Assembly: GCA_963826115.1 (NCBI GenBank)
Contig: CAWGVS010000006.1
Location: 1,088,001 to 1,152,000 of the forward strand
DNA length: 64,000 bases
Direction: 5' to 3'
DNA from: an uncultured Candidatus Rokubacteria bacterium
GTDB lineage: Bacteria > Methylomirabilota > Methylomirabilia > Rokubacteriales > DASRDR01
Position numbers and translations under genes: made by a program. The notes under the pieces were generated by a model. It saw nothing but the letters and a program-made list of their open reading frames with translations. It made no database searches and was not told where the DNA came from. This document shows, one piece after another, positions 1 to 64,000 of this stretch (positions are counted from its first letter, which is position 1; the number at the start of each line of letters is the position of its first letter).

Positions 1-512
1 CGCTCCGCGAGGACCCCGACGTCATCCTGGTCGGGGAGATGCGGGACCTCGAGACGATCAGCCTGGCGCTGACGGCCGCGGAGACCGGGCACCTCGTCTT
101 CGCGACGCTCCACACGAAGAGCGCGCCCAAGACGATCGACCGCATCGTCGACGCCTTTCCCCCGGCGCAGCAGCAGCAGGTGCGGGTCCAGCTGGCCGAG
201 GCGCTCCAGGGAGTCGTCTCGCAGCTGCTCTTCCCGACCAAGGACAAGAAGGGGCGGGTGGCGGCGCTCGAGATCATGGTGGCCACCGTCGCGATCCGGA
301 ACCTGATCCGCGAGGGCAAGACCCACCAGATGCCGTCCTCGATCCAGACCGGCACCCAGATGGGGATGCAGAGCCTCGAGCAGGCCCTCCGGAACCTGGT
401 CATGCAGGGTCGCATCGACCGCGCGCACGCCGAGGGCTTTCTCCAGTCGTCCTCGTCGGGCTCGGCCGGCGGCCTGGGAGCCGTGCCCACCGCGGCGGGC
501 GCCGCGCGGTGA
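1..512 (+). CDS. pilT: Type IV pilus retraction ATPase PilT (5'-truncated by window)
   Basis: Frame open from window start: [15 protein letters not shown] (Walker B), [14 protein letters not shown] His-box, AIRNLIRE motif. Confidence 0.93.
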
Positions 513-1585
513 GTGGCATGACCACGTTCGACGCGGTCCTGACCGAGGCGGTCTCGAGCGGCGCCTCGGACGTCTACTTCCTGGAGGGCGTCGCGCCCGC
601 CCTGAAGGTGGACGGTCTCGTGAGCCCGGTGCCCGGGACGGGTGCCCTCGACACCGACACCATGCGCGCGGTCCTCGAGCGGCTCCTGCCGATCCGTGAG
701 CGGACGGCCTTCGCGGAGCGGGGCGAGGCGAACCTGTCGCACGTTCACCCGATCCTCGGGCGCTTCCGCGTGAACTGCTACCGGGCGATGGGCGTTTCGG
801 GGGCGGTTCTCCGCCGGGTCAAGACGGAGGTGCCCACGATCGAGGGGCTCGAGCTGCCTCCGCTACTGGGCAGCCTGTCGCTCGAGCGGCAGGGCCTGAT
901 CCTGGTGGTGGGCGCGACGGGCGCCGGCAAATCGACCACCGTGGCGGCGATGCTCCACCATCGGAGCACGCACTCGCGCGGGCACGTCGTCACGATCGAG
1001 GACCCCGTCGAGTACATCCACGCCGCCGACCAGAGCATCGTCTCGCAGCGCGAGGTCGGGATCGACACCGACTCGTACTTGGTGGGGCTGAAGAACGCGC
1101 TCCGGCAGGCACCCGACGTCATCTTCGTCGGAGAGCTCCGCGACTCCGAGACGGCCGCAGTCGCGCTCCACTCGGCGGAGACCGGCCACCTGGTCCTCTC
1201 GACCCTTCACGCGACGAACGCGACGACCGCGGTCGAGCGGCTCCTCCACTTCTTCCAGCCCGAGGTGCGGGCGTCGGTGCTCCTCCAGCTCTCGCTGACC
1301 ATGCGGGCGGTCGTGGCGCAGCGGCTCGTGCCTCGGGTGGAAGGCAAGGGGCGGGCGGCGGCGATGGAGGTCATGCTGGTCACGTCGCGCATCCAGGCCC
1401 TGATCCGTCGGGGCGAGCTGGAGACCATCCGCCAGGCGATCGAGGAGGGCTCGAACGAGGGGCTCCAGACCTTCGACCAGGCCCTGTTCGACCTGGTCCG
1501 GCGGAAGACGATCGGCGCCGACGACGCGCTCCGCTTCGCGGACAGCCCGAACAACCTCCGGCTGCGCATGAAGGGGATCCGGTAG
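509..1585 (+). CDS. pilU: PilT/PilU family ATPase (PilU-like)
   Basis: GATGAGKST Walker [34 protein letters not shown]; lacks AIRNLIRE; overlaps pilT stop. Confidence 0.85.
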
Positions 1586-1719
1586 GCCCGTCAGGGGGGT
1601 TCCTTCCCGCTCGTCCAGGTGGACCGGCGGAGGCTGCGCCAGGCCGACATCATGGGTGACGAGGACGGTGGCCGCGACGACCGCGAGGGCGGCGACCGCG
1701 AGACGCGGGGCCCGCGCCG

Positions 1720-2349
1720 TTACCGCCCGAGGGCCTTCCGGAGGACGGGCAGGAGGCGCTCGGCCAGCATCGCCTGACCCTGCTCGTCGGGGTGGAGCCC
1801 GTCGTACGTGTGGCCCGGCACGACGCCGCCCAGGAAGTCCTCGACGAGGCCCGCGCCCTCCTCCTTGGCGATCTCGCGGAGGTGCCGCCGGTGGCCATCC
1901 CCGGGCACGTTGGGGATGCTGATGTGGAGGAGGATGACGTCGGCCCCGCGGGCCCGGATCCGCTGGGTGATCGTCCGCAGGTTGGCCACGGTGCGCTCGC
2001 GCGGCCACTGGCCGAACATGTCGTTGACGCCGAGCTCGACCACCACGAGCCGGGGACGGTGCTGAAGCACGTCGCGGTCGAGGCGCTGGAGCCCGCCCTC
2101 GGTGGTGTCACCGGAGATGCCCGCGTTGACGACTGGGACGCCCAGCGCCTGCCCGAGCCGGTGGGGAAACGCGAGCTCCGCCCTCAGCCGGTGTCCGTTC
2201 GTGATGCTGTCCCCGAGGAAGACCACGGTCGACCCGGGCGCGGTTGCGCTCGCGCGCGGAGCGCGGCGAGCAGTCCGGGGCCAGAGCGCCCAGGCGGCGC
2301 CGAGGAGAACGAGGAGCCCGAGGACCAGCCAGACGCGCCGCGAGCCCAC
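1720..2349 (-). CDS. SGNH/GDSL hydrolase (arylesterase / acyl-CoA thioesterase TesA-like) with N-terminal membrane anchor
   Basis: FLGDSIT, NAGISGDTT, ELGVND, DGLHP blocks; start re-picked at GTG 2349. Confidence 0.85.
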   Translation of the reverse strand: MGSRRVWLVLGLLVLLGAAWALWPRTARRAPRASATAPGSTVVFLGDSITNGHRLRAELAFPHRLGQALGVPVVNAGISGDTTEGGLQRLDRDVLQHRPRLVVVELGVNDMFGQWPRERTVANLRTITQRIRARGADVILLHISIPNVPGDGHRRHLREIAKEEGAGLVEDFLGGVVPGHTYDGLHPDEQGQAMLAERLLPVLRKALGR

Positions 2350-2445
2350 GCGGTGATCTTGCGGCGATCCGGGCCGCCGGGCAACCGCCCGCCCCGGATC
2401 CGGAGCGACGCCGGAGGCGCGGGACCCGTCTGGTACCATCCGGTC

Positions 2446-3270
2446 ATGGGGCTCCATCCGGGCGGCCCGCCGCTCCTCGACCGCCGGACCGTCCTGGGGA
2501 CGGCGCTCGCGTGGCTCTGTTTCCCGCGGCTTCGGGCGGCGGCGGAGAGCGAGGCGCGCCAGGGCGCCTTCAGCGCGCGGGCGGCGATCCTGTTCGGCGC
2601 CTTCCGGTTCGAGGAGCGCGGGGTGATCGAGGAGACCATCGACCGTGCCGCCGGGCGGTACGAAGTGCGCATCACGGGCAAGGGCACGGAGATGAGCACG
2701 GAGATCGAGTCGAGCGGGACGCTCCGGGGCGGGCGGTGGGCGCCCCTCCGGTTCACGGACCGCTTCCTGGTGTACGGGCGGGAGTCGCGCCTCGAGATCG
2801 TCTACGACCACGACCACCGGCAGGTCCAGTACCGGGGGCGGAGCGAGACGTTCCTCCTCCGCCGCCTCCGCACGACCGACGACACCCTGACGCTGCCGGC
2901 CGAGAGTCACGTGGACGACGTGGTGAGCGCGACCTTGAACTTCGCCGAGGGGCGGTGGCCGGCGGAGAAGGACGGCCGGCTCGTCACCCAGGTCGTTCGC
3001 CGGCAGCGGACGCCTGGCGAGCGTCCGGACGACGCGGAGCGCCGTTACCGCGCGGAGCTCGTGCCCTTCGAGCTGCGGGTCGGCCCGGAGGCGGGCGGCC
3101 GGGCGACGGCGCTCCTCGACATGACGCGCTTCTCGTCGTGGGCGCGGGAGGAAGAGCCGGCGCGCATCGTGTTCGGCGCCGACCGGCGCCCCGAGAGCAT
3201 CACCGCGTCGCTCATCCTGGGCACGAGCCTCGCGATCCGGATGGGCGCCGGCGCGGCCGCGGGGTCGTAG
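2446..3270 (+). CDS. Exported hypothetical protein with Tat-like signal, possibly DUF3108-like beta-rich
   Basis: DRRTVL twin-arginine followed by hydrophobic stretch and AAA; ATG 6 nt after TGnTACCAT. Confidence 0.6.
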   Translation: MGLHPGGPPLLDRRTVLGTALAWLCFPRLRAAAESEARQGAFSARAAILFGAFRFEERGVIEETIDRAAGRYEVRITGKGTEMSTEIESSGTLRGGRWAPLRFTDRFLVYGRESRLEIVYDHDHRQVQYRGRSETFLLRRLRTTDDTLTLPAESHVDDVVSATLNFAEGRWPAEKDGRLVTQVVRRQRTPGERPDDAERRYRAELVPFELRVGPEAGGRATALLDMTRFSSWAREEEPARIVFGADRRPESITASLILGTSLAIRMGAGAAAGS

Positions 3271-3282
3271 ACGCGCGCCGGC

Positions 3283-5556
3283 CTACGCGGCCGGCAGCCG
3301 GATCGTGAAGACGGTGCCCCGCCCGAGCTCCGAGTCGACGTCGATCGTCCCGCCGTAGCTCGAGATGATGCCGGAGACGATCGAGAGCCCGAGCCCCGTC
3401 CCGCTCTCCTTCGTCGTGAAGAACGGCTCGAAGATGCGCCGGCGCACGTCCGGCGGGATGCCGGTCCCGGTGTCCGCGATGGACAGCAGGACCCAGTCGC
3501 CCTCGTAGCGGGTCTCGAGAGTGATGGAGCCGCCCTTCGGCATGGCGTCGACCGAGTTCAGGACGAGGTTGATGAGCGCCTCGCGCAGCTCCGCCCCGCG
3601 CGCCTGGATCGCGGGCACCAGGTCCAGCCGCTGCCGCACCATGATCGGCGCGCCCCGGAGGTCGCTCTGGGACCACCGCGGCCGGACGATCTCGATCGCC
3701 TGCCGGACCACGTCCCGGAGGTCCACCCGCTCGAGCCGGCGGTCCACGTCGCGGCGGGCGAACCGCCGGATGCGGCCAACCGTTTCCACCCCGTCCCGGA
3801 CCGCCTGCTCGATCGTGGCCAGGCCCCGCTGCAGACGCTCGGGCGAGGGCTCGTGGGCGATGAGCTGGGTGTGCCCGAGGATGGCCTGGAGCAGGTTCGT
3901 GAAGTCATGGGCCATGCCCATGGCGAGCTGACCGAGCGCGGACAGCTTCTCGGAGCGGGCGAGCTGCTCCTCCCAGCGCCGCTGCTCGGTGACGTCGCGG
4001 ACGATCAGGAGGAGCCCGATCTCGTCGCGACTACCCCAGGGGATGGGGGAGCACGTGGCGGTGAGGTCCTGGACTGCCCGGTCGCCCTCCTGGAGGCGCA
4101 GCACCGCGGTCCGGCTCGCCCGCGGGGCGGCGAGCACGGGCTCGAGCTGCACCATCACGACCGGCGGCATCGCATCGCCGATGAGCTTGCCGCGCGCCTC
4201 CTCGGCGGTCCGCCCGAACATCCGCTCGGCCGCCGGGTTCCAGGTGACGACCCGGCCCGCGGGGTCCACGGCCACGATGGACTCGGTCGCCGACTCGATC
4301 AGGTTCTCCAGGAACGACTTGGCCTCCGAGAGCTCGCGGTGAAGGTTCGCGTTCCGGACGATGAGGGCGACCGACTCCGAGAACATGCGGAGGAGCTCGC
4401 GCTCGCTCGGATCGAGCTCGCGGGTCGTCTCGACGACCAGCGCGCCGAGGTGCCGGCCCTGCGCCACCAGGGGGAACACGGCGCGCTCGGGCGTTTCGGT
4501 CTCCGCCGGCTCGCCCTGGTCGAGGAGCACCTGGACGCGCTCGTAGCCGCCGCCCTGCTGGAGGTGGTCGGTGATCGCGGCGAGCGTCCGGTCGAGCGCG
4601 GGGTCGACGAGGACCGCCGTGGAGATCCGCCGAAGGATCTCGCCCTGCACGGCCCGCAGCGACTGCTCGGCCGCCAGCCGCGCCGCGGCCGTGAGGAGGG
4701 CCGAGGTTCGCACGGCCGTGACCATGAGATCGGTCACCGGCCGGAGGGGCGCGAGGTCGGCGGCGCCGGGGGCCGGAGCGCGGCGGTGGTAGAGCGCGAG
4801 GTGCGCCGACACGCGGGGGAATCCCTCGTCCACCGCCGGCACGACCAGCGCGGACTCGAAGCCCAGCTCGGCGAGCTCGACAGGCCATGTCAGCGGCCCG
4901 GCCACGCCCGGGCGGACGGCCGCGGGCTCGCGAACGTCGTGTAGCGCCGCGCGCCACGCGGCGGCCACCGCGTCACCTGCCGCGGCGGGGAGCTCGGTGT
5001 GCACGACCGCGATCGGATCCGTGCCGAGGAACGACGCGGCCGCCGCGCCCGTCACGCGCTGGGCCTCGTGGAGCATCGCGCGAAGGAGCCCCTGGAGGTC
5101 GCCGCTCTCCACGGGGTCGCGCCGCTGCGCGAGATCGCGCATCTTGCCGATGAGCGGGGCGAGCGCCACGCCCGGCCGGTCTGCGCGCTGGCGCCGGCGG
5201 GCGACGGCCCGCTCCGCGGCCTCCTGGAGCTCCCGGGGAGCGAACGGCTTCACCAGGTAGTCCATGGCGCCGAACCGCATCGCCCGCTGCACCGTGTCGA
5301 GCGACGCGTAGGCGGTGATCATCACGACCTCGACGCCGGCGTCGACCGCCTTCACGCGCTCGAGCAGCTGGACGCCGTCCATGCGAGGCATCTTCACGTC
5401 CATGAAGATCACGTCCGGGCGGAGCCCGGGCAGGACCGCGAGAACCTCCTCGCCGCTCCCGGCCGTGAAGACCTGGTAGCGCGGCTTGAGGATCATGCGG
5501 ATGGCCTCCCGCGGCCCCTCCTCGTCGTCCACCACCAGCACGCGTGGGTCCATCAT
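3283..5556 (-). CDS. Hybrid sensor histidine kinase (REC-GAF-GAF-PAS-HisKA-HATPase)
   Basis: VVDDE...FMDVKMP...ITAY...VKPF receiver; AHDFTNLL H-box; NLVLNS, DTGTG, FFTTK, GTGLGL. Confidence 0.92.
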   Translation of the reverse strand: MMDPRVLVVDDEEGPREAIRMILKPRYQVFTAGSGEEVLAVLPGLRPDVIFMDVKMPRMDGVQLLERVKAVDAGVEVVMITAYASLDTVQRAMRFGAMDYLVKPFAPRELQEAAERAVARRRQRADRPGVALAPLIGKMRDLAQRRDPVESGDLQGLLRAMLHEAQRVTGAAAASFLGTDPIAVVHTELPAAAGDAVAAAWRAALHDVREPAAVRPGVAGPLTWPVELAELGFESALVVPAVDEGFPRVSAHLALYHRRAPAPGAADLAPLRPVTDLMVTAVRTSALLTAAARLAAEQSLRAVQGEILRRISTAVLVDPALDRTLAAITDHLQQGGGYERVQVLLDQGEPAETETPERAVFPLVAQGRHLGALVVETTRELDPSERELLRMFSESVALIVRNANLHRELSEAKSFLENLIESATESIVAVDPAGRVVTWNPAAERMFGRTAEEARGKLIGDAMPPVVMVQLEPVLAAPRASRTAVLRLQEGDRAVQDLTATCSPIPWGSRDEIGLLLIVRDVTEQRRWEEQLARSEKLSALGQLAMGMAHDFTNLLQAILGHTQLIAHEPSPERLQRGLATIEQAVRDGVETVGRIRRFARRDVDRRLERVDLRDVVRQAIEIVRPRWSQSDLRGAPIMVRQRLDLVPAIQARGAELREALINLVLNSVDAMPKGGSITLETRYEGDWVLLSIADTGTGIPPDVRRRIFEPFFTTKESGTGLGLSIVSGIISSYGGTIDVDSELGRGTVFTIRLPAA

Positions 5557-5580
5557 GTCTGAGCCCCCCTGGGTCTCAGC

Positions 5581-7599
5581 TCACTGACTGGTGCGCGGCA
5601 GCGTCAGGACGAAGCGGATCTCGCCCTCCTGGCCGCCGAGCGTGAGGGTGCCTCCGTGAGCTTCCACGATCTTCTGCGTCACGCCCGGCCCCACGTCGAG
5701 GAGCTTGTCGGACGCGATCGCGAGCGGGCTGAACAGGTGCTCGCGCTCCACGGCCGAGAGCCGCGCGGGCCGCCCCGCGAGTGACAGGCGCACCCGCCCC
5801 GCGTCGTCCGGCGCGGCCTGGAGGTGGATGGCCACGCGGCCGTCGGCGTCGACGCGATTGGCGAGGTACCGGACCAGGTACCCGATCGCCTTGGTGAGCT
5901 GCTCGCGGTCCACCTTGACGACGAGCCCCTCCTGCGGCGCGTAGAGGAGCGCGGTCAGCTGGTCGGCCCGCTCGGGCACGCGGAGCAGGAACAGGGCGGA
6001 ATCCCGCGGCCCCTTGGACCGCTCCAGCCGGACCGACAGCTCCTCCAGCGCGTCGTGGAGGAGCTCCCGGAAGTCGCAGAAGTCGACCTTGTAGTCGCGG
6101 TCGCCCGCCAGCGTGATCAGCTTGTCGACGAGCGAGATCAGGCGCTGCGTGTCCTTCCCGACGACCGACAGGAACGTCTCCCGGAACTCGGGGTCCTCGT
6201 AGCGCTGCGGGAGGAGCTCGAGGAAGGTGTAGATGGACACCAGCGGGTTCTTGATCTCGTCGGTCAGGCGCAGCAGGACCCGGTTGAGGAGGTCCAGGGT
6301 CTGGCTCGTCTGTCGCTCGCGGCTCAGCTGGTGGCGCGGCGTCGGGTCGTCGATGAGCATGACCGCGCCGGCGGGCGCCCCCGCGGCGTCCAGGATTCGC
6401 GAGGTGCTGACCTCGAGGGCGATCTGCTGGCGGGGCAGCTCCACCTCGGCGAGCCTGAGCTCGCGGCCGCCCTGCACGGCCTCGTGGAGGAGGTCGCCGA
6501 GCGGCGAGGGGAGCGCCCGGAGATCCTGGCCGAGGACGTCGCCCAGCGGCAGCTGGAGGATCTGCTCCGCCCGCCGGTTGAAGCGCGTGATCCGGCCGCC
6601 GGCGTCGATCGTGATCGCGCCGCTCTGGAGGTGGGCCAGGACCTGCTCGATGAAGCCGTGCTGGGCCCGGACCGTGTTGAAGAGCGAGATGTCCTCCACC
6701 GCCATCGCGACCTGGCTCGCGAGCATGAAGAGGCGCTCCAGCTCCTCCGCGCCGTAGGGCTGCCCGGTGACGCGCGGCCCGAGGACCAGGATCCCCACGA
6801 GCTTGGCCTGCACCCAGAGGGGCACCGCGACGTCGCCGCCCAGGAGCGCGAGCTCGCGCGCTGCCTCCATCCAGTCCGGCTCGCCCTCGAGCTCCTTCCG
6901 GACCGCGAGCCGCACGTGCTGCCGGAACCAGTCGGCGAGCCCCTCGCCGCTCTCCAGCCGGAGGCGCTCGGCGAGCGCCGGATCGAGCCCCCGGAAGCCG
7001 CGCGGCCGGTACCGGTGCTCGGCATCCAGCAGGAGGAGCGAGACGCGCACCGGCCGCACGAGCTCGCCGACCGCGTCCAGGAAGAACTCGACGACGCGCT
7101 CGATGTCGAAGTGCGCGGCGAGGAGCTTGCCGAGCTCCTTCAGCACCGTGCCCATCGTCCCCGCCCCGCCGGCGCTGGGCGCCGGCGGGGCGGGCGGGAG
7201 CGCCTCGCGCCGCGCGCGGTCGCGCCGGAGCGTGGCGATCTCGAGCTCCAGGCGCCGGACGCGAAGCCCCTGGTCGATCGCCAGGCGGAGCGCGGCGTCC
7301 GGCATGTCCCGCGACAGCGCGAGGTCGCACCGGTCCGCGCCGGGCGGCACCGGATCGCCAGGGTCGAGCAGACCGATGACGAACGGTCGCGGCGCGGCGG
7401 CGGCCGCCGTGGCCAGCTCGTCCGGGTCGATCCGGGTCGAGCCGAAGTCGAGGAGGAGCACGTCGGCCTGGCTCGCGGCGCCCGGCTCGAGGGTCTGGGC
7501 CAGCGATCCGGCGGGCGGGAGGTCGAGGTCACCGTTCAGGAGCCGCCGCAGGCGGGTGGCCAGAGCGGCGTCGCGCGAGAGGACGCGCACCGTCCTCAC
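5581..7599 (-). CDS. Histidine-kinase-like protein with degenerate REC, GAF, PAS and non-canonical H-box/ATP lid (pseudokinase)
   Basis: GTG start overlaps upstream TGA; H-box reads LTDEIKNPL; N/G1/G2 boxes degenerate. Confidence 0.8.
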   Translation of the reverse strand: MRTVRVLSRDAALATRLRRLLNGDLDLPPAGSLAQTLEPGAASQADVLLLDFGSTRIDPDELATAAAAAPRPFVIGLLDPGDPVPPGADRCDLALSRDMPDAALRLAIDQGLRVRRLELEIATLRRDRARREALPPAPPAPSAGGAGTMGTVLKELGKLLAAHFDIERVVEFFLDAVGELVRPVRVSLLLLDAEHRYRPRGFRGLDPALAERLRLESGEGLADWFRQHVRLAVRKELEGEPDWMEAARELALLGGDVAVPLWVQAKLVGILVLGPRVTGQPYGAEELERLFMLASQVAMAVEDISLFNTVRAQHGFIEQVLAHLQSGAITIDAGGRITRFNRRAEQILQLPLGDVLGQDLRALPSPLGDLLHEAVQGGRELRLAEVELPRQQIALEVSTSRILDAAGAPAGAVMLIDDPTPRHQLSRERQTSQTLDLLNRVLLRLTDEIKNPLVSIYTFLELLPQRYEDPEFRETFLSVVGKDTQRLISLVDKLITLAGDRDYKVDFCDFRELLHDALEELSVRLERSKGPRDSALFLLRVPERADQLTALLYAPQEGLVVKVDREQLTKAIGYLVRYLANRVDADGRVAIHLQAAPDDAGRVRLSLAGRPARLSAVEREHLFSPLAIASDKLLDVGPGVTQKIVEAHGGTLTLGGQEGEIRFVLTLPRTSQ

Positions 7600-10085
7600 C
7601 GCGCCACCTCCGGCCGGATGGTGTCCGCCACCGCGCCGACGAGGGCGGGGAACTGCACGACGAACGTGGTGCCGAGCCCGGCCGGTCCGGGGTCCGCCCA
7701 GAGCGCCGCGCGGTGCGCGTCCGCGATGCTGCGGCAGATCGCGAGGCCGAGGCCCGTCCCGCTCGACTTCGTCGTGAAGAACGGGTCGAACACGCGGCCG
7801 AGGTCCTCGCGGGGGATGCCGGGGCCGGTGTCGGTGACGCGGACCGTGACCAGGCCGCGGTCCGCGCGCTCGCGGTCGGCCCTCACGGTCACCGTGAGGG
7901 TGCCGCCCGCCGTCATCGCCTCCAGCCCGTTCAGGAACAGGTTCAGGAAGAGCTGCTTCAGCTGGTCGAGCTCGCCCAGGACCGGCGGCAGGTCGGGCTC
8001 GATCTCGACCACCGAGCGCACCCGGCGGCGATCGGCCTCCCCGCGCAGGAGGTCGAGCGTCTCGGCCAGCGGCACCTGGAGGTCGAGCGGCCGGAGCGGG
8101 AACGCGCTCGGAACCGCCAGCGCCCGGAGCCGGGCCAGGAGCTGCTCGATGCGGTGGATCTCCTTCACGGCGACCTTGGCGAAGGTCGAGCGGAACTCGT
8201 GGTCGTCGGCCCGCTCGGGCAGGAGCTCGGCGAACGTCTTGATGGCCACCAGCGGGTTCCGGATCTCGTGGGCGATGCCGGTGGCCATGGCGCCGAGCGC
8301 CGAGAGACGGTCGGTCCGCCGCTTGTCCTCCTCGAGCGCCTTGAGCCGCGAGTGGTCGTTCAGGACCGCGATCGCCCCGCTGACCTCGCCCTTGTGGTCG
8401 TGGAGGGCCGAGGTGTGCACGACCAGCGGGAGGACGCGCCCTTCGGGGTGGCTGACCGTCACCTCCGTCTCGGCCTCCGACCGCTCCACGATGCTCGACC
8501 GCAGGACGGCGCGGATGGCGGGGTCCAGCACGTCGAGCGACCGCCCCACCACGCGCCCCGCCTCGATCCCCAGGATCCGCTCCGCCGCGGGATTGAGCGT
8601 CGTGACGACGCCGTCGGCCCTTGCGGCGATGACGCCCGAGTCCATGCGGCCGAGGAGCCGCTCGTTGTACTCCTTGATCGAGACGATCTCGTGGTAGAGC
8701 TGCGCGTTCTTGAGCCCGATGGCCAGCTCGCTCGCGAGGGTCTCCAGGAGATCGAGCTCGTCGCCGTAGAAGGAGTCTCCCGACAGCTTGGGCCCGGCCA
8801 GGATCACGGCCATCAGCCGGCCGTCCCGGACCGGTACCGCCAGCTCGGCGCCCCAGGCCCGCAGGTCCCGCAGCACCGCGCGGGCGTCGACGGCGCCCGC
8901 GCGGGCCCCGACGTGGTCCCGGACGAGCGCGGCCGTCCCGTCGGAGAGCTCCTGGATCAGCGGGCTCCCGCCGGGCATCGGCTCCGCGGGCCACGCGACA
9001 CTCGGGTCGACGTGGCGGGTGACCAGCGGGGCGAACGCGTCGCGGTCCCCGATCCGGACGAGGATCGCGAGGCTCTCCAGGTGGAGCGCCCGGTCGATCA
9101 GGTCGGCCATGGCCGTCGCCACCCGCGCGGGGTCGGCGAACGTACCCATGGCCCGGCTCCCCTCGCGGACGAGCGCGCGCGCGTCGTAGGCGGGCCGGTA
9201 GAGGTAGCGGTCGGCGAGCCGTCGCATGCGCGGCGCGAACCCGAGGAACAGGGCGGAGGCGGCCAGACCGAGGATCACGGCGCCCGCCGGCGACAGCGTG
9301 GGGTTGGCCTCCGGGACCAGCGCGTCGAGCAGGACCTCGCCGCCGATGAGGAGCGACGCGGTCAGGAGCCAGCCCGCGGCGTAGGCCGCCGACCGGCTGA
9401 CGACCACCCGCACGTCCATGAGCCGGTGGCGGACGATCGAGTGGGCAGTGAAGCCGAGCCAGAGGAGCGTGAAGTAGGGGCCGTACACGCCGAGCCGCGA
9501 GGACCCGGTCACGAGCGGCACCACGACGCCCAGCGTGAGCGCACCCGCGGCGGTCAGTCCCGCGCCGAGGAAGACGTAGTGGAGCTGGGCCCGCGCGAAT
9601 CCCGTCGTGTGCCGGAGCTTCCCGGCCAGGTAGGCCAGGGCCCACGCCGAGCACAGGATCATGTACGCGCCGAGGAGGCGGAACGCGGGCCCGTACACCG
9701 GCTGGAGGTAGTCCGGCGCCTCGCGGCGGACGTCGGCGACGATCCAGGGCGAGAACGCCAGGCCCGACATGAAGAGACCCAGGATCGTCACGGCCTGGGC
9801 GAGCGCGGGCCGTCGGGACGCCGGCCGCGGGAAGGCCACCGCGAAGTGGGCGAACGTTACCGGAACCAGCGCGGCGGTCGCCCACAGGATGCGCACCACC
9901 ACGAGCACGACCGCCGGGTCGGACAGGCTCCGGCGGATCCCGACCAGCATGCCCCACGCCGCGAGGGTCGTCGCGAAGGCGGCGAACCACCGATTGACCG
10001 GGCGGCGCGGGTTCCGCACCCAGACCACGACCGCCAGCGCCACCTCGATCAGCGCGACCAGGAAGAGGCCGACGATCGCCGTCAT
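7596..10085 (-). CDS. Membrane sensor histidine kinase (HisKA_7TM-like N-terminus, GAF, PAS, HisKA, HATPase)
   Basis: About 8-9 hydrophobic helices beginning RNPRRPVNRWF; AHEIRNPL; NLFLNG, DTGPG, FFTTK, GTGLGL. Confidence 0.92.
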   Translation of the reverse strand: MTAIVGLFLVALIEVALAVVVWVRNPRRPVNRWFAAFATTLAAWGMLVGIRRSLSDPAVVLVVVRILWATAALVPVTFAHFAVAFPRPASRRPALAQAVTILGLFMSGLAFSPWIVADVRREAPDYLQPVYGPAFRLLGAYMILCSAWALAYLAGKLRHTTGFARAQLHYVFLGAGLTAAGALTLGVVVPLVTGSSRLGVYGPYFTLLWLGFTAHSIVRHRLMDVRVVVSRSAAYAAGWLLTASLLIGGEVLLDALVPEANPTLSPAGAVILGLAASALFLGFAPRMRRLADRYLYRPAYDARALVREGSRAMGTFADPARVATAMADLIDRALHLESLAILVRIGDRDAFAPLVTRHVDPSVAWPAEPMPGGSPLIQELSDGTAALVRDHVGARAGAVDARAVLRDLRAWGAELAVPVRDGRLMAVILAGPKLSGDSFYGDELDLLETLASELAIGLKNAQLYHEIVSIKEYNERLLGRMDSGVIAARADGVVTTLNPAAERILGIEAGRVVGRSLDVLDPAIRAVLRSSIVERSEAETEVTVSHPEGRVLPLVVHTSALHDHKGEVSGAIAVLNDHSRLKALEEDKRRTDRLSALGAMATGIAHEIRNPLVAIKTFAELLPERADDHEFRSTFAKVAVKEIHRIEQLLARLRALAVPSAFPLRPLDLQVPLAETLDLLRGEADRRRVRSVVEIEPDLPPVLGELDQLKQLFLNLFLNGLEAMTAGGTLTVTVRADRERADRGLVTVRVTDTGPGIPREDLGRVFDPFFTTKSSGTGLGLAICRSIADAHRAALWADPGPAGLGTTFVVQFPALVGAVADTIRPEVAR

Positions 10086-10094
10086 GGGGCGGGT

Positions 10095-11324
10095 CTAGTT
10101 GTCTTCCGGGCGGCCCAGGACGACCGCCGAGTGGGTCGGGCCGATGGCTCGCGAGGTGACGAGCACACGGTTCACCCGCGCGGGCCGGCCGCGGCCGGGC
10201 ACGTAGTCGAGGTCGCACCCCGCGGCGGGGATGTCGTGGTTCATCGTCGGCGGCACGTGCTGCTCGGCGAGCGAGAAGCAGGCCGCCACGACCTGGAGGG
10301 CGCCGCCGGCCGCGAACGGCTGACCGATCATTCCCTTGATCGACGTCACCGGGATGCTGTACGCGTGCCGCCCGAGCACCGCGCGGTACGCGGCGCTCTC
10401 CGCCCGGTCGTGTCGCGGCACGCCGCCCCCGTGTGCGTTGACGTGATCGAGCTCCCCGGGGTCGAGCCGCGCCTCGTGGAGGGCGCCCCGCATGGCGGCC
10501 TGGAGCGACACCCCCTCGGGATCGACGGTCCGGAGATCCAGTCCGTCGGTGCCGCTCCCGTACCCGAGCACCTCCGCGTAGACGTGCGCCCCGCGCGCCC
10601 GCGAGTGCTCGAGGTCCTCCAGGACATACATGCCGGCGCCCTCGCCCAGGACGGAGCCGTCGCTCAGCGCGTCGTACGGACGGAGCGCCTGGGCCGGGGG
10701 CCCGCTCCAGCGGGACAGCCATCCGAGCTTGCCCCACGCCGCGTGCACCGAGGTCGCGAGCGGCGCGTCGGCGGCGCCGGCCAGGGCCCCGACGATCTGC
10801 CCCGCCCCGATCTGCGCGCACGCCCACTGGATCGCGTCCACGCCGGAGGCGCAGCCCGACCCGAGCGTCATGGTCTGCCCGCGGAGACCCAGGTCGACGG
10901 CCGCGTAGTTCGTGAGGGCATGGCCGATGCTCTCGACCACCGTCGAGGCGTCGCGCCGGCGCATGGGGCGACCCTGGATCCGCTCGAGGACCTCCTGGAA
11001 CTCCGCCACCGCGCTGGCGCCGCTCGCGACGCAGACGGCGAATCCGCTGGCGGCCCGGAGCCCCGGCAACCCCGCGTCGTCGTACGCCATGCGCGCGGCC
11101 GCCATGCCGAACTGCGCGAACCGTCCCGCGGGAGTGAGGCGCTCGCCGGCCGGCTCGAAGCCCTTGACCTCCGCCGCGACCTGACAGGCGAAGGGCGCCG
11201 GGTCGAACCGGGTGATCGGCCCCACGCCCAGCGCCCCCTCGCGAAGACCGCGCCAGAACGCCTTCACGCCGATGCCGATCGGGGTGACGGCGCCCAGGCC
11301 GGTGATGGCGACCCGGCGTCTCAC
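10095..11324 (-). CDS. FabF-like beta-ketoacyl synthase, atypical active site
   Basis: RRVAITGLG start, GCASG Cys, NAHG His, but KGMIGQP in place of GH. Confidence 0.88.
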   Translation of the reverse strand: MRRRVAITGLGAVTPIGIGVKAFWRGLREGALGVGPITRFDPAPFACQVAAEVKGFEPAGERLTPAGRFAQFGMAAARMAYDDAGLPGLRAASGFAVCVASGASAVAEFQEVLERIQGRPMRRRDASTVVESIGHALTNYAAVDLGLRGQTMTLGSGCASGVDAIQWACAQIGAGQIVGALAGAADAPLATSVHAAWGKLGWLSRWSGPPAQALRPYDALSDGSVLGEGAGMYVLEDLEHSRARGAHVYAEVLGYGSGTDGLDLRTVDPEGVSLQAAMRGALHEARLDPGELDHVNAHGGGVPRHDRAESAAYRAVLGRHAYSIPVTSIKGMIGQPFAAGGALQVVAACFSLAEQHVPPTMNHDIPAAGCDLDYVPGRGRPARVNRVLVTSRAIGPTHSAVVLGRPEDN

Positions 11325-11575
11325 CCCGGCGCCTGCTGGACGCGGCTCTCGACCAGGGCGACCATGTCCGCCACCGTCTTGAGCTTCGTCAGCTCCTCCT
11401 CGGGTACCTCGATGTCGAACTTACGCTCGACGGAAATGGCCAGCTCGACCGCGTCGAGGGAGTCGAGACCGAGGTCCTCGACCAGCCGGGCTTCCGGCAC
11501 CAGTTGCTCCGCCGGCAGTCCGAGCCGCGCCGCCATGATTTCTCGAAGCCCGCTCGCGACGTCTTGCGTCGCCAC
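11321..11575 (-). CDS. acpP: Acyl carrier protein
   Basis: 84 aa acidic protein with DLGLDSLDAVEL phosphopantetheine site. Confidence 0.93.
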   Translation of the reverse strand: MATQDVASGLREIMAARLGLPAEQLVPEARLVEDLGLDSLDAVELAISVERKFDIEVPEEELTKLKTVADMVALVESRVQQAPG

Positions 11576-12805
11576 TCATGCCTCCCCGCGGCTGAGGACC
11601 AGGATCGAGTTGGTCCCGCCGAACGCAAATGAGTTGGACATCGCCACCCGGATCGGCGCGCGGCGAGCCTGGTTCGGGACGTAGTCCAGGTCGCACGCCG
11701 GATCGGGCGTCGTGTAGTTGATCGTCGGGGGGATGATTCCGTGGTGGAGAGCGAGCGCCGTCGCGATCGCTTCCACGCCCCCCGCGGCGCCCACGAGGTG
11801 GCCCGTCATCGACTTGATCGAGCTGATCGCCAGACGCCGGGCGTGCTCGCCGAACACGGTCTTGATGGCCTCCGTCTCGTGCTGATCGTTCAGCGGCGTC
11901 GACGTGCCGTGGGCGTTGATGTAGTCAACCGCCTCCGGCTTGATTTTCGCGTCGGCCAGGGCGAGCCGCATGGCGCGGGCCGGCCCGTTGGCCGACGAGG
12001 CCGTCGGGTGGTTGGCGTCCGCCGAGAGGCCGTATCCGAGGACCTCCGCGTAGATCCGGGCGCCCCGCGCCCGGGCGGCTTCCAGTACCTCGAGCACGAG
12101 GATGCCCGCGCCCTCCGCCAGGACGAACCCGTCGCGGTCCTTGTCGAAGGGACGGCTCGCGGTTTGCGGCGAGTCGTTCCGGGTCGACAGGGCGTGGATC
12201 GCCGAGAAGCCCGCGACCACCACCGGGTGGATGAGCGAGTCCGTTCCGCCCGCCAGCATCACGTCGGCGTCCCCGCGCTGGATGGCCCGGAAGGCGTCGC
12301 CGACGGCCTGGCTGCTCGCCGCGCACGCCGTGGTCGGGCTGAAGATGGGCCCGCGAGCGACCGTCCGCATGGACACCCATCCGGCGGCCATGTTGGGCAG
12401 GCTTCCCGGGAGCGCGTAGGCGCTCACCCCCAGCATGCCCTCGCGCTGGAGCATGTCCCACGAGTTGAGGAGCATCGGGACCCCGCCCATGCCGGTGCCG
12501 ATTGACACGCCGACCCGCTCGTTCTGACCGTCGACCTTGACTCCCGAGTCCGTGAGCGCCGCCTGCGCGGCGATGAGCGCGTAGTGGATGAACACGTCGG
12601 TCCGCACGATGTCGCGGCGGGGCAGGTGGGCCGCGGTGTCGAAGTCGGCGATCTCACCGGCGATCTGGCTGGGATAGGGGGAGGGGTCGAACCGGGTGAT
12701 CCGTCGGACCCCGCTTCGCCCCTGGGTCAGGCCATCCCAGAAGGCGTCGAGGCCGACGCCTACGGGTGAGACGACGCCCATACCTGTGACGACAACGCGC
12801 CGCAA
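11576..12805 (-). CDS. fabF: 3-oxoacyl-ACP synthase II
   Basis: TACAAS, YINAHGTST, KSMTGHLVGAAG, SNSFAFGG; TTG start with AAGGAGG SD. Confidence 0.93.
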   Translation of the reverse strand: MRRVVVTGMGVVSPVGVGLDAFWDGLTQGRSGVRRITRFDPSPYPSQIAGEIADFDTAAHLPRRDIVRTDVFIHYALIAAQAALTDSGVKVDGQNERVGVSIGTGMGGVPMLLNSWDMLQREGMLGVSAYALPGSLPNMAAGWVSMRTVARGPIFSPTTACAASSQAVGDAFRAIQRGDADVMLAGGTDSLIHPVVVAGFSAIHALSTRNDSPQTASRPFDKDRDGFVLAEGAGILVLEVLEAARARGARIYAEVLGYGLSADANHPTASSANGPARAMRLALADAKIKPEAVDYINAHGTSTPLNDQHETEAIKTVFGEHARRLAISSIKSMTGHLVGAAGGVEAIATALALHHGIIPPTINYTTPDPACDLDYVPNQARRAPIRVAMSNSFAFGGTNSILVLSRGEA

Positions 12806-12955
12806 TACGCCTCCTTGGGACGGTCTATGGTGCGTGAAAGTCCGACGTGACGCTAAGTTACACCCGGTCTCTCATGTGAGGCGGCAAAGAAAATTGTGCC
12901 ACCGGCCGAGGAGACGTGCACGCTCCAATCGTCGCGCGCGATCCCGCCAGACCGG

Positions 12956-14026
12956 TCAGCGGCCGCGGGAGGGCTCGCCGTCCCGGGCGCGGCCCAGCTC
13001 GGCGAGGAGGTCCCGGTGCTCGGCGCAGCCGATCACGCCCACGTCGGGTCGGGCGCGGGAGCCTTCGACCCATCGGCGGAGGGTGGCCCGACGGGCCCGC
13101 GCGGCAGCGACCGCCTCCCGGGGGAGGGCGCCGGACTCCAGGGCGCGTCCGACCGTGGCGATCGCGTCGTCCCGGGTGCTCGCCTCGCGGCACACCAGGG
13201 CGAGGTCCCCCCCCGCGGCGAGGAAGCGCGCCGCCGCGCTCCCGACACCCCACTGGTTCCGGACCGCCGCCATCTCGAGATCGTCGCTCACGACGAGCCC
13301 GTCGAACGCGAGTCGGCCGCGGAGGAGGCCCCCGATGATCCCGGCCGAGAGCGAGGCGGGCGACTCCGCGTCGAGGGCCGGATACCGGACGTGGTTCACC
13401 ATGACCGCGGGGCAGCCGGCGGCAAGCGCCCGGCGGAACGGCACGAGCTCGGTCCGCTCGAGGTCGTCGAGGGACGCGTCGACCTCCGGGAGGACGAGGT
13501 GGGAGTCGAGCGCCGTCCGTCCGTGACCCGGGAAGTGCTTGGCCACGGGGATCAGGCCTTCCTCGAGAACGGCCCGGATGAAGGCGGCGCCGCAGGCGGC
13601 GACCGTCTCGGGGTCATCCGCGTACGCCCGGTCGCCCACGACCACGCTGGCCGGATCGGTCGAGCAGTCGAGGACCGGTGTGAGCCCCGAGTCGAACCCC
13701 GCCGCCCGCAGCTCGCGCGCCATCGCGCGCCCCACGCGTCCGGCCACCGCCGGATCGCCCAGCCGGCCGATGGCGGCGGCGGGCGGGAAGCGCGTGAACG
13801 GGGGAGGGAGGCGGTGGACGCGGCCGCCCTCGTGGTCGACGAGCACCAGCACGTCCGGCCCGTATCCCCGCGCGGCTGCGGTGAGGGCGAGGACGACGTC
13901 GAGGTTCGGGCAGTTCCGCGCGAACAGGACGATCCCGCCCAGCCCCTCGCCCAAGGCCAGCTCTGCGACGTCCTCGGGGACCGCCGTCCCCTCGAAGCCG
14001 AGCGCCAGGAGCTCGCCCGCGCTCAT
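12956..14026 (-). CDS. nagZ: Beta-N-acetylhexosaminidase (GH3)
   Basis: DHEGGRV, KHFPGHG..DSH, SDDLEM motifs. Confidence 0.92.
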   Translation of the reverse strand: MSAGELLALGFEGTAVPEDVAELALGEGLGGIVLFARNCPNLDVVLALTAAARGYGPDVLVLVDHEGGRVHRLPPPFTRFPPAAAIGRLGDPAVAGRVGRAMARELRAAGFDSGLTPVLDCSTDPASVVVGDRAYADDPETVAACGAAFIRAVLEEGLIPVAKHFPGHGRTALDSHLVLPEVDASLDDLERTELVPFRRALAAGCPAVMVNHVRYPALDAESPASLSAGIIGGLLRGRLAFDGLVVSDDLEMAAVRNQWGVGSAAARFLAAGGDLALVCREASTRDDAIATVGRALESGALPREAVAAARARRATLRRWVEGSRARPDVGVIGCAEHRDLLAELGRARDGEPSRGR

Positions 14027-14033
14027 GCGCTCC

Positions 14034-15272
14034 TCATCCGGCCGGCTCGCGGGCGGGGGGCGGGGGGAGCCACGACCTGACGAACGGGACCAGGAGGAGA
14101 CCCGGCAGCGAGGCGAGAAACGTGATCGCGAAGTAGGTGCCGTAGCCCCACTTCTCCGTGCCGAGGCCGCTGACTGCGCCGGCCAGGCGGCCGGTGAAGG
14201 AGAAGAGGGACGACAGGAACGCGTACTGGAGCGTGGCCCGCTCCGGATCGCAGACCGCCAGGAAGAAGCCGAGGAACGCGGCGGTCCCGAGGCCGCCCGA
14301 GAACGAGTCGATCATGGACGCGGCGTAGAGGGCCGGCCACGGCAGCTTCCAGAGGGCGACGGCGGCGTAGCCGAGGTTCGAGATCGCCTGGGGCAGCCCG
14401 AGCAGCCAGAGCGCGGTCAGCGTGCCGTAGCGCTGCATGATCGCGCCGCCCGCCAGCGCGCCCGCGATCGAGAGACCGATCCCGAGCGCCGTGGGCACCA
14501 GGCCGATCTCGAGGAGTGACCGCCCCTGGTCCACCCAGAAGGGCTTGACCATCGGGCCGATGGCGAACTCGCCGAGCTTGTACGTGAGGACGAACAGGAT
14601 CAGCGGGACGGCTCGCCACGTTCCGATCCAGCCCACGAACGGGGCGAGCCACTGCTGCCGCGCCTCGGCGGGGACGTCGAGGCGCGGGATCCGCCGGACC
14701 GCGAGGCCCATCGCGGCGAACACGACCGCCGCGCCGCCGAAGAGGACGTTCCACGGGAGCCAGTGGGCGAGCACGACCATGCCGCTCCCGATCAGGACCA
14801 GCGCCACGCGATACGCGGAGGCGCGCACCCCGTTCGCCGGGCCCTGATCCTCGCGACCCACCAGCGCCACCGTGTAGGCGTCGATCGCCATGTCCTGGGT
14901 GGCCGAGGCGATGGTGAGCACCAGGATCAGCGCGAACAGGACGTTCAGGCTGGTCGCGGGGTCGGGCAGGGCGAGCAGGGCGACCGCCGCGGCGACCACG
15001 AGCATGGCGCCCGTCACCCAGTTGCGGCGGTCGCCAAAGCGCTGGACGAGCGGCGACCACAGAAACTTCAGCGAGAACGGCAGCTCGAGGAGTCTCAGCC
15101 CGCCGATGGCCCGGAGCGAGGTGCCGTGGAGGCGCAGGTAGACGGGCAGCACCTCCCAGAGGATGCTCACCGGGCTGCCCTCGATGAAGTAGAGGAGCCC
15201 GACGACCTTGAGCTTGGACCGCGACGCCTCGGGCAGCCGGCTGGCGCCGAGCAGCGTCCACAGGAGGCGCAT
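14034..15272 (-). CDS. ampG: AmpG-like muropeptide MFS transporter
   Basis: LKFLWSP, SATQDMAIDAY motifs; about 12 TM; adjacent to nagZ; start re-picked after TACAAT box. Confidence 0.85.
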   Translation of the reverse strand: MRLLWTLLGASRLPEASRSKLKVVGLLYFIEGSPVSILWEVLPVYLRLHGTSLRAIGGLRLLELPFSLKFLWSPLVQRFGDRRNWVTGAMLVVAAAVALLALPDPATSLNVLFALILVLTIASATQDMAIDAYTVALVGREDQGPANGVRASAYRVALVLIGSGMVVLAHWLPWNVLFGGAAVVFAAMGLAVRRIPRLDVPAEARQQWLAPFVGWIGTWRAVPLILFVLTYKLGEFAIGPMVKPFWVDQGRSLLEIGLVPTALGIGLSIAGALAGGAIMQRYGTLTALWLLGLPQAISNLGYAAVALWKLPWPALYAASMIDSFSGGLGTAAFLGFFLAVCDPERATLQYAFLSSLFSFTGRLAGAVSGLGTEKWGYGTYFAITFLASLPGLLLVPFVRSWLPPPPAREPAG

Positions 15273-15343
15273 CGCGCGCATTGTACCCGACGGGGGCGGT
15301 CGGCCTTCCGAACTGCCGGTCGCCACGGCGCCGCGGGAGGTCG

Positions 15344-17176
15344 CTAGGGTCCCGGGCGCTCCCGCGGGATATCGAGGACGAACGTGGCGCCTCCGCCGGG
15401 CGTGTCCTCCAGCCGGAGGTTGCCCCCGTGCGCTTGCAGGATCTCGCGCGACACGGCCAGGCCCAGCCCCGTGCCCTCACCGGGCGGCTTCGTGGTGAAG
15501 AACCAGTCGAAGATCTTCACCCGCATGTCGGCCGGGATGCCGGGCCCGTCGTCGGCCACCTGGATCTCGACGGTCTCGCCACGCCGCCGCGTCCGCACGG
15601 TGAGGTTCCGGCCCTTGCCGGCGCTGTCCATCGCCTGTCGGGCGTTTCCCATGAGGTTCATCAGCACCTGGCCGAGCCGGTGCGGATCCGCCGTCACCCG
15701 CGGGAGATCGGCCTGGAAGTCCCCGACGAGCTTGATCCCCGCCACCGAGCACTGGGGACGCTCCAGATCCATCGACTGCTTGATCAGCACGTTCAGGTCG
15801 ACGGCCTCGAACGTGGGCGGGCGCGGCTTCGCCATCGTCAGGAGCTCGCGCACCAGCCGCTGCGCGCGCTGGGCGGCCAGAATGATGTGGCCGGACCGGT
15901 CGCGGCTCGTGCCGTCCGCGCCCGGATCCGCCTGGATCATCTGCGCGAGCGTCATCAGGGCGGTCAGTGGCGCGTTGATGTCGTGGACGAGCCCCGCCAT
16001 GCTCTGGCCGAAGGTCGCCAGCCGCTCCACCTCGACCAGGTGGGCCCGGGCCTGGCTGACCTGGTCCTGGAGGGCGCCCACGACGGCCGCCCGGTCCTCG
16101 CGGGCAAGCGCCACCCCGATCTGACCGGCCAGCCCTTCCAGGACCCTCAGCTCCTCGGGGGGCAGGTCGAACGCCGGATCGTCCCACGACAGCGCCAGGA
16201 GACAGCGCGGGCTGTCCGCGCCGGCCCGGATCGGCAGGAGGAGCCACGGCAGCGTCGAGTGGCGGAGCCACGTTGGCGCTCCCACGAGCGGGAGGCCGGG
16301 GCGCCAGGTCGGCCGACCGGCCTCGAGGAACCGTGTCAGCTCGTCCGTCAAGGGGAGCGTGGTGCCCTCGAGCGCGACCTGGTCGAGCGGTCCCGTGTCC
16401 CACCCGGCCACGGCGGCGAGGCTCGTGCTGTCGGCGGCCGGCGCCAGGAACGCGAGGGCCTGGCTCGGGCGGAACGCGGTCGCCAGCCGCGGCATCACCG
16501 CGCGGAGCGCGCGGGCCGGCTCGGCGCCGGTGACGAACGCGTCGACGACGGCCAGGAGCGCCTCCACGGCGCGCGTGCGGGCCTGGGCGCGCTGGAGGAG
16601 GCTCGTCTGGTCGATCGCGAGCGCCGCGGTGCTGGCGAACAGACGCAGGACCGCGAGGTCGCTCGACGTGAAATGGGGGCGGTCGGCCAGCCGGTTCGCG
16701 TTGAGGACGCCGACCACCCGACCGCCGACCTCGAGCGGGACCGACACGGCCGACTGGATGCGGCCGCCCTTCGGCACGAGGTTCGGGAAGCGCGAGAGAT
16801 CGTCGCCCTCGCTCAGGAGGACGGGGCTGCCGGTCTGGGCGACCCAGCCGGCCACGCCCTCGCCCAGGCGGGAGCGCTGCTGCCAGGCCTCGGCCTCGCG
16901 GGCGCGGGTCGAGGACGCCACCCTCAGCTCGTCGCCTTCGACCAGCATCAGGGAGGCCTCGTCCGCGCTCAGCGAATCGGCCGCCCCGTCGACGACGTGG
17001 CGGAACAGCTCGTCCGCCGTGACCTTGTTGGAGAGGAGGCTGAGTGTCGCCTCCTGGACCCGGAGGATCTCGTCCCATCGCTCGCCCCCATGGCCAGGGC
17101 CTGGGGCTGCCGGGGGGGCCGGTCCACCGGGCTCCGCCGACGGGTGGCGGGCCAGGGCCCCCCGAGAGGCGGACAA
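15344..17176 (-). CDS. Cytoplasmic GAF-GAF sensor histidine kinase
   Basis: GEGVAGWVA GAF signature; VHDINAPL; NLMGNA, DDGPG, FFTTK, GTGLGL; start uncertain. Confidence 0.88.
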   Translation of the reverse strand: MSASRGALARHPSAEPGGPAPPAAPGPGHGGERWDEILRVQEATLSLLSNKVTADELFRHVVDGAADSLSADEASLMLVEGDELRVASSTRAREAEAWQQRSRLGEGVAGWVAQTGSPVLLSEGDDLSRFPNLVPKGGRIQSAVSVPLEVGGRVVGVLNANRLADRPHFTSSDLAVLRLFASTAALAIDQTSLLQRAQARTRAVEALLAVVDAFVTGAEPARALRAVMPRLATAFRPSQALAFLAPAADSTSLAAVAGWDTGPLDQVALEGTTLPLTDELTRFLEAGRPTWRPGLPLVGAPTWLRHSTLPWLLLPIRAGADSPRCLLALSWDDPAFDLPPEELRVLEGLAGQIGVALAREDRAAVVGALQDQVSQARAHLVEVERLATFGQSMAGLVHDINAPLTALMTLAQMIQADPGADGTSRDRSGHIILAAQRAQRLVRELLTMAKPRPPTFEAVDLNVLIKQSMDLERPQCSVAGIKLVGDFQADLPRVTADPHRLGQVLMNLMGNARQAMDSAGKGRNLTVRTRRRGETVEIQVADDGPGIPADMRVKIFDWFFTTKPPGEGTGLGLAVSREILQAHGGNLRLEDTPGGGATFVLDIPRERPGP

Positions 17177-17423
17177 GCCAGCCCCTCAGCCGTCCCAGCA
17201 CGGGGTGATCCTGGATCGCCACCCGGCCTCCCTGTCAGGGGTCACAACGTCCCGCCCAAGTCTACTCAGGGCACCCCTATTTGTACACACTTGGACTCTG
17301 TATGAAAACGCTTGGTGCCGACCGGGGCCCGTGCTACCGTCCAACCGCCGGCCAGAGTCCCGGTCCGGTGGACCGGAAGGGCTGGTACAGGCACGGCCGG
17401 GTGGCCCGGCGGGGGGAGGACCC

Positions 17424-17837
17424 ATGGGGACGAGGAAGCTGATCATCGTGGCGGTGGCCGCGGTGCTGGCGGCGGGGTGCTCGGCCAGCACGCTCAAGTC
17501 GCAGAAGGACGACGGGTGGGCGCGCGTCTCCCAGACGCTGCCCGACGGCAAGTTCATCTACAACCCGTCGCTTCCGACGCTGTCGTCGTTGCCGGATCCC
17601 TCGTGGGTCGGCGCCAACCCGACTCCCAACGCCTACGGGCACCCGTTCCGCCCGGTCGGGCTCGTGTTCTACCCGATCGGCGTGGCCCTCGACTGGGTGA
17701 TCATGCGGCCGCTATACATGCTGGGTGGCCTGGCGCCCGAGTGGTTCGGCGTGACCACGGATGACGGCCATGGCTACCAGGAGCACATGCCGGAGCTGTT
17801 CATCTCGAAGGACGCGCCGCGCATGAAGTTCGAGTAG
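17424..17837 (+). CDS. Hypothetical lipoprotein
   Basis: MGTRKLIIVAVAAVLAAGC lipobox; GGAGGA SD. Confidence 0.75.
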   Translation: MGTRKLIIVAVAAVLAAGCSASTLKSQKDDGWARVSQTLPDGKFIYNPSLPTLSSLPDPSWVGANPTPNAYGHPFRPVGLVFYPIGVALDWVIMRPLYMLGGLAPEWFGVTTDDGHGYQEHMPELFISKDAPRMKFE

Positions 17838-17880
17838 GCGTTCCGCTCCTCGCTGGCTGTCTGAGCTCCCCTCACCACAC

Positions 17881-17910
17881 AGAGGCGCCGCCCCCCGGGG
17901 CGGCGCCTCT
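17881..17910. terminator. Perfect GC hairpin between convergent genes (bidirectional terminator candidate)
   Basis: AGAGGCGCCGCCCC-CC-GGGGCGGCGCCTCT inverted repeat. Confidence 0.6.
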
Positions 17911-18518
17911 CAGTCTTTGCGCGTGTGAGCCTGGAGTCCCCGCTCCCAGAGATACTCCGGCTCGCCCAGGCGTCGCGCGACCCACCGTGACAGCACGAAC
18001 AGGAGGTCGCTCAGCCGGTTCACGTAGCGGAGCGGCCATTCGGAGAGCGGCTCCGCGCGGGACAGCCGCAGGATCTCGCGCTCGGCGCGCCGGCACACGG
18101 TGCGGGCCTGGTGGAGGAACGCGCCCACCCGCCCGCCGCCGGGCAGCACGAACGACTTGAGGGGCGCGAGCTCCTTCTGACAGCGGTCGATGAGCTTCTC
18201 CATCTCCGTCACGTCCGCCGCGCCGACCCGGTACATGCCCTCGTAGGCGGCGTCGTCCGGCGTCGCCAGCTCCGACCCGAGGTCGAAGAGCTGGTTCTGG
18301 ATGCGGCGCAGCGTCTCGTCGAGCCACTGGTGTCCCTCGCCCTCGCCGAGCCGCTCGGCGTTGAACACGCGGGCCAGGCCGAGGACCGCGTTCAGCTCGT
18401 CGACGGTCCCGTAGGCCTCGATGCGCGGCGCGTCCTTGGGCACGCGGCGACCGCCCACCAGCGCCGTCTCGCCGCGGTCGCCGGTGCGCGTGTAGACGCG
18501 GGTGATGCGGATCGCCAT
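17910..18518 (-). CDS. pduO: ATP:cob(I)alamin adenosyltransferase, PduO type
   Basis: RVYTRTGDRGET, YGTVDELN, RTVCRRAER, NRLSDLLF. Confidence 0.92.
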   Translation of the reverse strand: MAIRITRVYTRTGDRGETALVGGRRVPKDAPRIEAYGTVDELNAVLGLARVFNAERLGEGEGHQWLDETLRRIQNQLFDLGSELATPDDAAYEGMYRVGAADVTEMEKLIDRCQKELAPLKSFVLPGGGRVGAFLHQARTVCRRAEREILRLSRAEPLSEWPLRYVNRLSDLLFVLSRWVARRLGEPEYLWERGLQAHTRKD

Positions 18519-18704
18519 GCGCGGTCCTCCTCGCGGGCCAAGCCCGGCTGGCTCCCAGGGATACCGCGTCGCCGACGGCGCGTCAACGCGCGCGATTCTC
18601 GGGGTCGCGGTCCCGGCCGTTGTCCGGGGCGCTTGACGACGGCCCGGGGGCCTCTCGATACTGAACGGGCGCCGCGCGCCCACTTCACCCGAGGAGACCC
18701 GCGA

Positions 18705-19073
18705 ATGCCGAAGCCCGAGCTGGAGTTCTTCGCGCCCGACCACATTCCCTGGGAGCCGGTGGCCGGCTCGGTCACCGGCGGCGCCGGGGGGCCAGGGGTG
18801 GAGCAGAAGATCCTGGCGCTCGACCGGGAGACCGGGGACATCACCCGGGTCCTCCGGTTCGCGGCGGGGGTCGAGACGAAGGAGACCATCACGCACGACT
18901 TCTGGGAGGAGGTCTGGATCCTCTCGGGCGAGCTGATCGACCTCGGCAAGAAGCAGACGTTCACGGCGGGGATGTACGCCTGCCGCCCGCCCGGGATGGT
19001 CCACGGGCCCTACCGCGTGCCGCGGGGCTGCACGACGCTCGAGCTCCGCTACGGGAAGGCCCCGGCACGATGA
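18705..19073 (+). CDS. ChrR-like cupin protein
   Basis: HDFWEEVWILSG...RPPGMVHGP cupin motifs; GAGGAG SD. Confidence 0.8.
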   Translation: MPKPELEFFAPDHIPWEPVAGSVTGGAGGPGVEQKILALDRETGDITRVLRFAAGVETKETITHDFWEEVWILSGELIDLGKKQTFTAGMYACRPPGMVHGPYRVPRGCTTLELRYGKAPAR

Positions 19074-19113
19074 CCGCGGCCGTCTCCGGCCCGGCGGCGT
19101 CGAGGGAGCGGTG

Positions 19114-20121
19114 ATGAAGAAGGTGCGGTTCGGCATGTGGATTCCGACGTACGCGTGGGCGGACGACCCCGGGACCTCGGAGAGCGTCCGGGAGAACGTC
19201 GCGAAGATCCGGGACTCCGTCGCGAAGTGCGAGGAGCACGGCATCGACGTGTGGGTCATCGACCATCTTCTCTCGGCGCCGGGTCTCTACGGGAACGCGT
19301 GGCTCGAGCCGATCAACGTCCTCACGTACGCCGCTGCCCTCACCAGGCGCGTTCAGCTCGCAACGGGGATCCTGGTCCTCCCCGTCCGGCATCCCGTGGT
19401 GCTGGCCAAGGAGATCTCGACTCTCTGCCACCTCTCCCAGAATCGCTACCTGTTCGGGGTGGGCCCCGGCTGGTACGCGCGGGAGTACGAGGTCACCGGC
19501 ACACGGATCGAGGAGCGCGGAAGGCGGACGGACGAGCTCATCGAGGCGGTGCTCCTCCTCCTCTCCCGGCCCAACGCGACCTTCCACGGGCGCTACTACC
19601 ACTTCGACGACGTGACGATCGATCCGCGACCGCCGACGCCGCCCCCGGTGTGGGTCTCCGGCGGCTCGAGGATCCCGGACCCCGGCGAGCACGATGTGCC
19701 CAAGCTCGCCACGACCGTGGCCGAGCGCATCGTGCGCGCGGGGAACTGGATCTCGCGGTGCTCGGGGAAGCAGGAGTGGGTGAAGCGGGACTGGGAGGAT
19801 CTCCAGCGGCACGCGGTCCGGATGGGGCGCGACCCGGACAAGCTGGTCTTCGGCCACTGCAACTTCACGCACCTCGTGGAGACGCCGAAGCACGAGCGGG
19901 CGGTCGAGGCGTCGCGCGCGCCGTTCCTCCGCGCGATGGGGACCCACCGGAGCTGGGAGCATCTCCAGGAGTGCTACATGGTGGGCTCCATCGACCGCAT
20001 CAACGCCCGCATCGCGGACCTCGTGTCCTCGGGGCTCGAGTACATGGTCCTCGGTCCCGTCACGGACGATCCGAAGCAGATCGACCTCGTCGCCAAGCAC
20101 GTCATGCCGGCGTTCGCCTGA
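19114..20121 (+). CDS. LLM-class flavin-dependent oxidoreductase
   Basis: WVIDHL, LATGILVLPVRHPV, GVGPGWY..EY luciferase-like motifs. Confidence 0.88.
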   Translation: MKKVRFGMWIPTYAWADDPGTSESVRENVAKIRDSVAKCEEHGIDVWVIDHLLSAPGLYGNAWLEPINVLTYAAALTRRVQLATGILVLPVRHPVVLAKEISTLCHLSQNRYLFGVGPGWYAREYEVTGTRIEERGRRTDELIEAVLLLLSRPNATFHGRYYHFDDVTIDPRPPTPPPVWVSGGSRIPDPGEHDVPKLATTVAERIVRAGNWISRCSGKQEWVKRDWEDLQRHAVRMGRDPDKLVFGHCNFTHLVETPKHERAVEASRAPFLRAMGTHRSWEHLQECYMVGSIDRINARIADLVSSGLEYMVLGPVTDDPKQIDLVAKHVMPAFA

Positions 20122-20123
20122 GC

Positions 20124-20762
20124 ATGCCCGCCGCCGGGGACCGCGCCGCCGTCCGGGCGGTGATCTTCGACATCGGCGGGATCCTCGAGGCGCCGTTCGA
20201 GGACGTCCTCGTCCCGGAGATGGCGCGCTTCGTCGGACTTCCGGAGCCCCGGCTCCGGCAGGAGCGCGCGCGGGACGCCCTCGCCCTCACCGAGGGGCGG
20301 ACGACGCTCCGCGAGTTCTACGACCGGGTCGATGCGGGAGCCGTGCGGCGCGCGGATCCGGACGCGGCCGTCGCGCACCACCTGGCGGTCTACGAGTCCG
20401 CGACGGGGACGCTCGACCCTCGCGTCCTCGGGCTGATCGCGGACCTGCGCCGGCGCCGCCTCGTCGTGGCGTGTCTCACGAACACCGAGGTCGAGGTCGG
20501 GCGGTTCAACCGGGCGCGCGACCTGTACCGCGGCTTCGATCGGGCCTTCCTCTCGACCGAGATGGGGCTCCACAAGCCGAGCCGCGCGATCTACGAGCGC
20601 GCCCTGGCCGGGCTCGGCTGCGCGCCCCGCGAGGCCGTCTTCACCGACGACAAGCTGGAGAACGTGGACGGCGCGCGCGCGGTCGACATGCACGGGCTCC
20701 ACTACCGGGACTTCGAGACCTTCTCCGCGGAGCTCGCCAGCCTGGTCGGTCGCGGGCCCTGA
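20124..20762 (+). CDS. HAD family phosphatase
   Basis: IFDIGG, LTNT, GLHKP, FTDD..ENV motifs. Confidence 0.85.
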   Translation: MPAAGDRAAVRAVIFDIGGILEAPFEDVLVPEMARFVGLPEPRLRQERARDALALTEGRTTLREFYDRVDAGAVRRADPDAAVAHHLAVYESATGTLDPRVLGLIADLRRRRLVVACLTNTEVEVGRFNRARDLYRGFDRAFLSTEMGLHKPSRAIYERALAGLGCAPREAVFTDDKLENVDGARAVDMHGLHYRDFETFSAELASLVGRGP

Positions 20763-20764
20763 TC

Positions 20765-23110
20765 GTGGCGACACGGTACGTCGGGGCGGAGGTCCGGCGC
20801 CGCGAGGATCCGCGCCTCCTGAGCGGGCGGGGCCGCTACGTCGACGATCTCCACCCGCCGGGGTGCCTTCACGCCGCCGTCCTCCGGAGCCCGCACGCCC
20901 ACGCTCGGATCCGCGGTGTCCGGTCGGAGCGGGCGCGAGCGCTCCCGGGCGTGGTCGGCTGTTTCACGCTCGCGGACCTCCAGGACGTCCTCCGGCCGCT
21001 CCCCGTCGCCGGCTCGCCGCCGCCTCCGCTCCAGGCGCGGGTCGGGTTCCGGCTGAAGACGGCCGTGCAGCTCGCGCTGGCGGGCGACCGGGTCCGGCAC
21101 GTCGGCGAGCCGGTCGCGGTGGTCGTGGCGACCGACCCCTACGTGGCGCAGGACGCGCTCGACCTGATCGACGTCGACTACGAGCCGCTCCCGCCGGTGG
21201 TCGACGCCGACTCGGCGGTCGCCCCCGGCGCGCCGCTCCTCCACGCGGAATGGGGAGACAACGTCGGCGTCGCGTTCGAGGTCCGCATCGGCGATCCGGC
21301 CGGCGCGCTGGCCGCCGCCGCCTCGCGTGTCCGGGCGCGCTTCCACGTGCCCCGGTACGCCGGGATGCCCCTCGAGCCGCGGGGCATCCTCGTCGAGCCC
21401 GCCGGGCGCGGTGACGGCCTGACGGTCTGGGCTTCCACCCAGGTACCGCACTGGCTCCAGCGAACCCTCTGCGAGACCCTCGACCTGCCGGCCCATCGCG
21501 TGCGGGTGATCGCCCCCGAGGTGGGTGGGGGATTCGGCACGAAGACGACGATCTACCCGGAGGACGTCCTCGTCCCGGTGATCGCGGCCCGGCTGGGGCG
21601 CCCCGTGAAGTGGATCGAGAGCCGCCGCGAGCACCTCGCCAGCGCGACCCACTCGCGGGAGCAGCTCCACGACGCCGAGCTGGGTGCGACGCGCGACGGC
21701 GTGATCGTGGCGTTCCAGGACCGCTTCCTGCTCGATCTCGGGGCGTACAACCCCTGGGGCATCGTGCAGCCGTACAACACGATCGCGCACATCCTCGGGC
21801 CTTACCGGATCCGGAACGCCGCGTTCGAGGGCCGGGCGGTCGTGACCAACAAGACGCCCCACGCGCCCTACCGCGGCGCGGGCCGACCCGAGGCCGTCTT
21901 CGTGATGGACCGGCTGCTCGACCTCCTGGCCCGCGAGGTGCGGCTCGATCCGGCGGAGCTCCGCCGGCGGAACCTGGTCCGGCCCGACGAGATGCCGTAC
22001 GACGTCGGGATGCTCTACCGCGACGGCAACCCGCTGGTCTTCGACGGCGGTGACTTCCCCGACGGGCTCGAGCGGGCGCTCCGCGCGGCGGACTACGACG
22101 CCGTCCGGGCGGCGCAGGCCGAGCTCCGCGGCCGCGGGATCTACCGGGGGATCGGCATCTCCGCCTACGTGGAGGGCACCGGCGTCGGGCCGTACGAGGG
22201 GGCCACCGTGCGGCTCGACGCCTCGGGGAAGGTGGTGGTCGCCACCGGCGCGTGCTCCCAGGGCCAGGGCCACGAGACGGTCTACGCCCAGATCGCGGCG
22301 GACGCTCTCGGCGTCGAGCTCGCCGACGTCGCGGTGATCGGCGGCGACACCGACGCGATCCCGTTCGGCATCGGGACCTTCGCGAGCCGCAGCACCGTGC
22401 TCGCCGGCAACGCGGTGCACGCCTCCGGCACGGCCGTCCGGGCGAAGCTGGTCCGCGCCGCCGCGCGGCTCCTCGAGGCGGCGGAGGCGGATCTGGTGGT
22501 CGAGGGCGGCCGGGTGTCCGTGCGGGGGAGCCCGGGCCGCGCGATCACCTTCGCGGGCATCGTGCGCGCGAGCCTGCCGACGTTCCAGGCTCCGGGCGCG
22601 GTCGAGCCCGACTTCGAGGCGACCACCTACCAGGGCGTGCCCACCGTCACCTACGCGAGCGCCGTGCACGTGGCGGTGGTCGACGTCGATCCCGACACGG
22701 GCCGGGTCCGCCTGGTCCGGTACGTGGTCGCCCACGACTGCGGCCGCGTGATCAACCCCATGCTCGTGGACGGGCAGATCCACGGGGGCGTCGCCCAGGG
22801 CGTGGGCGGCGGGCTCGGCGAGGAGATCGTCTACGACGCGGGGGGGCAGCTCCTCACGGGCTCCCTCATGGACTACGCGATGCCGCGGGCCGACGAGCTG
22901 CCGTTCATCGAGACGGTCCACCTCGAGCATCCGTCGCCGCGCAACCCACTCGGGGTGAAGGGCGTCGGCGAGGGCGGCGCGATCTCGCCGCCAGCCGCGC
23001 TCGCGAACGCCATCGAGGACGCGCTCGCGCCGTTCGGGGTGCGCATCACCGAGGGGCCGGTCACGGCGGCCCGCATCGTCGCGCTCCTCAGGCCTGCGAT
23101 CACGGCCTGA
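20765..23110 (+). CDS. Xanthine dehydrogenase family molybdopterin-binding large subunit (CoxL form II-like)
   Basis: RREDPRLL..G.Y.DD, GGGFG, PYRGAGRPE, QGQGHET, KGVGE. Confidence 0.9.
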   Translation: MATRYVGAEVRRREDPRLLSGRGRYVDDLHPPGCLHAAVLRSPHAHARIRGVRSERARALPGVVGCFTLADLQDVLRPLPVAGSPPPPLQARVGFRLKTAVQLALAGDRVRHVGEPVAVVVATDPYVAQDALDLIDVDYEPLPPVVDADSAVAPGAPLLHAEWGDNVGVAFEVRIGDPAGALAAAASRVRARFHVPRYAGMPLEPRGILVEPAGRGDGLTVWASTQVPHWLQRTLCETLDLPAHRVRVIAPEVGGGFGTKTTIYPEDVLVPVIAARLGRPVKWIESRREHLASATHSREQLHDAELGATRDGVIVAFQDRFLLDLGAYNPWGIVQPYNTIAHILGPYRIRNAAFEGRAVVTNKTPHAPYRGAGRPEAVFVMDRLLDLLAREVRLDPAELRRRNLVRPDEMPYDVGMLYRDGNPLVFDGGDFPDGLERALRAADYDAVRAAQAELRGRGIYRGIGISAYVEGTGVGPYEGATVRLDASGKVVVATGACSQGQGHETVYAQIAADALGVELADVAVIGGDTDAIPFGIGTFASRSTVLAGNAVHASGTAVRAKLVRAAARLLEAAEADLVVEGGRVSVRGSPGRAITFAGIVRASLPTFQAPGAVEPDFEATTYQGVPTVTYASAVHVAVVDVDPDTGRVRLVRYVVAHDCGRVINPMLVDGQIHGGVAQGVGGGLGEEIVYDAGGQLLTGSLMDYAMPRADELPFIETVHLEHPSPRNPLGVKGVGEGGAISPPAALANAIEDALAPFGVRITEGPVTAARIVALLRPAITA

Positions 23111-23573
23111 CGTCCAGGAGCCGGACGTCTCCCTTCAGCCGGAGGTCGATCCGGAGCTTGACCGTGCCGGCGCCCCGGTCGTTGCCGAAGAGGTAGGAGT
23201 AGACGCCGGTCGTCTCCGGCGCGCACGGGACCGTGACTCGGGCCCCCACCCCTTTGCCGAGGACGACGAACGTCGCCGGTGACTTCTCGTCCGGGTGGGA
23301 GTGGAGATTCCAGCTCACCTCGCCGCCCTCCGCCGTGATCTCCGCGACCGCCTCGGCGTCGGCGGCGAACCGCAGGTCCACCTCGGCCCACATCCGCGGG
23401 TAGAGCGTCCACGAGAAGCTCATGGTGCGCGGCGCGCCCGGCGCCAGCGCCTGGGCGAGCGCGGAACCAGGCGCGCCGGCGGCGCCGGCCGCCACCAGCG
23501 CCGCGAGGGTCGCCACGAGCCAGGGCGCTCGCACGACGCCAGCTTGCCAGCGATCCCCGGGCGCCGCTACCAT
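23100..23573 (-). CDS. Exported hypothetical beta-sandwich protein with WNLHSH motif
   Basis: Signal-like ALA|Q followed by beta-rich domain; start uncertain. Confidence 0.55.
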   Translation of the reverse strand: MVAAPGDRWQAGVVRAPWLVATLAALVAAGAAGAPGSALAQALAPGAPRTMSFSWTLYPRMWAEVDLRFAADAEAVAEITAEGGEVSWNLHSHPDEKSPATFVVLGKGVGARVTVPCAPETTGVYSYLFGNDRGAGTVKLRIDLRLKGDVRLLDVRP

Positions 23574-23596
23574 GACTTCCGGGAGGAGCACACGGC

Positions 23597-24289
23597 GTGC
23601 GCGTGATCCGTGGCGTCATGGGGGCGGTGAGACGGCATCCGCGGATCTTCCTCGGGGTCGCGGCCGCGGTCGTGGCGATGTCGATCCTGGGGCCGGTCCT
23701 GGTCCTGTCGGTGGCGCGGAAGCCCGTCGACTACTTCACGTTCAATCCCTGGCTGAAGCGCCTGCCGGCGTACGTCGTCTCGGACACGATCCCGCTCGAG
23801 CAGAAGCTCGAGAAGCTGCCCGCGCTCGCCCTCTTCTGGTTCTCCGCGGACAGCCCGTACGGCGGCACCGACTGGGGCTTCGCCGTCGACGTCACCGACG
23901 TGGCGCGCATCCTGTTCCTGGCCGCGCTCTTCGGCGCGTACTTCGCGCTGGTCGCGCGGCGCCGCGCGGAGCGGGGGCCTGCCGGGACCGGGACAGCGGC
24001 CGCGCGCCGCGGTGGCGTCGCCGGCATGTTCGCCAGCGTCGTGGGCTTGTCGACGGGGCCCTGCAGCGTGATGGGTTGCGGCGCGCCCGTGCTTCCGGTG
24101 GTCGGGCTCGCGTTCGCCGGGCTGTCGAGCGGGACGCTCGCGTTCCTCGCGAGCCTCTCCCGCGTCACGACGCTTCTGATGTTCGTCGCCCTGCTCGCCG
24201 CCGTCGTCGCGCTGGGATGGCGGGTGGGTGGCACCGGGCGGACTGGAGTTACGCCGGCGCGCACTCCCGTCCGGCAAACGACTCCCTAG
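23597..24289 (+). CDS. Hypothetical membrane protein with CSVMGC motif
   Basis: 4-5 hydrophobic helices; GGAGGA SD before GTG. Confidence 0.7.
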   Translation: MRVIRGVMGAVRRHPRIFLGVAAAVVAMSILGPVLVLSVARKPVDYFTFNPWLKRLPAYVVSDTIPLEQKLEKLPALALFWFSADSPYGGTDWGFAVDVTDVARILFLAALFGAYFALVARRRAERGPAGTGTAAARRGGVAGMFASVVGLSTGPCSVMGCGAPVLPVVGLAFAGLSSGTLAFLASLSRVTTLLMFVALLAAVVALGWRVGGTGRTGVTPARTPVRQTTP

Positions 24290-24878
24290 ACCCGGGGTAG
24301 CGTCGCAAGAGGTCCGCGATCGCATCGCAGGGGCGAGGGCGGTCCGGCGGGGTGGGCTGACCCGAGGCGAGAGCTGCCTGATGCTGGGCGAAAAGCCAGG
24401 CGTACATCCGGTCCAGCGCCGCCTGCTCCGACATCCCCTTGACCTGGATCAGGATGTCGACGGCTCGGGCGTCGGCGTCCAGCGTCTTCTGGGCGAGCTC
24501 GCGCTGGCGGTCGACCAGCGAGGTGGCCTTCCCGGGCCCGCGGAGCATCTCGTAGGCGAGGGCCATTGCGATGACGAGGTCCCGGTTGGAGGCCCCCAAG
24601 ACGCGTCGGCTCAGATAGAGCGCGCCCCCCTTGTACACTGCCGCGCTAGACGCGAACTGCGGCAGCGACGGGCTTCCTACCCACGACGCGACAGAGACCT
24701 CGAGCGGCGCCAGCATCCGGTAGCGCTGGGCCGTCGACCGAACGAGGGTCCGGATCTCCTCGAGGCTGGCCGTCTCCTCGGCGGTGAGCGGTGACGTCTC
24801 CTGGCCCCAGGCGGTGACGGGGGCAACGGCGAGAGCGACGAGGGCCATCGAGCGGAGCCAGAGGGCGACGGGTCGCAT
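24249..24878 (-). CDS. Exported hypothetical protein, M48-peptidase-like with degenerate zinc motif
   Basis: Signal peptide; ALAYEMLR...LDADARAV pattern; GGAGGAGG SD. Confidence 0.55.
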   Translation of the reverse strand: MRPVALWLRSMALVALAVAPVTAWGQETSPLTAEETASLEEIRTLVRSTAQRYRMLAPLEVSVASWVGSPSLPQFASSAAVYKGGALYLSRRVLGASNRDLVIAMALAYEMLRGPGKATSLVDRQRELAQKTLDADARAVDILIQVKGMSEQAALDRMYAWLFAQHQAALASGQPTPPDRPRPCDAIADLLRRYPGSRESFAGRECAPA

Positions 24879-24916
24879 GGACCGAGCCTCCTCCTCCCGG
24901 CCGGATTCCGGCCGAG

Positions 24917-25648
24917 CTAGCCGCGCAGTGTCCGCATGACCTCTTCGTTCGCCATCGCCGCGTCCGGGCCGCCCTCGAAGAGGATCTCGCCGCGGTCGAT
25001 GGCGTAGAGCCGGTCGGCGATGCGGCTGGCGGTCGCGAGGTTCGACTCGGCGATCAGGAGCGACACGCCCATGCCCTTGATCAGCCGGGCCGCCTCGATG
25101 AACCGGCTCACCACGACGGGCGCGAGGCCCTCGAAGGGCTCGTCGAGCAGGAGGATCGAGGGGGAGAGGGTGAGCGCCCGCGCGATCGCGACCATCTTCT
25201 TCTGGCCGCCGGAGAGGTTCAGGCCGCGGCGGCTCAGGAACTGCCGGACCTCGGGGAAGAGCTCGAACACCCGCTCGTCGACGCTCGTGCCCGCCGCCAG
25301 GGAGCCCTTGCGGCCGGCGGCGACGAGCGACTGGGCGATCTCGAAGTTCTCCGCGACCGTCAGGTCGGGGAAGATGCCGGCATCCTCCGGGGCGTAGCCG
25401 ATGCCGATCCGCGCGCGCTCGTACGTGGCGAGCTTCGTGATGTCCCGATCCTGGAGCAGGATTCGGCCGCCCCGGATCGGCAGGATCCCCATCGTGCTCT
25501 CGATCGTGGTCGTCTTGCCCGCGCCGTTCCGCCCGACCAGGCAGACCGCCTCGCCTGCGCCGACGCGGAGGGAGATGCCCTGGAGCACGTGGGCGGCTCC
25601 CCGGTAGGTGTGGACGCCCTCCAGCTCGAGCATCGCCCCCGCGGTCAC
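24917..25648 (-). CDS. livF: Branched-chain amino acid type ABC ATPase (LivF-like)
   Basis: GRNGAGKT, LSGGQ, LLLDEP. Confidence 0.9.
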   Translation of the reverse strand: MTAGAMLELEGVHTYRGAAHVLQGISLRVGAGEAVCLVGRNGAGKTTTIESTMGILPIRGGRILLQDRDITKLATYERARIGIGYAPEDAGIFPDLTVAENFEIAQSLVAAGRKGSLAAGTSVDERVFELFPEVRQFLSRRGLNLSGGQKKMVAIARALTLSPSILLLDEPFEGLAPVVVSRFIEAARLIKGMGVSLLIAESNLATASRIADRLYAIDRGEILFEGGPDAAMANEEVMRTLRG

Positions 25649-25658
25649 GGCGTGCCCT

Positions 25659-26414
25659 TCACCGGGTCGCGTGGGTGCCGAGGAGCGTCATCGCCACCTG
25701 CTCGTTCCGCCGGATCTCGTCCGGCGTGCCCGAGGCGAGGACGGCTCCCTGGTGCATGGCGACGATGCGGTCGGAGTAGCGGAACACGATGTCCATGTCG
25801 TGCTCGATCACGACGGCGGTGATGCCCTCGGCGCGGACGACGGCGGTGACGATGTCCATGATGGGCGCTTTCTCTCGAGTGCTGACGCCGCTGGTCGGCT
25901 CGTCGAGGAACAGGAGCTTCGGCCGAAGCGCGTAGGCGAGCGCCACGTCGAGGAGCTTCCGTTCGCCCTGCGAGACGGCCCCGGCGAGCATGGCCGCCTT
26001 GCCCTCCATCCCGAACTGTCGGAGCACCGCCACGGCCTCGTCCCGGACCGCGTGGTCACGGTCCGCCAGCTTCCACAGCCAGCGCGTCTTTCCCTGGCGC
26101 GAGAAGATGGTCAGGGCGACGTTGTCGAGCACGGTCAGATGGTCGAACAGGTTCACCAGCTGGAAGCTGCGCGCGATGCCGGCGCGGATCCGCCCGTTGA
26201 TGGACTCGCGCGTGATGTCCTGCCCGTCGAACACGAGGGCCCCGCGGTCCGCGTGGAAGAAGCCGCTGATGAGGTTCACCAGCGTCGTCTTGCCCGCCCC
26301 GTTCGACCCGATCAGGCCGAGGAACTCGCCCTTGCGGATCGTCAGCGTGACGTCGTCGACCGCCCGGTTGTCCCCGAACGTCTTCGTGACGTTCCGGATC
26401 TCGAGCAGGCTCAC
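25659..26414 (-). CDS. livG: Branched-chain amino acid type ABC ATPase (LivG-like)
   Basis: GSNGAGKT, RSFQ, FLDEPT, IEHDM. Confidence 0.9.
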   Translation of the reverse strand: MSLLEIRNVTKTFGDNRAVDDVTLTIRKGEFLGLIGSNGAGKTTLVNLISGFFHADRGALVFDGQDITRESINGRIRAGIARSFQLVNLFDHLTVLDNVALTIFSRQGKTRWLWKLADRDHAVRDEAVAVLRQFGMEGKAAMLAGAVSQGERKLLDVALAYALRPKLLFLDEPTSGVSTREKAPIMDIVTAVVRAEGITAVVIEHDMDIVFRYSDRIVAMHQGAVLASGTPDEIRRNEQVAMTLLGTHATR

Positions 26415-27412
26415 GACCGCGATCTCCCCCGCCAGCGGGCGACGAGCTGGCCCGCCGTCCCCACGAGGCCGGTGGGCATCGCGAGGACGAGGGTGACCAG
26501 GATGACGCCGAGCACCAGCTGCCAGTAGACGGTGGCGCCGACGGCCCACACCTCGAGGTAGTTGTACACGAAGGCCCCGACGATCGGACCCCAGAAGGTG
26601 CGGAAGCCGCCGAGGACCACCATGAACACGATCCGCCCGGAGAACGGCCAGTAGAGGATGTCCGGCGTCGTCAACCCGTTCAGAGGCACCCACAGGGCGC
26701 CGGCCAGGCCGGTGAAGGCGCCCGACACCAGAAACGCCACGTAGCGATACCGGCGGACCTGGACGCCGACGAACTCCGCCCGGACCTCGTTGTCCCGGAT
26801 GGCCTGGAGGGCCTTCCCGAACGGCGAGTGGACGATCACCCACATGACGGCGGTCGCGACCGCGAACACGCCGAGGACGTAGTAGTAGTACCGGGTCGCG
26901 AGGAACGTCGTCTTGTCCGCGCCGGGGGCGCCCACGACGCCCAGCAGCGTCGGGGTCGGCACCCGGAGCCCGTCGGTCCCGCCGGTGACCCAGAAGAACT
27001 TCATGGCGAGGCTCCAGAGCACCTGCGAGAGCGCGAGCGCGAGGATGCCGAAGAAGATCCGCGTGTAGCGGACGCACACCGAGCCGATCAGCGCCGCCAC
27101 CACCAGGGAGGCCAGCACGCCGCCCACGACGAAGGCCTCCATGGACCGGACGCCCCCGTACTTCACGAGGAACGCCGCGGCGTAGGCGCCGGCGCCGAAG
27201 AAGGCGGAGTGGCCGAACGACAGGAGGCCGGTGTAACCGAGGAGCAGGTTGAAGCCCAGGGCCGCGATTCCGAAGATCAGCCCGTAGGAGACCTGGAGCG
27301 TCTCGAAGGGCGGGAGCACCAGGGGGAGGACGAGAAGGATCGCGCTCCCCAGCGCCACGAGGGCCAGGCGCCCGGGGGTGACGCGGCCGGCGGCGGGGCT
27401 CGTCGCGCTCAT
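26411..27412 (-). CDS. livM: Branched-chain amino acid type ABC permease (LivM-like)
   Basis: GYTGLLSFGH, TGGTDG, SPFG..LQAIRDN. Confidence 0.9.
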   Translation of the reverse strand: MSATSPAAGRVTPGRLALVALGSAILLVLPLVLPPFETLQVSYGLIFGIAALGFNLLLGYTGLLSFGHSAFFGAGAYAAAFLVKYGGVRSMEAFVVGGVLASLVVAALIGSVCVRYTRIFFGILALALSQVLWSLAMKFFWVTGGTDGLRVPTPTLLGVVGAPGADKTTFLATRYYYYVLGVFAVATAVMWVIVHSPFGKALQAIRDNEVRAEFVGVQVRRYRYVAFLVSGAFTGLAGALWVPLNGLTTPDILYWPFSGRIVFMVVLGGFRTFWGPIVGAFVYNYLEVWAVGATVYWQLVLGVILVTLVLAMPTGLVGTAGQLVARWRGRSRS

Positions 27413-28284
27413 GCGCGCCCGAACAGGCCCGCGGGCCGGATGAACAGGACGATCGCGGCGATGAGGTACAGCACGGCAAGCTCGACCTCCGCGAAGTACG
27501 TGATGCCGAGCGTCCGGAGCGCGCCGACGATCAGCGCGCCCGCGAGCGCGCCCTCCAGCGAGCCGAGCCCGCCGATGACCACCACGACGAAGGCCAGGAT
27601 GAGCGCCTCGACGCCCATGCCCAGGACCGCGCCGGAGATGGGCATGACCACCGCCCCCCCGAGGCCCGCCATGAAGCAGCCGATCGCGAACGCCTGGACG
27701 TAGACGCGCTTCACGTTGACCCCCAGCGCTGCCGCCATCCGCATGTCCTGGGAGGTCGCCCGGAGCATGATCCCGAAGCGGGTCTTGTAGACGAAGGCCC
27801 AGAGGCCGGCCGCCGCGACGGCGCCGATCACGATGACGAAGAGGTTGTAGCCGGGGTAGGTGGCCCCCAGTATGGTGACGCTGCCGAGGGCATCCGAGAG
27901 CGCGCTGGCCGTGAGGGGATACGGTCCCCACACGAGGCGCAGGAGATCCTCGAGGATCAAGAGCAGCCCGAACGTGATGAGGAGCTGGTATTCCTCCGCC
28001 CGTCGGTAGAGCGGCCGCAGCATCGTCGGCTCGAGGATCGCTCCGGCGAGCGCGGCCGCGGCCGCGCCGACCAGGAGCACGAGGAAGAGCGCCGCCGGCG
28101 GAACGCTGCCCGCGATAAGCCCCACGGTCCAGGCTGCGACGTAGGCGCCCAGCGCGTAGAGGTTGCCGTGCGCCATGTTGACGATGCGCATGACGCCGTA
28201 GACGAGCGTCAGCCCGCTCGCGATGAGAAACAGGATGGACGCGTAGAAGAGGGAGTTCAGGATCTGGATGACTAGCGTGTCCAC
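27409..28284 (-). CDS. livH: Branched-chain amino acid type ABC permease (LivH-like)
   Basis: GLTLVYGVMRIVNMAHG, TRFG..LRA, VIGGLGS. Confidence 0.9.
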   Translation of the reverse strand: MDTLVIQILNSLFYASILFLIASGLTLVYGVMRIVNMAHGNLYALGAYVAAWTVGLIAGSVPPAALFLVLLVGAAAAALAGAILEPTMLRPLYRRAEEYQLLITFGLLLILEDLLRLVWGPYPLTASALSDALGSVTILGATYPGYNLFVIVIGAVAAAGLWAFVYKTRFGIMLRATSQDMRMAAALGVNVKRVYVQAFAIGCFMAGLGGAVVMPISGAVLGMGVEALILAFVVVVIGGLGSLEGALAGALIVGALRTLGITYFAEVELAVLYLIAAIVLFIRPAGLFGRA

Positions 28285-30530
28285 GGGATCGCCTTCACGG
28301 GCAGGTTCGTGCGGTTGTCGTCGACGGTGAGGGCGACCAGGACCACGTAGCGCCCGGCGCGGTCGACTCTCCGGAGGTCGACCCGGTAGATGCCGGGGTC
28401 GGCCGCTTCCACCGTGCCCGCCGCCGCCACCGCACGGTCCGGCCCGACCACGACGTAGTGGCCGAGGGGCAGGCTCCGCTTGTCCTGCTCGAGGACGCGC
28501 TTGACGAACGGCTCCCGCACGATCTGGTAGTCGCGGCCGAACCGGTCCATCCGCTCGACCTCGGCCTTCAGCAGGAGCTCCTCCGGTCGGACCTCCGCGT
28601 CCGTGACGAAGGCGCGGAGCGGGAGTGCGTGGGCGTTGAAGACGCCGAGCCCGCGCGGGTAGGAGAGGTCGCGGAAGACCTGGAGGACGCTCGTGTCGTC
28701 GGTCCAGCTCGCTAGCCGGTACGGCCCGTTGGTGACCAGGAAGTGTCCCGAGGCGTCGTGGAACGCGCGGAGCGCCGCCCACCGGCTCTCGGCCTCGGCG
28801 GGCGTGACCTGTCCGGCGAGCGCCGCCGGCACGTAGTGGCGCGCGGCCAGCTCGTCGAGGAGCGCCCGGAGACGCGTGCCGAGCGCCCGGTCACGGGCGA
28901 GGTCGAGCCAGGGCACGCCCCGCGCCTCCGCGGTCTCGCGCGAGAACGCCGCCAGGCCGCGGCTCACCGCCTCCTCCGCGAGGGCCAGCACCGGCCACGG
29001 CACGGTCGTCCACGGCGGCGCGATCAGGGCGGTGTCGGCGGGACTCGCTCCCGGCCGCTCGACGTACGCCTCGACGATGGGCACCGCGTAGGTGAGCTTG
29101 TCCTCGCCGAACGCGAGGACGTCGGTCTCGGTGCGCAGGACCCGGAGCGCGACCAGGCCTTCGCGTACCCGGGCGGTGGCGCGTGCGACCGCGGGTTCCT
29201 GGGTCCGCCAGGCGAGGCCGAGCGCGTAGAGGATGTCCGTGGCGTCCAGGGCGGTCTCGTCGTGGAACTTCGAGGCGAGCACCCGGTAGACGACGCGCGC
29301 GCCGGCGCGCTTCCCGGGTCCGACCGCGCGCGGTGCGCCGCTGCCCGGCTCGAACGCGAGGGCGTCCTCGGGAACCGGCAGGCTCGGCGTGCCGAGGTCC
29401 ACCTGGGCGACGGTGACGCGATTGGGGATCCACCCGGCCCCGTGCGGGGAGGGGAAGAAAGCCGGATCGCCGAGCGCGAGCCAGAGGAGCCGGCCCGCCG
29501 GGTCGCTGAAGCCGGCCACCGGATTCCAGGCCGCCGCCGCGCGCTCCGGCACGCCAACCGTCAGCCAGCCATTCCACGGGAAATCCTTCAGCTTGACCGT
29601 GCGCGGGAAGATCGCGGAGCCGATCCCCGCCTGGGCGTCGTACGCGACGTTCTCGACGCCGCCCGAGTAGTCCTGGTTGAGGGGTTCCGTCCGGAGCGTG
29701 TAGCCGGCCACCGAGCGTTCGCACCCCGACCGGAGCAGCGAGACGAGCTCGCGCTCGAGCGTCAGCCGCTCGCGCTCGGGCATGCCGGCGTCGGAGACGA
29801 GGCGCTCGTGGAGCGCGTCGACGCGGCCCCGCGCGCCCGCGTCCTGCACGCCGTCACGGAGGGTCAGATAGGCCTGGTGCCACCCCGCCTTGAGCCAGGG
29901 GAGGCCGACGCCTCCATTCGGGCCCACGGCGTCCTGCGCCCACCAGGAAGAGACCTCCGCCAGCTCGACGGCGGCGTCCCAGTCCGGACCGGAGGACCGG
30001 AGAGCCGGCGGGACCAGGCCCTCCGTCCCGCTCCCGGCGGCGCGCACGCGCAGCGGAGCCCCGGTCCAGACCGCGCCGGTGACGGCGCCCGCCGCCGCGG
30101 CGAGATCGGCGTGCTGGAGGTAGTCGGGGTGATATGGCGTCACGGGATACGGGTACGCGCGGTACCCGGGAGCGGTCGCGAGGGCCTCCGCCACCGTCCG
30201 GGCGGCGAGGCAGCGCGCTCCGGCGTCCCCCGCGAAGCGGGCCGCCGGATTGAGCGTGACGATCACGTATGCGGCGAGCGACTCGACCGTCCCGACGGTG
30301 GAGGGGCGTGGGCGGCCGGCGAAGGGATCGACGCCGAGATAGGCGTGGAGCGCGCCGACCGCGAACTTCCGCGGCGCCGCGGCCGGGGCGAGCACGCTGA
30401 GGGTGATCTCCTGGGGGTAGTACGAGGCGTAGAAGGGAAACTCGTGACCGGCCCGGGCGGGGAGGGTCGCGAAGAGCCACGCGGCGAGCGTCGCGACGAA
30501 GAACGCCACTCGGTGCCGGCGGGCTCTCAT
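28272..30530 (-). CDS. Large exported hypothetical protein with partial similarity to family 5 solute-binding proteins
   Basis: Signal peptide ARA|GHE; WNPVAGFSD, KFHD, TNGPY.L..W segments typical of SBP5. Confidence 0.65.
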   Translation of the reverse strand: MRARRHRVAFFVATLAAWLFATLPARAGHEFPFYASYYPQEITLSVLAPAAAPRKFAVGALHAYLGVDPFAGRPRPSTVGTVESLAAYVIVTLNPAARFAGDAGARCLAARTVAEALATAPGYRAYPYPVTPYHPDYLQHADLAAAAGAVTGAVWTGAPLRVRAAGSGTEGLVPPALRSSGPDWDAAVELAEVSSWWAQDAVGPNGGVGLPWLKAGWHQAYLTLRDGVQDAGARGRVDALHERLVSDAGMPERERLTLERELVSLLRSGCERSVAGYTLRTEPLNQDYSGGVENVAYDAQAGIGSAIFPRTVKLKDFPWNGWLTVGVPERAAAAWNPVAGFSDPAGRLLWLALGDPAFFPSPHGAGWIPNRVTVAQVDLGTPSLPVPEDALAFEPGSGAPRAVGPGKRAGARVVYRVLASKFHDETALDATDILYALGLAWRTQEPAVARATARVREGLVALRVLRTETDVLAFGEDKLTYAVPIVEAYVERPGASPADTALIAPPWTTVPWPVLALAEEAVSRGLAAFSRETAEARGVPWLDLARDRALGTRLRALLDELAARHYVPAALAGQVTPAEAESRWAALRAFHDASGHFLVTNGPYRLASWTDDTSVLQVFRDLSYPRGLGVFNAHALPLRAFVTDAEVRPEELLLKAEVERMDRFGRDYQIVREPFVKRVLEQDKRSLPLGHYVVVGPDRAVAAAGTVEAADPGIYRVDLRRVDRAGRYVVLVALTVDDNRTNLPVKAIPWTR

Positions 30531-30588
30531 AGCGGCGCGAGCTGGCTCCTCGTTGGGTCGGACGGGTCGGATGCGATCCAGGGGGACG

Positions 30589-30619
30589 CGGGCCCGGCGG
30601 GCACTGCCCGCCGGGCCCG
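30589..30619. terminator. Intercistronic 15-bp hairpin after the SBP gene (stabiliser or attenuator)
   Basis: CGGGCCCGGCGGGCA-C-TGCCCGCCGGGCCCG perfect inverted repeat. Confidence 0.6.
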
Positions 30620-30629
30620 GGAGTCTCGG

Positions 30630-32003
30630 CTACGCAGTCGCCTGCGGCCAGGTCTCCTCGATCCACTTGAAGGTCGTGGTCGGCTCGCCCTTCGGGTATC
30701 CGGGCGGCGCCGTGAGGCTGCGGATCGGCACCGTGATGACGCGCTTCTGGTCCAGCACCGGGAAGGGGTAGTCCTTCGTCTGCACGCTGAAGCCGGTGAT
30801 GCCGTCCTTGTATCCCTGGTGGTTGTCGGCCCGGATGTGGATGTACCCGGCGGGGCTGTCGTACGAGAGCCCCTCGAGCATCGCGATGATCGCGTCCTCG
30901 TCCGGCCACCCGCCCACGAGCCGGTTCGCCTTCTCGATGGCGAGCTTCAGCATGTGGAGGGTGGTGTAGGAGCCCTCGGCCTGGAAGTTCGGGTACTCCT
31001 TCCAGCGGTCGTAGAATTTCTTCACGAACTGCGTGTTCAGCGGCCAGCGGTTGCCCGGCGGGTACGTGAAGTGGTAGTTCGAGTGGACGCCCGCCACGAT
31101 CCCTTCCGGATGGTCCGGCCCGAGCGCGTGCGGGGCGACGCCGAAGGCCAGCGTGGTCGCCACCTTCATCTTCTTGAACAGGTCGTAGCGGAGCGCCTGC
31201 TTGTAGAGGGCGACGTAGTCACCGCCCCACACCGAGCAGAAGAGCAGGTCGGGCTTCGCCGAGATCGTCTTCGTGATGTGGGCCGTGAACTCCGTGGTCC
31301 CGAGCTTCGGCCAGGCCTCGGAGACGACGTCGATCTTGCCGGGCGTCAGCTTCTTCATCACGACGTTGAAGTGGTCGAAGGCGTTCCGCCCGTAGGAGTA
31401 GTCGGGGTGGATGTGCGCGATCTTCCGGACCTCGGGCCACGCGCTGGCGGCCGCGATCGCGGCGATGCCGCCGTCCGCCGACTGGATGTTCGTCAGCCGG
31501 AAGATGTAGTGGGGGTCCGGGACGGCCTTCTCGAAGAGGAAGTCCGTGCAGCCGTCGACGAAGATCGTCAGGCACTTGACTTCCTCGGCGACCGGGCCGA
31601 GGGCCGGCGTGTTGCCGCTCGAGATGACCCCGGTGAAGAGGTCGATCTTCTCCGAGAGCTTGAGCCGGCGGAGCTCCTTGACGTTGGCGTCGGTGCCCGC
31701 CGCCTCGTCGGCCTTCAGGGTCTCGATCTGGCGCTTGCCGAGGAGACCACCGTCCTTGTTGATCTCCTCCGCGGCCAGGATGTGGCCCTTGTAGGACTGC
31801 TCGCCGAGCACGGCGGCGGGGCCGGTGAAGAACGTCATGTGGCCCGTCTTGAACGGCGTGCTCGGGATGGTGCCCTTCGGAGTGAACTTCTGCTGCGCCT
31901 CCGCGGCCTTCGGCGTCACGATCGAGCCGGCGGTGGCCGCCGCCGCTCCGACCGTCATGCCCAGCCGCTTCAAGAGGTCGCGTCGGGTGACCTGCTCTGC
32001 CAT
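30630..32003 (-). CDS. ABC transporter substrate-binding protein (LivK / Peripla_BP_6 family), Tat-exported
   Basis: TRRDLLK Tat signal; AAEEIN.DGGLLG, PDYSYG, WPKLG; AAGGAGG SD. Confidence 0.9.
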   Translation of the reverse strand: MAEQVTRRDLLKRLGMTVGAAAATAGSIVTPKAAEAQQKFTPKGTIPSTPFKTGHMTFFTGPAAVLGEQSYKGHILAAEEINKDGGLLGKRQIETLKADEAAGTDANVKELRRLKLSEKIDLFTGVISSGNTPALGPVAEEVKCLTIFVDGCTDFLFEKAVPDPHYIFRLTNIQSADGGIAAIAAASAWPEVRKIAHIHPDYSYGRNAFDHFNVVMKKLTPGKIDVVSEAWPKLGTTEFTAHITKTISAKPDLLFCSVWGGDYVALYKQALRYDLFKKMKVATTLAFGVAPHALGPDHPEGIVAGVHSNYHFTYPPGNRWPLNTQFVKKFYDRWKEYPNFQAEGSYTTLHMLKLAIEKANRLVGGWPDEDAIIAMLEGLSYDSPAGYIHIRADNHQGYKDGITGFSVQTKDYPFPVLDQKRVITVPIRSLTAPPGYPKGEPTTTFKWIEETWPQATA

Positions 32004-32092
32004 CGGTGTCCTCCTTGCAAATGGTGCGCTCGGGGTCCGGACGCGGGTGGCGGGCGCTCCAGGCCCGCTCAAAGATCTGCGAAATTGCTGGC

Positions 32093-32122
32093 ATTGCACC
32101 ACGGGGCCTTCCGGGGTGTCAA
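32093..32122 (-). promoter_or_regulatory. Putative sigma70 promoter of the ABC operon
   Basis: TTGACA-18-TGCAAT with TG extension. Confidence 0.4.
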
Positions 32123-32196
32123 GGCCGGCGAGGGCCGCCGCGCGCGGTCCGCGTGATGCGGTCCGCGTGATGTAGTCTGACGGGCGGGAGGTGGCG

Positions 32197-34044
32197 ATGA
32201 CCGGGTACGGTGGAAGAACGCTGCACGTGGACCTCACGACCGGGCGCGCGGAGGTCCGTCCCCTCGACGAGGGCACCGCGCGGGCCTTCCTGGGCGGGAA
32301 CGGGCTGGCCGCCCGGCTTCTCTGGGAGGCGGCCGTGCCGGGCGTCGACGCGTTCGATCCCGCCAACCCCGTCGCCCTGGCCGTCGGCCCGATCACGGAC
32401 ACCATCGTTCCGGGCAACAGCCGCGCGTGCGTCGCCACCAAGTCGCCCCAGACCGGCCTCTTCTTCGACTCGACGTTCGGCGGGCGGTTCCCGGCCATGC
32501 TGAAGCGCACGGGCTTCGACGCCGTCGTCGTGACCGGCCGCGCCGCGCATCCGGTCTACCTCGCGGTCGACGAGGACGGCGCGACGGTCAAGGACGCGCG
32601 AGACGTCTGGGGCAAGACGACCCGCGACACCGTGGACGCGATCCAGGCCGCCGACGGCGCCGAGACCGACGTGCTGGCCATCGGCCCGGCGGGAGAGCAC
32701 CGTGTCCGCTTCGCGTGTCTCGCCCACTACTGGAAGAACCGCGAGGGCGTGGCCGGACGCGGGGGGATCGGCGCCGTCTGGGGCTCGAAGCACCTCAAGG
32801 CGGTGACGGTTCGGGGCGCCCGGAAGACGGGGGTCGCCGATCCCGCTCGGCTCAAGCGGCTGGTCGACGAGACGCGCGAGCCGATGAAGAAGGGCACCGC
32901 GAACCTCTCGACGTACGGGACGCCGTTCCTCACCGGGCCCATCAATGCGATCGGCGCGCTCGGCGCCTACAACCTCCAACACGAGACCTTCGCCGACTGG
33001 GAGGTGATCGACGGCCGGTCGCTGAAGGAGCACTACCACGACCGCGACACCACGTGCCTGAAGTGCCCGGTGGCCTGCGGCAAGCAGTTCGCCGTGCCCG
33101 CCGACGTGCCGGCCTACGGCGGGGTGCGAGGCAAGATGCCGGAGTACGAGACGATCTTCGCCTTCGGCTCGATGCTCGGCAACGCCAACGCTCCCAGCAT
33201 CATCCACGCGAACATCCTGTGCGACCTCCTCGGGCTCGATTCGATCTCCATGGGGGTGACGCTCGCCTTCGTGGCCGAGTGCCTGGAGCGCGGTCTTCTG
33301 ACCCCCGCCGACGTGGGCGGGCCGTTCGGATGGGCGGACCACGAGGGGATGATCCGGCTCGTCGAGCAGACCGCGCGGCGCGAGGGGTTCGGGGATCGGC
33401 TTGCCGAGGGCTCGTGGCGGCTGGCCCGGGAGATCGGTCGCGGGGCCGAGCGGCTCCCCTACGCCGTGAAGGGGCTCGAGCTGCCGGCCCACTCGGCGCG
33501 CGCGCTCAAGGGCATGTCCATCGGCTACGCGACGGCGACCCGCGGCGGGAGCCACCATGACACGCGCCCCACGCCCCAGTACGCGCAGGGGTTCGACCGA
33601 CGCTCCACCGCCGACAAGCCGGCGTTCGCCGCCAAGAGCCAGCACTTCACCGCCGTCGACGACAGCCTCGTCATGTGCCGCTTCACCTCCGAGCGGGGAT
33701 TCGGGCTCTTCCTGAACGAGGCCTACGCGGGGCTCCTGTCGTCGGTGACGGGGTGGACGGTCGACGTGCCCGAGCTCGAGCGGATCGGCGAGCGAATCGT
33801 CAACCTCGAGCGGCTCTTCAACGTCCGTGAGGGCGTCCGCCGGAAGGACGACGTGCTGCCGTGGAAGGTGATGCACGAGCCGATCCCCGACGGGCCGTCG
33901 GCCGGGATGCACTGCCCGCCCGAGGAGCTCGATGAGATGCTCGACGCCTACTACGCGCTCCGGGGCTGGGACGCCGACGGCGTGCCGACGCGGGAGCGCC
34001 TGACCGACCTCGGCCTCGACGCGGTGCCGGGCGTGCTCGGGTAG
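32197..34044 (+). CDS. aor: Aldehyde:ferredoxin oxidoreductase family protein (W/Mo-pterin)
   Basis: KSPQTG, IGPAGE, GRGGIGAVWGSK, CLKCPVAC, EYET, CDLLGLDS. Confidence 0.92.
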   Translation: MTGYGGRTLHVDLTTGRAEVRPLDEGTARAFLGGNGLAARLLWEAAVPGVDAFDPANPVALAVGPITDTIVPGNSRACVATKSPQTGLFFDSTFGGRFPAMLKRTGFDAVVVTGRAAHPVYLAVDEDGATVKDARDVWGKTTRDTVDAIQAADGAETDVLAIGPAGEHRVRFACLAHYWKNREGVAGRGGIGAVWGSKHLKAVTVRGARKTGVADPARLKRLVDETREPMKKGTANLSTYGTPFLTGPINAIGALGAYNLQHETFADWEVIDGRSLKEHYHDRDTTCLKCPVACGKQFAVPADVPAYGGVRGKMPEYETIFAFGSMLGNANAPSIIHANILCDLLGLDSISMGVTLAFVAECLERGLLTPADVGGPFGWADHEGMIRLVEQTARREGFGDRLAEGSWRLAREIGRGAERLPYAVKGLELPAHSARALKGMSIGYATATRGGSHHDTRPTPQYAQGFDRRSTADKPAFAAKSQHFTAVDDSLVMCRFTSERGFGLFLNEAYAGLLSSVTGWTVDVPELERIGERIVNLERLFNVREGVRRKDDVLPWKVMHEPIPDGPSAGMHCPPEELDEMLDAYYALRGWDADGVPTRERLTDLGLDAVPGVLG

Positions 34045-34076
34045 GACCGGTCGGGCCGCGGGGCGCGCCGGGCGCC

Positions 34077-34466
34077 CTAGCAGCGGTTCGCGTCGTCGAT
34101 GACGAGGGTGACGAGCCCGGTCGACGGCTCGTACCGGAAGTCGTTCCCCTCGCACTGGAAGGTCGGCGGCGGGTTCAGGAGCGTCGCCACCACGTCCTTG
34201 CTGGGCGGGTAGCCGCCGTGCTGGCCGAAGTAGAGCTGGAGCGAGGTCCGGATCGCGGCCACGGTCGCGCGGTCGGCGGCGAGCCGCGCCGCGGACAGCG
34301 GCTTCTGCTGCTGGATGGTCTCGATGGTCTTCGTCGTCGACACGAAGTACTGGTAGAGGAAGGCGCCGGCGATGGCCAGGATCACCACCACCACGAGGAT
34401 CTCGACCAGCCCGAAGCCCGACTGACTCCGCGCGGCGCGAGACGTGGGCGCGCTGAGCCGCTGCAC
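34077..34466 (-). CDS. Type IV pilin / pseudopilin
   Basis: SG|FGLVEILVVVVIL class III signal; two C-terminal Cys. Confidence 0.8.
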   Translation of the reverse strand: MQRLSAPTSRAARSQSGFGLVEILVVVVILAIAGAFLYQYFVSTTKTIETIQQQKPLSAARLAADRATVAAIRTSLQLYFGQHGGYPPSKDVVATLLNPPPTFQCEGNDFRYEPSTGLVTLVIDDANRC

Positions 34467-34472
34467 GCCGCC

Positions 34473-34502
34473 ATCTTGAGTCGGAGCGTCGGCGGGTGTC
34501 AA
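34473..34502 (-). promoter_or_regulatory. Putative sigma70 promoter, leaderless pilin mRNA
   Basis: TTGACA-18-CAAGAT, 6 nt before the GTG start. Confidence 0.5.
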
Positions 34503-35268
34503 GAAAAGCGCGCCCCGACCGCGTGCCCGACGAAGATGACGCCGGCCGCCGTCATGATCGCCACCGCCGTCCATCCCAGGAGGTTCAGCCAGAAGCCGTT
34601 CGTCGCCTCGCCCATGATCCGGCGGCTCCGGCCCACCAGCATCACGAGGACCAGGAGGGGCGGGGCCAGGAGCCCGTTGACCAGCGCGGCCAGGAAGAGG
34701 AGGCGGATGGGGTCGAGGCGCAGGCCGTCGAGCAGCACCCCGCCCAGGATCGCCGCCGCCATGACCAGGTAGAAGCGCCGCCCGCGCCGGGGCGGCAGGT
34801 CGAGCCCGCTCCGCCATCCGAAGGTCTCCGAGACCGCGTAGGACGCGGAGCCCGCGAGCACGGGGATCGCCAGGAGGCCGGTGCCGACGATTCCCAGCGT
34901 GTACAGGAGGTAGGCGGCGTCTCCCGCCAGCGGCCGGAGCGCCTCGGCGGCCTGCCGGCTGGACGCGACGTCGCCGAGGCCCGCGCGGTGGAGCGTCGAC
35001 GCCGTGGTCAGCATGATGCAGTACATGACGAGGTTGGAGAACACCATCCCGGTCGTGACGTCGACGCGGGCCTCGCGGAGCTCGGCCGCGGTGGCGCCGC
35101 GGCGCCGAGCGACGCGCCGGCGATCGAGTAGGTGGCGATGCCGCTCGGATCGTCGTCCGAGGCGCCCGTGACGAGACCGGGCCCGAGGGCGGCGAGGTAC
35201 GCGGCGGCCCCCCGGCGGCCGGCCCGGGCCGGCCCCGCGGCCTGGCCTCGCCGAGCGGGCCAGGCCAC
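34499..35268 (-). pseudogene. Nramp (MntH-like) divalent metal transporter, internally deleted and frameshifted
   Basis: LGPGLVTGASDDDPSGIATYS in one frame joins RRGAT..ELREARVDV..GM.FSN C-terminal half in another frame near 35105; middle helices missing. Confidence 0.8.
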
Positions 35269-35306
35269 GGGTACCGGGCCGCGCGGTCAGCGGCCCGCGG
35301 CGGCCG

Positions 35307-35735
35307 TCACTCGCCGACGATCTGGACCTGCAGCCTCCGGTCACGTGGGCCGTCCAGCTCCGCCAGGATGACGCTCTGGTACTGGCCGAGCAGGACGTCA
35401 CCGTCGGCCATGGCCAGGGCGATGGGCCGTCCCAGGAGCGTGGCGCGGAGATGCGCGTGCGCGTTGGCGCGGTCGCAGTCCGAGTACCGGGGATCGTCGT
35501 GGAGGTATCCGTCCCGACGCGGCACCAGCTTCTGCAGCACCGCGCCCAGGTCGTCGAGGAGCGCGGACTGGAACTCGTTGACGAAGACGGCGATCGTCGT
35601 GTGGAGCGAGTTGATCAGGAGGGTGCCGTTCTGGATGCCCGACCGGCTCACGACGTCCCGGACCTGCTTCGTGACGTCGAGGAACTGCTGGTTCTCCTCC
35701 GTGCGGACCTCGATCGTGTCGCGGAACACCTTCAT
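35307..35735 (-). CDS. yjbQ: YjbQ / UPF0047 family protein
   Basis: HTT...NE, YLHDD, NAHAH, LGQYQ, ELDGPR; AAGGGAGG SD. Confidence 0.9.
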   Translation of the reverse strand: MKVFRDTIEVRTEENQQFLDVTKQVRDVVSRSGIQNGTLLINSLHTTIAVFVNEFQSALLDDLGAVLQKLVPRRDGYLHDDPRYSDCDRANAHAHLRATLLGRPIALAMADGDVLLGQYQSVILAELDGPRDRRLQVQIVGE

Positions 35736-35850
35736 CTGCGGCCTCCCTTGCCTCGATTCTGATGACGTCCGGCTACGTGGGGTTTCCACGCGGCCCGACG
35801 TCGCTGCCTGCGACCTGGTCACCCGGGACTCTGCCCGACCGGGGCGGAGT

Positions 35851-36147
35851 TCAGGCGGCGGGCGGTCCCCGCGGCAGCCACCGAGGGAGGGGAGTCGGAT
35901 CGGGCAGGATTGCCGGGGGCCCGTGCCCCACGAGGGCCGCGCCCGAGTCCCGGCTCGCGTCGACGAACGTCGCGAGCGGGACGACGACCGTGAGCGCCGC
36001 GATCGCCGTGGCGGGGCCGGGAAGCGCGAATGCGGTCTCCGGTGCCGGCGTGAAAGCAAGGACTTGACCCAGTCCGAGATGCTGGACGACCAGAAGGATG
36101 ATGGCAATTCGGCCTGCCCGGGTCAGCCCCAGTCCCCTGAGCTGCAT
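35851..36147 (-). CDS. Small leader-like protein with signal/TM segment and C-terminal RGPP
   Basis: ATG 7 nt after TATACT; hydrophobic N-terminus; ends LPRWLPRGPPAA*. Confidence 0.55.
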   Translation of the reverse strand: MQLRGLGLTRAGRIAIILLVVQHLGLGQVLAFTPAPETAFALPGPATAIAALTVVVPLATFVDASRDSGAALVGHGPPAILPDPTPLPRWLPRGPPAA

Positions 36148-36153
36148 GGCCTC

Positions 36154-36180
36154 CAGTATATGCACAGGTGCGATATACTG
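36154..36180. promoter_or_regulatory. Palindrome carrying back-to-back TATACT -10 boxes (divergent promoter/operator)
   Basis: CAGTATAT-GCAC-AG-GTGC-G-ATATACTG. Confidence 0.55.
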
Positions 36181-36227
36181 CTCGCAGTCGGGACACCCGA
36201 TTCGCGAGCCGCCGACCGGAGGGTTCC

Positions 36228-36548
36228 ATGCCGCTCTACATCATGCTGTCCTCCCTGTCCGAGACGGGTCGCCAGGTGCTGCGCAAGCTCCCCGGCTCGA
36301 TCCGGAAGGTCAACGCCGAGGTCGGCCGGATGGGGGTCCGGGTCGTGGCCCAGTACGCGGTCCTCGGCCCCTACGACTTCGTCACCGTGCTCGAAGCGCC
36401 GGACAACGAGACCGTCTCGCGGGTCTCCGTGGAGCTCGGCGCCCGGGGTTCGGTCCAGATGATGACGATGCCCGCCATCCCGGTGGACGACTTCATCAGG
36501 CAACTGGCCAGCCGGCCCCGCCGTCGCGGCGCGCGCCGCCGCCGCTGA
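36228..36548 (+). CDS. GYD domain-containing protein
   Basis: YAVLGPYDFV..LEAPD..GSV..TMPA pattern; GGAGGG SD. Confidence 0.85.
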   Translation: MPLYIMLSSLSETGRQVLRKLPGSIRKVNAEVGRMGVRVVAQYAVLGPYDFVTVLEAPDNETVSRVSVELGARGSVQMMTMPAIPVDDFIRQLASRPRRRGARRRR

Positions 36549-36603
36549 CCTGCGAGCCGCCCTGGCGCGCCGCCCGCGCCTGACCGCCGGGGCCGGCTGA
36601 TCC

Positions 36604-37929
36604 GTGCTCCTTCTTCCCGAGCGCTGCTTCGCCGCGGGCGCCCTCCACGACGGCTGGGCCGTCCGTGTCGAGGGGGGACGGATCGTGGCCGCGGGGCCCC
36701 GAGCGACGCTGCCGCCCGCGCCGGCCTCCTCGTCCGGAAGCGCGGAAGACGTCGTGTCGCTCCCCGGGCGGCTCCTCCTCCCCGGCGGCGTGAACGCCCA
36801 CAACCACTCCTTCCAGTCGCTTCTCCGGGGGTTCGGGGACGACCTCGACTTCATGGGCTGGCGCGACCGCGTCCTGTATCCGTTCTCGCGGCGGCTCGAC
36901 GCGCGGGGCATCGAGGTCGGGGCGGCGTTCGCGTTCGCCGAGATGCTGCGACACGGCATCACGACCGTCGTCGACTTCTTCTACGTGCAGGGCGGCGGCA
37001 ACGCGAACGCCGAGGCGGCCATCCGGGCGGCGAAGCGGGTCGGGATCCGGCTCGTGCTGGCGCGCGCCTTCTACGACTGGACGGGCGCGCCCCCGGAGTA
37101 CCGCGAGACGATCGCCGAGGCGAGTGACCGCTGTCGCGAGCTGATGGTCCGGTACGCCGGCGACCCGACGGTGAGCGTCCAGCCGGCGCCCCACAGCCTC
37201 CACGCCGCGTCCCCCGAGATGATCCGCGCGGCGGCGGCGGTCGCGGAGGACGCCGGCGTGCCGTTTCACATCCACGTCGCGGAGTACCGCGCCGAGCGCG
37301 AGCAGGTCGAGGCCCGGCATGGCGTCACCCCGGTGCGCTTCCTCGACCGCCTCGGCGTCCTGAGCCCCCGGCTGATCGGCGTCCACTGCGTGTGGCTGGA
37401 CGGCGGCGAGGTGGAGCTCATGGCCGAGCGGGGCGCGCGCGTTGCGTACTGCCCCTCGTCGAACATGATCCTGGGTGACGGGGTGACCCGGCTCAGGGAG
37501 ATGCGCGCGCTCGGCGTGCCCGTCGCCCTCGGCACGGACGGCGGCTGCACCAACAACCGGCTGTCGATCTTCGAGGAGATGCGGATGGCGGCCCTCCTCC
37601 AGAAGGTGACGCATCTCGACGGGACCGCCTTCGGCGCCGAGGAGGCGTTCCGGCTCGGGACGCTCGGCGGCGGTGAGGTGCTCGGCCTTCCGGTGGGGGA
37701 GATCGCGCCCGGCCGGCTCGGGGACCTGGTGGCCCTCGACCTCGGCCATCCGTCGCTCCATCCGCCGAACGCGCTCATGAAGAACGTGGTCTACGCGCTG
37801 TCGCCCCAGGCGATCACCGACGTGTGGGTGCACGGGCGCCGGGTGGTCCAGGACGGACGGCTCGCGACGCTCGACGAGGCGGCGCTCCTCCGCGAGGTGC
37901 GGACGCTCACGAGCGACTGGCGGATCTGA
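36604..37929 (+). CDS. Amidohydrolase (MtaD/SsnA-like deaminase family)
   Basis: NAHNH, APHS, HIHVAE, VHCV, LGTDG. Confidence 0.9.
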   Translation: MLLLPERCFAAGALHDGWAVRVEGGRIVAAGPRATLPPAPASSSGSAEDVVSLPGRLLLPGGVNAHNHSFQSLLRGFGDDLDFMGWRDRVLYPFSRRLDARGIEVGAAFAFAEMLRHGITTVVDFFYVQGGGNANAEAAIRAAKRVGIRLVLARAFYDWTGAPPEYRETIAEASDRCRELMVRYAGDPTVSVQPAPHSLHAASPEMIRAAAAVAEDAGVPFHIHVAEYRAEREQVEARHGVTPVRFLDRLGVLSPRLIGVHCVWLDGGEVELMAERGARVAYCPSSNMILGDGVTRLREMRALGVPVALGTDGGCTNNRLSIFEEMRMAALLQKVTHLDGTAFGAEEAFRLGTLGGGEVLGLPVGEIAPGRLGDLVALDLGHPSLHPPNALMKNVVYALSPQAITDVWVHGRRVVQDGRLATLDEAALLREVRTLTSDWRI

Positions 37930-37992
37930 TCACCCACGGTCAGTCGTCGCGGATCGACGTCCGCGGTCCGCCCTTGCTGAGCCGCTCCGCGG

Positions 37993-38021
37993 TTGACAGT
38001 CGCACGGGCGGCGCTTAGCTT
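37993..38021 (+). promoter_or_regulatory. sigma70 promoter
   Basis: TTGACA-17-TAGCTT; the ORF-track TTG start is the -35 box. Confidence 0.6.
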
Positions 38022-38028
38022 GCTAGGG

Positions 38029-39615
38029 GTGTCGTGCGACCAGCGTGGCGCGAGGCCACGATTCTGCCGATGGAGTGTCCTGGCCCTCGTTCTCCTCTCG
38101 GTAGGCTGGGTTGAACCGACGCCCGCGCAGGAACGAGTCGCGCCACGGAAGGGCGGCGTCCTCAAGGTCGCCCTGAATGCCGAGCCTCCCTCGCTCGATC
38201 TCCAATGGAGCACCGCACTGGCCACGCAGCAGATCGGGTGGCACATCTACGAGACGCTGTACACCCTCGATCGGCAGTTCAATCCCATCCCGCTCCTCGC
38301 CGAAGGCCACACCGTCTCCGATGGCGGCCGGCAGTACGTCATCAGGCTCCGCCGTGGAGTGCGATTCCACAACGGCCGCGAGATGACGTCGGCCGACGTC
38401 GTGGCCTCGCTCCGGCGATGGGGCCGCGTCTCCGCCGTCGGCAAGCTGGTGTGGTCGTCCGTCGTGTCCGCCGAGCCGTCCGGGCCTCACGCCATCACGC
38501 TGAGCCTCCGCGAGCCGTCGCACTCGCTCCTGAGCGTCCTCGCCCGGCCCGTCAACGCGGCGGCGATCCATCCCCAAGAGGTCATCGAGGCTGCGGGAGA
38601 CGGGCCGATCCGGGAGTTCATCGGCACGGGTCCCTTCCGCTTCGTCGAGCACCGACCCGATCAGTACGTTCGCGTGGCGCGCTTCGACGACTACGCGGCT
38701 CGATCCGAGCCGCCCGACGGCTACGGCGGCCAGCGCACCGCGTACGTGGACCAGATCCTCTTCATGCCGGTGACCGAGGCGTCTACGCGGCTGAATGGCG
38801 TCGAGAGCGGGGAGTACCACTACGCGCACCAGATCGCCCCCGAGTCCTACGAGCGCGTGCTCCGGAGCGCGGAGATCGAGGCGCAGATCGTGAAGCCCGC
38901 GATCTGGCCGGCGGTGGTCCTCAACCATCGCCAGGGGCTCATGACGTCGAAGAAGATCCGGCAGGCGTTCCAGGTGGCGCTCGACATGGAGCCGATACTG
39001 GCCGCCGGCATCGGCCACCGGGCCTTCTACCGGGTGGACGGCGGGCTGTTCTTTCCCGAGCAGCCCCTCTGGCGCTCGACCGGCGGCCTCGCCGCCTACG
39101 ATCAGAAGAATCGCGCGAAGGCGAGCCAGTTGCTCCGGGAGGCCGGCTACCGCGGCGAGCCGGTCCGCTGGCTGACCACGCGGGACTACGAGCACATGTA
39201 TCGGACCGCGGTCGTGGTCAAGCAGCAGGTCGAGGACGCGGGATTCGTCGTCGACCTGCAGGTCGTGGACTCGGCGACGATGATCAAGCGCCGGAGCGTG
39301 CCCGAGCTGTTCGACGCCTTCTCGACGGCGTTCGGCTTCAGCCCGGACCCGGCTCTGAGCTCGGCTCTCGCCTGCGCCTGGCCGGGCTGGTGGTGCAACG
39401 AGGAGAAGGAGCGCCTGCTCCGCCAGGTCAATCGAACGGGCGACCTCCGCGAGCGACAGGCGCTGATGGACAAGATCCAGGTGCTGTTCTATGAGGACGT
39501 CGGTCGGGTCAAGCTCGGTGACGCCTTCTGGCTCGACGTCTCCCGCAAGGAGGTGCGCGGCGTGCGCGCGACCTACGATCTCGCCTTCTGGAACGTGTGG
39601 CTTGCCGCGCCCTGA
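38029..39615 (+). CDS. ABC transporter substrate-binding protein, family 5 (DppA/OppA-like)
   Basis: IYETL, PLLAE, LRRGVRFHNG, IGTGPF; start re-picked at GTG 38029. Confidence 0.9.
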   Translation: MSCDQRGARPRFCRWSVLALVLLSVGWVEPTPAQERVAPRKGGVLKVALNAEPPSLDLQWSTALATQQIGWHIYETLYTLDRQFNPIPLLAEGHTVSDGGRQYVIRLRRGVRFHNGREMTSADVVASLRRWGRVSAVGKLVWSSVVSAEPSGPHAITLSLREPSHSLLSVLARPVNAAAIHPQEVIEAAGDGPIREFIGTGPFRFVEHRPDQYVRVARFDDYAARSEPPDGYGGQRTAYVDQILFMPVTEASTRLNGVESGEYHYAHQIAPESYERVLRSAEIEAQIVKPAIWPAVVLNHRQGLMTSKKIRQAFQVALDMEPILAAGIGHRAFYRVDGGLFFPEQPLWRSTGGLAAYDQKNRAKASQLLREAGYRGEPVRWLTTRDYEHMYRTAVVVKQQVEDAGFVVDLQVVDSATMIKRRSVPELFDAFSTAFGFSPDPALSSALACAWPGWWCNEEKERLLRQVNRTGDLRERQALMDKIQVLFYEDVGRVKLGDAFWLDVSRKEVRGVRATYDLAFWNVWLAAP

Positions 39616-39640
39616 AATCGTCGACGATGTCCTGATCGGG

Positions 39641-41221
39641 GTGCGGTTCCTCCGGGGCTTCCCCGGATTTCTCCGTCATCCCATCGATCCACCGCGGGCC
39701 CGCCAGATCCTCGATCGGCGCTTCAGAGAGCGCGCGGCGGGCTTCCTTACCGTCGTGCGCGAGGGCGCGTATCGACGCCCCGGCAGCCCCTATCACCGTC
39801 TCCTGACGGCCGCCGGCTGCGAGTACGGAGACCTCGAGCGGCTCGCGCGCCAGGAGGGTGTGGATGGCGCGCTGGAGAGGCTCCTGCGCGAGGGCGTTTA
39901 CGTGACGCTCGACGAGTTCAAGGGGCGGCGCCCCATCGTGCGCGGGTCCGTGACCTTCACCACCGACCCGACGCAGTTCCGCAACCCCATGTCGGGAGCC
40001 CACGTCGCGTTCCCCTCCGGCGGAAGCCGTGGCAAGGCCACCCCGATCCTCTTCGATTTCGCGTTCATCCGGGATCTCAGCGTCAACACCTGCGTCATCC
40101 TGAGCGAGCTCGGCGGGCTGGGGTGGACGCGGGCATGCTGGGACGTCCCAGGCAGCGGCGTGATGATCCGCGTCCTCGACTTCGCCAGCCTCGGCCTGCG
40201 CCTGGACCGCTGGTTCTCGTACGTCGACCCGGGACTCCCGAGCCTCCCGCGACGCTACCGCTGGAGCTTCCGGACGGTGTGCTGGGGCAGCCGGATGGCG
40301 GGCCGTCCGATCCCGCACCCGGTTCACGTGCCGCCCGACGACCCGCTGCCGGTCGCGCGATGGATGACGTCCGTGCTCCAGGGGGGCGGCACGCCGCATC
40401 TCCTCACGTATGCGACCTCGGCGGTGCGGCTGTCGCAGGCCGCGATCGGGGCGGGGCTGGACCTGCACGGCGCGCGCATCTGGGTGGGCGGCGAGCCCTT
40501 GACGCCGGCCCGCGCGGCGAGCATTCGCCAGTCCGGCGCCCACCCGTTCACGCGGTACGCCACCATGGAATCGGGCGCCATCGCGGCGAACTGTTTTTCC
40601 CCGGAGACCTCCGACGACGTCCACGTGTACGAGGACCTCCACGCGGTGATTCAGCCGGACGCCGCGGCGTCCGGCGTCGGAGTTCCCGCGGACGCCCTGT
40701 TCGTTTCGTCGATCCGGCCCACGGCCCCCCTTATCCTGATCAACGCCTCGACCGGGGACCGGGCGATGCGCTCGAAGCGCGCGTGCGGCTGCCCGCTGGA
40801 GCGGCGGGGGTGGACAACTCACCTGCGCAGCATCCGTAGCTTCGAGAAGCTCACGGCCGGCGGCATGACCTTCCTGGATGCGCACGTGGTCCAGGTGCTC
40901 GAGGAGACGCTCCCCGCGCGCTTCGGCGGCGGTCCGACGGACTACCAGCTCCTCGAGGACGAGACCGCCAGCGGGCACCCTCGACTCCGGCTGCTCGTCC
41001 ACCCCCGGCTGTCCGGCATCGACCCGGCGGACGTGGTCCGCGTCTTCCTCGAGTCGCTCGGCGCCGGTTCCGCGCCGGAGCAGATGATGGAGCGCGTCTG
41101 GCAGGACTCCGCGTTCGTCACGGTCGAGCGCGCCGTCCCGCGCGTCACGGCGGCGGGCAAGGTCCAGCACGTTCACGTCGAGCGAGGGCCCGCGGTCCAG
41201 CGGGCGGGGAGCGCGCGATGA
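39641..41221 (+). CDS. Phenylacetate-CoA ligase / CapK-like adenylate-forming protein
   Basis: SGGSRG P-loop, GGEPL, YATME, LINASTGD, CGC; start uncertain. Confidence 0.6.
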   Translation: MRFLRGFPGFLRHPIDPPRARQILDRRFRERAAGFLTVVREGAYRRPGSPYHRLLTAAGCEYGDLERLARQEGVDGALERLLREGVYVTLDEFKGRRPIVRGSVTFTTDPTQFRNPMSGAHVAFPSGGSRGKATPILFDFAFIRDLSVNTCVILSELGGLGWTRACWDVPGSGVMIRVLDFASLGLRLDRWFSYVDPGLPSLPRRYRWSFRTVCWGSRMAGRPIPHPVHVPPDDPLPVARWMTSVLQGGGTPHLLTYATSAVRLSQAAIGAGLDLHGARIWVGGEPLTPARAASIRQSGAHPFTRYATMESGAIAANCFSPETSDDVHVYEDLHAVIQPDAAASGVGVPADALFVSSIRPTAPLILINASTGDRAMRSKRACGCPLERRGWTTHLRSIRSFEKLTAGGMTFLDAHVVQVLEETLPARFGGGPTDYQLLEDETASGHPRLRLLVHPRLSGIDPADVVRVFLESLGAGSAPEQMMERVWQDSAFVTVERAVPRVTAAGKVQHVHVERGPAVQRAGSAR

Positions 41222-42210
41222 AGTTCGGGTTCATTCCGACCGAGGGCGGGCACATGGCCCGCGAGGCGCTGGCGGAGGTCGACCACGCCGAGGCGCTGGG
41301 GCTCGACTCCGTCTGGATGGAGGAGCACCACGGCGTCCGCGGTCACTACTGGCCGTCGCCGCTGGTCGTGCTCGCGGGCTTCGCGGCGCGCACGTCCCGC
41401 ATGCTCCTCGGCACCGACGTCGTGGTGCTGCCGTTCTACGACCCGGTGCGCGCGGCGGAGGACGCGGCGATGGTGGACGTGCTGTCGGGCGGGCGGCTCG
41501 TGTTCGGCGCCGCGATCGGGTACCGCCCGGACGAGTTCGCCCTCTACCGCACGCCGCTCGAGAAGCGCGGGGCGCGGTTCGAGGAGGCTCTCGAGCTCAT
41601 CCGCGCCCTGTGGACCCAGGACTCGGTCAACCATCCGGGCCCGCACTATCCGCTCCAGAACGCGCGCCTCGAGCCGAAGCCCATCCAGCGGCCGCACCCG
41701 CCCATCTGGATCGGCGGCTGGGGCGAGCTGATGATCCGCCGCGCGGCGCGGCAGGCCGACGCGTGGGTGCCCGGCCCGACGGCCCATCTCCAGAAGCTGC
41801 TCGACGGGAAGGCGCGCTACCAGGCCGAGCTACGGGCGGCGGGCCGTCCCGACCCGGCGGAGTGGCCGCTCACGCGCGACACCGTGATCGCCGACACCGA
41901 CGCCGAGGCCCTCGAGCTCGCCGAGCGCCACCTCCTGGTGAACTATCGCGACGAGTACGGCGGGGGGCGCTGGAAGCACCCGCTGATCGGCGCGGAGGAC
42001 GCCACGCCCGTCGACCAGCTCGACGCCTTGGGGAGGGACCGCTTCATCATCGGCGGGCCCGAGCGGTGTCGCGCCCAGGTCCGCCGCTTCGTCGAGGCGT
42101 TCGGGGCGACGCACGTCATCTTCCGGCTCTACTTCCCCGGGATGCCCCACCGCCACATCCTCCGGGAGCTGGAGCTGATCGCCCGGGAGGTCGTCCCCGC
42201 CTTCCGCTGA
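41218..42210 (+). CDS. LLM-class flavin-dependent oxidoreductase
   Basis: WMEEHH, LSGGRL.FG.AIGYR..EF, PPIWIGG. Confidence 0.9.
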   Translation: MKFGFIPTEGGHMAREALAEVDHAEALGLDSVWMEEHHGVRGHYWPSPLVVLAGFAARTSRMLLGTDVVVLPFYDPVRAAEDAAMVDVLSGGRLVFGAAIGYRPDEFALYRTPLEKRGARFEEALELIRALWTQDSVNHPGPHYPLQNARLEPKPIQRPHPPIWIGGWGELMIRRAARQADAWVPGPTAHLQKLLDGKARYQAELRAAGRPDPAEWPLTRDTVIADTDAEALELAERHLLVNYRDEYGGGRWKHPLIGAEDATPVDQLDALGRDRFIIGGPERCRAQVRRFVEAFGATHVIFRLYFPGMPHRHILRELELIAREVVPAFR

Positions 42211-42265
42211 GCGTCCGGGCGGCGCGGAGCGGATCGTCGCACGCGCGAGGCGTACAATACCCGGG

Positions 42266-44704
42266 ATGCGCCGCAACGCGCTGTTCTGGAGCATCCTCGT
42301 CCTCGCCCTCGCCGTCGGTGTCGTGGCCACCCTCGATCGGTACGGGCGCCTGGGCCGTACCTTCGCGGGCTTCTGGGTCCTGGAGAACCTCCTCGTCGCG
42401 GTCGGCGGCCCCGAGCGAGGGCCGCTCGAGCCCTTCGACGTCGTCCGGGCCATGAACGGGCAGGTGCTCGAGAGCGGCCGGGACATCCAGACGACGATCG
42501 AGAGCCAGGATCCGCGGACGACCTTCCACTACATCATCTACCGGCGCGGTCAGCTGGTCGAGGCGGACGTCACCACGCGCCTCTACGCACGGCGCGACTT
42601 CGCGCGGTTCCTGATCGAGGGCGCGCTCCAGGGCCTGCTCCAGCTCGCGATCGGCGCCATCGTGTTCCTGCTCCGTCCCGGGCACCCGAAGAGCTGGCTG
42701 TTCCTGAGCTTCCTGCTGATCGCCTACGTCGTGAACATCACGTTCGCCGACGCCCACACCACGTACCGCTTCACCGAGCTGTTCCTGACGGCCTGGGCGT
42801 TCTGGCCCGCGACGTTCCTGCACCTCGCCCTGACGTTCCCGCAGCGCCGGGGGATCGTGCGCCGCTTCCCGCGGGTCGTCTGGCTGCCCTACCTGGCCTC
42901 GGCGCTCGTCGCGGCGTTGATGGTGCTCCCGCTCCCGCACCGGGACGTGCGGATCCTGCTCGCCGTGCCGATCGCCGGCGCCGCCTACTGGGGCGTCGCG
43001 CTGATCCTGCTCGTGCTGTCGCTCGCCCGCGCCAGCGTCGTGGGAGGCACCCCGCTGATCCGCCAGCGGGCCCGGATCCTGTGCGCCGCGTTCGTCCTCG
43101 GCTACGTCCCGCCGATCCTCGGGACCGCCGCGGAGGCGGTGTTCCAGGTGACGGTGCCGTACCTGAACGAGATGTGGAAGCTGACGCTCCTGTTCCCCAT
43201 CGTGATGGCGTACGCGATGGTCCGCTACGACCTCTTCGACGTGCGCGCCGCCATCCGGGCCGGCGCCGTCTACTCCGCGGTGACGGGACTCGTCGTGCTC
43301 GCCTACACCGGCGCGATCGCGGCGATGGACATCCTCCTCGCGAACTGGGAGGCCGCGCAGTCGCCCATCGTCGCCGCCGCGGTGATGGCGGTGCTGGTCG
43401 TGGTGCTGCTGAACCCGCTGTACCTCCGCTCCCAGCGGCTGGTCGACCGGCTCTTCTTCCGGCAGCGCGTCGACGTCCAGCGGTCGATCGAGCGCGTGTC
43501 GGAGGTCATGAGCGGGCTCCTCGACCTGCGCCGGATCGTGGAGCTGCTCACCCAGACGGTCGAGGAGCAGATCCATCCCGACCGCCAGGAGCTCTATCTG
43601 TTCGACGCGCGCACGCAGGGCTACGCGCAGGCGGACCGGGACGAGGCCGACGAGCGGGACGGCCGGCCCCCGGTCGATGCCGGGTCGCCGCTGGTCCGGT
43701 GTCTCGACCTCCGCCGCCAGCCCCTGACGCGCGAGCGCGTCGAGGAGGACCCGGCGCTCGAGGAGTACCGGACCGGCTGCCTCCACGCGATGGACGGGCT
43801 CGGCGCGACCATGGTGGTCCCGTTCCTGTTCCAGGGCCGCGTGACCGGCTTTCTGGCTCTCGGCCCGAAGCGCTCCGGTCTCGGCTACTCGAGCCAGGAC
43901 GTGGGACTCCTCCGCCTCCTGGCGAACTCGAGCGCGCTGGCCCTCGAGCACGCGCGGGCGTACACGGCGCTCCAGGAAACGAACGTCGAGCTGAGCGCCG
44001 CGATCCGCCGGGTCGAGATCCTCGAGAGCATCCGCGCGAACCTGGCGAAGTTCGTGCCCCGGACCGTGCAGGACCTGATCGAGCGCGCGCCGGAGGCGCC
44101 CGAGTTCGACAAGCGGGAGACGAACGTGACGGTGCTGTTCGTCGACCTGGTCGGCTACACGCGGCTCACCGAGCGCCTCGAGCCCGGCCGGGTCAACGAG
44201 CTGGTGGAGCGGTGCTTCGGCGCGTACCTCGACGAGATCCTGCGGCGCGGGGGCGACGTGAACGAGACGGCGGGCGACGGCCTCATGGCCATCTTCCGAG
44301 ACGGCGACGCCAGCCAGCACGCGCGGCAAGCGGTGAAGTGCGCCCTCGGAATCCTGCGCCGGACGCGCCAGCTGAACGACGCGCTCCACGGGCTTCCCGA
44401 GCCGCTCGCGGTCCACGTCGGCGTGAACTCGGGTCTGGCCACCGTGGGGGCGACCAAGATCGAGGGCGTCAACGGCACGCGGTGGACCTACACCGCCTCG
44501 GGCCAGGTGACCATCGTCGCCGCGCGCCTGGCGGCGCTCGCCCGGCGCGACGAGATCCTGATCGGGGCGGGCACCCGCGAGCCGCTGGGCGACGAGTTCT
44601 CGTTCGAGGGTCTGGGGGAGCGGCCCCTCCGGAACGTCGAGGCGCCCGTCCGCGTGTTCCGTCTGGCGCTGCCCGAGCCCGTCTCCGCGGCGGTCACCGC
44701 CTGA
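42266..44704 (+). CDS. Membrane-bound class III nucleotidyl cyclase (PDZ-like, multi-TM, GAF, cyclase)
   Basis: LFVDLVGYT, ETAGDGLMA, HVGVNSG, AARL. Confidence 0.88.
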   Translation: MRRNALFWSILVLALAVGVVATLDRYGRLGRTFAGFWVLENLLVAVGGPERGPLEPFDVVRAMNGQVLESGRDIQTTIESQDPRTTFHYIIYRRGQLVEADVTTRLYARRDFARFLIEGALQGLLQLAIGAIVFLLRPGHPKSWLFLSFLLIAYVVNITFADAHTTYRFTELFLTAWAFWPATFLHLALTFPQRRGIVRRFPRVVWLPYLASALVAALMVLPLPHRDVRILLAVPIAGAAYWGVALILLVLSLARASVVGGTPLIRQRARILCAAFVLGYVPPILGTAAEAVFQVTVPYLNEMWKLTLLFPIVMAYAMVRYDLFDVRAAIRAGAVYSAVTGLVVLAYTGAIAAMDILLANWEAAQSPIVAAAVMAVLVVVLLNPLYLRSQRLVDRLFFRQRVDVQRSIERVSEVMSGLLDLRRIVELLTQTVEEQIHPDRQELYLFDARTQGYAQADRDEADERDGRPPVDAGSPLVRCLDLRRQPLTRERVEEDPALEEYRTGCLHAMDGLGATMVVPFLFQGRVTGFLALGPKRSGLGYSSQDVGLLRLLANSSALALEHARAYTALQETNVELSAAIRRVEILESIRANLAKFVPRTVQDLIERAPEAPEFDKRETNVTVLFVDLVGYTRLTERLEPGRVNELVERCFGAYLDEILRRGGDVNETAGDGLMAIFRDGDASQHARQAVKCALGILRRTRQLNDALHGLPEPLAVHVGVNSGLATVGATKIEGVNGTRWTYTASGQVTIVAARLAALARRDEILIGAGTREPLGDEFSFEGLGERPLRNVEAPVRVFRLALPEPVSAAVTA

Positions 44705-44758
44705 GCGGCGCGCCCGCGCGGGCGCCGGCCGATCGAGAGGACCAGGCGGCGCGCGGCC

Positions 44759-45325
44759 TCAGCCGCGCTCCATCGTCCAGAACTCGGCCCCGAAGTGGTC
44801 CCACGGCAGGCGCCACTCGTCGGTCCGGTCTCGATCCGCGGTGAAGAACCGGTTGACGGCGTAGATGATGGTCTGCGGCGTCGCACCGAGGTTCGCCAGT
44901 CCGTGCGCCACGCCGCGAGGGATCAGCAGGCGATGGCAGTGTCCGCCGCCCAGGACCAGGCGCTGGGGCGTCCGGGCCTCGTTGCGGTCGTCGCGCCGGA
45001 CGTCGGCCAGCCCGACGAGGAGCGTCGAGTCGGGCGGCACGATGAAGAGGTCGTCCTGATCCATGTGGACGTGCCACGCCTTCACGGCGCCGGGCTGGAG
45101 CAGGCTCCAGTTCCACTGGATCGGCCGGAACGCGGCGAGTCCCTGGATGCCGCCGTCCTCCGCGATCCGGGCCATCTCGGTGAAGAGACCGTCCGCGCTC
45201 CGCGAGACCGCCACCTCGGACAGCTCGACGCCGGGGATCGGTGCGCGCGGCGCGTAGGACTGGCGGGTGAGCCGCTTCCGCGCCTCCTCGACAAGGTCGT
45301 CCGGCGTGAGAGGTCGGGGTTCCAT
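44759..45325 (-). CDS. dTDP-4-dehydrorhamnose 3,5-epimerase family cupin (RmlC-like)
   Basis: G.FTE, KAWHVH..QDD, LIPRGVAHG. Confidence 0.8.
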   Translation of the reverse strand: MEPRPLTPDDLVEEARKRLTRQSYAPRAPIPGVELSEVAVSRSADGLFTEMARIAEDGGIQGLAAFRPIQWNWSLLQPGAVKAWHVHMDQDDLFIVPPDSTLLVGLADVRRDDRNEARTPQRLVLGGGHCHRLLIPRGVAHGLANLGATPQTIIYAVNRFFTADRDRTDEWRLPWDHFGAEFWTMERG

Positions 45326-45586
45326 TGCAGGGGAATCTTACCATCGCGCCGGGTGCTACCTCGACCGGCGCGCGTGAGCGGGGCCGGCCCCGCTACCCGT
45401 CGGCGTAGGTCGGCGTAGAGGGCGTCGCCGGCCGATCGGTCTCGGCTCTGCGGTCGGGCGGCGACGTGAGATCGCGCTCGGACCGCGGGGCGTGCATGCG
45501 CCATCCCACCGCACCGGGTCCAGACACCCGCTCCGACGGCGCCGTCGATTGCGAGGCCACGGAGCGACGGGTAGGATGGGCGCACC

Positions 45587-46309
45587 ATGCACCTCCTCTC
45601 CGCCGACGCCCTGCTCGGTCTCGCCACGCTCACCCTCATGGAGATCGTGCTGGGCATCGACAACGTCGTGTTCATCGCGATCCTGGTGACGAAGCTGCCG
45701 GCCAACCAGCAGGCGCTCGCGCGTCGGCTCGGCCTGACGCTGGCGCTCGGCATCCGCATCCTGCTGCTCCTGGCCATCTCGTGGATCATGGGGCTGACCC
45801 GGCCGCTCATCACCGTCACCTCGTTCGAGCTGTCGGGCCGGAGCCTCATCCTGCTGGGCGGGGGGCTCTTCCTCATCTTCAAGGCGACGCGGGAGATCTA
45901 CGAGAAGGTCGAGGGCGAGCCCCACGAGGCGAGCGCCGGCCGGCCGCGCGCCGTGTTCGGCTGGGTCCTCCTCCAGATCCTCTTCCTCGACATCGTGTTC
46001 TCGCTCGACTCCGTGATCACCGCCATCGGCATGGCGGACCAGGTCTCCATCATGGTCATCGCGATGGTCCTGGCCATGCTCGTGATGCTGGTGTCCGCGG
46101 GGGCCCTCAGCGCGTTTGTCGAGCGGCACCCGAGCGTGAAGATCCTCGCGCTCGCCTTCCTGCTCCTCATCGGGGTGATGCTGGTGGCCGAGGGCATGGG
46201 TACCCACATGGCGAAGGGCTACGTGTACTTCGCGATGGCGTTCTCCCTCCTGGTCGAGATGCTGAACATGCGCTACCGGCGCCGCCAGGGCGGCCGGCGG
46301 CACGCCTGA
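45587..46309 (+). CDS. TerC family membrane protein
   Basis: MEIVLGIDNVVFI, DIVFSLDSVITA. Confidence 0.92.
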   Translation: MHLLSADALLGLATLTLMEIVLGIDNVVFIAILVTKLPANQQALARRLGLTLALGIRILLLLAISWIMGLTRPLITVTSFELSGRSLILLGGGLFLIFKATREIYEKVEGEPHEASAGRPRAVFGWVLLQILFLDIVFSLDSVITAIGMADQVSIMVIAMVLAMLVMLVSAGALSAFVERHPSVKILALAFLLLIGVMLVAEGMGTHMAKGYVYFAMAFSLLVEMLNMRYRRRQGGRRHA

Positions 46310-46311
46310 CG

Positions 46312-47049
46312 ATGGCGCCGGGCGAGCGGACGGCCCTCGTCACGGGCGCGGCGCGCGGGATCGGTCTCGCCATCGCGCGGCGGCTCGCCACGGACGGACT
46401 GCGAGTGGCCCTCGTCGACCTCGACCGCGAGCGGGTCGAGACGGCGGCCCGCGAGACGGGCGCCGGCGCGGTCGCGCTCGTGGCGGACGTGACCCGGAGC
46501 GCCGAGGTCGACGCGGCGGTGCAGGCGGTCGTGGACCGCTGGGGCCGCCTCGACGTGGTCGTGAACAACGCGGGCATCACCGGGCGCTCGTTCCCCATCT
46601 GGGAGCTCGACGACGCGGACTGGGAGCGCGTGCTGTCGGTCGACCTGACGAGCGTCTTCTACTGCTGCCGGGCGGCGATCCGCGCGATGCTGCGGCAGGG
46701 CACGGGGCGGATCGTCAACATCGCCTCGATCGCCGGCAAGGAGGGCAACCCCACGCTGGTGCCGTACTCGAGCGCCAAGGCGGGGGTGATCGGGCTGACG
46801 AAGGCGCTCGCCAAGGAGGTGGCCACGCGCGGCATCCTGGTGAACGCCGTGGCGCCGGCGGTGATCGGCACCGAGCTCCTCCAGCAGATGGAGCGGAGCA
46901 CGGTGGATCTCCTCGTCTCGAAGATCCCGATGGGCCGCGTCGGGCGGCCGGACGAGGTGGCGGCGCTCGTCGCGTGGCTGGCGTCCGAGGAGTGCTCGTT
47001 CAGCACCGGCGCCGTGTACGACCTGTCCGGCGGCCGCGCGACCTACTGA
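46312..47049 (+). CDS. Short-chain dehydrogenase/reductase
   Basis: TGAARGIG, NNAG, YSSAK. Confidence 0.92.
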   Translation: MAPGERTALVTGAARGIGLAIARRLATDGLRVALVDLDRERVETAARETGAGAVALVADVTRSAEVDAAVQAVVDRWGRLDVVVNNAGITGRSFPIWELDDADWERVLSVDLTSVFYCCRAAIRAMLRQGTGRIVNIASIAGKEGNPTLVPYSSAKAGVIGLTKALAKEVATRGILVNAVAPAVIGTELLQQMERSTVDLLVSKIPMGRVGRPDEVAALVAWLASEECSFSTGAVYDLSGGRATY

Positions 47050-47078
47050 ACCCTGGACCTCTCGCAGGAGGCGACACG

Positions 47079-47381
47079 ATGGCGGGTGTGCTGACCGTGG
47101 TGGCGAAGATCTTTCCGAAGCCGGGTCGGGAGAGCGAGGTCGAGGCCCTGCTCGTCAAGATGGCGGCGGCGGTGCGGCAGCACGAGCCGGACTGCCTCGT
47201 CTACCGGCCCCACCGCTCGACGGCCGAGCCGACCGGCTTCTACTTCTACGAGCAGTACCGCACCGACGCGGCCTTCGAGTTCCACCGGACGGCCCCGCAC
47301 CTGGCCGGGTATCGCGCCGAGATGAAGGAGCTCGTCGCGCGGCCGTCCGAGATCGACCTCTACCGCTCGCTGACCGCCTGA
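47079..47381 (+). CDS. ABM / putative quinol monooxygenase
   Basis: EPDCL.Y, FYEQY...AFEFH...PH; AGGAGG SD. Confidence 0.85.
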   Translation: MAGVLTVVAKIFPKPGRESEVEALLVKMAAAVRQHEPDCLVYRPHRSTAEPTGFYFYEQYRTDAAFEFHRTAPHLAGYRAEMKELVARPSEIDLYRSLTA

Positions 47382-47384
47382 CCG

Positions 47385-48626
47385 TCAGGCGGGCGCGGCG
47401 CCGATCTCCGTCCGGGGGGCGCGGGCCTCCGAGATCGCCCACGACATGAACGCCGCCGCCCCCGAGAGGGCGGCCCCGCCGACGAAGAAGGCCACGTAGC
47501 CGCCGGTCGCGTCGTGGATCACCCCGCCCGCGTACGAGCCGAGGGCGGCTCCGACCTGGTGGCTCAGCGCCACCAGACCGAACACCGTGCCCGCCGATCG
47601 CCGGCCGAACAGCACCGTGGCCAGCGCGGTCGTCGGGGCGACCGTCGAGAAGTCGACGATGCCGAACGCGACCGCGAACACGAAGAGCGACGCGGGATCC
47701 CGCGCGAAGATCAGGAAGACGAGGGTGACGGCGCGGCCCGCGTAGATCCAGCCGAGGAGCCGCGTGTACCCGACCCGGTCGGACACGGCGCCGGAGAGCG
47801 TCGTGAACACCATGTTCACGAGGGACAGCACGCCGAACGCGGTGGCGGCGGTGACGGCGGCGACGTGGTGGTCCAGAGCGTACGGGATGAAGTGCGTGTC
47901 GATGAGCCCCCCCGTGGTCACGCCGCACACGAAGAAGGAGAGCGCGAGCCACCAGAAGTTGGCGTGGCGCACGATCTCCGAGAGGAGCATCGGGGCTCCC
48001 GCGGCGCCGGCGCCCGCGTGGGGGCGCCCCGCGACGTGTTCGGGGTCGTCTCGCAGCAGGAGCAGGACGATCGGGAGCGCGACGACGAGGATCCCGCCGC
48101 CCAGCCACAGGAACGCGGCCCGCCAGCCGAGGCTGCCGATGAGCGCCGCCATGAGGGGCACCAGGACGAGCTGTCCCGCCGCCGACCCCGCCGCGACCAC
48201 GCCCAGGGCGAGCCCGCGCCGCTTGGTGAACCAGCGGGCGACCGCCACGGCGGAGGTCGGGCTCGACGCGCCTCCGATGCCGAACATGATCAGGACGCCG
48301 AAGATGAAGTACGCCTGCCAGAGGCTCACGATCGAGCTGACGGCCGCCGCGCCCACGCCGAGGAGGGCGACGCTTCCCGCGAAGATCGCGCGCGGGCCCA
48401 TGCGGTCGGCCCAGCGCCCGGAGAGCGCCTGGGAGATCCCGTAGACGACGAAGCCGAGCGACGCGGTGAGGCTCACCGCGGCCCGGTCCCATCCGAACTC
48501 GGTCTCCCAGGGGTTGACGAGGAGGCCGATCGTCCCGCGCAGGCCCAGGGCGACGGCCTGGGCGAAGAACATCACGCCCACCACCACCCACGCGTACCGT
48601 GACTCTTGCCCGCGCTCGTCCGTCAC
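47385..48626 (-). CDS. MFS transporter
   Basis: GRWADRMGPR, WFTKRRGLALG; about 12 TM. Confidence 0.9.
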   Translation of the reverse strand: MTDERGQESRYAWVVVGVMFFAQAVALGLRGTIGLLVNPWETEFGWDRAAVSLTASLGFVVYGISQALSGRWADRMGPRAIFAGSVALLGVGAAAVSSIVSLWQAYFIFGVLIMFGIGGASSPTSAVAVARWFTKRRGLALGVVAAGSAAGQLVLVPLMAALIGSLGWRAAFLWLGGGILVVALPIVLLLLRDDPEHVAGRPHAGAGAAGAPMLLSEIVRHANFWWLALSFFVCGVTTGGLIDTHFIPYALDHHVAAVTAATAFGVLSLVNMVFTTLSGAVSDRVGYTRLLGWIYAGRAVTLVFLIFARDPASLFVFAVAFGIVDFSTVAPTTALATVLFGRRSAGTVFGLVALSHQVGAALGSYAGGVIHDATGGYVAFFVGGAALSGAAAFMSWAISEARAPRTEIGAAPA

Positions 48627-48763
48627 CGCGCCCTCCCGCCGGGTACTCTTCCCGACGAACGTTTAGATGCCCCGCTCGCCGCCGCGGATTCCCGGCCGCC
48701 CAGGGGTCGTCCGGCCGGCGGCCGCGATGACGCCGGCGAGGGTCTTCGCTATGATCGGGCGCG

Positions 48764-49183
48764 ATGGACGGCCAGATCGAAGGGGCCCTCGCGGCGCGGA
48801 TCGCCGGCGACCCGTACGGACGCTGGCTCGGGATCGAGCTCGTCGAGCTCCGGGCCGGCTACTGCCGGGCCGCGCTCACGCTCCGCCCCGAGATGGCGAA
48901 CTTCCACGGGAGCCCGCACGGCGGCGCCATCTTCTCCCTCGCCGACTTCGCCTTCGGCGGCGCCTGCAACGGGCACGGCGAGCCGGCGGTCGCGCTGACC
49001 GTGACGATCCAGTTCCACGCGCCCGCCCGCATGGGGCGCCGGCTCGTCGCGGAGGCCCGCGAGACGCGGCAGGGGAAGCGCGCCGGGTTCTACGCGATGA
49101 CCGTGACCGACGAGGCCGACGGCGCCGTCGTCGCGACGTGCCAGGCCGTGTCCCTCCGGACCGACGCCCACCGGCCGCGCTGA
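48764..49183 (+). CDS. PaaI family hotdog thioesterase
   Basis: NFHGSPHGGAIFSLAD. Confidence 0.88.
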   Translation: MDGQIEGALAARIAGDPYGRWLGIELVELRAGYCRAALTLRPEMANFHGSPHGGAIFSLADFAFGGACNGHGEPAVALTVTIQFHAPARMGRRLVAEARETRQGKRAGFYAMTVTDEADGAVVATCQAVSLRTDAHRPR

Positions 49184-49214
49184 ACGCCGCCGGGGGCTCC
49201 GGTCCGGCCCGCGC

Positions 49215-49973
49215 TCACCGGCCCGACAGCCGCAGCAGCTCCTCCAGCGCCTTCGCGTTGAACGGCTGCGGACCCCGCAGGATGAAGTGCTCGACGCCCG
49301 CGTCGACGAGGGCGTCGATCTGTCCGTAGAGGTCCGGGCTGATCGAGCACGTGCGCTCGACCGCCTTCGGGTCTCGCCCCACCTTCGCGCACCACTCGTT
49401 CAGGATCTCGTTCTTCCGCCGCCAGTTGTCGACGGGCGGGAACGTGTTCCACATGTCCGCGTGCTGCGCGGTGAGCTTGAGGGTCACCTTCTCGCCGCCG
49501 CCCCCGATCATGATCGGCACGCGGCCGATCGGCGGGGGCGTGAGCTTCCCGAGCCGCGACTTGACCCGGGGGAGTGCCGCGCCCAGCTCGCGCAAGCGTG
49601 ACGCCGCGGTCCCGAACTCGAAGCCGTACTCCGTGTAGTCGCGCTCGAACCAGCCGGCGCCGATGCCGAGGATGGCGCGGCCCCCGCTCAGGTGGTCGAT
49701 GGTGGCAATGTCGCAGGCCAGGAGCTCGGGGTTCCGGTAGCTGTTCGCGTGCACCAGCGACCCGAAGCGGGCGTGCCGGGTCTCGACCGCCATCGCCGCC
49801 AGGATCGGCATGCAGGCGAAGTGCGGGCCCTCGGGCGGGCCGTAGAGGGGGAACATGTGGTCCCACACCCAGAGCGTGTCGACACCGAGCGCGTCCGCGC
49901 CGCGGTAGGCCTCGCGGATCTGCTCGATGGTGCAGTGCTGGGGGTGGATCTGGTAGCCGACGCGAAATCGCAT
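49215..49973 (-). CDS. LLM-class, probably F420-dependent oxidoreductase (MSMEG_2906-like)
   Basis: PQH, WDH.FPLYG, NSYRNP, GIGAGWFERDY.EYG.EFGT, IGGGGEK. Confidence 0.82.
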   Translation of the reverse strand: MRFRVGYQIHPQHCTIEQIREAYRGADALGVDTLWVWDHMFPLYGPPEGPHFACMPILAAMAVETRHARFGSLVHANSYRNPELLACDIATIDHLSGGRAILGIGAGWFERDYTEYGFEFGTAASRLRELGAALPRVKSRLGKLTPPPIGRVPIMIGGGGEKVTLKLTAQHADMWNTFPPVDNWRRKNEILNEWCAKVGRDPKAVERTCSISPDLYGQIDALVDAGVEHFILRGPQPFNAKALEELLRLSGR

Positions 49974-50019
49974 GGACGACCTTGCCTCTCTCCGCCGGGG
50001 ACCCGGTCCGCGACGGCGA

Positions 50020-51021
50020 TCAGTAGCCTCGGGCCCGGTCCACGAGGTTCAGGAGCGGGACGCCCTCGAGATAGCGGCGCAGGTTCTCGGCGAAGAGCTC
50101 GGCGCAGCGGTCGTCGTAGCTCGGCATGAAGCCCGAGACGTGCGGCGACAGGATCACGTTGTCGAGGTCGTAGAAGGGGTGCCCCGGCCGCGGCGGCTCC
50201 TCGGCGAACACGTCGATGGCCGCGCCGGCGATCCGACGGCCGGCGAGGGCGTCGGCGAGCGCCGTCTCGTCCACCGAGGCGCCCCGCCCCACGTTCACGA
50301 AGTATGCCGAGGGCTTCATGAGGGCGATCGTTGCGCGGTCGACCATGTGCCGCGTCTCCGCGGTGAGGGGGGCGCACAGCACGACCGCGTCGCAGCGGGG
50401 GAGCATGCGCGGGAGCTCGTCCGGACCGTACCAGCCGGCGGGGAGGCGGCCGTCGGGGTCGCCGGTGCCGGGGAGGGCGTACCCGCCGTCGGTCCGGTGC
50501 GCGGGGTCGCGCTTGCACGCGAGGACGCTCATGCCGAGCGCGGCGACGGCGATGCGCGCGAGCTCGCGGCCGATGCTCCCGTAGCCGATCACGCCGAGGG
50601 TCGCGCCCCGGAGCTCCGTCGGCACGAACAGGGGCCAGCGGCGCGCGTCCGGCGGCCAGGTGCGCTTCCCTTGCCACTCCAGCATGCCTGGCACCCGGTG
50701 GGCGAGCGCCAGGAGCATCGTGAGCGCGTACTCCGCGATGGTCGCGGCGTGGACGCCGCTGGTCGTCGTGAGCGGGATCGCGGAGTCCCGATAGAGCGGA
50801 TGCTCGTGGAGCGAGTTGATGCCGGCCATGTGGAGCTGGACCCAGCGGAGGTCGGGGGCGAGCCCGAGGTCCCGGGGCGGGCTCCCGGTGTAGAGGGCCT
50901 CGACGCCCCGGTAGTCGGCGCGGTCCGGCTCGGCGCGCGTCACGCTGAGGCGCGGTGCGGCCGCCCGGATGCGGGCCAGCTGGTCGTCGTTGAACGGCAT
51001 GGTGACGAGCACGCGCGTCAC
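50020..51021 (-). CDS. D-2-hydroxyacid dehydrogenase
   Basis: GYGSIG, NVGRG, DVFAEEP, SPHVSG. Confidence 0.9.
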   Translation of the reverse strand: MTRVLVTMPFNDDQLARIRAAAPRLSVTRAEPDRADYRGVEALYTGSPPRDLGLAPDLRWVQLHMAGINSLHEHPLYRDSAIPLTTTSGVHAATIAEYALTMLLALAHRVPGMLEWQGKRTWPPDARRWPLFVPTELRGATLGVIGYGSIGRELARIAVAALGMSVLACKRDPAHRTDGGYALPGTGDPDGRLPAGWYGPDELPRMLPRCDAVVLCAPLTAETRHMVDRATIALMKPSAYFVNVGRGASVDETALADALAGRRIAGAAIDVFAEEPPRPGHPFYDLDNVILSPHVSGFMPSYDDRCAELFAENLRRYLEGVPLLNLVDRARGY

Positions 51022-51050
51022 TCCGCCCTCCGCCGGGGCCCCCGGACGCG

Positions 51051-51359
51051 TCACGGCCAGTAGGGGTGCACCTCGAAGATCTGCCGCTTGATCTGGCCGC
51101 GGAACTCCGGAAAGCGCTTGATGTCGTCGGCCGACGCCTTGCGCTCCGGCGAGGCGAGCGCGGCGTCGAGGTCCGCGCGCGAGTCGAACAGGAGGTCGGC
51201 GACCTGGTAGAGCTCGTCGCCGGGCGCGCCCTTGGCGATCGTGATCCGGCGGACCCCCGGCCACTTGCGGACGGTCGGGAGATGCGACTCCCAGTAGTAC
51301 CGATCGAAGGCGGCCGGATCTGCCGGCTGCCCCGCGTACATCACCGAAAGCTTGACCAT
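51051..51359 (-). CDS. EthD family protein
   Basis: AAFDRYY..SHLP, FDS...L.AALASPE. Confidence 0.85.
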   Translation of the reverse strand: MVKLSVMYAGQPADPAAFDRYYWESHLPTVRKWPGVRRITIAKGAPGDELYQVADLLFDSRADLDAALASPERKASADDIKRFPEFRGQIKRQIFEVHPYWP

Positions 51360-51796
51360 GTCGGGTGTCCTCTCGCGGCCCTCGGGCCGCCGTTCGACGG
51401 TGGAGCGCGTCACTCGAAATCTTACGTCGGCGCCGGCCGCGCACGAAGAGGGGTGCCTCGACGCCGGGCGAGTCGGGCGGCCGAGCTCCCGCCGCTGGCC
51501 TCATCGAAGCGTGGTGTTGCGTGACCACGGCTATCTCCGCATGCTGGGGGGGAAGAATATCCTGGAGTGGTCGGTGACGCCGTGGGAGGCGCTCCGCGCG
51601 ATGATCGAGCTGGGCAACGGGTGCGTGCACGCCGGGCGTGACCGAGCTCGTGCTCCGGGATCTTCTGGGTCCTTGACCGCTACGACCGCCCCTCGCGACC
51701 GGCGCGGCCGATCCTCGGCACCGGTCGCGCCATGACCTCGGAGAAGGCCGCGCGGACGCTCCGCGTCCGCGAGTGCGTGAAGCGGTACGCCGGGCC

Positions 51797-52759
51797 ATGA
51801 GCGGGGCCAGCCCCGCGGCGGAGCGCGCCGGGCGCCTGCGCGTGGCCGTCACGGGCGCCACGGGTCTCGTCGGCAGCGCCCTCGTGTCCGCGCTGCGCGA
51901 GGCGGGCCACCGCGTCGACCGCCTGAGCCGGCGGGTCCCGGCACCGGGGTCGACGGACGTCCAGTGGGATCCCGCCCGCGGCCAGCTCGACCCCCGCGCG
52001 CTGGAGGGCGTGGACGCGGTCGTCCACCTCGCGGGCGAGCCCATCGCCGCCCTGCGCTGGACGCCGGCGGTCAAGGCACGGATTCGCGGGAGCCGCGTGG
52101 ACGGCACCCGGCTCCTGGCCGAGACGCTGGCGCGCCTGCCGCGACGGCCGCGCGTGCTGGTCTCGACCTCCGGCGTCGGCTACTACGGGGATCGGGGCGA
52201 CGCGCCGCTCACCGAGGAGAGTCCGGCGGGCGCGGGCTTCCTCGCCGACGTGTGCCGCGCCTGGGAGGCGGCCGCCGACCCCGCGCGCGCCGCGGGCATC
52301 CGGGTCGTCCACCCGCGGGTCGGCGTCGTGCTCGCGGGCCACGGGGGCGCCCTGCCGCGGATCGCGCTCCCGTTCCGGCTCGGCGCGGGCGGCGTGATCG
52401 GCAGCGGCCGGCAGTACTGGAGCTGGATCGAGCTCGGCGACCTGGTGCGGGTCCTCGAGCTCTGCCTCGCGCTCGACGCGCTCGCCGGCCCGGTGAACGC
52501 GGTCGCGCCCGCGCCCGCGACCAACCGCGAGCTCACGCGCCTCCTGGGACGCGTGCTCGGGCGGCCCACCTGGGTCCCGCTCCCGGCGCCGGCGGTCCGG
52601 CTCCTCCTCGGCGAGATGGGGCAGGCGCTGCTCCTCGACAGCGCCCGCGTCCTGCCCCGTCACCTCGAGCGCGCCGGCTTCCGCTTCCGGCACCCGGAGC
52701 TCGAGGGCGCGCTCCGCGTGGCGCTCACGGGTGAGCCGGCGCGCGTCGTCCCCCGCTGA
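51797..52759 (+). CDS. TIGR01777 family NAD-dependent epimerase-like oxidoreductase
   Basis: TGATGLVG, HLAGEPI, GSGRQ..SWI, GPVNAVAP. Confidence 0.9.
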   Translation: MSGASPAAERAGRLRVAVTGATGLVGSALVSALREAGHRVDRLSRRVPAPGSTDVQWDPARGQLDPRALEGVDAVVHLAGEPIAALRWTPAVKARIRGSRVDGTRLLAETLARLPRRPRVLVSTSGVGYYGDRGDAPLTEESPAGAGFLADVCRAWEAAADPARAAGIRVVHPRVGVVLAGHGGALPRIALPFRLGAGGVIGSGRQYWSWIELGDLVRVLELCLALDALAGPVNAVAPAPATNRELTRLLGRVLGRPTWVPLPAPAVRLLLGEMGQALLLDSARVLPRHLERAGFRFRHPELEGALRVALTGEPARVVPR

Positions 52760-52872
52760 CCGGTGGCGGGCTCCGGTGCCGCGCGGGTCGGACGCGGCGA
52801 TACCAGTACAATTGGCGGGACCGGGAGGCGTGACGGAGCCGTGCCCTGCGTGAGGGTCAGAGCGGAATCTGA

Positions 52873-55827
52873 ATGAGAGGACTCGAGGCGCGGCTCGTTG
52901 CCGACGTCCGCGCGCTCCGCCGGCGCGATTCCCGCGGCGCCATCCTCCTCGCCGTGCCGAGCCGGCTCCTCGGGGCGCACGTCCGAGCGCGGGTGGTACG
53001 CGAGCTCGGCGGCGTCGCCGGGATCGACGTGGTGACGCTGCCCGAGGTGGCCGAGCGCGTTGCCCTCCTTCCGCTGGCGCTCGCCGGGCGCGCGCCCTTG
53101 CCGGCCGTCGCCGACCGGCTCCTCGTGGACCGCGCGATCCGCGCGACGGTGCCGCCGTCGGGCGGCTACTTCTCCGGGGTCGTCGACGCCCGGAACTTTC
53201 CGGCGGCGATGCTGCGGACGGTTCTCGATGTCAAGCACGCCGGGCTCGGCCCCGCCGACCTCGAGGCGGCCTTCCCGGAGAGCGCGAAGGTCCGCGAGCT
53301 GGCAGGCGTCCACCGCGAGCTCGAGGCGGGACTCCGCCGGCAGGGCTACTACGACGCCTCGGACCTCCTGGGCGAGGCCGCGCGCCTGGTGGCCGCCGAG
53401 CCGGCGCGGCTCGGGGCGATCGCGGTGCTGGCCTTCGGGTTCGTCGAGCTGAACCCGCTCGAGCTGCGCCTCCTCGAGGCGTGCGGCCGCGGGGCCGCCG
53501 TGCTCCGCTACGCGGCCGACGCCGGGGCGGCCGCGCCGCCGGAGGCCGCCGCCATCGAGATCGTCGCGGCGCCGGGCGAGGAGCGGGAGGTGCGGGAGAT
53601 CGCCCGCGTGATCCTCGGCCACGTCGAGGGCGGCGGCCGGCTCGACGAGGTCGGCGTCCTGCTCCGCCGCCCGGCCGCGTATCTCTCGGCGGTGCGGGAC
53701 GTGTTCGGCGCCGCGGGCATCCCGTACGTGCTCGGGACGGCGCCGGCGATCGGCGAGACGCGCGCGGGTCGGAGTCTCCGCCTCCTCGCCGAGGTGCGCC
53801 GCTCGGACTTCGCCCGCGCGGGGGTGATGGAGTTCCTCGCCTTCGCCGACCTCCGGCCCCGGCCGGGCACGAGCCCCGCGGAGTGGGAGCGGCTCTCCCG
53901 CCAGGCCGGTATCGTCGGCGGTGCGTACGAGTGGCGCGCGCGGCTCGACCGCCTGGACCGGCGGCTCGCGCCCGTGCCGGAGATCGAGGACGACGAGGAC
54001 GGCCGCGCCCGGCGGGCGGGGGACCGGGACGCGCTCGGCGCGTTGCGCCGCGCGGTCCGCGCGCTCCTCCGCGGGCTCTCGGGCCTGCCCGATCCCGCGC
54101 CGGTGGGCGCGCTGGTCGACGCCGTCACGCGGACGTTCCGGCGTCTCGTCGCGACGTCGCCGGAGGCCGAGCTGGCGCTCGGCGCCCTCGGCCGGTTGCG
54201 CGAGCTCGCGGCGCTCGACGCCGTCCTGCCGCTCGAGGAGTTCTGGACGCTCCTCGAGAGCGCGCTGGCCGTGCCGTCGGCGGCCGGCCCCGCGCCCGCG
54301 TCGGGCCGCGTCTTCGTCGGGGAGCTCGACGTCGCCCTCGGCGTCGACTTCCCGCTCACCATCGTGCCCGGGCTGGTCGAGGGGAGCTTCCCGGCGGCGC
54401 CCCGACAGGACCCGATCCTGCTCGACGCCGAGCGCCGGCGGCTCCCGGGGCTCCCGCTCGCGGAGGACGCGCGGGAGCTCGAGCGCGCGCGCTTCGCCCT
54501 CGCCGTCGGATCGGGCGCGCGCCGCGTCGTCCTCACGTATCCGCGGATCGACGCGGAGAACGGACGCCCGCGCGTGCCGTCGTTCCTGGTCCTGGACCTT
54601 CTCGAGACGGTGACGGGCCGGCGTCACGACTTCCAGACGCTCCAGTCCTTCCCCGGTTTCCAGTCGGTGCCCCTCCATCCGGCCCCGCCGTCCGCGCGCG
54701 AGCGCCCGCTCGACGAGCGAGAGTGGCTCGTGGCCCGCGCGCTTGCCGCGCGGTCGGAGCCGGAGGCGCTCCTCCGCGGGCTGCCGCGCGCCCGGCGCGG
54801 CCTCGAGACCATCCGCTCCCGGGAGCGGACGGACGTCCTCACGGTCTACGACGGTCTCCTCGACCACGGCGTGGACCTCGGCGAGGCGCCGCTCTCCCCG
54901 ACGGCGCTCGAGCGCTACGCGGCGTGCCCGTTCCGGTTCCTGCTCGAGCGCGTCTACCGCCTGCAGGCCGTCGAGGAGCCGGACCGCATCCTGACCCTCG
55001 ATCCGCGGGATCGCGGCGACCTGGTCCACGCGGTCCTGGAGGCGACCTTCCGCGGCCTCGCCGAGAGCGGCGAGCTGCCGCTGACCCACGCGCGACTCCC
55101 GGCGGCGCGCGAGGCCCTCGAGGCCGCGTTCGCCGACGCGTCCGCCGACGCGGAGCGGCGCGGCGTGACCGGGCTGCCCGCCCTGTGGGAGGGCGAGCGC
55201 GCCCGGCTTCGCGAGGAGCTCCTGTCGGCCCTCGAGGCCGAGGCGGACGACCCCGCCGGCTGGCGGCCCGCGCTGTTCGAGGCCGCCTTCGGCATCGAGG
55301 GCCGCGAGGGCGCGAGCCCCGCGCTCGTCTACCGCCTTCCGGACGGCACCGAGCTTCGCCTGCGTGGCCAGATCGACCGGGTCGACCTGTCGCCGGACGG
55401 CCGGCGGGCGCGCGTACTCGACTACAAGACCGGGCGGAACCGCTCACCGAGGACGCCGGACCGCCTCGCTCGGGGCCGCGCGCTCCAGCTGCCCGTCTAC
55501 CGGCTCGCGGCGGAGGCGATCCTGGCGGACCGGGGCGTCGCGACGGTGGACGAGGCGCAGTACTACCACGTGATCGGCCCGGACAGCGGCACGCGGGTCC
55601 GGTTCACCCGGAACGGCTGGGACACGCGCCGCGCCGACTTCGACCAGGTCCTCCGGACCATCGTCGACGGAATCCGGGCGGGGCGGTTCTTCCAGCGGCC
55701 GGGCACGTGCGCGCGGGGGCCGTGCGCCTTCGACCTCGCCTGCGGAGCCGAGCGCATCCGGTGGGCCGAGGCCAAGCGCGCCGACCCGTCGGTCGCGGCC
55801 CACGAGACGCTGGACTCGATCCCGTGA
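52873..55827 (+). CDS. addB: AddB/RexB-like subunit with PD-(D/E)xK nuclease and Fe-S cysteines
   Basis: SPTALE.Y..CPF, GQIDRVD, LDYKTG, LQLPVY, C-terminal Cys cluster. Confidence 0.8.
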   Translation: MRGLEARLVADVRALRRRDSRGAILLAVPSRLLGAHVRARVVRELGGVAGIDVVTLPEVAERVALLPLALAGRAPLPAVADRLLVDRAIRATVPPSGGYFSGVVDARNFPAAMLRTVLDVKHAGLGPADLEAAFPESAKVRELAGVHRELEAGLRRQGYYDASDLLGEAARLVAAEPARLGAIAVLAFGFVELNPLELRLLEACGRGAAVLRYAADAGAAAPPEAAAIEIVAAPGEEREVREIARVILGHVEGGGRLDEVGVLLRRPAAYLSAVRDVFGAAGIPYVLGTAPAIGETRAGRSLRLLAEVRRSDFARAGVMEFLAFADLRPRPGTSPAEWERLSRQAGIVGGAYEWRARLDRLDRRLAPVPEIEDDEDGRARRAGDRDALGALRRAVRALLRGLSGLPDPAPVGALVDAVTRTFRRLVATSPEAELALGALGRLRELAALDAVLPLEEFWTLLESALAVPSAAGPAPASGRVFVGELDVALGVDFPLTIVPGLVEGSFPAAPRQDPILLDAERRRLPGLPLAEDARELERARFALAVGSGARRVVLTYPRIDAENGRPRVPSFLVLDLLETVTGRRHDFQTLQSFPGFQSVPLHPAPPSARERPLDEREWLVARALAARSEPEALLRGLPRARRGLETIRSRERTDVLTVYDGLLDHGVDLGEAPLSPTALERYAACPFRFLLERVYRLQAVEEPDRILTLDPRDRGDLVHAVLEATFRGLAESGELPLTHARLPAAREALEAAFADASADAERRGVTGLPALWEGERARLREELLSALEAEADDPAGWRPALFEAAFGIEGREGASPALVYRLPDGTELRLRGQIDRVDLSPDGRRARVLDYKTGRNRSPRTPDRLARGRALQLPVYRLAAEAILADRGVATVDEAQYYHVIGPDSGTRVRFTRNGWDTRRADFDQVLRTIVDGIRAGRFFQRPGTCARGPCAFDLACGAERIRWAEAKRADPSVAAHETLDSIP

Positions 55828-58800
55828 GCCGCCCGGCCGCCGGCGACCTCGCCCCGCTCGTCGACCACGACGCGCGCCGCCGCGCGACCGACGACCTCGA
55901 CACCTCGTTCCTGGTCGAGGCCGCCGCCGGCAGCGGGAAGACGACGCTGCTCCTCGGCCGCATCGTGAACCTCGTCCGGCAGGGCCGGGCGCGTCTCGCG
56001 GAGATCGCGGCCGTCACCTTCACCGAGAAGGCGGCCGCAGACCTCCGGATCCGTCTCCGCGGGGCGCTCGCCCGCGCCGAGCTCCACGAGGCGCTGCGCG
56101 AGCTCGAGAGCGCCCGGATCGGCACGATCCACGCGTTCGCCGCGGGCCTGCTCCGCGAGCGCCCCGTCGAGGCCGGCGTCGACCCGGGCTTCACGGTGGC
56201 CGATCCGCTGACCTCGCGCCTCCTGCTCGACCGCACGTGGGAGACCTGGCTGCCGGAGACTCTCGCGGATCCGGCCACGGCGGACGCGGTGCGGCAGGCG
56301 ATCGAGCGCGGCTTTGGGCTCGAGCGGCTCCGCGACCTGGCCTTCGCGCTCGTGGACGCGCGGGACCGGCTCGGCGGGCTGCCGGATCCCGCGCCGTTCG
56401 CCGAGGCCCCGGCGGCCTTGAACGCGGACGTCCGCGCGACCATCGAGCGCCTGGCGGACCTGGCGCGCGGCGCCGTCAAGGACCCGGAGGACCGGGCGGC
56501 GAGCGCGCTCGAGGACCTGGCGAGCTGGGTGCGCCAGACCGCGGGGCTCGCCGAGGCGGACCAGGTGAGCGCGCTCCTCGGGCCGGGCCGGCTCCCCGAG
56601 AAGCCCGAGCGGCTCGGCAACAAGGCGAAGTGGCGCAACAAGAGCGCGCTGGAGGAGTGCCGCGCGGGACTGATCGCGCTCCGCGATCGGGTCGAGGCCG
56701 CCCGGGCGGTCGCGCGCCACAATCTCGTCGCGGGCCTCGCCCGCTGGGCGGCGGGTTTCGTCGGCGCCTTCGATCGGGCCAAGGCGCGGGCGGGGTGTCT
56801 CGACTTCCTCGATCTCCTGCTGCGGGCTCGCGACCTGGTGCGCGACCGGCCGGACGTCCGGCGCGACTTCCAGCGCGGGATCCGCTACCTCCTGGTCGAC
56901 GAGTTCCAGGACACGGACCCCCTCCAGCTCGAGATGGTGCTGAGCCTGGCGGAGGGCGCGCCCCCCGGGAGCCTCTTCGTCGTCGGCGACCCGAAGCAGA
57001 GCATCTATCGATTCCGGCGCGCGGACATCGAGACCTACGAGGAGGCGAAGGGGACCCTCGGCGGACGCGGTGAGGTCCTGACCATCCGCGCGAACTTCCG
57101 TAGCGCGCAGGGGCTCCTCGACGCGGTCAACCAGGTGTTCGAGGGGGTGATGGTCCCGCCGCCGGACGGCGCCTACCAGCCGGCGTACGTGGCGCTCGAA
57201 CCCTCGCCGCGCACCGGGCCGGGCGGACCTCCGGTCGTGCTCGCGCCGCCGCCCGAGGCGCCGCCGCCCATGAGCGCCGGCGAGGCCGCCCAGGAGGAGG
57301 CCCGGCTCGTCGCCGCGTACCTCGTCCGCGAGGTGGAGCACGCGCGGCGGTTCCGCTACGGCGACGTCGCGCTCCTGTTCCGCGCGATGACCAACGTGGT
57401 CGCGTACGAGGACGCGCTCCGGGCGGCCGGCATCCCGTTCCGCACCGTCGGTGGCCGCCACTACTACGACCGGTCGGAGGTGGGCTGGACGATCGCGGCG
57501 CTGGCGGCGATCGAGGATCCCCACGACCCGGTGGCGCTCCTGGGCGCGCTCCGGTCGCCCTTCTTCGGCGTCACCGACGAGGCGCTCCTCCGTCTCCACG
57601 AGCGGGGCGGGGAGTTCTGCTACCTCCGGCCGCTGCCGCCCGACGCCGATCCGGCGCTCGCCGACGCGTGGGGACTCCTCCGCACGCTTCACCGCGAGCG
57701 GAACGCGCTCGCGCCGGCCGCGGTGATCGAGCGGCTCCTCGCGGGCACCCAGGTCCTCGCCGCGTACGCGCTCGAGCCACAGGGCGAGGCGCGCGTCGCC
57801 AACCTACTGAAGGTCCTCGACACCGCGCGGGCGCTCGAGGCCACGGGCGCCCTCACGTTCCGCGGACTCGTCCGGTGGCTGCGCGACCGCGGCGCGGCCC
57901 GCTACGAGGAGGAGGAGTCGGCGGTCGATGCCGACGACGCGGTCCGCCTCATGACGATCCACAAGGCCAAGGGCCTCGAGTTCCCGGTGGTCGTCGTGCC
58001 GGACCTCGGACGCGAGGGCCCGTGGCGGCCCCCCGTGCTCCTGGCGGACCGCGAGTCCGGCCGCCTCGCGGTGAACCTGGGGAGCCTGGGCGACGCGGCG
58101 ATGACGACGCTCGACTGGGCCGACGTCGAGGCGCGGGAGATGCAGCGCGTGGACGCCGAGGCGCTGCGCGTGCTCTACGTCGCCCTGACGCGCGGCGAGC
58201 GGGAGCTCGTCCTGCCGGTGCCGACGCGGCCCGAGGGGAAGGGCTTCTTCCAGTACCTCGGCGCGCTCCTCGCCGTCCCGACGGACGTCCTCACCCGCGA
58301 GGACCTCGAGCGCGCCGGCCGCGGCCCGGAGCCGCCGCCCTCGACCGAGAGCGTCGTGGAGAGCCTCGACGCCTGGCGGGATCGTCATCGGGCGCTGATC
58401 GCCCGGGGTGGCGCACCCGCGCCGCCTGCCGAGGACGCGGCTCGACCGGCCCGCCTCGCCCGGGCGGCCCGCCAGCGCGCGGCGGCGGCCGCGCTGGCCC
58501 GCGCCGCGTTCCTTCTCCTCGATCTCGACCGGCCCGGAGACGCGCCGGCCGTCGTCCAGGCGCTCGGGACGCGGCGGGGCGCGCGGCCGGACGTGGTGGC
58601 CGAGGCCGCGCGGCTCCTCCGGGCGGCGCTCGCCGGATCGGTGATCGCGCGAGCCCGCGGCGCGACGTGGGTGGGGCGCGACGTGCCCGTCACGGTCGAG
58701 GTCGACGGCGCGATCGTCGAGGACCGGCTCGACCTCGTGCTCGAAGAGCCGGGTGGACTCGTGGTCGTACGGCTCGCGACTCCGGGCGAGGTCCCGCCGC

Positions 58801-58901
58801 GTCTGCCGGCGGAGGCGCTCGGGCCGGCGCTCGGCCGCCCCGTGCTGGACGTGCTGACCCTGGACCTCGCCGGGACGACCGGGGCCGCCGCGCCCGCCTA
58901 G
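55824..58901 (+). CDS. addA: AddA/RexA-like UvrD helicase
   Basis: AAAGSGKT, TFTEKAA, VDEFQDT, GDPKQSIYRFR, MTIHKAKGLEF, LYVALTR; GTG overlaps addB stop. Confidence 0.85.
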   Translation: MSRPAAGDLAPLVDHDARRRATDDLDTSFLVEAAAGSGKTTLLLGRIVNLVRQGRARLAEIAAVTFTEKAAADLRIRLRGALARAELHEALRELESARIGTIHAFAAGLLRERPVEAGVDPGFTVADPLTSRLLLDRTWETWLPETLADPATADAVRQAIERGFGLERLRDLAFALVDARDRLGGLPDPAPFAEAPAALNADVRATIERLADLARGAVKDPEDRAASALEDLASWVRQTAGLAEADQVSALLGPGRLPEKPERLGNKAKWRNKSALEECRAGLIALRDRVEAARAVARHNLVAGLARWAAGFVGAFDRAKARAGCLDFLDLLLRARDLVRDRPDVRRDFQRGIRYLLVDEFQDTDPLQLEMVLSLAEGAPPGSLFVVGDPKQSIYRFRRADIETYEEAKGTLGGRGEVLTIRANFRSAQGLLDAVNQVFEGVMVPPPDGAYQPAYVALEPSPRTGPGGPPVVLAPPPEAPPPMSAGEAAQEEARLVAAYLVREVEHARRFRYGDVALLFRAMTNVVAYEDALRAAGIPFRTVGGRHYYDRSEVGWTIAALAAIEDPHDPVALLGALRSPFFGVTDEALLRLHERGGEFCYLRPLPPDADPALADAWGLLRTLHRERNALAPAAVIERLLAGTQVLAAYALEPQGEARVANLLKVLDTARALEATGALTFRGLVRWLRDRGAARYEEEESAVDADDAVRLMTIHKAKGLEFPVVVVPDLGREGPWRPPVLLADRESGRLAVNLGSLGDAAMTTLDWADVEAREMQRVDAEALRVLYVALTRGERELVLPVPTRPEGKGFFQYLGALLAVPTDVLTREDLERAGRGPEPPPSTESVVESLDAWRDRHRALIARGGAPAPPAEDAARPARLARAARQRAAAAALARAAFLLLDLDRPGDAPAVVQALGTRRGARPDVVAEAARLLRAALAGSVIARARGATWVGRDVPVTVEVDGAIVEDRLDLVLEEPGGLVVVRLATPGEVPPRLPAEALGPALGRPVLDVLTLDLAGTTGAAAPA

Positions 58902-60403
58902 ACGACGCCGGCCGAGACGGGCTGGCGAGGCCGCGGCGACGCGCCGAGGCGCGCGAGGGCCTGGTCCACCGCGCGCCCGAGCCGCCGCGCGCCCTCGACG
59001 ATCCGATCGGGCGGCAGCGCCGCGTAGCAGAGCCGGACGTGGTCCGTGCCCCCGCCGTTCGGGCTGAAGGCCGATCCGGACCGCACGCCGACGCCGTGCT
59101 CGAGCGCGATCGGATGGAGCGCGTCAGAGGTGAGGGGCGGCGGCAGCGTGGCCCACAGGTAGTACGAGCCGCCGGGCACACGGAAGCGAAGCCGCGGGCA
59201 GTGCTGGCGGAGCCCGTTGATGAGCGCGTCGCGCCGCGCGCGGCACTCGACGCGGAGCCGGGCCAGGTGCCGCTCCGCGTGGGGGCTTCCGATGAACGCC
59301 GCCGCCAGGCGCTGCGTGAGCGCGGCGGTGTGGAGATCCTCGAAGGTCTTCGCGACGGTCAGCGCCGCCATCGCCGGGATCGGCGCGACGAGCCAGCCCA
59401 CGCGGAGGCCGGGGAGGCCGAGCTTCGACCCGCCGCCCTGATAGATGACGACGCCGGCCGCGTCCTGGGCCTTGAGCGACGGCGGCGGCTCCTGCTCGAA
59501 GAAGAGGTCCCCGTAGAGATCGCTCTCCACCACCGGCACCCGGTACTGGAGCGCGAGCTCCAGCACTCGGCGGCGGCGCTCCGCGGTCAGCACCGCGCCC
59601 GTCGGATTCTGGAAGGCCGGGATCAGGTAGACGAGCTTCGGCCGGTAGCGGGCCAGCGCCTCTTCCAGGGCGTCGACGCGGACGCCGTCGTGGTCCACCG
59701 GCAGACCGACGACGTCGGCGCCCGCCCACCGGAAGGTGAGGAAGGCGCCGGGGTAGGTCGGATTCTCGGTCAGGACCACGTCGCCCGGCGTGATGAAGGC
59801 GCGGGAGATGACGTTGAGCCCCTGCTGGCCTCCGGTGGTGACCAGGATCTCCTCGGGCGCCGCGCGGATCCCACGGGAGCGGAGCCAGCCCGAGAGCGTC
59901 TCCCGGAGGACGGGGTCGCCCCACGCCGGCGCCGGGTTGTAGAGCACGCCATCGCCGCGGGGCAGGGCGTCCAGCAAGGCGTCGAGCGTCTCCACGGGAT
60001 AGAGATGGGGGTCGGGAAGCCCGTTGCCGAAGCCGACCACGTCGGGCCCGTCCGGCGCGGTGTACGCGACCTGCATGCCCTGGACCGCGACCGAGGTGAT
60101 GCGTTGCGCCCACGGGAGCGCCGCGTGCCGGGAGTCGGGCGGCGTGCCCACCACGATCGTTCCCCGGCCCACGTGCCCGCGGAGGATGCCCCGCGCCTGG
60201 AGCTCCTGGTAGGCCCCCGTCACGGTCGTCCGGCTGACCTCGAGCTCTAAGGCCAATTCTCGCTCGGCAGGGAGCCGATCGCCGATCCTGAGGCGCCCGG
60301 CCCGGAGCGCCTCCTCGATGGCATGGGCTACCTGGAGGTAGAGCGGCTCGCCGGAGCCGGCATCAGGACGCTCAATCAATGGCTCATTGCGGGGCTGTTT
60401 CAT
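58898..60403 (-). CDS. MocR/GabR family regulator (GntR HTH + PLP aminotransferase domain)
   Basis: LPAERELA..L.VSRTTV..AY, FQNPTG, SKLGLPGLRVG. Confidence 0.92.
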   Translation of the reverse strand: MKQPRNEPLIERPDAGSGEPLYLQVAHAIEEALRAGRLRIGDRLPAERELALELEVSRTTVTGAYQELQARGILRGHVGRGTIVVGTPPDSRHAALPWAQRITSVAVQGMQVAYTAPDGPDVVGFGNGLPDPHLYPVETLDALLDALPRGDGVLYNPAPAWGDPVLRETLSGWLRSRGIRAAPEEILVTTGGQQGLNVISRAFITPGDVVLTENPTYPGAFLTFRWAGADVVGLPVDHDGVRVDALEEALARYRPKLVYLIPAFQNPTGAVLTAERRRRVLELALQYRVPVVESDLYGDLFFEQEPPPSLKAQDAAGVVIYQGGGSKLGLPGLRVGWLVAPIPAMAALTVAKTFEDLHTAALTQRLAAAFIGSPHAERHLARLRVECRARRDALINGLRQHCPRLRFRVPGGSYYLWATLPPPLTSDALHPIALEHGVGVRSGSAFSPNGGGTDHVRLCYAALPPDRIVEGARRLGRAVDQALARLGASPRPRQPVSAGVV

Positions 60404-60484
60404 TGGACCATCCCCCTCCGCGGCGCTGCCGCAGCGCTCCTGAACGGGACCCGAGCTGGTCGCGCCTCACATTGCCACTATACG

Positions 60485-60534
60485 TCCAATTGACTTGATT
60501 GGATATTGCCACTCGCGGGAGCATACCATACCCT
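60485..60534 (+). promoter_or_regulatory. Putative MocR operator and adjacent sigma70 promoter
   Basis: TCCAAT-N7-ATTGGA inverted repeat; TTGCCA-17-TACCCT. Confidence 0.5.
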
Positions 60535-60557
60535 CGAGTGCGAAGGGGGATACCAAG

Positions 60558-60770
60558 ATGATCGAGTCCAGTGTGATGGTCGACGTTCTGATCCGCGAGC
60601 GGGAGGCCGAGCTCCGGCAGCTCGCCCTGCGGCGCGCCGCGATGCGGGGGGCCACGCCCGAGCCCCGGCACTCGCTCCGCGAGCGCCTCGGGTACACGCT
60701 CATCCAGGCGGGGCGCGCGCTGCTCCGGCACGGCCCCGCGTACGCGACGGCTCGCCGCCGTCTCGCGTGA
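60558..60770 (+). CDS. Small Arg-rich hypothetical protein (70 aa)
   Basis: AAGGGGG SD; divergent from mocR. Confidence 0.65.
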   Translation: MIESSVMVDVLIREREAELRQLALRRAAMRGATPEPRHSLRERLGYTLIQAGRALLRHGPAYATARRRLA

Positions 60771-60783
60771 GGGGGAGGCTCCG

Positions 60784-61173
60784 ATGACGGTCCTGGCTAA
60801 CATGCTCTCGCTGATGCTGGCGTGTGTCGTGGGTGTCGGGCCGATCGCGGTCCTGGCGGCGATGCTGAACCGCCGGGACCGCCGGGCGGACGCGCTGTTT
60901 CACGAGGCCGCGAAGCAGCTACCGTCCGAGGCCCTCAGGAGCGACGTCGCCCTGGCGGTCCGCTGCGGCCTGTTCGCGCGCCGCGCCACCGTGCAGCTCG
61001 ACCTCGGCCGCGCCACGTCGCCGCAGATCTGGGAAACGGCCGCCCGGCTCCGGCGGGCGCTGCCGGCCTGGGTGAGCCTCGAGGTGGACGGGCACGTGGA
61101 CGGGCCGCTGGCCGGCCCGCGCCCGCTGCACATCACGGTGGAGAGCCCCGAGACGCTCCGCCGCGCCGCGTAG
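60784..61173 (+). CDS. Hypothetical protein with N-terminal TM helix
   Basis: GGAGG SD; followed by terminator. Confidence 0.65.
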   Translation: MTVLANMLSLMLACVVGVGPIAVLAAMLNRRDRRADALFHEAAKQLPSEALRSDVALAVRCGLFARRATVQLDLGRATSPQIWETAARLRRALPAWVSLEVDGHVDGPLAGPRPLHITVESPETLRRAA

Positions 61174-61194
61174 TCCCGTCTTCTTCCTCGGTCC

Positions 61195-61236
61195 CGGCGC
61201 CGTCCCGCCTCGCGCGGGGCGGCGCCGCGGCTTTTT
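61195..61236 (+). terminator. Rho-independent terminator
   Basis: CGGCGCCGTCCCGC..GCGGGGCGGCGCCG stem followed by TTTTT. Confidence 0.7.
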
Positions 61237-61561
61237 GCCCGCCCGTCGTTCGCAGTTCTGCGGACGCGCGTCTCAAGTTTGAGTCGCAGCGCGCCCGGGG
61301 AGGCAGGCCCGGTCACGCTCCCGAGCGGCTCCGGCCGGGCGTGGGGCGATCGTGAACGCCCAGCATTCACGCGCCCGCGCGCCGGCCGCGCCGCCGCCGC
61401 GCTCGCCGAGCGTCCTCTCCGCGCCGCCGACGGCATCTTCGTTGCACACCACGAGGACGCGATGGATCGTCGGTGACCGGGATTCTCCTCCGCCGGCGCT
61501 GCCGGCGGCGGTTCCGGGCGACGGCCACGAGCCCTTCGAACGACCGCAGAGAAAGGTGAGC

Positions 61562-63541
61562 ATGCGAACACTGGGACCGCGCCTGGCTGTCGCGGGACTT
61601 TTCCTGACGTCGATCGTCGCCCTCGGGGCTCGCCCGACGGCGGCGCAGGTGCCGCCCCTGTCGTCACTGACGGTGCCGCGCCCCTCCGGCCTGGCCGACT
61701 TCGTCCGTGACGAGCGCGCCCTCAAGGTCCTCGGCAAGGCGCTGTTCTGGGACATGCAGGTGGGCAGCGACGGCGTGCAGGCGTGCGCGACCTGCCACTT
61801 CCGAGCCGGCGCGGACGCCCGCGCCAAGAACCAGGTGAGCCCGGGCCTGCTTCGAGTCATCTTCCAGCCGGACGAGGACGGCGTGGGCATGGTCGCGGTT
61901 CCGGCCTCCGACCTCACGTTCGGGGGCCAGGGCCCGAACTACACGCTGAGCCATTCGGACTTCCCGTTCCGCCGGCACAACACGCCGAGAAACCGCGACT
62001 CCGGCATCGCCTACGATTCGAACAACGTGGTGTCCTCGCAGGGCGTCCACTACGAGCTCTACGACGCGAGCGGTGCGCCGGCCCCCGACCCCGACGGCTT
62101 CCGCGTCGGCCAGGGGACCCGCGCCGCCAACGTCCGCCGCGTCGAGCCGCGCAACACGCCGACGATGATCAACGCCGTCTTCAACCACCGGAACTTCTGG
62201 GACATGCGCGCCCAGAACCTGTTCAACGGCGTCAACCCGTTCGGCGACCGCGACCCCGACGCGTTCCTCTACAGCGCGACCGCCCCCCTCAACCCGCAGC
62301 GGGTGCAGGTGATCCTCAACAACTCGAGCCTCGCCTCCCAGGCGGTGGGCCCGCCGACGAACCGGTTCGAGATGTCGGCGGACGGGCGGACGTTCCCCGA
62401 CGTGAAGCGCGAGCTGAGTCGCCGCAATCGCGGGATCGCCCGGCGGATCCTGGCCAACCGTCCCCTCCTGCTCCAGCTCGTCGCCCGCGACGACAGCCTG
62501 CTCGGCGCCTACAGCCGCGCGCCGCTCCGCGGCCTGAACGTCACGTACGACGCGCTCATCCGGCAGGCGTTCCGGCCGCGCTGGTGGAGCTCGCCGCGGT
62601 TCATCCAGGTCGCGGCGGACGGCACCACCACGGTCGTCAACCAGCGGGACACGAACCCGGCCACCGACGAGTTCACGCTGACGGAGTACAACTTCTCGCT
62701 CTTCTTCGGCCTGGCGGTCCAGGCCTACGAGTCGACGCTCGTGTCCGACGACACGCCCTTCGACCGGTTCCTCAGGGACGCGGCGGCCAACCCGCTCTCC
62801 CCGGCAGCCGAGCGGGGGCGCCAGGTCTTCTTCAACGTGAACCCCGCGCCGGCCGCGCGCGGCAACTGCGCCTTCTGTCACTCCGGCTCGCTCCTCAGCG
62901 AGGCGTCGGTCGCCACGATTGAGGCGAGCGGGATGACCCGCACCGCGAACGGCGTGGACGGGGTGCCGCAGCTGAGCGACCGCGGCACGCGCAACATCGG
63001 CGTCCGGGAAACGACCGAGGACCCTGGCAACGGTGGCCTCGACCCGTCCGGCCACTCCTTGTCCGTGGCGGTCCGCGACTCGCCGGCGGGCACGGTGGTG
63101 GCCGCCGACGGCACCTTCAAGATCCCGGGGCTCCGCAACGTCGAGCTCACCGCCCCGTACTTCCACAACGGCGGCGAGGCGACGCTACTGGACGTCGTGA
63201 ACTTCTACGCCCGCGGCGGGAACCTGGGCGGGATCAACACGATCGTCACCCGCGACGGGACGCCGATCGTCGGACTCTCGGTCCTGAGCTTCAACGACTC
63301 GGCGGACGCCGACCAGGTGCGCGCCGACCTCGTGGAGTTCCTCAAGTCCCTGACGGACGAGCGGGTCCGGAGCGCCGCCGCGCCGTTCGACCACCCGCAG
63401 ATCTTCGTCCCGAACGGGCACCCGGGCAACACGAGCGCGGTCCTCCAGCGGGACGGACGGGCCGTCGACACGTTCCTCGAGATCCCGGCCACCGGCCAGA
63501 ACGGAGGGCCCGTCCTGCCGGGGTTCCTGGAAGACGACTGA
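61562..63541 (+). CDS. Di-heme cytochrome c peroxidase / MauG superfamily protein with large insertions
   Basis: Signal peptide; LGKALFWD, CATCH, RNTPT, FWD.RA, CAFCH, FK.PGLRNVELTAPYFHNG. Confidence 0.88.
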   Translation: MRTLGPRLAVAGLFLTSIVALGARPTAAQVPPLSSLTVPRPSGLADFVRDERALKVLGKALFWDMQVGSDGVQACATCHFRAGADARAKNQVSPGLLRVIFQPDEDGVGMVAVPASDLTFGGQGPNYTLSHSDFPFRRHNTPRNRDSGIAYDSNNVVSSQGVHYELYDASGAPAPDPDGFRVGQGTRAANVRRVEPRNTPTMINAVFNHRNFWDMRAQNLFNGVNPFGDRDPDAFLYSATAPLNPQRVQVILNNSSLASQAVGPPTNRFEMSADGRTFPDVKRELSRRNRGIARRILANRPLLLQLVARDDSLLGAYSRAPLRGLNVTYDALIRQAFRPRWWSSPRFIQVAADGTTTVVNQRDTNPATDEFTLTEYNFSLFFGLAVQAYESTLVSDDTPFDRFLRDAAANPLSPAAERGRQVFFNVNPAPAARGNCAFCHSGSLLSEASVATIEASGMTRTANGVDGVPQLSDRGTRNIGVRETTEDPGNGGLDPSGHSLSVAVRDSPAGTVVAADGTFKIPGLRNVELTAPYFHNGGEATLLDVVNFYARGGNLGGINTIVTRDGTPIVGLSVLSFNDSADADQVRADLVEFLKSLTDERVRSAAAPFDHPQIFVPNGHPGNTSAVLQRDGRAVDTFLEIPATGQNGGPVLPGFLEDD

Positions 63542-63567
63542 TCGGCCGGTCGCGCGCGGGGACGCCA

Positions 63568-63596
63568 GCGGGCCGCGGCGCGAGGCCGCGGCCCGC
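63568..63596. terminator. Hairpin between convergent genes
   Basis: GCGGGCCGCGGC-GCGAG-GCCGCGGCCCGC. Confidence 0.55.
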
Positions 63597-63601
63597 CTCG
63601 C

Positions 63602-64000
63602 TCAGAAGCGGCTGCAGACCTTCCCGAAGTGCTGGCCGGCGGGCAAGGCCTTGATGGCCTCGCCCACCTGCTCGAACTCGAAGAGTCGGTCGTCCACGGG
63701 CGGCACCGTCCCGTGGAGCTCCATGGCGCGGACCATGTCCTCGAAGGTCTCGCGGCTGCCCACCGTGATTCCCTGGAGGCGGATGTCCTGCGTGACCACC
63801 GGTCCGAGGTTGATCTGGGCCGTCGCGCCAGCCAGGACGCCGATCAGCGCCAGCGTGCCGCTCGTCCGCACCGATCGGATCGAGGCGTCGAGAGTGCCGG
63901 CCACCTCGACCACGAGGTCGACGCCCAGGCCCCCCGTGATCTCGCGCGCCACCTTGTGCCAGTCGGGCTTCGTCTTGTAGTTGACGACGTGGTCCGCGCC
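63602..64000 (-). CDS. MDR-family NAD(P)-dependent alcohol dehydrogenase, C-terminal part (5'-truncated by window)
   Basis: GADHVVNYK, GVDLVVEV, GI.VGS, HFGKV. Confidence 0.85.
   Translation of the reverse strand, partial: GADHVVNYKTKPDWHKVAREITGGLGVDLVVEVAGTLDASIRSVRTSGTLALIGVLAGATAQINLGPVVTQDIRLQGITVGSRETFEDMVRAMELHGTVPPVDDRLFEFEQVGEAIKALPAGQHFGKVCSRF

Follow-up and report, generated by a model that had tools for sequence, protein, structure and literature searches.

A FabF-derived ketosynthase gene preceding a seven-transmembrane histidine kinase gene in at least three phyla suggests an undescribed system for making and sensing a lipid-like molecule

Synthase genes that lie next to genes for membrane sensor kinases are already known, as in the CqsA/CqsS and PhcBSRQ systems. 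CqsA is a PLP-dependent enzyme, and DarB and PpyS of Photorhabdus are condensing enzymes of the FabH/KAS III type whose products are read by LuxR-type solos. PhcS is, to our knowledge, not a HisKA_7TM kinase. DivL-type pseudokinases contain PAS domains, lack the phospho-acceptor histidine and belong to multi-kinase pathways. In Vibrio, a synthase gene has as its partner the gene of a polytopic membrane histidine kinase whose ligand is hydrophobic and acyl-derived; according to the accessible part of a preprint, CAI-1 is bound in the membrane domain of CqsS, and CqsA docks on CqsS (bioRxiv 10.64898/2026.05.05.722802). The phcB-phcS-phcR-phcQ genes of Ralstonia, as described in the accessible sections of PMC8578825, form one operon for a lipid-signal synthase, a membrane kinase and further REC proteins, among them PhcR with a REC and a kinase domain; the signal is a fatty-acid derivative, and its synthase is a methyltransferase that acts on a 3-hydroxy acyl group. 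An earlier note on the DNA analyzed here had taken the signals of stand-alone ketosynthases to be read by LuxR solos, which is too narrow a view of lipid signals since CqsA/CqsS and PhcBSRQ use membrane kinases.

The locus lies in a window of 64,000 nucleotides, the whole stretch of DNA analyzed, from an uncultured Candidatus Rokubacteria bacterium (contig CAWGVS010000006.1, positions 1,088,001 to 1,152,000). Six minus-strand open reading frames translate cleanly: fabF2 (11576..12805), a second full-strength FabF paralogue; acp2 (11321..11575), a dedicated acyl carrier protein; KS2 (10095..11324), an atypical ketosynthase of a kinase-linked clade; HK7TM (7596..10085), a membrane histidine kinase with HisKA_7TM, GAF-like, PAS, HisKA and HATPase_c regions; a pseudokinase (5581..7599) arranged as REC-like-GAF-PAS-DHp; and a REC-kinase (3283..5556) arranged as REC-GAF-PAS-HisKA-HATPase_c, with an N-terminal receiver and the H-box histidine present. 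Both these six genes and their five junctions agree with the earlier note. acp2 begins directly past the fabF2 stop codon (0 nt), acp2/KS2 and HK7TM/pseudokinase are GTGA overlaps read from the sequence, KS2 and HK7TM are joined by TAG, 9 nt and ATG with no Shine-Dalgarno sequence, and the pseudokinase and REC-kinase by TGA, 24 nt and ATG. fabF2 starts with TTG, 7 nt downstream of AGGAGG, and is preceded on the minus strand by a conserved block (12806..12895) consisting of an AT-rich box, about 20 nt, an 18-nt box and then a Shine-Dalgarno sequence. This block is retained in 10 genus members, has no match in Rfam and probably serves the transcription unit as its promoter/operator. The window's cluster encodes no output regulator, whether DNA-binding or of another kind.

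In its overall plan the cluster resembles PhcBSRQ, which likewise includes a soluble protein with REC and kinase domains and no DNA-binding domain; the product of KS2 would be acyl-derived, as the Ralstonia signal is (PMC8578825, accessible sections). The window's putative synthase, however, is a ketosynthase rather than a methyltransferase, and those sections of the same source do not describe a pseudokinase with a His to Asp replacement. CqsS differs from HK7TM in having six helices and a C-terminal receiver. The earlier note did not recognize the module as described, and we likewise found no published description of a KS2 and HisKA_7TM kinase module in the literature; on HisKA_7TM (PF16927) itself, essentially nothing was found beyond two domain censuses.

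Domain and family scores were taken from Pfam and NCBIfam profiles with curated cut-offs. In agreement with the earlier note, the cluster is not the housekeeping fatty-acid synthesis locus: fabD, fabG, fabH, fabZ and plsX are absent from the main open reading frames at 1-20 kb of the window, and a separate housekeeping cluster, fabD-fabG-acpP-fabF, lies on another contig (C5). Nor were the ketoreductase, cyclase or aromatase of an aromatic type II polyketide synthase found among the Pfam-scanned open reading frames of the same 1-20 kb, again in line with the earlier note. fabF2 passes the TIGR03150 equivalog cut-off (573.4 versus 493.75 bits), has both the Cys-His-His triad and HGTSTP, and branches as a clade of its own within ordinary FabF (SH-aLRT 100). 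acp2 scores 73.9 bits on TIGR00517 (cut-off 70.45), and the housekeeping acpP scores 121 bits.

KS2 aligns with FabF structures from end to end (1e5m, E 9e-69), yet reaches only 311.9 bits on TIGR03150, below the cut-off of 493.75, and belongs to a clade of its own. In a tree of 112 rows that also took in housekeeping FabF, fabF2 and 24 FabFs from other phyla, 67 kinase-linked ketosynthases fall on one side of a branch with SH-aLRT 99, apart from all of these. KS2 retains Cys158, His298 and Lys330 and has Gln335 at the position of the second catalytic histidine; it thus departs from the Cys-His-His triad, whereas fabF2 and 21 of 21 FabF-type rows keep the histidine. Cys, His and Lys are invariant across the 67 KS2-type rows, and the fourth position is Gln in 51, His in 14 and Asn in 2, so that the Gln signature is not universal. 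All three residues are hydrogen-bond donors, as in the Cys-His-Asn ketosynthases. The HGTSTP motif has become HGGGVP in the window's KS2 and HGN[SGA][LM]P in most of its relatives. From its conserved catalytic residues, KS2 appears to be a working condensing enzyme derived from FabF and not a relic. What DarB and PpyS share with its proposed role is the making of a signaling molecule by one condensing enzyme of the thiolase fold, but KS2 is derived from FabF/KAS II and has a membrane kinase as its partner. A KS phylogeny had been suggested in the earlier note; the tree sets KS2 in a separate clade. Chain-length factors lack the active-site Cys and usually have Gln in its place. KS2 is not a chain-length-factor partner because this Cys is kept, in KS2 as in fabF2, which together with the missing tailoring enzymes sets the cluster apart from type II polyketide synthase KS/CLF pairs.

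The altered malonyl-side residues of KS2 (the changed HGTSTP motif and Gln in place of the second His) also bear on a distinctly unlikely alternative, namely that KS2 serves mainly as a sensor of metabolism or a regulatory subunit, which loads acyl or malonyl groups from ACP, tunes the kinases by contact and so reports the flux of fatty-acid synthesis, its catalysis being put to sensing instead of to making a product. The 9-nt spacing of KS2 and HK7TM without a Shine-Dalgarno sequence and a gene order kept across phyla would suit such a subunit, and direct binding of a synthase to its kinase has a precedent in the accessible part of the CqsA-CqsS report (bioRxiv 10.64898/2026.05.05.722802). 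Canonical ketosynthases are naturally fused to signaling domains, as PocR-GGDEF-KS (P0046, P0047) and PilZ-KS (P0059), but the ketosynthase domains of these fusions carry Cys-His-His motifs and are not of the KS2 type, and no KS-kinase fusion occurs among the best 120 of 248 longer proteins. Moreover, KS2 conserves Cys-His-Lys and, at the fourth position, a residue able to donate a hydrogen bond, as a working condensing enzyme does, and its recurrent biosynthetic partners (a B12-radical-SAM enzyme or fabF2/acp2) favor a product.

The conserved unit is KS2 and the HisKA_7TM kinase, together with the pseudokinase, headed by a REC-like domain, and the REC-headed kinase that usually come after HK7TM. 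In tblastn and Pfam calls on uncultured genomes, a candidate synthase gene is adjacent to and co-oriented with a candidate receptor gene, KS2 then HK7TM on the same strand, in 87 of 91 KS2-type loci, which span Methylomirabilota/Rokubacteria, an Armatimonadia-titled class and a third lineage. The adjacency holds in 15/15 loci of the window's family (after removal of one row, the fabF2 paralogue of L039), in 50/51 of the order's other families (the 51st contig stops 78 nt past KS2), in 3/4 of the G251 lineage and in 19/21 of the G252 class, where a flank of 1.4-1.5 kb was examined. Median gaps are 30-110 nt, and the arrangement persists down to about 37-42% KS2 identity. The earlier note had treated KS-ACP-KS plus kinases as the unit and called for a check of its conservation. 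The KS2-HK7TM part of that claim stands, but the trio is not a unit: fabF2 and acp2 are restricted to the window's own family, ACP2 has 0/51 matches in loci of the order's other families, and in L051 fabF2 and acp2 survive alone, KS2 and all three kinases having been lost. From these comparisons, fabF2/acp2 are an addition of the window's family only. In most Rokubacteriales loci no dedicated ACP, reductase or thioesterase is encoded, and KS2 would there need the housekeeping ACP.

The persistence of fabF2-acp2 in L051, where the upstream block is also retained, is what might be expected if a secondary-metabolite or spare fatty-acid synthesis cassette simply lay beside an unrelated multi-kinase locus. 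Such independence accounts for fabF2/acp2 only and is highly improbable for the locus as a whole; for KS2 it is contradicted by the synteny counts, adjacency to HK7TM being kept across three lineages.

The module occurs in 57/159 genomes of family f2, in 16/20 of f1 (G000 excluded), in 1/1 of f3, 1/1 of f5 and 0/1 of f4, and in 4/79 genomes of the phylum of G251. In the class of G252, 49/79 genomes score at least 470 bits, and the Gln signature is present in 20/20 loci read. No KS2-clade protein was recognized among 68 genomes of other orders, of which two f6 top scorers group with ordinary FabF by tree and motifs and the remaining 66 were judged on score alone; the best match there has 493 bits and the weakest KS2 row 498, a gap too narrow for bit score alone to tell the two apart. 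The module has been lost in the close relatives L050 and L051. Its distribution is patchy, and it moves as a unit.

HK7TM (P0004) has the make-up of a HisKA_7TM kinase: a 7TM region (HisKA_7TM 43.7 bits, Pfam cut-off 28.6), a HisKA domain with its histidine (42.6 bits) and HATPase_c (88.6 bits), together with a GAF match of just 18-20 bits, under the Pfam cut-off. Of 90 aligned rows, 87 retain the H-box histidine and 3 have a gap there. The middle kinase had been called a pseudokinase, and rightly so: 48 of 51 rows have Asp in place of the phospho-acceptor His, which only L062, L211 and L212 keep, the G1 box is absent, the G2 box is degenerate and there is no HATPase_c Pfam match, and the protein was rejected as a competent histidine kinase. 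Its N-terminus aligns with REC (hhalign probability 95.4%, E 1.7e-8), Asp46 matching the acceptor Asp, although Pfam at E 0.01 gives no REC match; other families keep the conserved Lys, which the window's family has lost. The Asp replacement, the degenerate ATP-lid boxes and the N-terminal receiver-like domain distinguish it from DivL. The REC-kinase scores 24.4 bits on HisKA, slightly below the cut-off of 26.9.

A lipid-like molecule may be made and sensed by an undescribed system, as the order of KS2 before a 7TM kinase in at least three phyla suggests. By analogy with CqsA/CqsS or PhcBSRQ, the reading we favor, as possible though short of probable, is that KS2 makes an acyl-derived ligand that is read by the membrane domain of the kinase. 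KS2 would use acyl- and malonyl-thioesters to make or complete a small hydrophobic molecule of acyl origin, with fabF2 and acp2 supplying dedicated acyl-ACP in the window's family and the B12-radical-SAM enzyme modifying the product in other phyla. The polytopic HisKA_7TM domain would bind this product within the membrane and set kinase activity, and the phosphoryl group would pass from HK7TM to the receiver or receiver-like domains heading the next two proteins, of which the pseudokinase may be a modulator or scaffold, as DivL is, and the REC-kinase would relay the signal to a regulator encoded elsewhere. We infer the product, its 7TM binding, the order of phosphotransfer and its action between or within cells, and one ketosynthase alone cannot define the molecule. 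A ligand for HisKA_7TM would give access to an entire family of receptors, and with the KS2 clade the few ketosynthases that make signals would gain a branch derived from KAS II. A two-gene core kept across phyla offers a testable handle of one enzyme and one receptor. Soils harbor Rokubacteria/Methylomirabilota and most Armatimonadota in abundance; we know of no cultured members of the former and of no description of mutual or membrane sensing in either.

A seventh neighborhood gene, absent from the earlier note, is gene X (2446..3270, plus strand), which encodes 274 residues with a twin-arginine-type signal. It is convergent with the last kinase in the window and divergent from KS2 in other families, and adjoins the module in 13 f1 loci and in 41/51 loci of other families. 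Gene X has no sequence-family match in Pfam or NCBIfam. Its all-beta model (pLDDT 86.9) resembles the open beta-barrel or spiral of EipB/DUF1849 (6ntr_A, Z 12.1, rmsd 3.8 over 189 residues) and of LolA/LolB, with which it shares predicted export, but the LolA scores (Z 7-9) are in the range of unrelated outer-membrane barrels; Foldseek gave E 9e-6 and TM 0.44-0.48. A TAT-exported protein with a DUF1849/LolA-like fold is predicted. An SGNH/GDSL hydrolase (1720..2346, minus strand; start uncertain, 2346-2457), predicted to be membrane-anchored and TesA-like, adjoins gene X in the window's family only. FadL- or PorV-like barrels occur among the accessory genes of other lineages, and L070 carries a FadL/TodX gene. 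The B12-radical-SAM genes beside KS2 in two phyla are orthologous (44% identical); among the named families closest to them, none of which they match above cut-off, are lipid and hopanoid enzymes. In the sister order f6, a cluster comprises a KS, an OleD-like reductase, an ICMT-type methyltransferase, HK7TM, a kinase, a REC-HD-GYP regulator and ETF genes. Accessory genes thus vary by lineage, yet all point to hydrophobic molecules.

If KS2 makes a ligand for the kinase, gene X, the hydrolase and the barrels would handle, release or move it through the envelope. That KS2 and the HisKA_7TM kinase are a new, widespread lipid autoinducer pair, in which KS2 may dock on the kinase and gene X export the bound signal, is rather doubtful; if true, it would be the first cell-cell signaling chemistry proposed for Rokubacteria and Armatimonadota. 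The envelope context (AmpG-like MFS, NagZ, the LolA-like fold and the TesA-like hydrolase) fits equally well with membrane-lipid homeostasis, a somewhat unlikely account in which the 7TM kinase senses the physical or compositional condition of the bilayer, much as DesK responds to its thickness, and KS2, with fabF2/acp2 or with the radical-SAM enzyme or methyltransferase of other lineages, is a co-expressed effector that alters bulk acyl chains, its product being structural rather than a signal. That fabF2 and acp2 pass housekeeping equivalog cut-offs, that the radical-SAM enzymes lie nearest to families including lipid ones and that the f6 methyltransferase is of the PEMT/ICMT membrane type with ETF genes alongside would all agree with this. 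However, the patchiness of the module is unusual for core homeostasis, the cluster has no transcription factor to close the loop, a single ketosynthase cannot remodel bulk lipids, and the tight KS-first order is, as a matter of general knowledge, more typical of synthase-receptor operons. As to the hydrolase itself, it scores 99.1 bits on Pfam Lipase_GDSL_2 (cut-off 32.9) and 81.5 bits on NCBIfam TesA (PRK10528) against a cut-off of 270, and the 396-codon 'GDSL' frame at 1720-2910 is really about 1720-2346, its first approximately 150 codons being the antisense of gene X.

The cluster comprises six minus-strand genes in DNA of about 72% G+C, and their coordinates were confirmed exactly as the earlier note had proposed, as were the junctions between them: in the direction of transcription, genes 1 and 2 abut (0 nt), genes 2 and 3 as well as 4 and 5 share a GTGA overlap, and spacers of 9 and 24 nt separate gene 3 from 4 and gene 5 from 6. 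The second FabF gene, fabF2 (11576–12805), encodes a full-strength FabF with 573.4 bits against the NCBIfam cut-off of 493.75. It is followed by acp2 (11321–11575), encoding a dedicated ACP (73.9 bits; NCBIfam cut-off 70.45), and by KS2 (10095–11324), an atypical ketosynthase that reaches just 311.9 bits with the fabF model (cut-off 493.75). The remaining genes, by Pfam, encode the membrane histidine kinase HK7TM (7596–10085; HisKA_7TM-PAS-HisKA-HATPase_c, with a GAF match under the cut-off), a GAF-PAS-HisKA protein without an HATPase_c match, here called the pseudokinase (5581–7599), and a REC-GAF-PAS-HisKA-HATPase_c protein, the REC-kinase (3283–5556). That strand also carries, further up, genes for a GH3/NagZ protein, an AmpG-like MFS protein, and a GAF kinase. 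The gene set itself required a correction: a conserved plus-strand gene, X (2446–3270), encoding a probably exported protein of 274 residues with a predicted all-beta fold, stands tail to tail with the REC-kinase gene. The long minus-strand "GDSL" ORF (1720–2910) is partly the antisense of X, which stays open in high-GC DNA, adds about 190 codons to the hydrolase ORF, and produces spurious tblastn similarity across genomes. The hydrolase proper (about 1720–2346, minus strand) is an SGNH/GDSL protein by Pfam, with TesA the nearest NCBIfam model, below its cut-off. Elsewhere in the window, a 449-codon ORF (17910–19259, minus strand) has a C-terminal cobalamin adenosyltransferase domain, with about 250 N-terminal residues left unexplained.

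Judged from sequence comparison, KS2 is a clade of its own. In a maximum-likelihood tree of 112 rows (quick search, LG+C20), which is unrooted and places the two loci from outside the phylum, L062 and L070, on long branches, a branch with an SH-aLRT of 99 separates the 67 kinase-linked ketosynthases from the other rows, and fabF2 belongs to a separate clade (SH-aLRT 100) within ordinary FabF. Alignment with FabF structures shows that Cys, Lys, and the first of the two His residues are retained in KS2, with Gln in place of the second. This fourth catalytic position is Gln in 51 of the 67 kinase-linked proteins, His in 14, and Asn in 2, and is His in all 21 FabF-type rows. The HGTSTP motif becomes HGN[SGA][LM]P in KS2-type proteins and HGGGVP in the window's genus. 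With these residues KS2 looks catalytically active, and its assignment to a KS/CLF pair is rejected because the active-site Cys is kept. Source records name the kinase-linked ketosynthases generically, with organism tags of Rokubacteria or Methylomirabilota. No KS-kinase fusion was found among the best 120 of 248 longer proteins; the fusions that were found carry canonical Cys-His-His motifs and lie outside the KS2 clade. These natural fusions (P0046, P0047, P0059, P0070, P0094, P0110, and P0041) join canonical KS domains to PocR-GGDEF, PilZ, B12-binding plus radical SAM (about 1250 residues, many clusters), or methyltransferase domains, and the wiring of KS domains to c-di-GMP signalling is seemingly unstudied.

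The claim that the cluster is not the housekeeping fatty acid synthesis locus is upheld: contig C5 of the same genome carries a separate, conventionally ordered set of fabD, fabG (306.5 > 297.75), acpP (121 bits), and fabF (661 bits). On contig C6, outside the window, a further cluster at 371992–376892 (loci L003, L004, L006, and L013) has three or four genes of the KS family together with one for an ACP-like protein, and is possibly a type II PKS or aryl-polyene-like locus; a weak match to a B12-radical-SAM protein lies some 10 kb from it, at 386938.

The conservation of the cluster was read from uncultured assemblies only, with genes called by tblastn, Pfam, and ORF maps. In a first set of 20 loci around KS2 relatives, the order AmpG-NagZ-fabF2-acp2-KS2-HK7TM-pseudokinase-REC-kinase is kept in 7 of 10 loci of the window's genus and in 3 of 4 from other genera of its family, the fourth contig breaking off within HK7TM. 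In three other families of the order, six loci have KS2 at 40–44% identity together with HK7TM (often in two copies), the pseudokinase, and the REC-kinase, and all six lack fabF2 and acp2. Three genomes of the genus show decay: G004 has a clean deletion of KS2 and the three kinases with fabF2-acp2-X-hydrolase retained (L051), G008 has only a 118-codon KS2 stump and HK7TM left (L050), and in G013 the locus is in fragments and KS2 is interrupted by a TGA (L049). These loci represent stepwise loss of the module in close relatives and offer natural knock-outs for comparison. The retention of fabF2-acp2 in G004 also favors the reading that this gene pair may be functionally independent of the kinases.

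When 251 genomes of the phylum were scanned with the profile, 498 bits or more was taken as a KS2-level score, a line without a clean gap, since the best scores in other orders reach 493 bits. This level is attained by 16 of the 20 genomes of the window's family (the window's own genome not counted), by 57 of the 159 in family f2 (the denominator including the unpublished G105 and G241, both without a match at this level), and by 1/1, 1/1, and 0/1 genomes of families f3, f5, and f4. No KS2-clade protein was recognised among 68 genomes of other orders (unpublished G064 and G074 included), where the two top scorers of the sister order were checked by tree and motif and the rest by score. In 47 further KS2 loci, HK7TM directly follows KS2 in all but one, whose contig ends there. 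A genome-collection scan from the KS2 alignment used generic KS motifs; of the 80 loci retained, 78 held ordinary FabF, and the other two, L062 (uncultured Armatimonadia) and L070 (a third lineage), show the pair in organisms beyond the phylum. Of 79 genomes in L062's class, 49 score 470 bits or more, and the 20 loci read all have the Gln signature, 18 with an HK7TM match within 1.5 kb of flank; in L070's phylum the ketosynthase occurs in 4 of 79 genomes, all of one order. Altogether HK7TM lies directly downstream in 87 of 91 KS2-type loci, a tally from which the fabF2 paralogue of L039, mis-typed by the motif filter, was dropped beforehand. Across families the conserved adjacency is that of KS2 and HK7TM; fabF2 and acp2 belong to the window's family only. 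A limited literature collection yielded nothing on the KS-kinase pair, and in it HisKA_7TM was named only in two census papers.

The kinases depart from the three-kinase cascade of the earlier note. The H-box His is kept in 87 of 90 HK7TM rows (the other three are gaps) and in 44 of 45 REC-kinase rows. In the pseudokinase, 48 of 51 rows have Asp instead, the EIKNPL box being otherwise invariant; the G1 box is lost, and the G2 box is degenerate. Only L062 and two sister-order loci still have the His, the homologue in the sister order being a complete kinase. At its N-terminus the pseudokinase resembles a receiver domain (hhalign 95.4%, E 1.7e-8, with the acceptor Asp in register), and a conserved Lys there is present in other families and lost in the window's family. 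These features point to one membrane kinase followed by two REC-headed proteins, one of which is catalytically dead. Complex prediction for HK7TM residues 1–470 with KS2 scored 0.00, giving no verdict and weighing neither way.

The accessory genes differ by lineage. X carries a twin-arginine-type signal in most orthologues, and its predicted structure is all-beta (pLDDT 86.9, pTM 0.80). Structurally it comes closest to Brucella DUF1849 (6ntr; Foldseek E 9e-6; VIA Z 12.1, rmsd 3.8 over 189 residues), and its similarity to LolA and LolB (Z 7–9) is in the range common to outer-membrane barrels. Within the window's family X adjoins the module in 13 loci; in other families it does so in 41 of 51, transcribed divergently from KS2. 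Its atlas clusters fall in the same phylum as the KS2 organism tags. Armatimonadia-type loci consist of Y, KS, HK7TM, a HisKA protein without HATPase_c, a REC-HATPase-REC protein, and a convergent B12-radical-SAM gene. Y has no Pfam match; atlas leads and a weak PorV match hint at an outer-membrane barrel, and kinship of X and Y was discarded (no similarity, hhalign probability 0.2%). In L070 a radical SAM gene directly precedes KS, a FadL/TodX gene adjoins, and a REC-HTH_8 regulator follows; its radical SAM protein is 44% identical over 559 residues to the Armatimonadia-type one. The window's genome has no orthologue of this KS2-linked protein, the C6 match at 386938 being the best (25% identical, E 1e-15). 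The sister order (L212 of G031, 3031–11881; L211 of G032) combines a canonical KS, an OleD/thioester-reductase-like SDR, an ICMT/PEMT-type membrane methyltransferase, HK7TM, a complete kinase, and a REC-HD-GYP-type regulator, and may preserve an ancestral, fuller pathway. ETF genes precede its KS, and recA, a PilT-like ATPase gene, and recX follow the regulator. PilT/T2SSE-type ATPase genes lie near the module in several lineages (window 39–1585, plus strand; L038–L041, L211, L212), and prepilin-type (N_methyl) genes adjoin it in the Armatimonadia-type loci L245 and L254; these recurrent neighbors may hint at a pilus-related output. Locus L046 contains a UvrD/PD-(D/E)XK helicase-nuclease gene (13571–17575, plus strand) that is split by an intein (Intein_splicing and Hint matches).

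Tentatively, we favor KS2 as a synthase and HK7TM as its receptor, because this would explain an intact, specialised ketosynthase welded to a polytopic kinase across phyla, the patchy, unit-like distribution, and the lineage-specific partners, all concerned with hydrophobic molecules. The model also has close precedents. The phcBSRQ operon, as described in PMC8578825, encodes a synthase, a sensor kinase, a protein with REC and kinase domains, and a REC protein. According to a preprint (bioRxiv 10.64898/2026.05.05.722802), CAI-1 is bound in the membrane domain of CqsS and the synthase binds CqsS too. That the module is instead a membrane-lipid homeostasis circuit appears rather unlikely, and that KS2 is itself the sensor appears improbable; the three models can overlap. 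A function independent of the neighboring kinases is excluded for KS2 but may apply to fabF2 and acp2.

Upstream of fabF2, a block of about 90 nt (12806–12895, minus strand) is kept in ten genus members, including a genome without KS2; within it, an AT-rich box and a second box of 18 nt are conserved. Rfam gave no match at E 0.1 in window positions 1–20 kb, and a promoter and terminator scan of 1500–17500 gave 0 sites of each kind. The sigma-54 consensus had 17 matches against 36 expected by chance, none upstream of fabF2, where a TGGCAC...TTTGC candidate was rejected for wrong spacing and lack of conservation. The block fits neither the sigma-70 nor the sigma-54 consensus and could serve as the operator of a so far unknown regulator.
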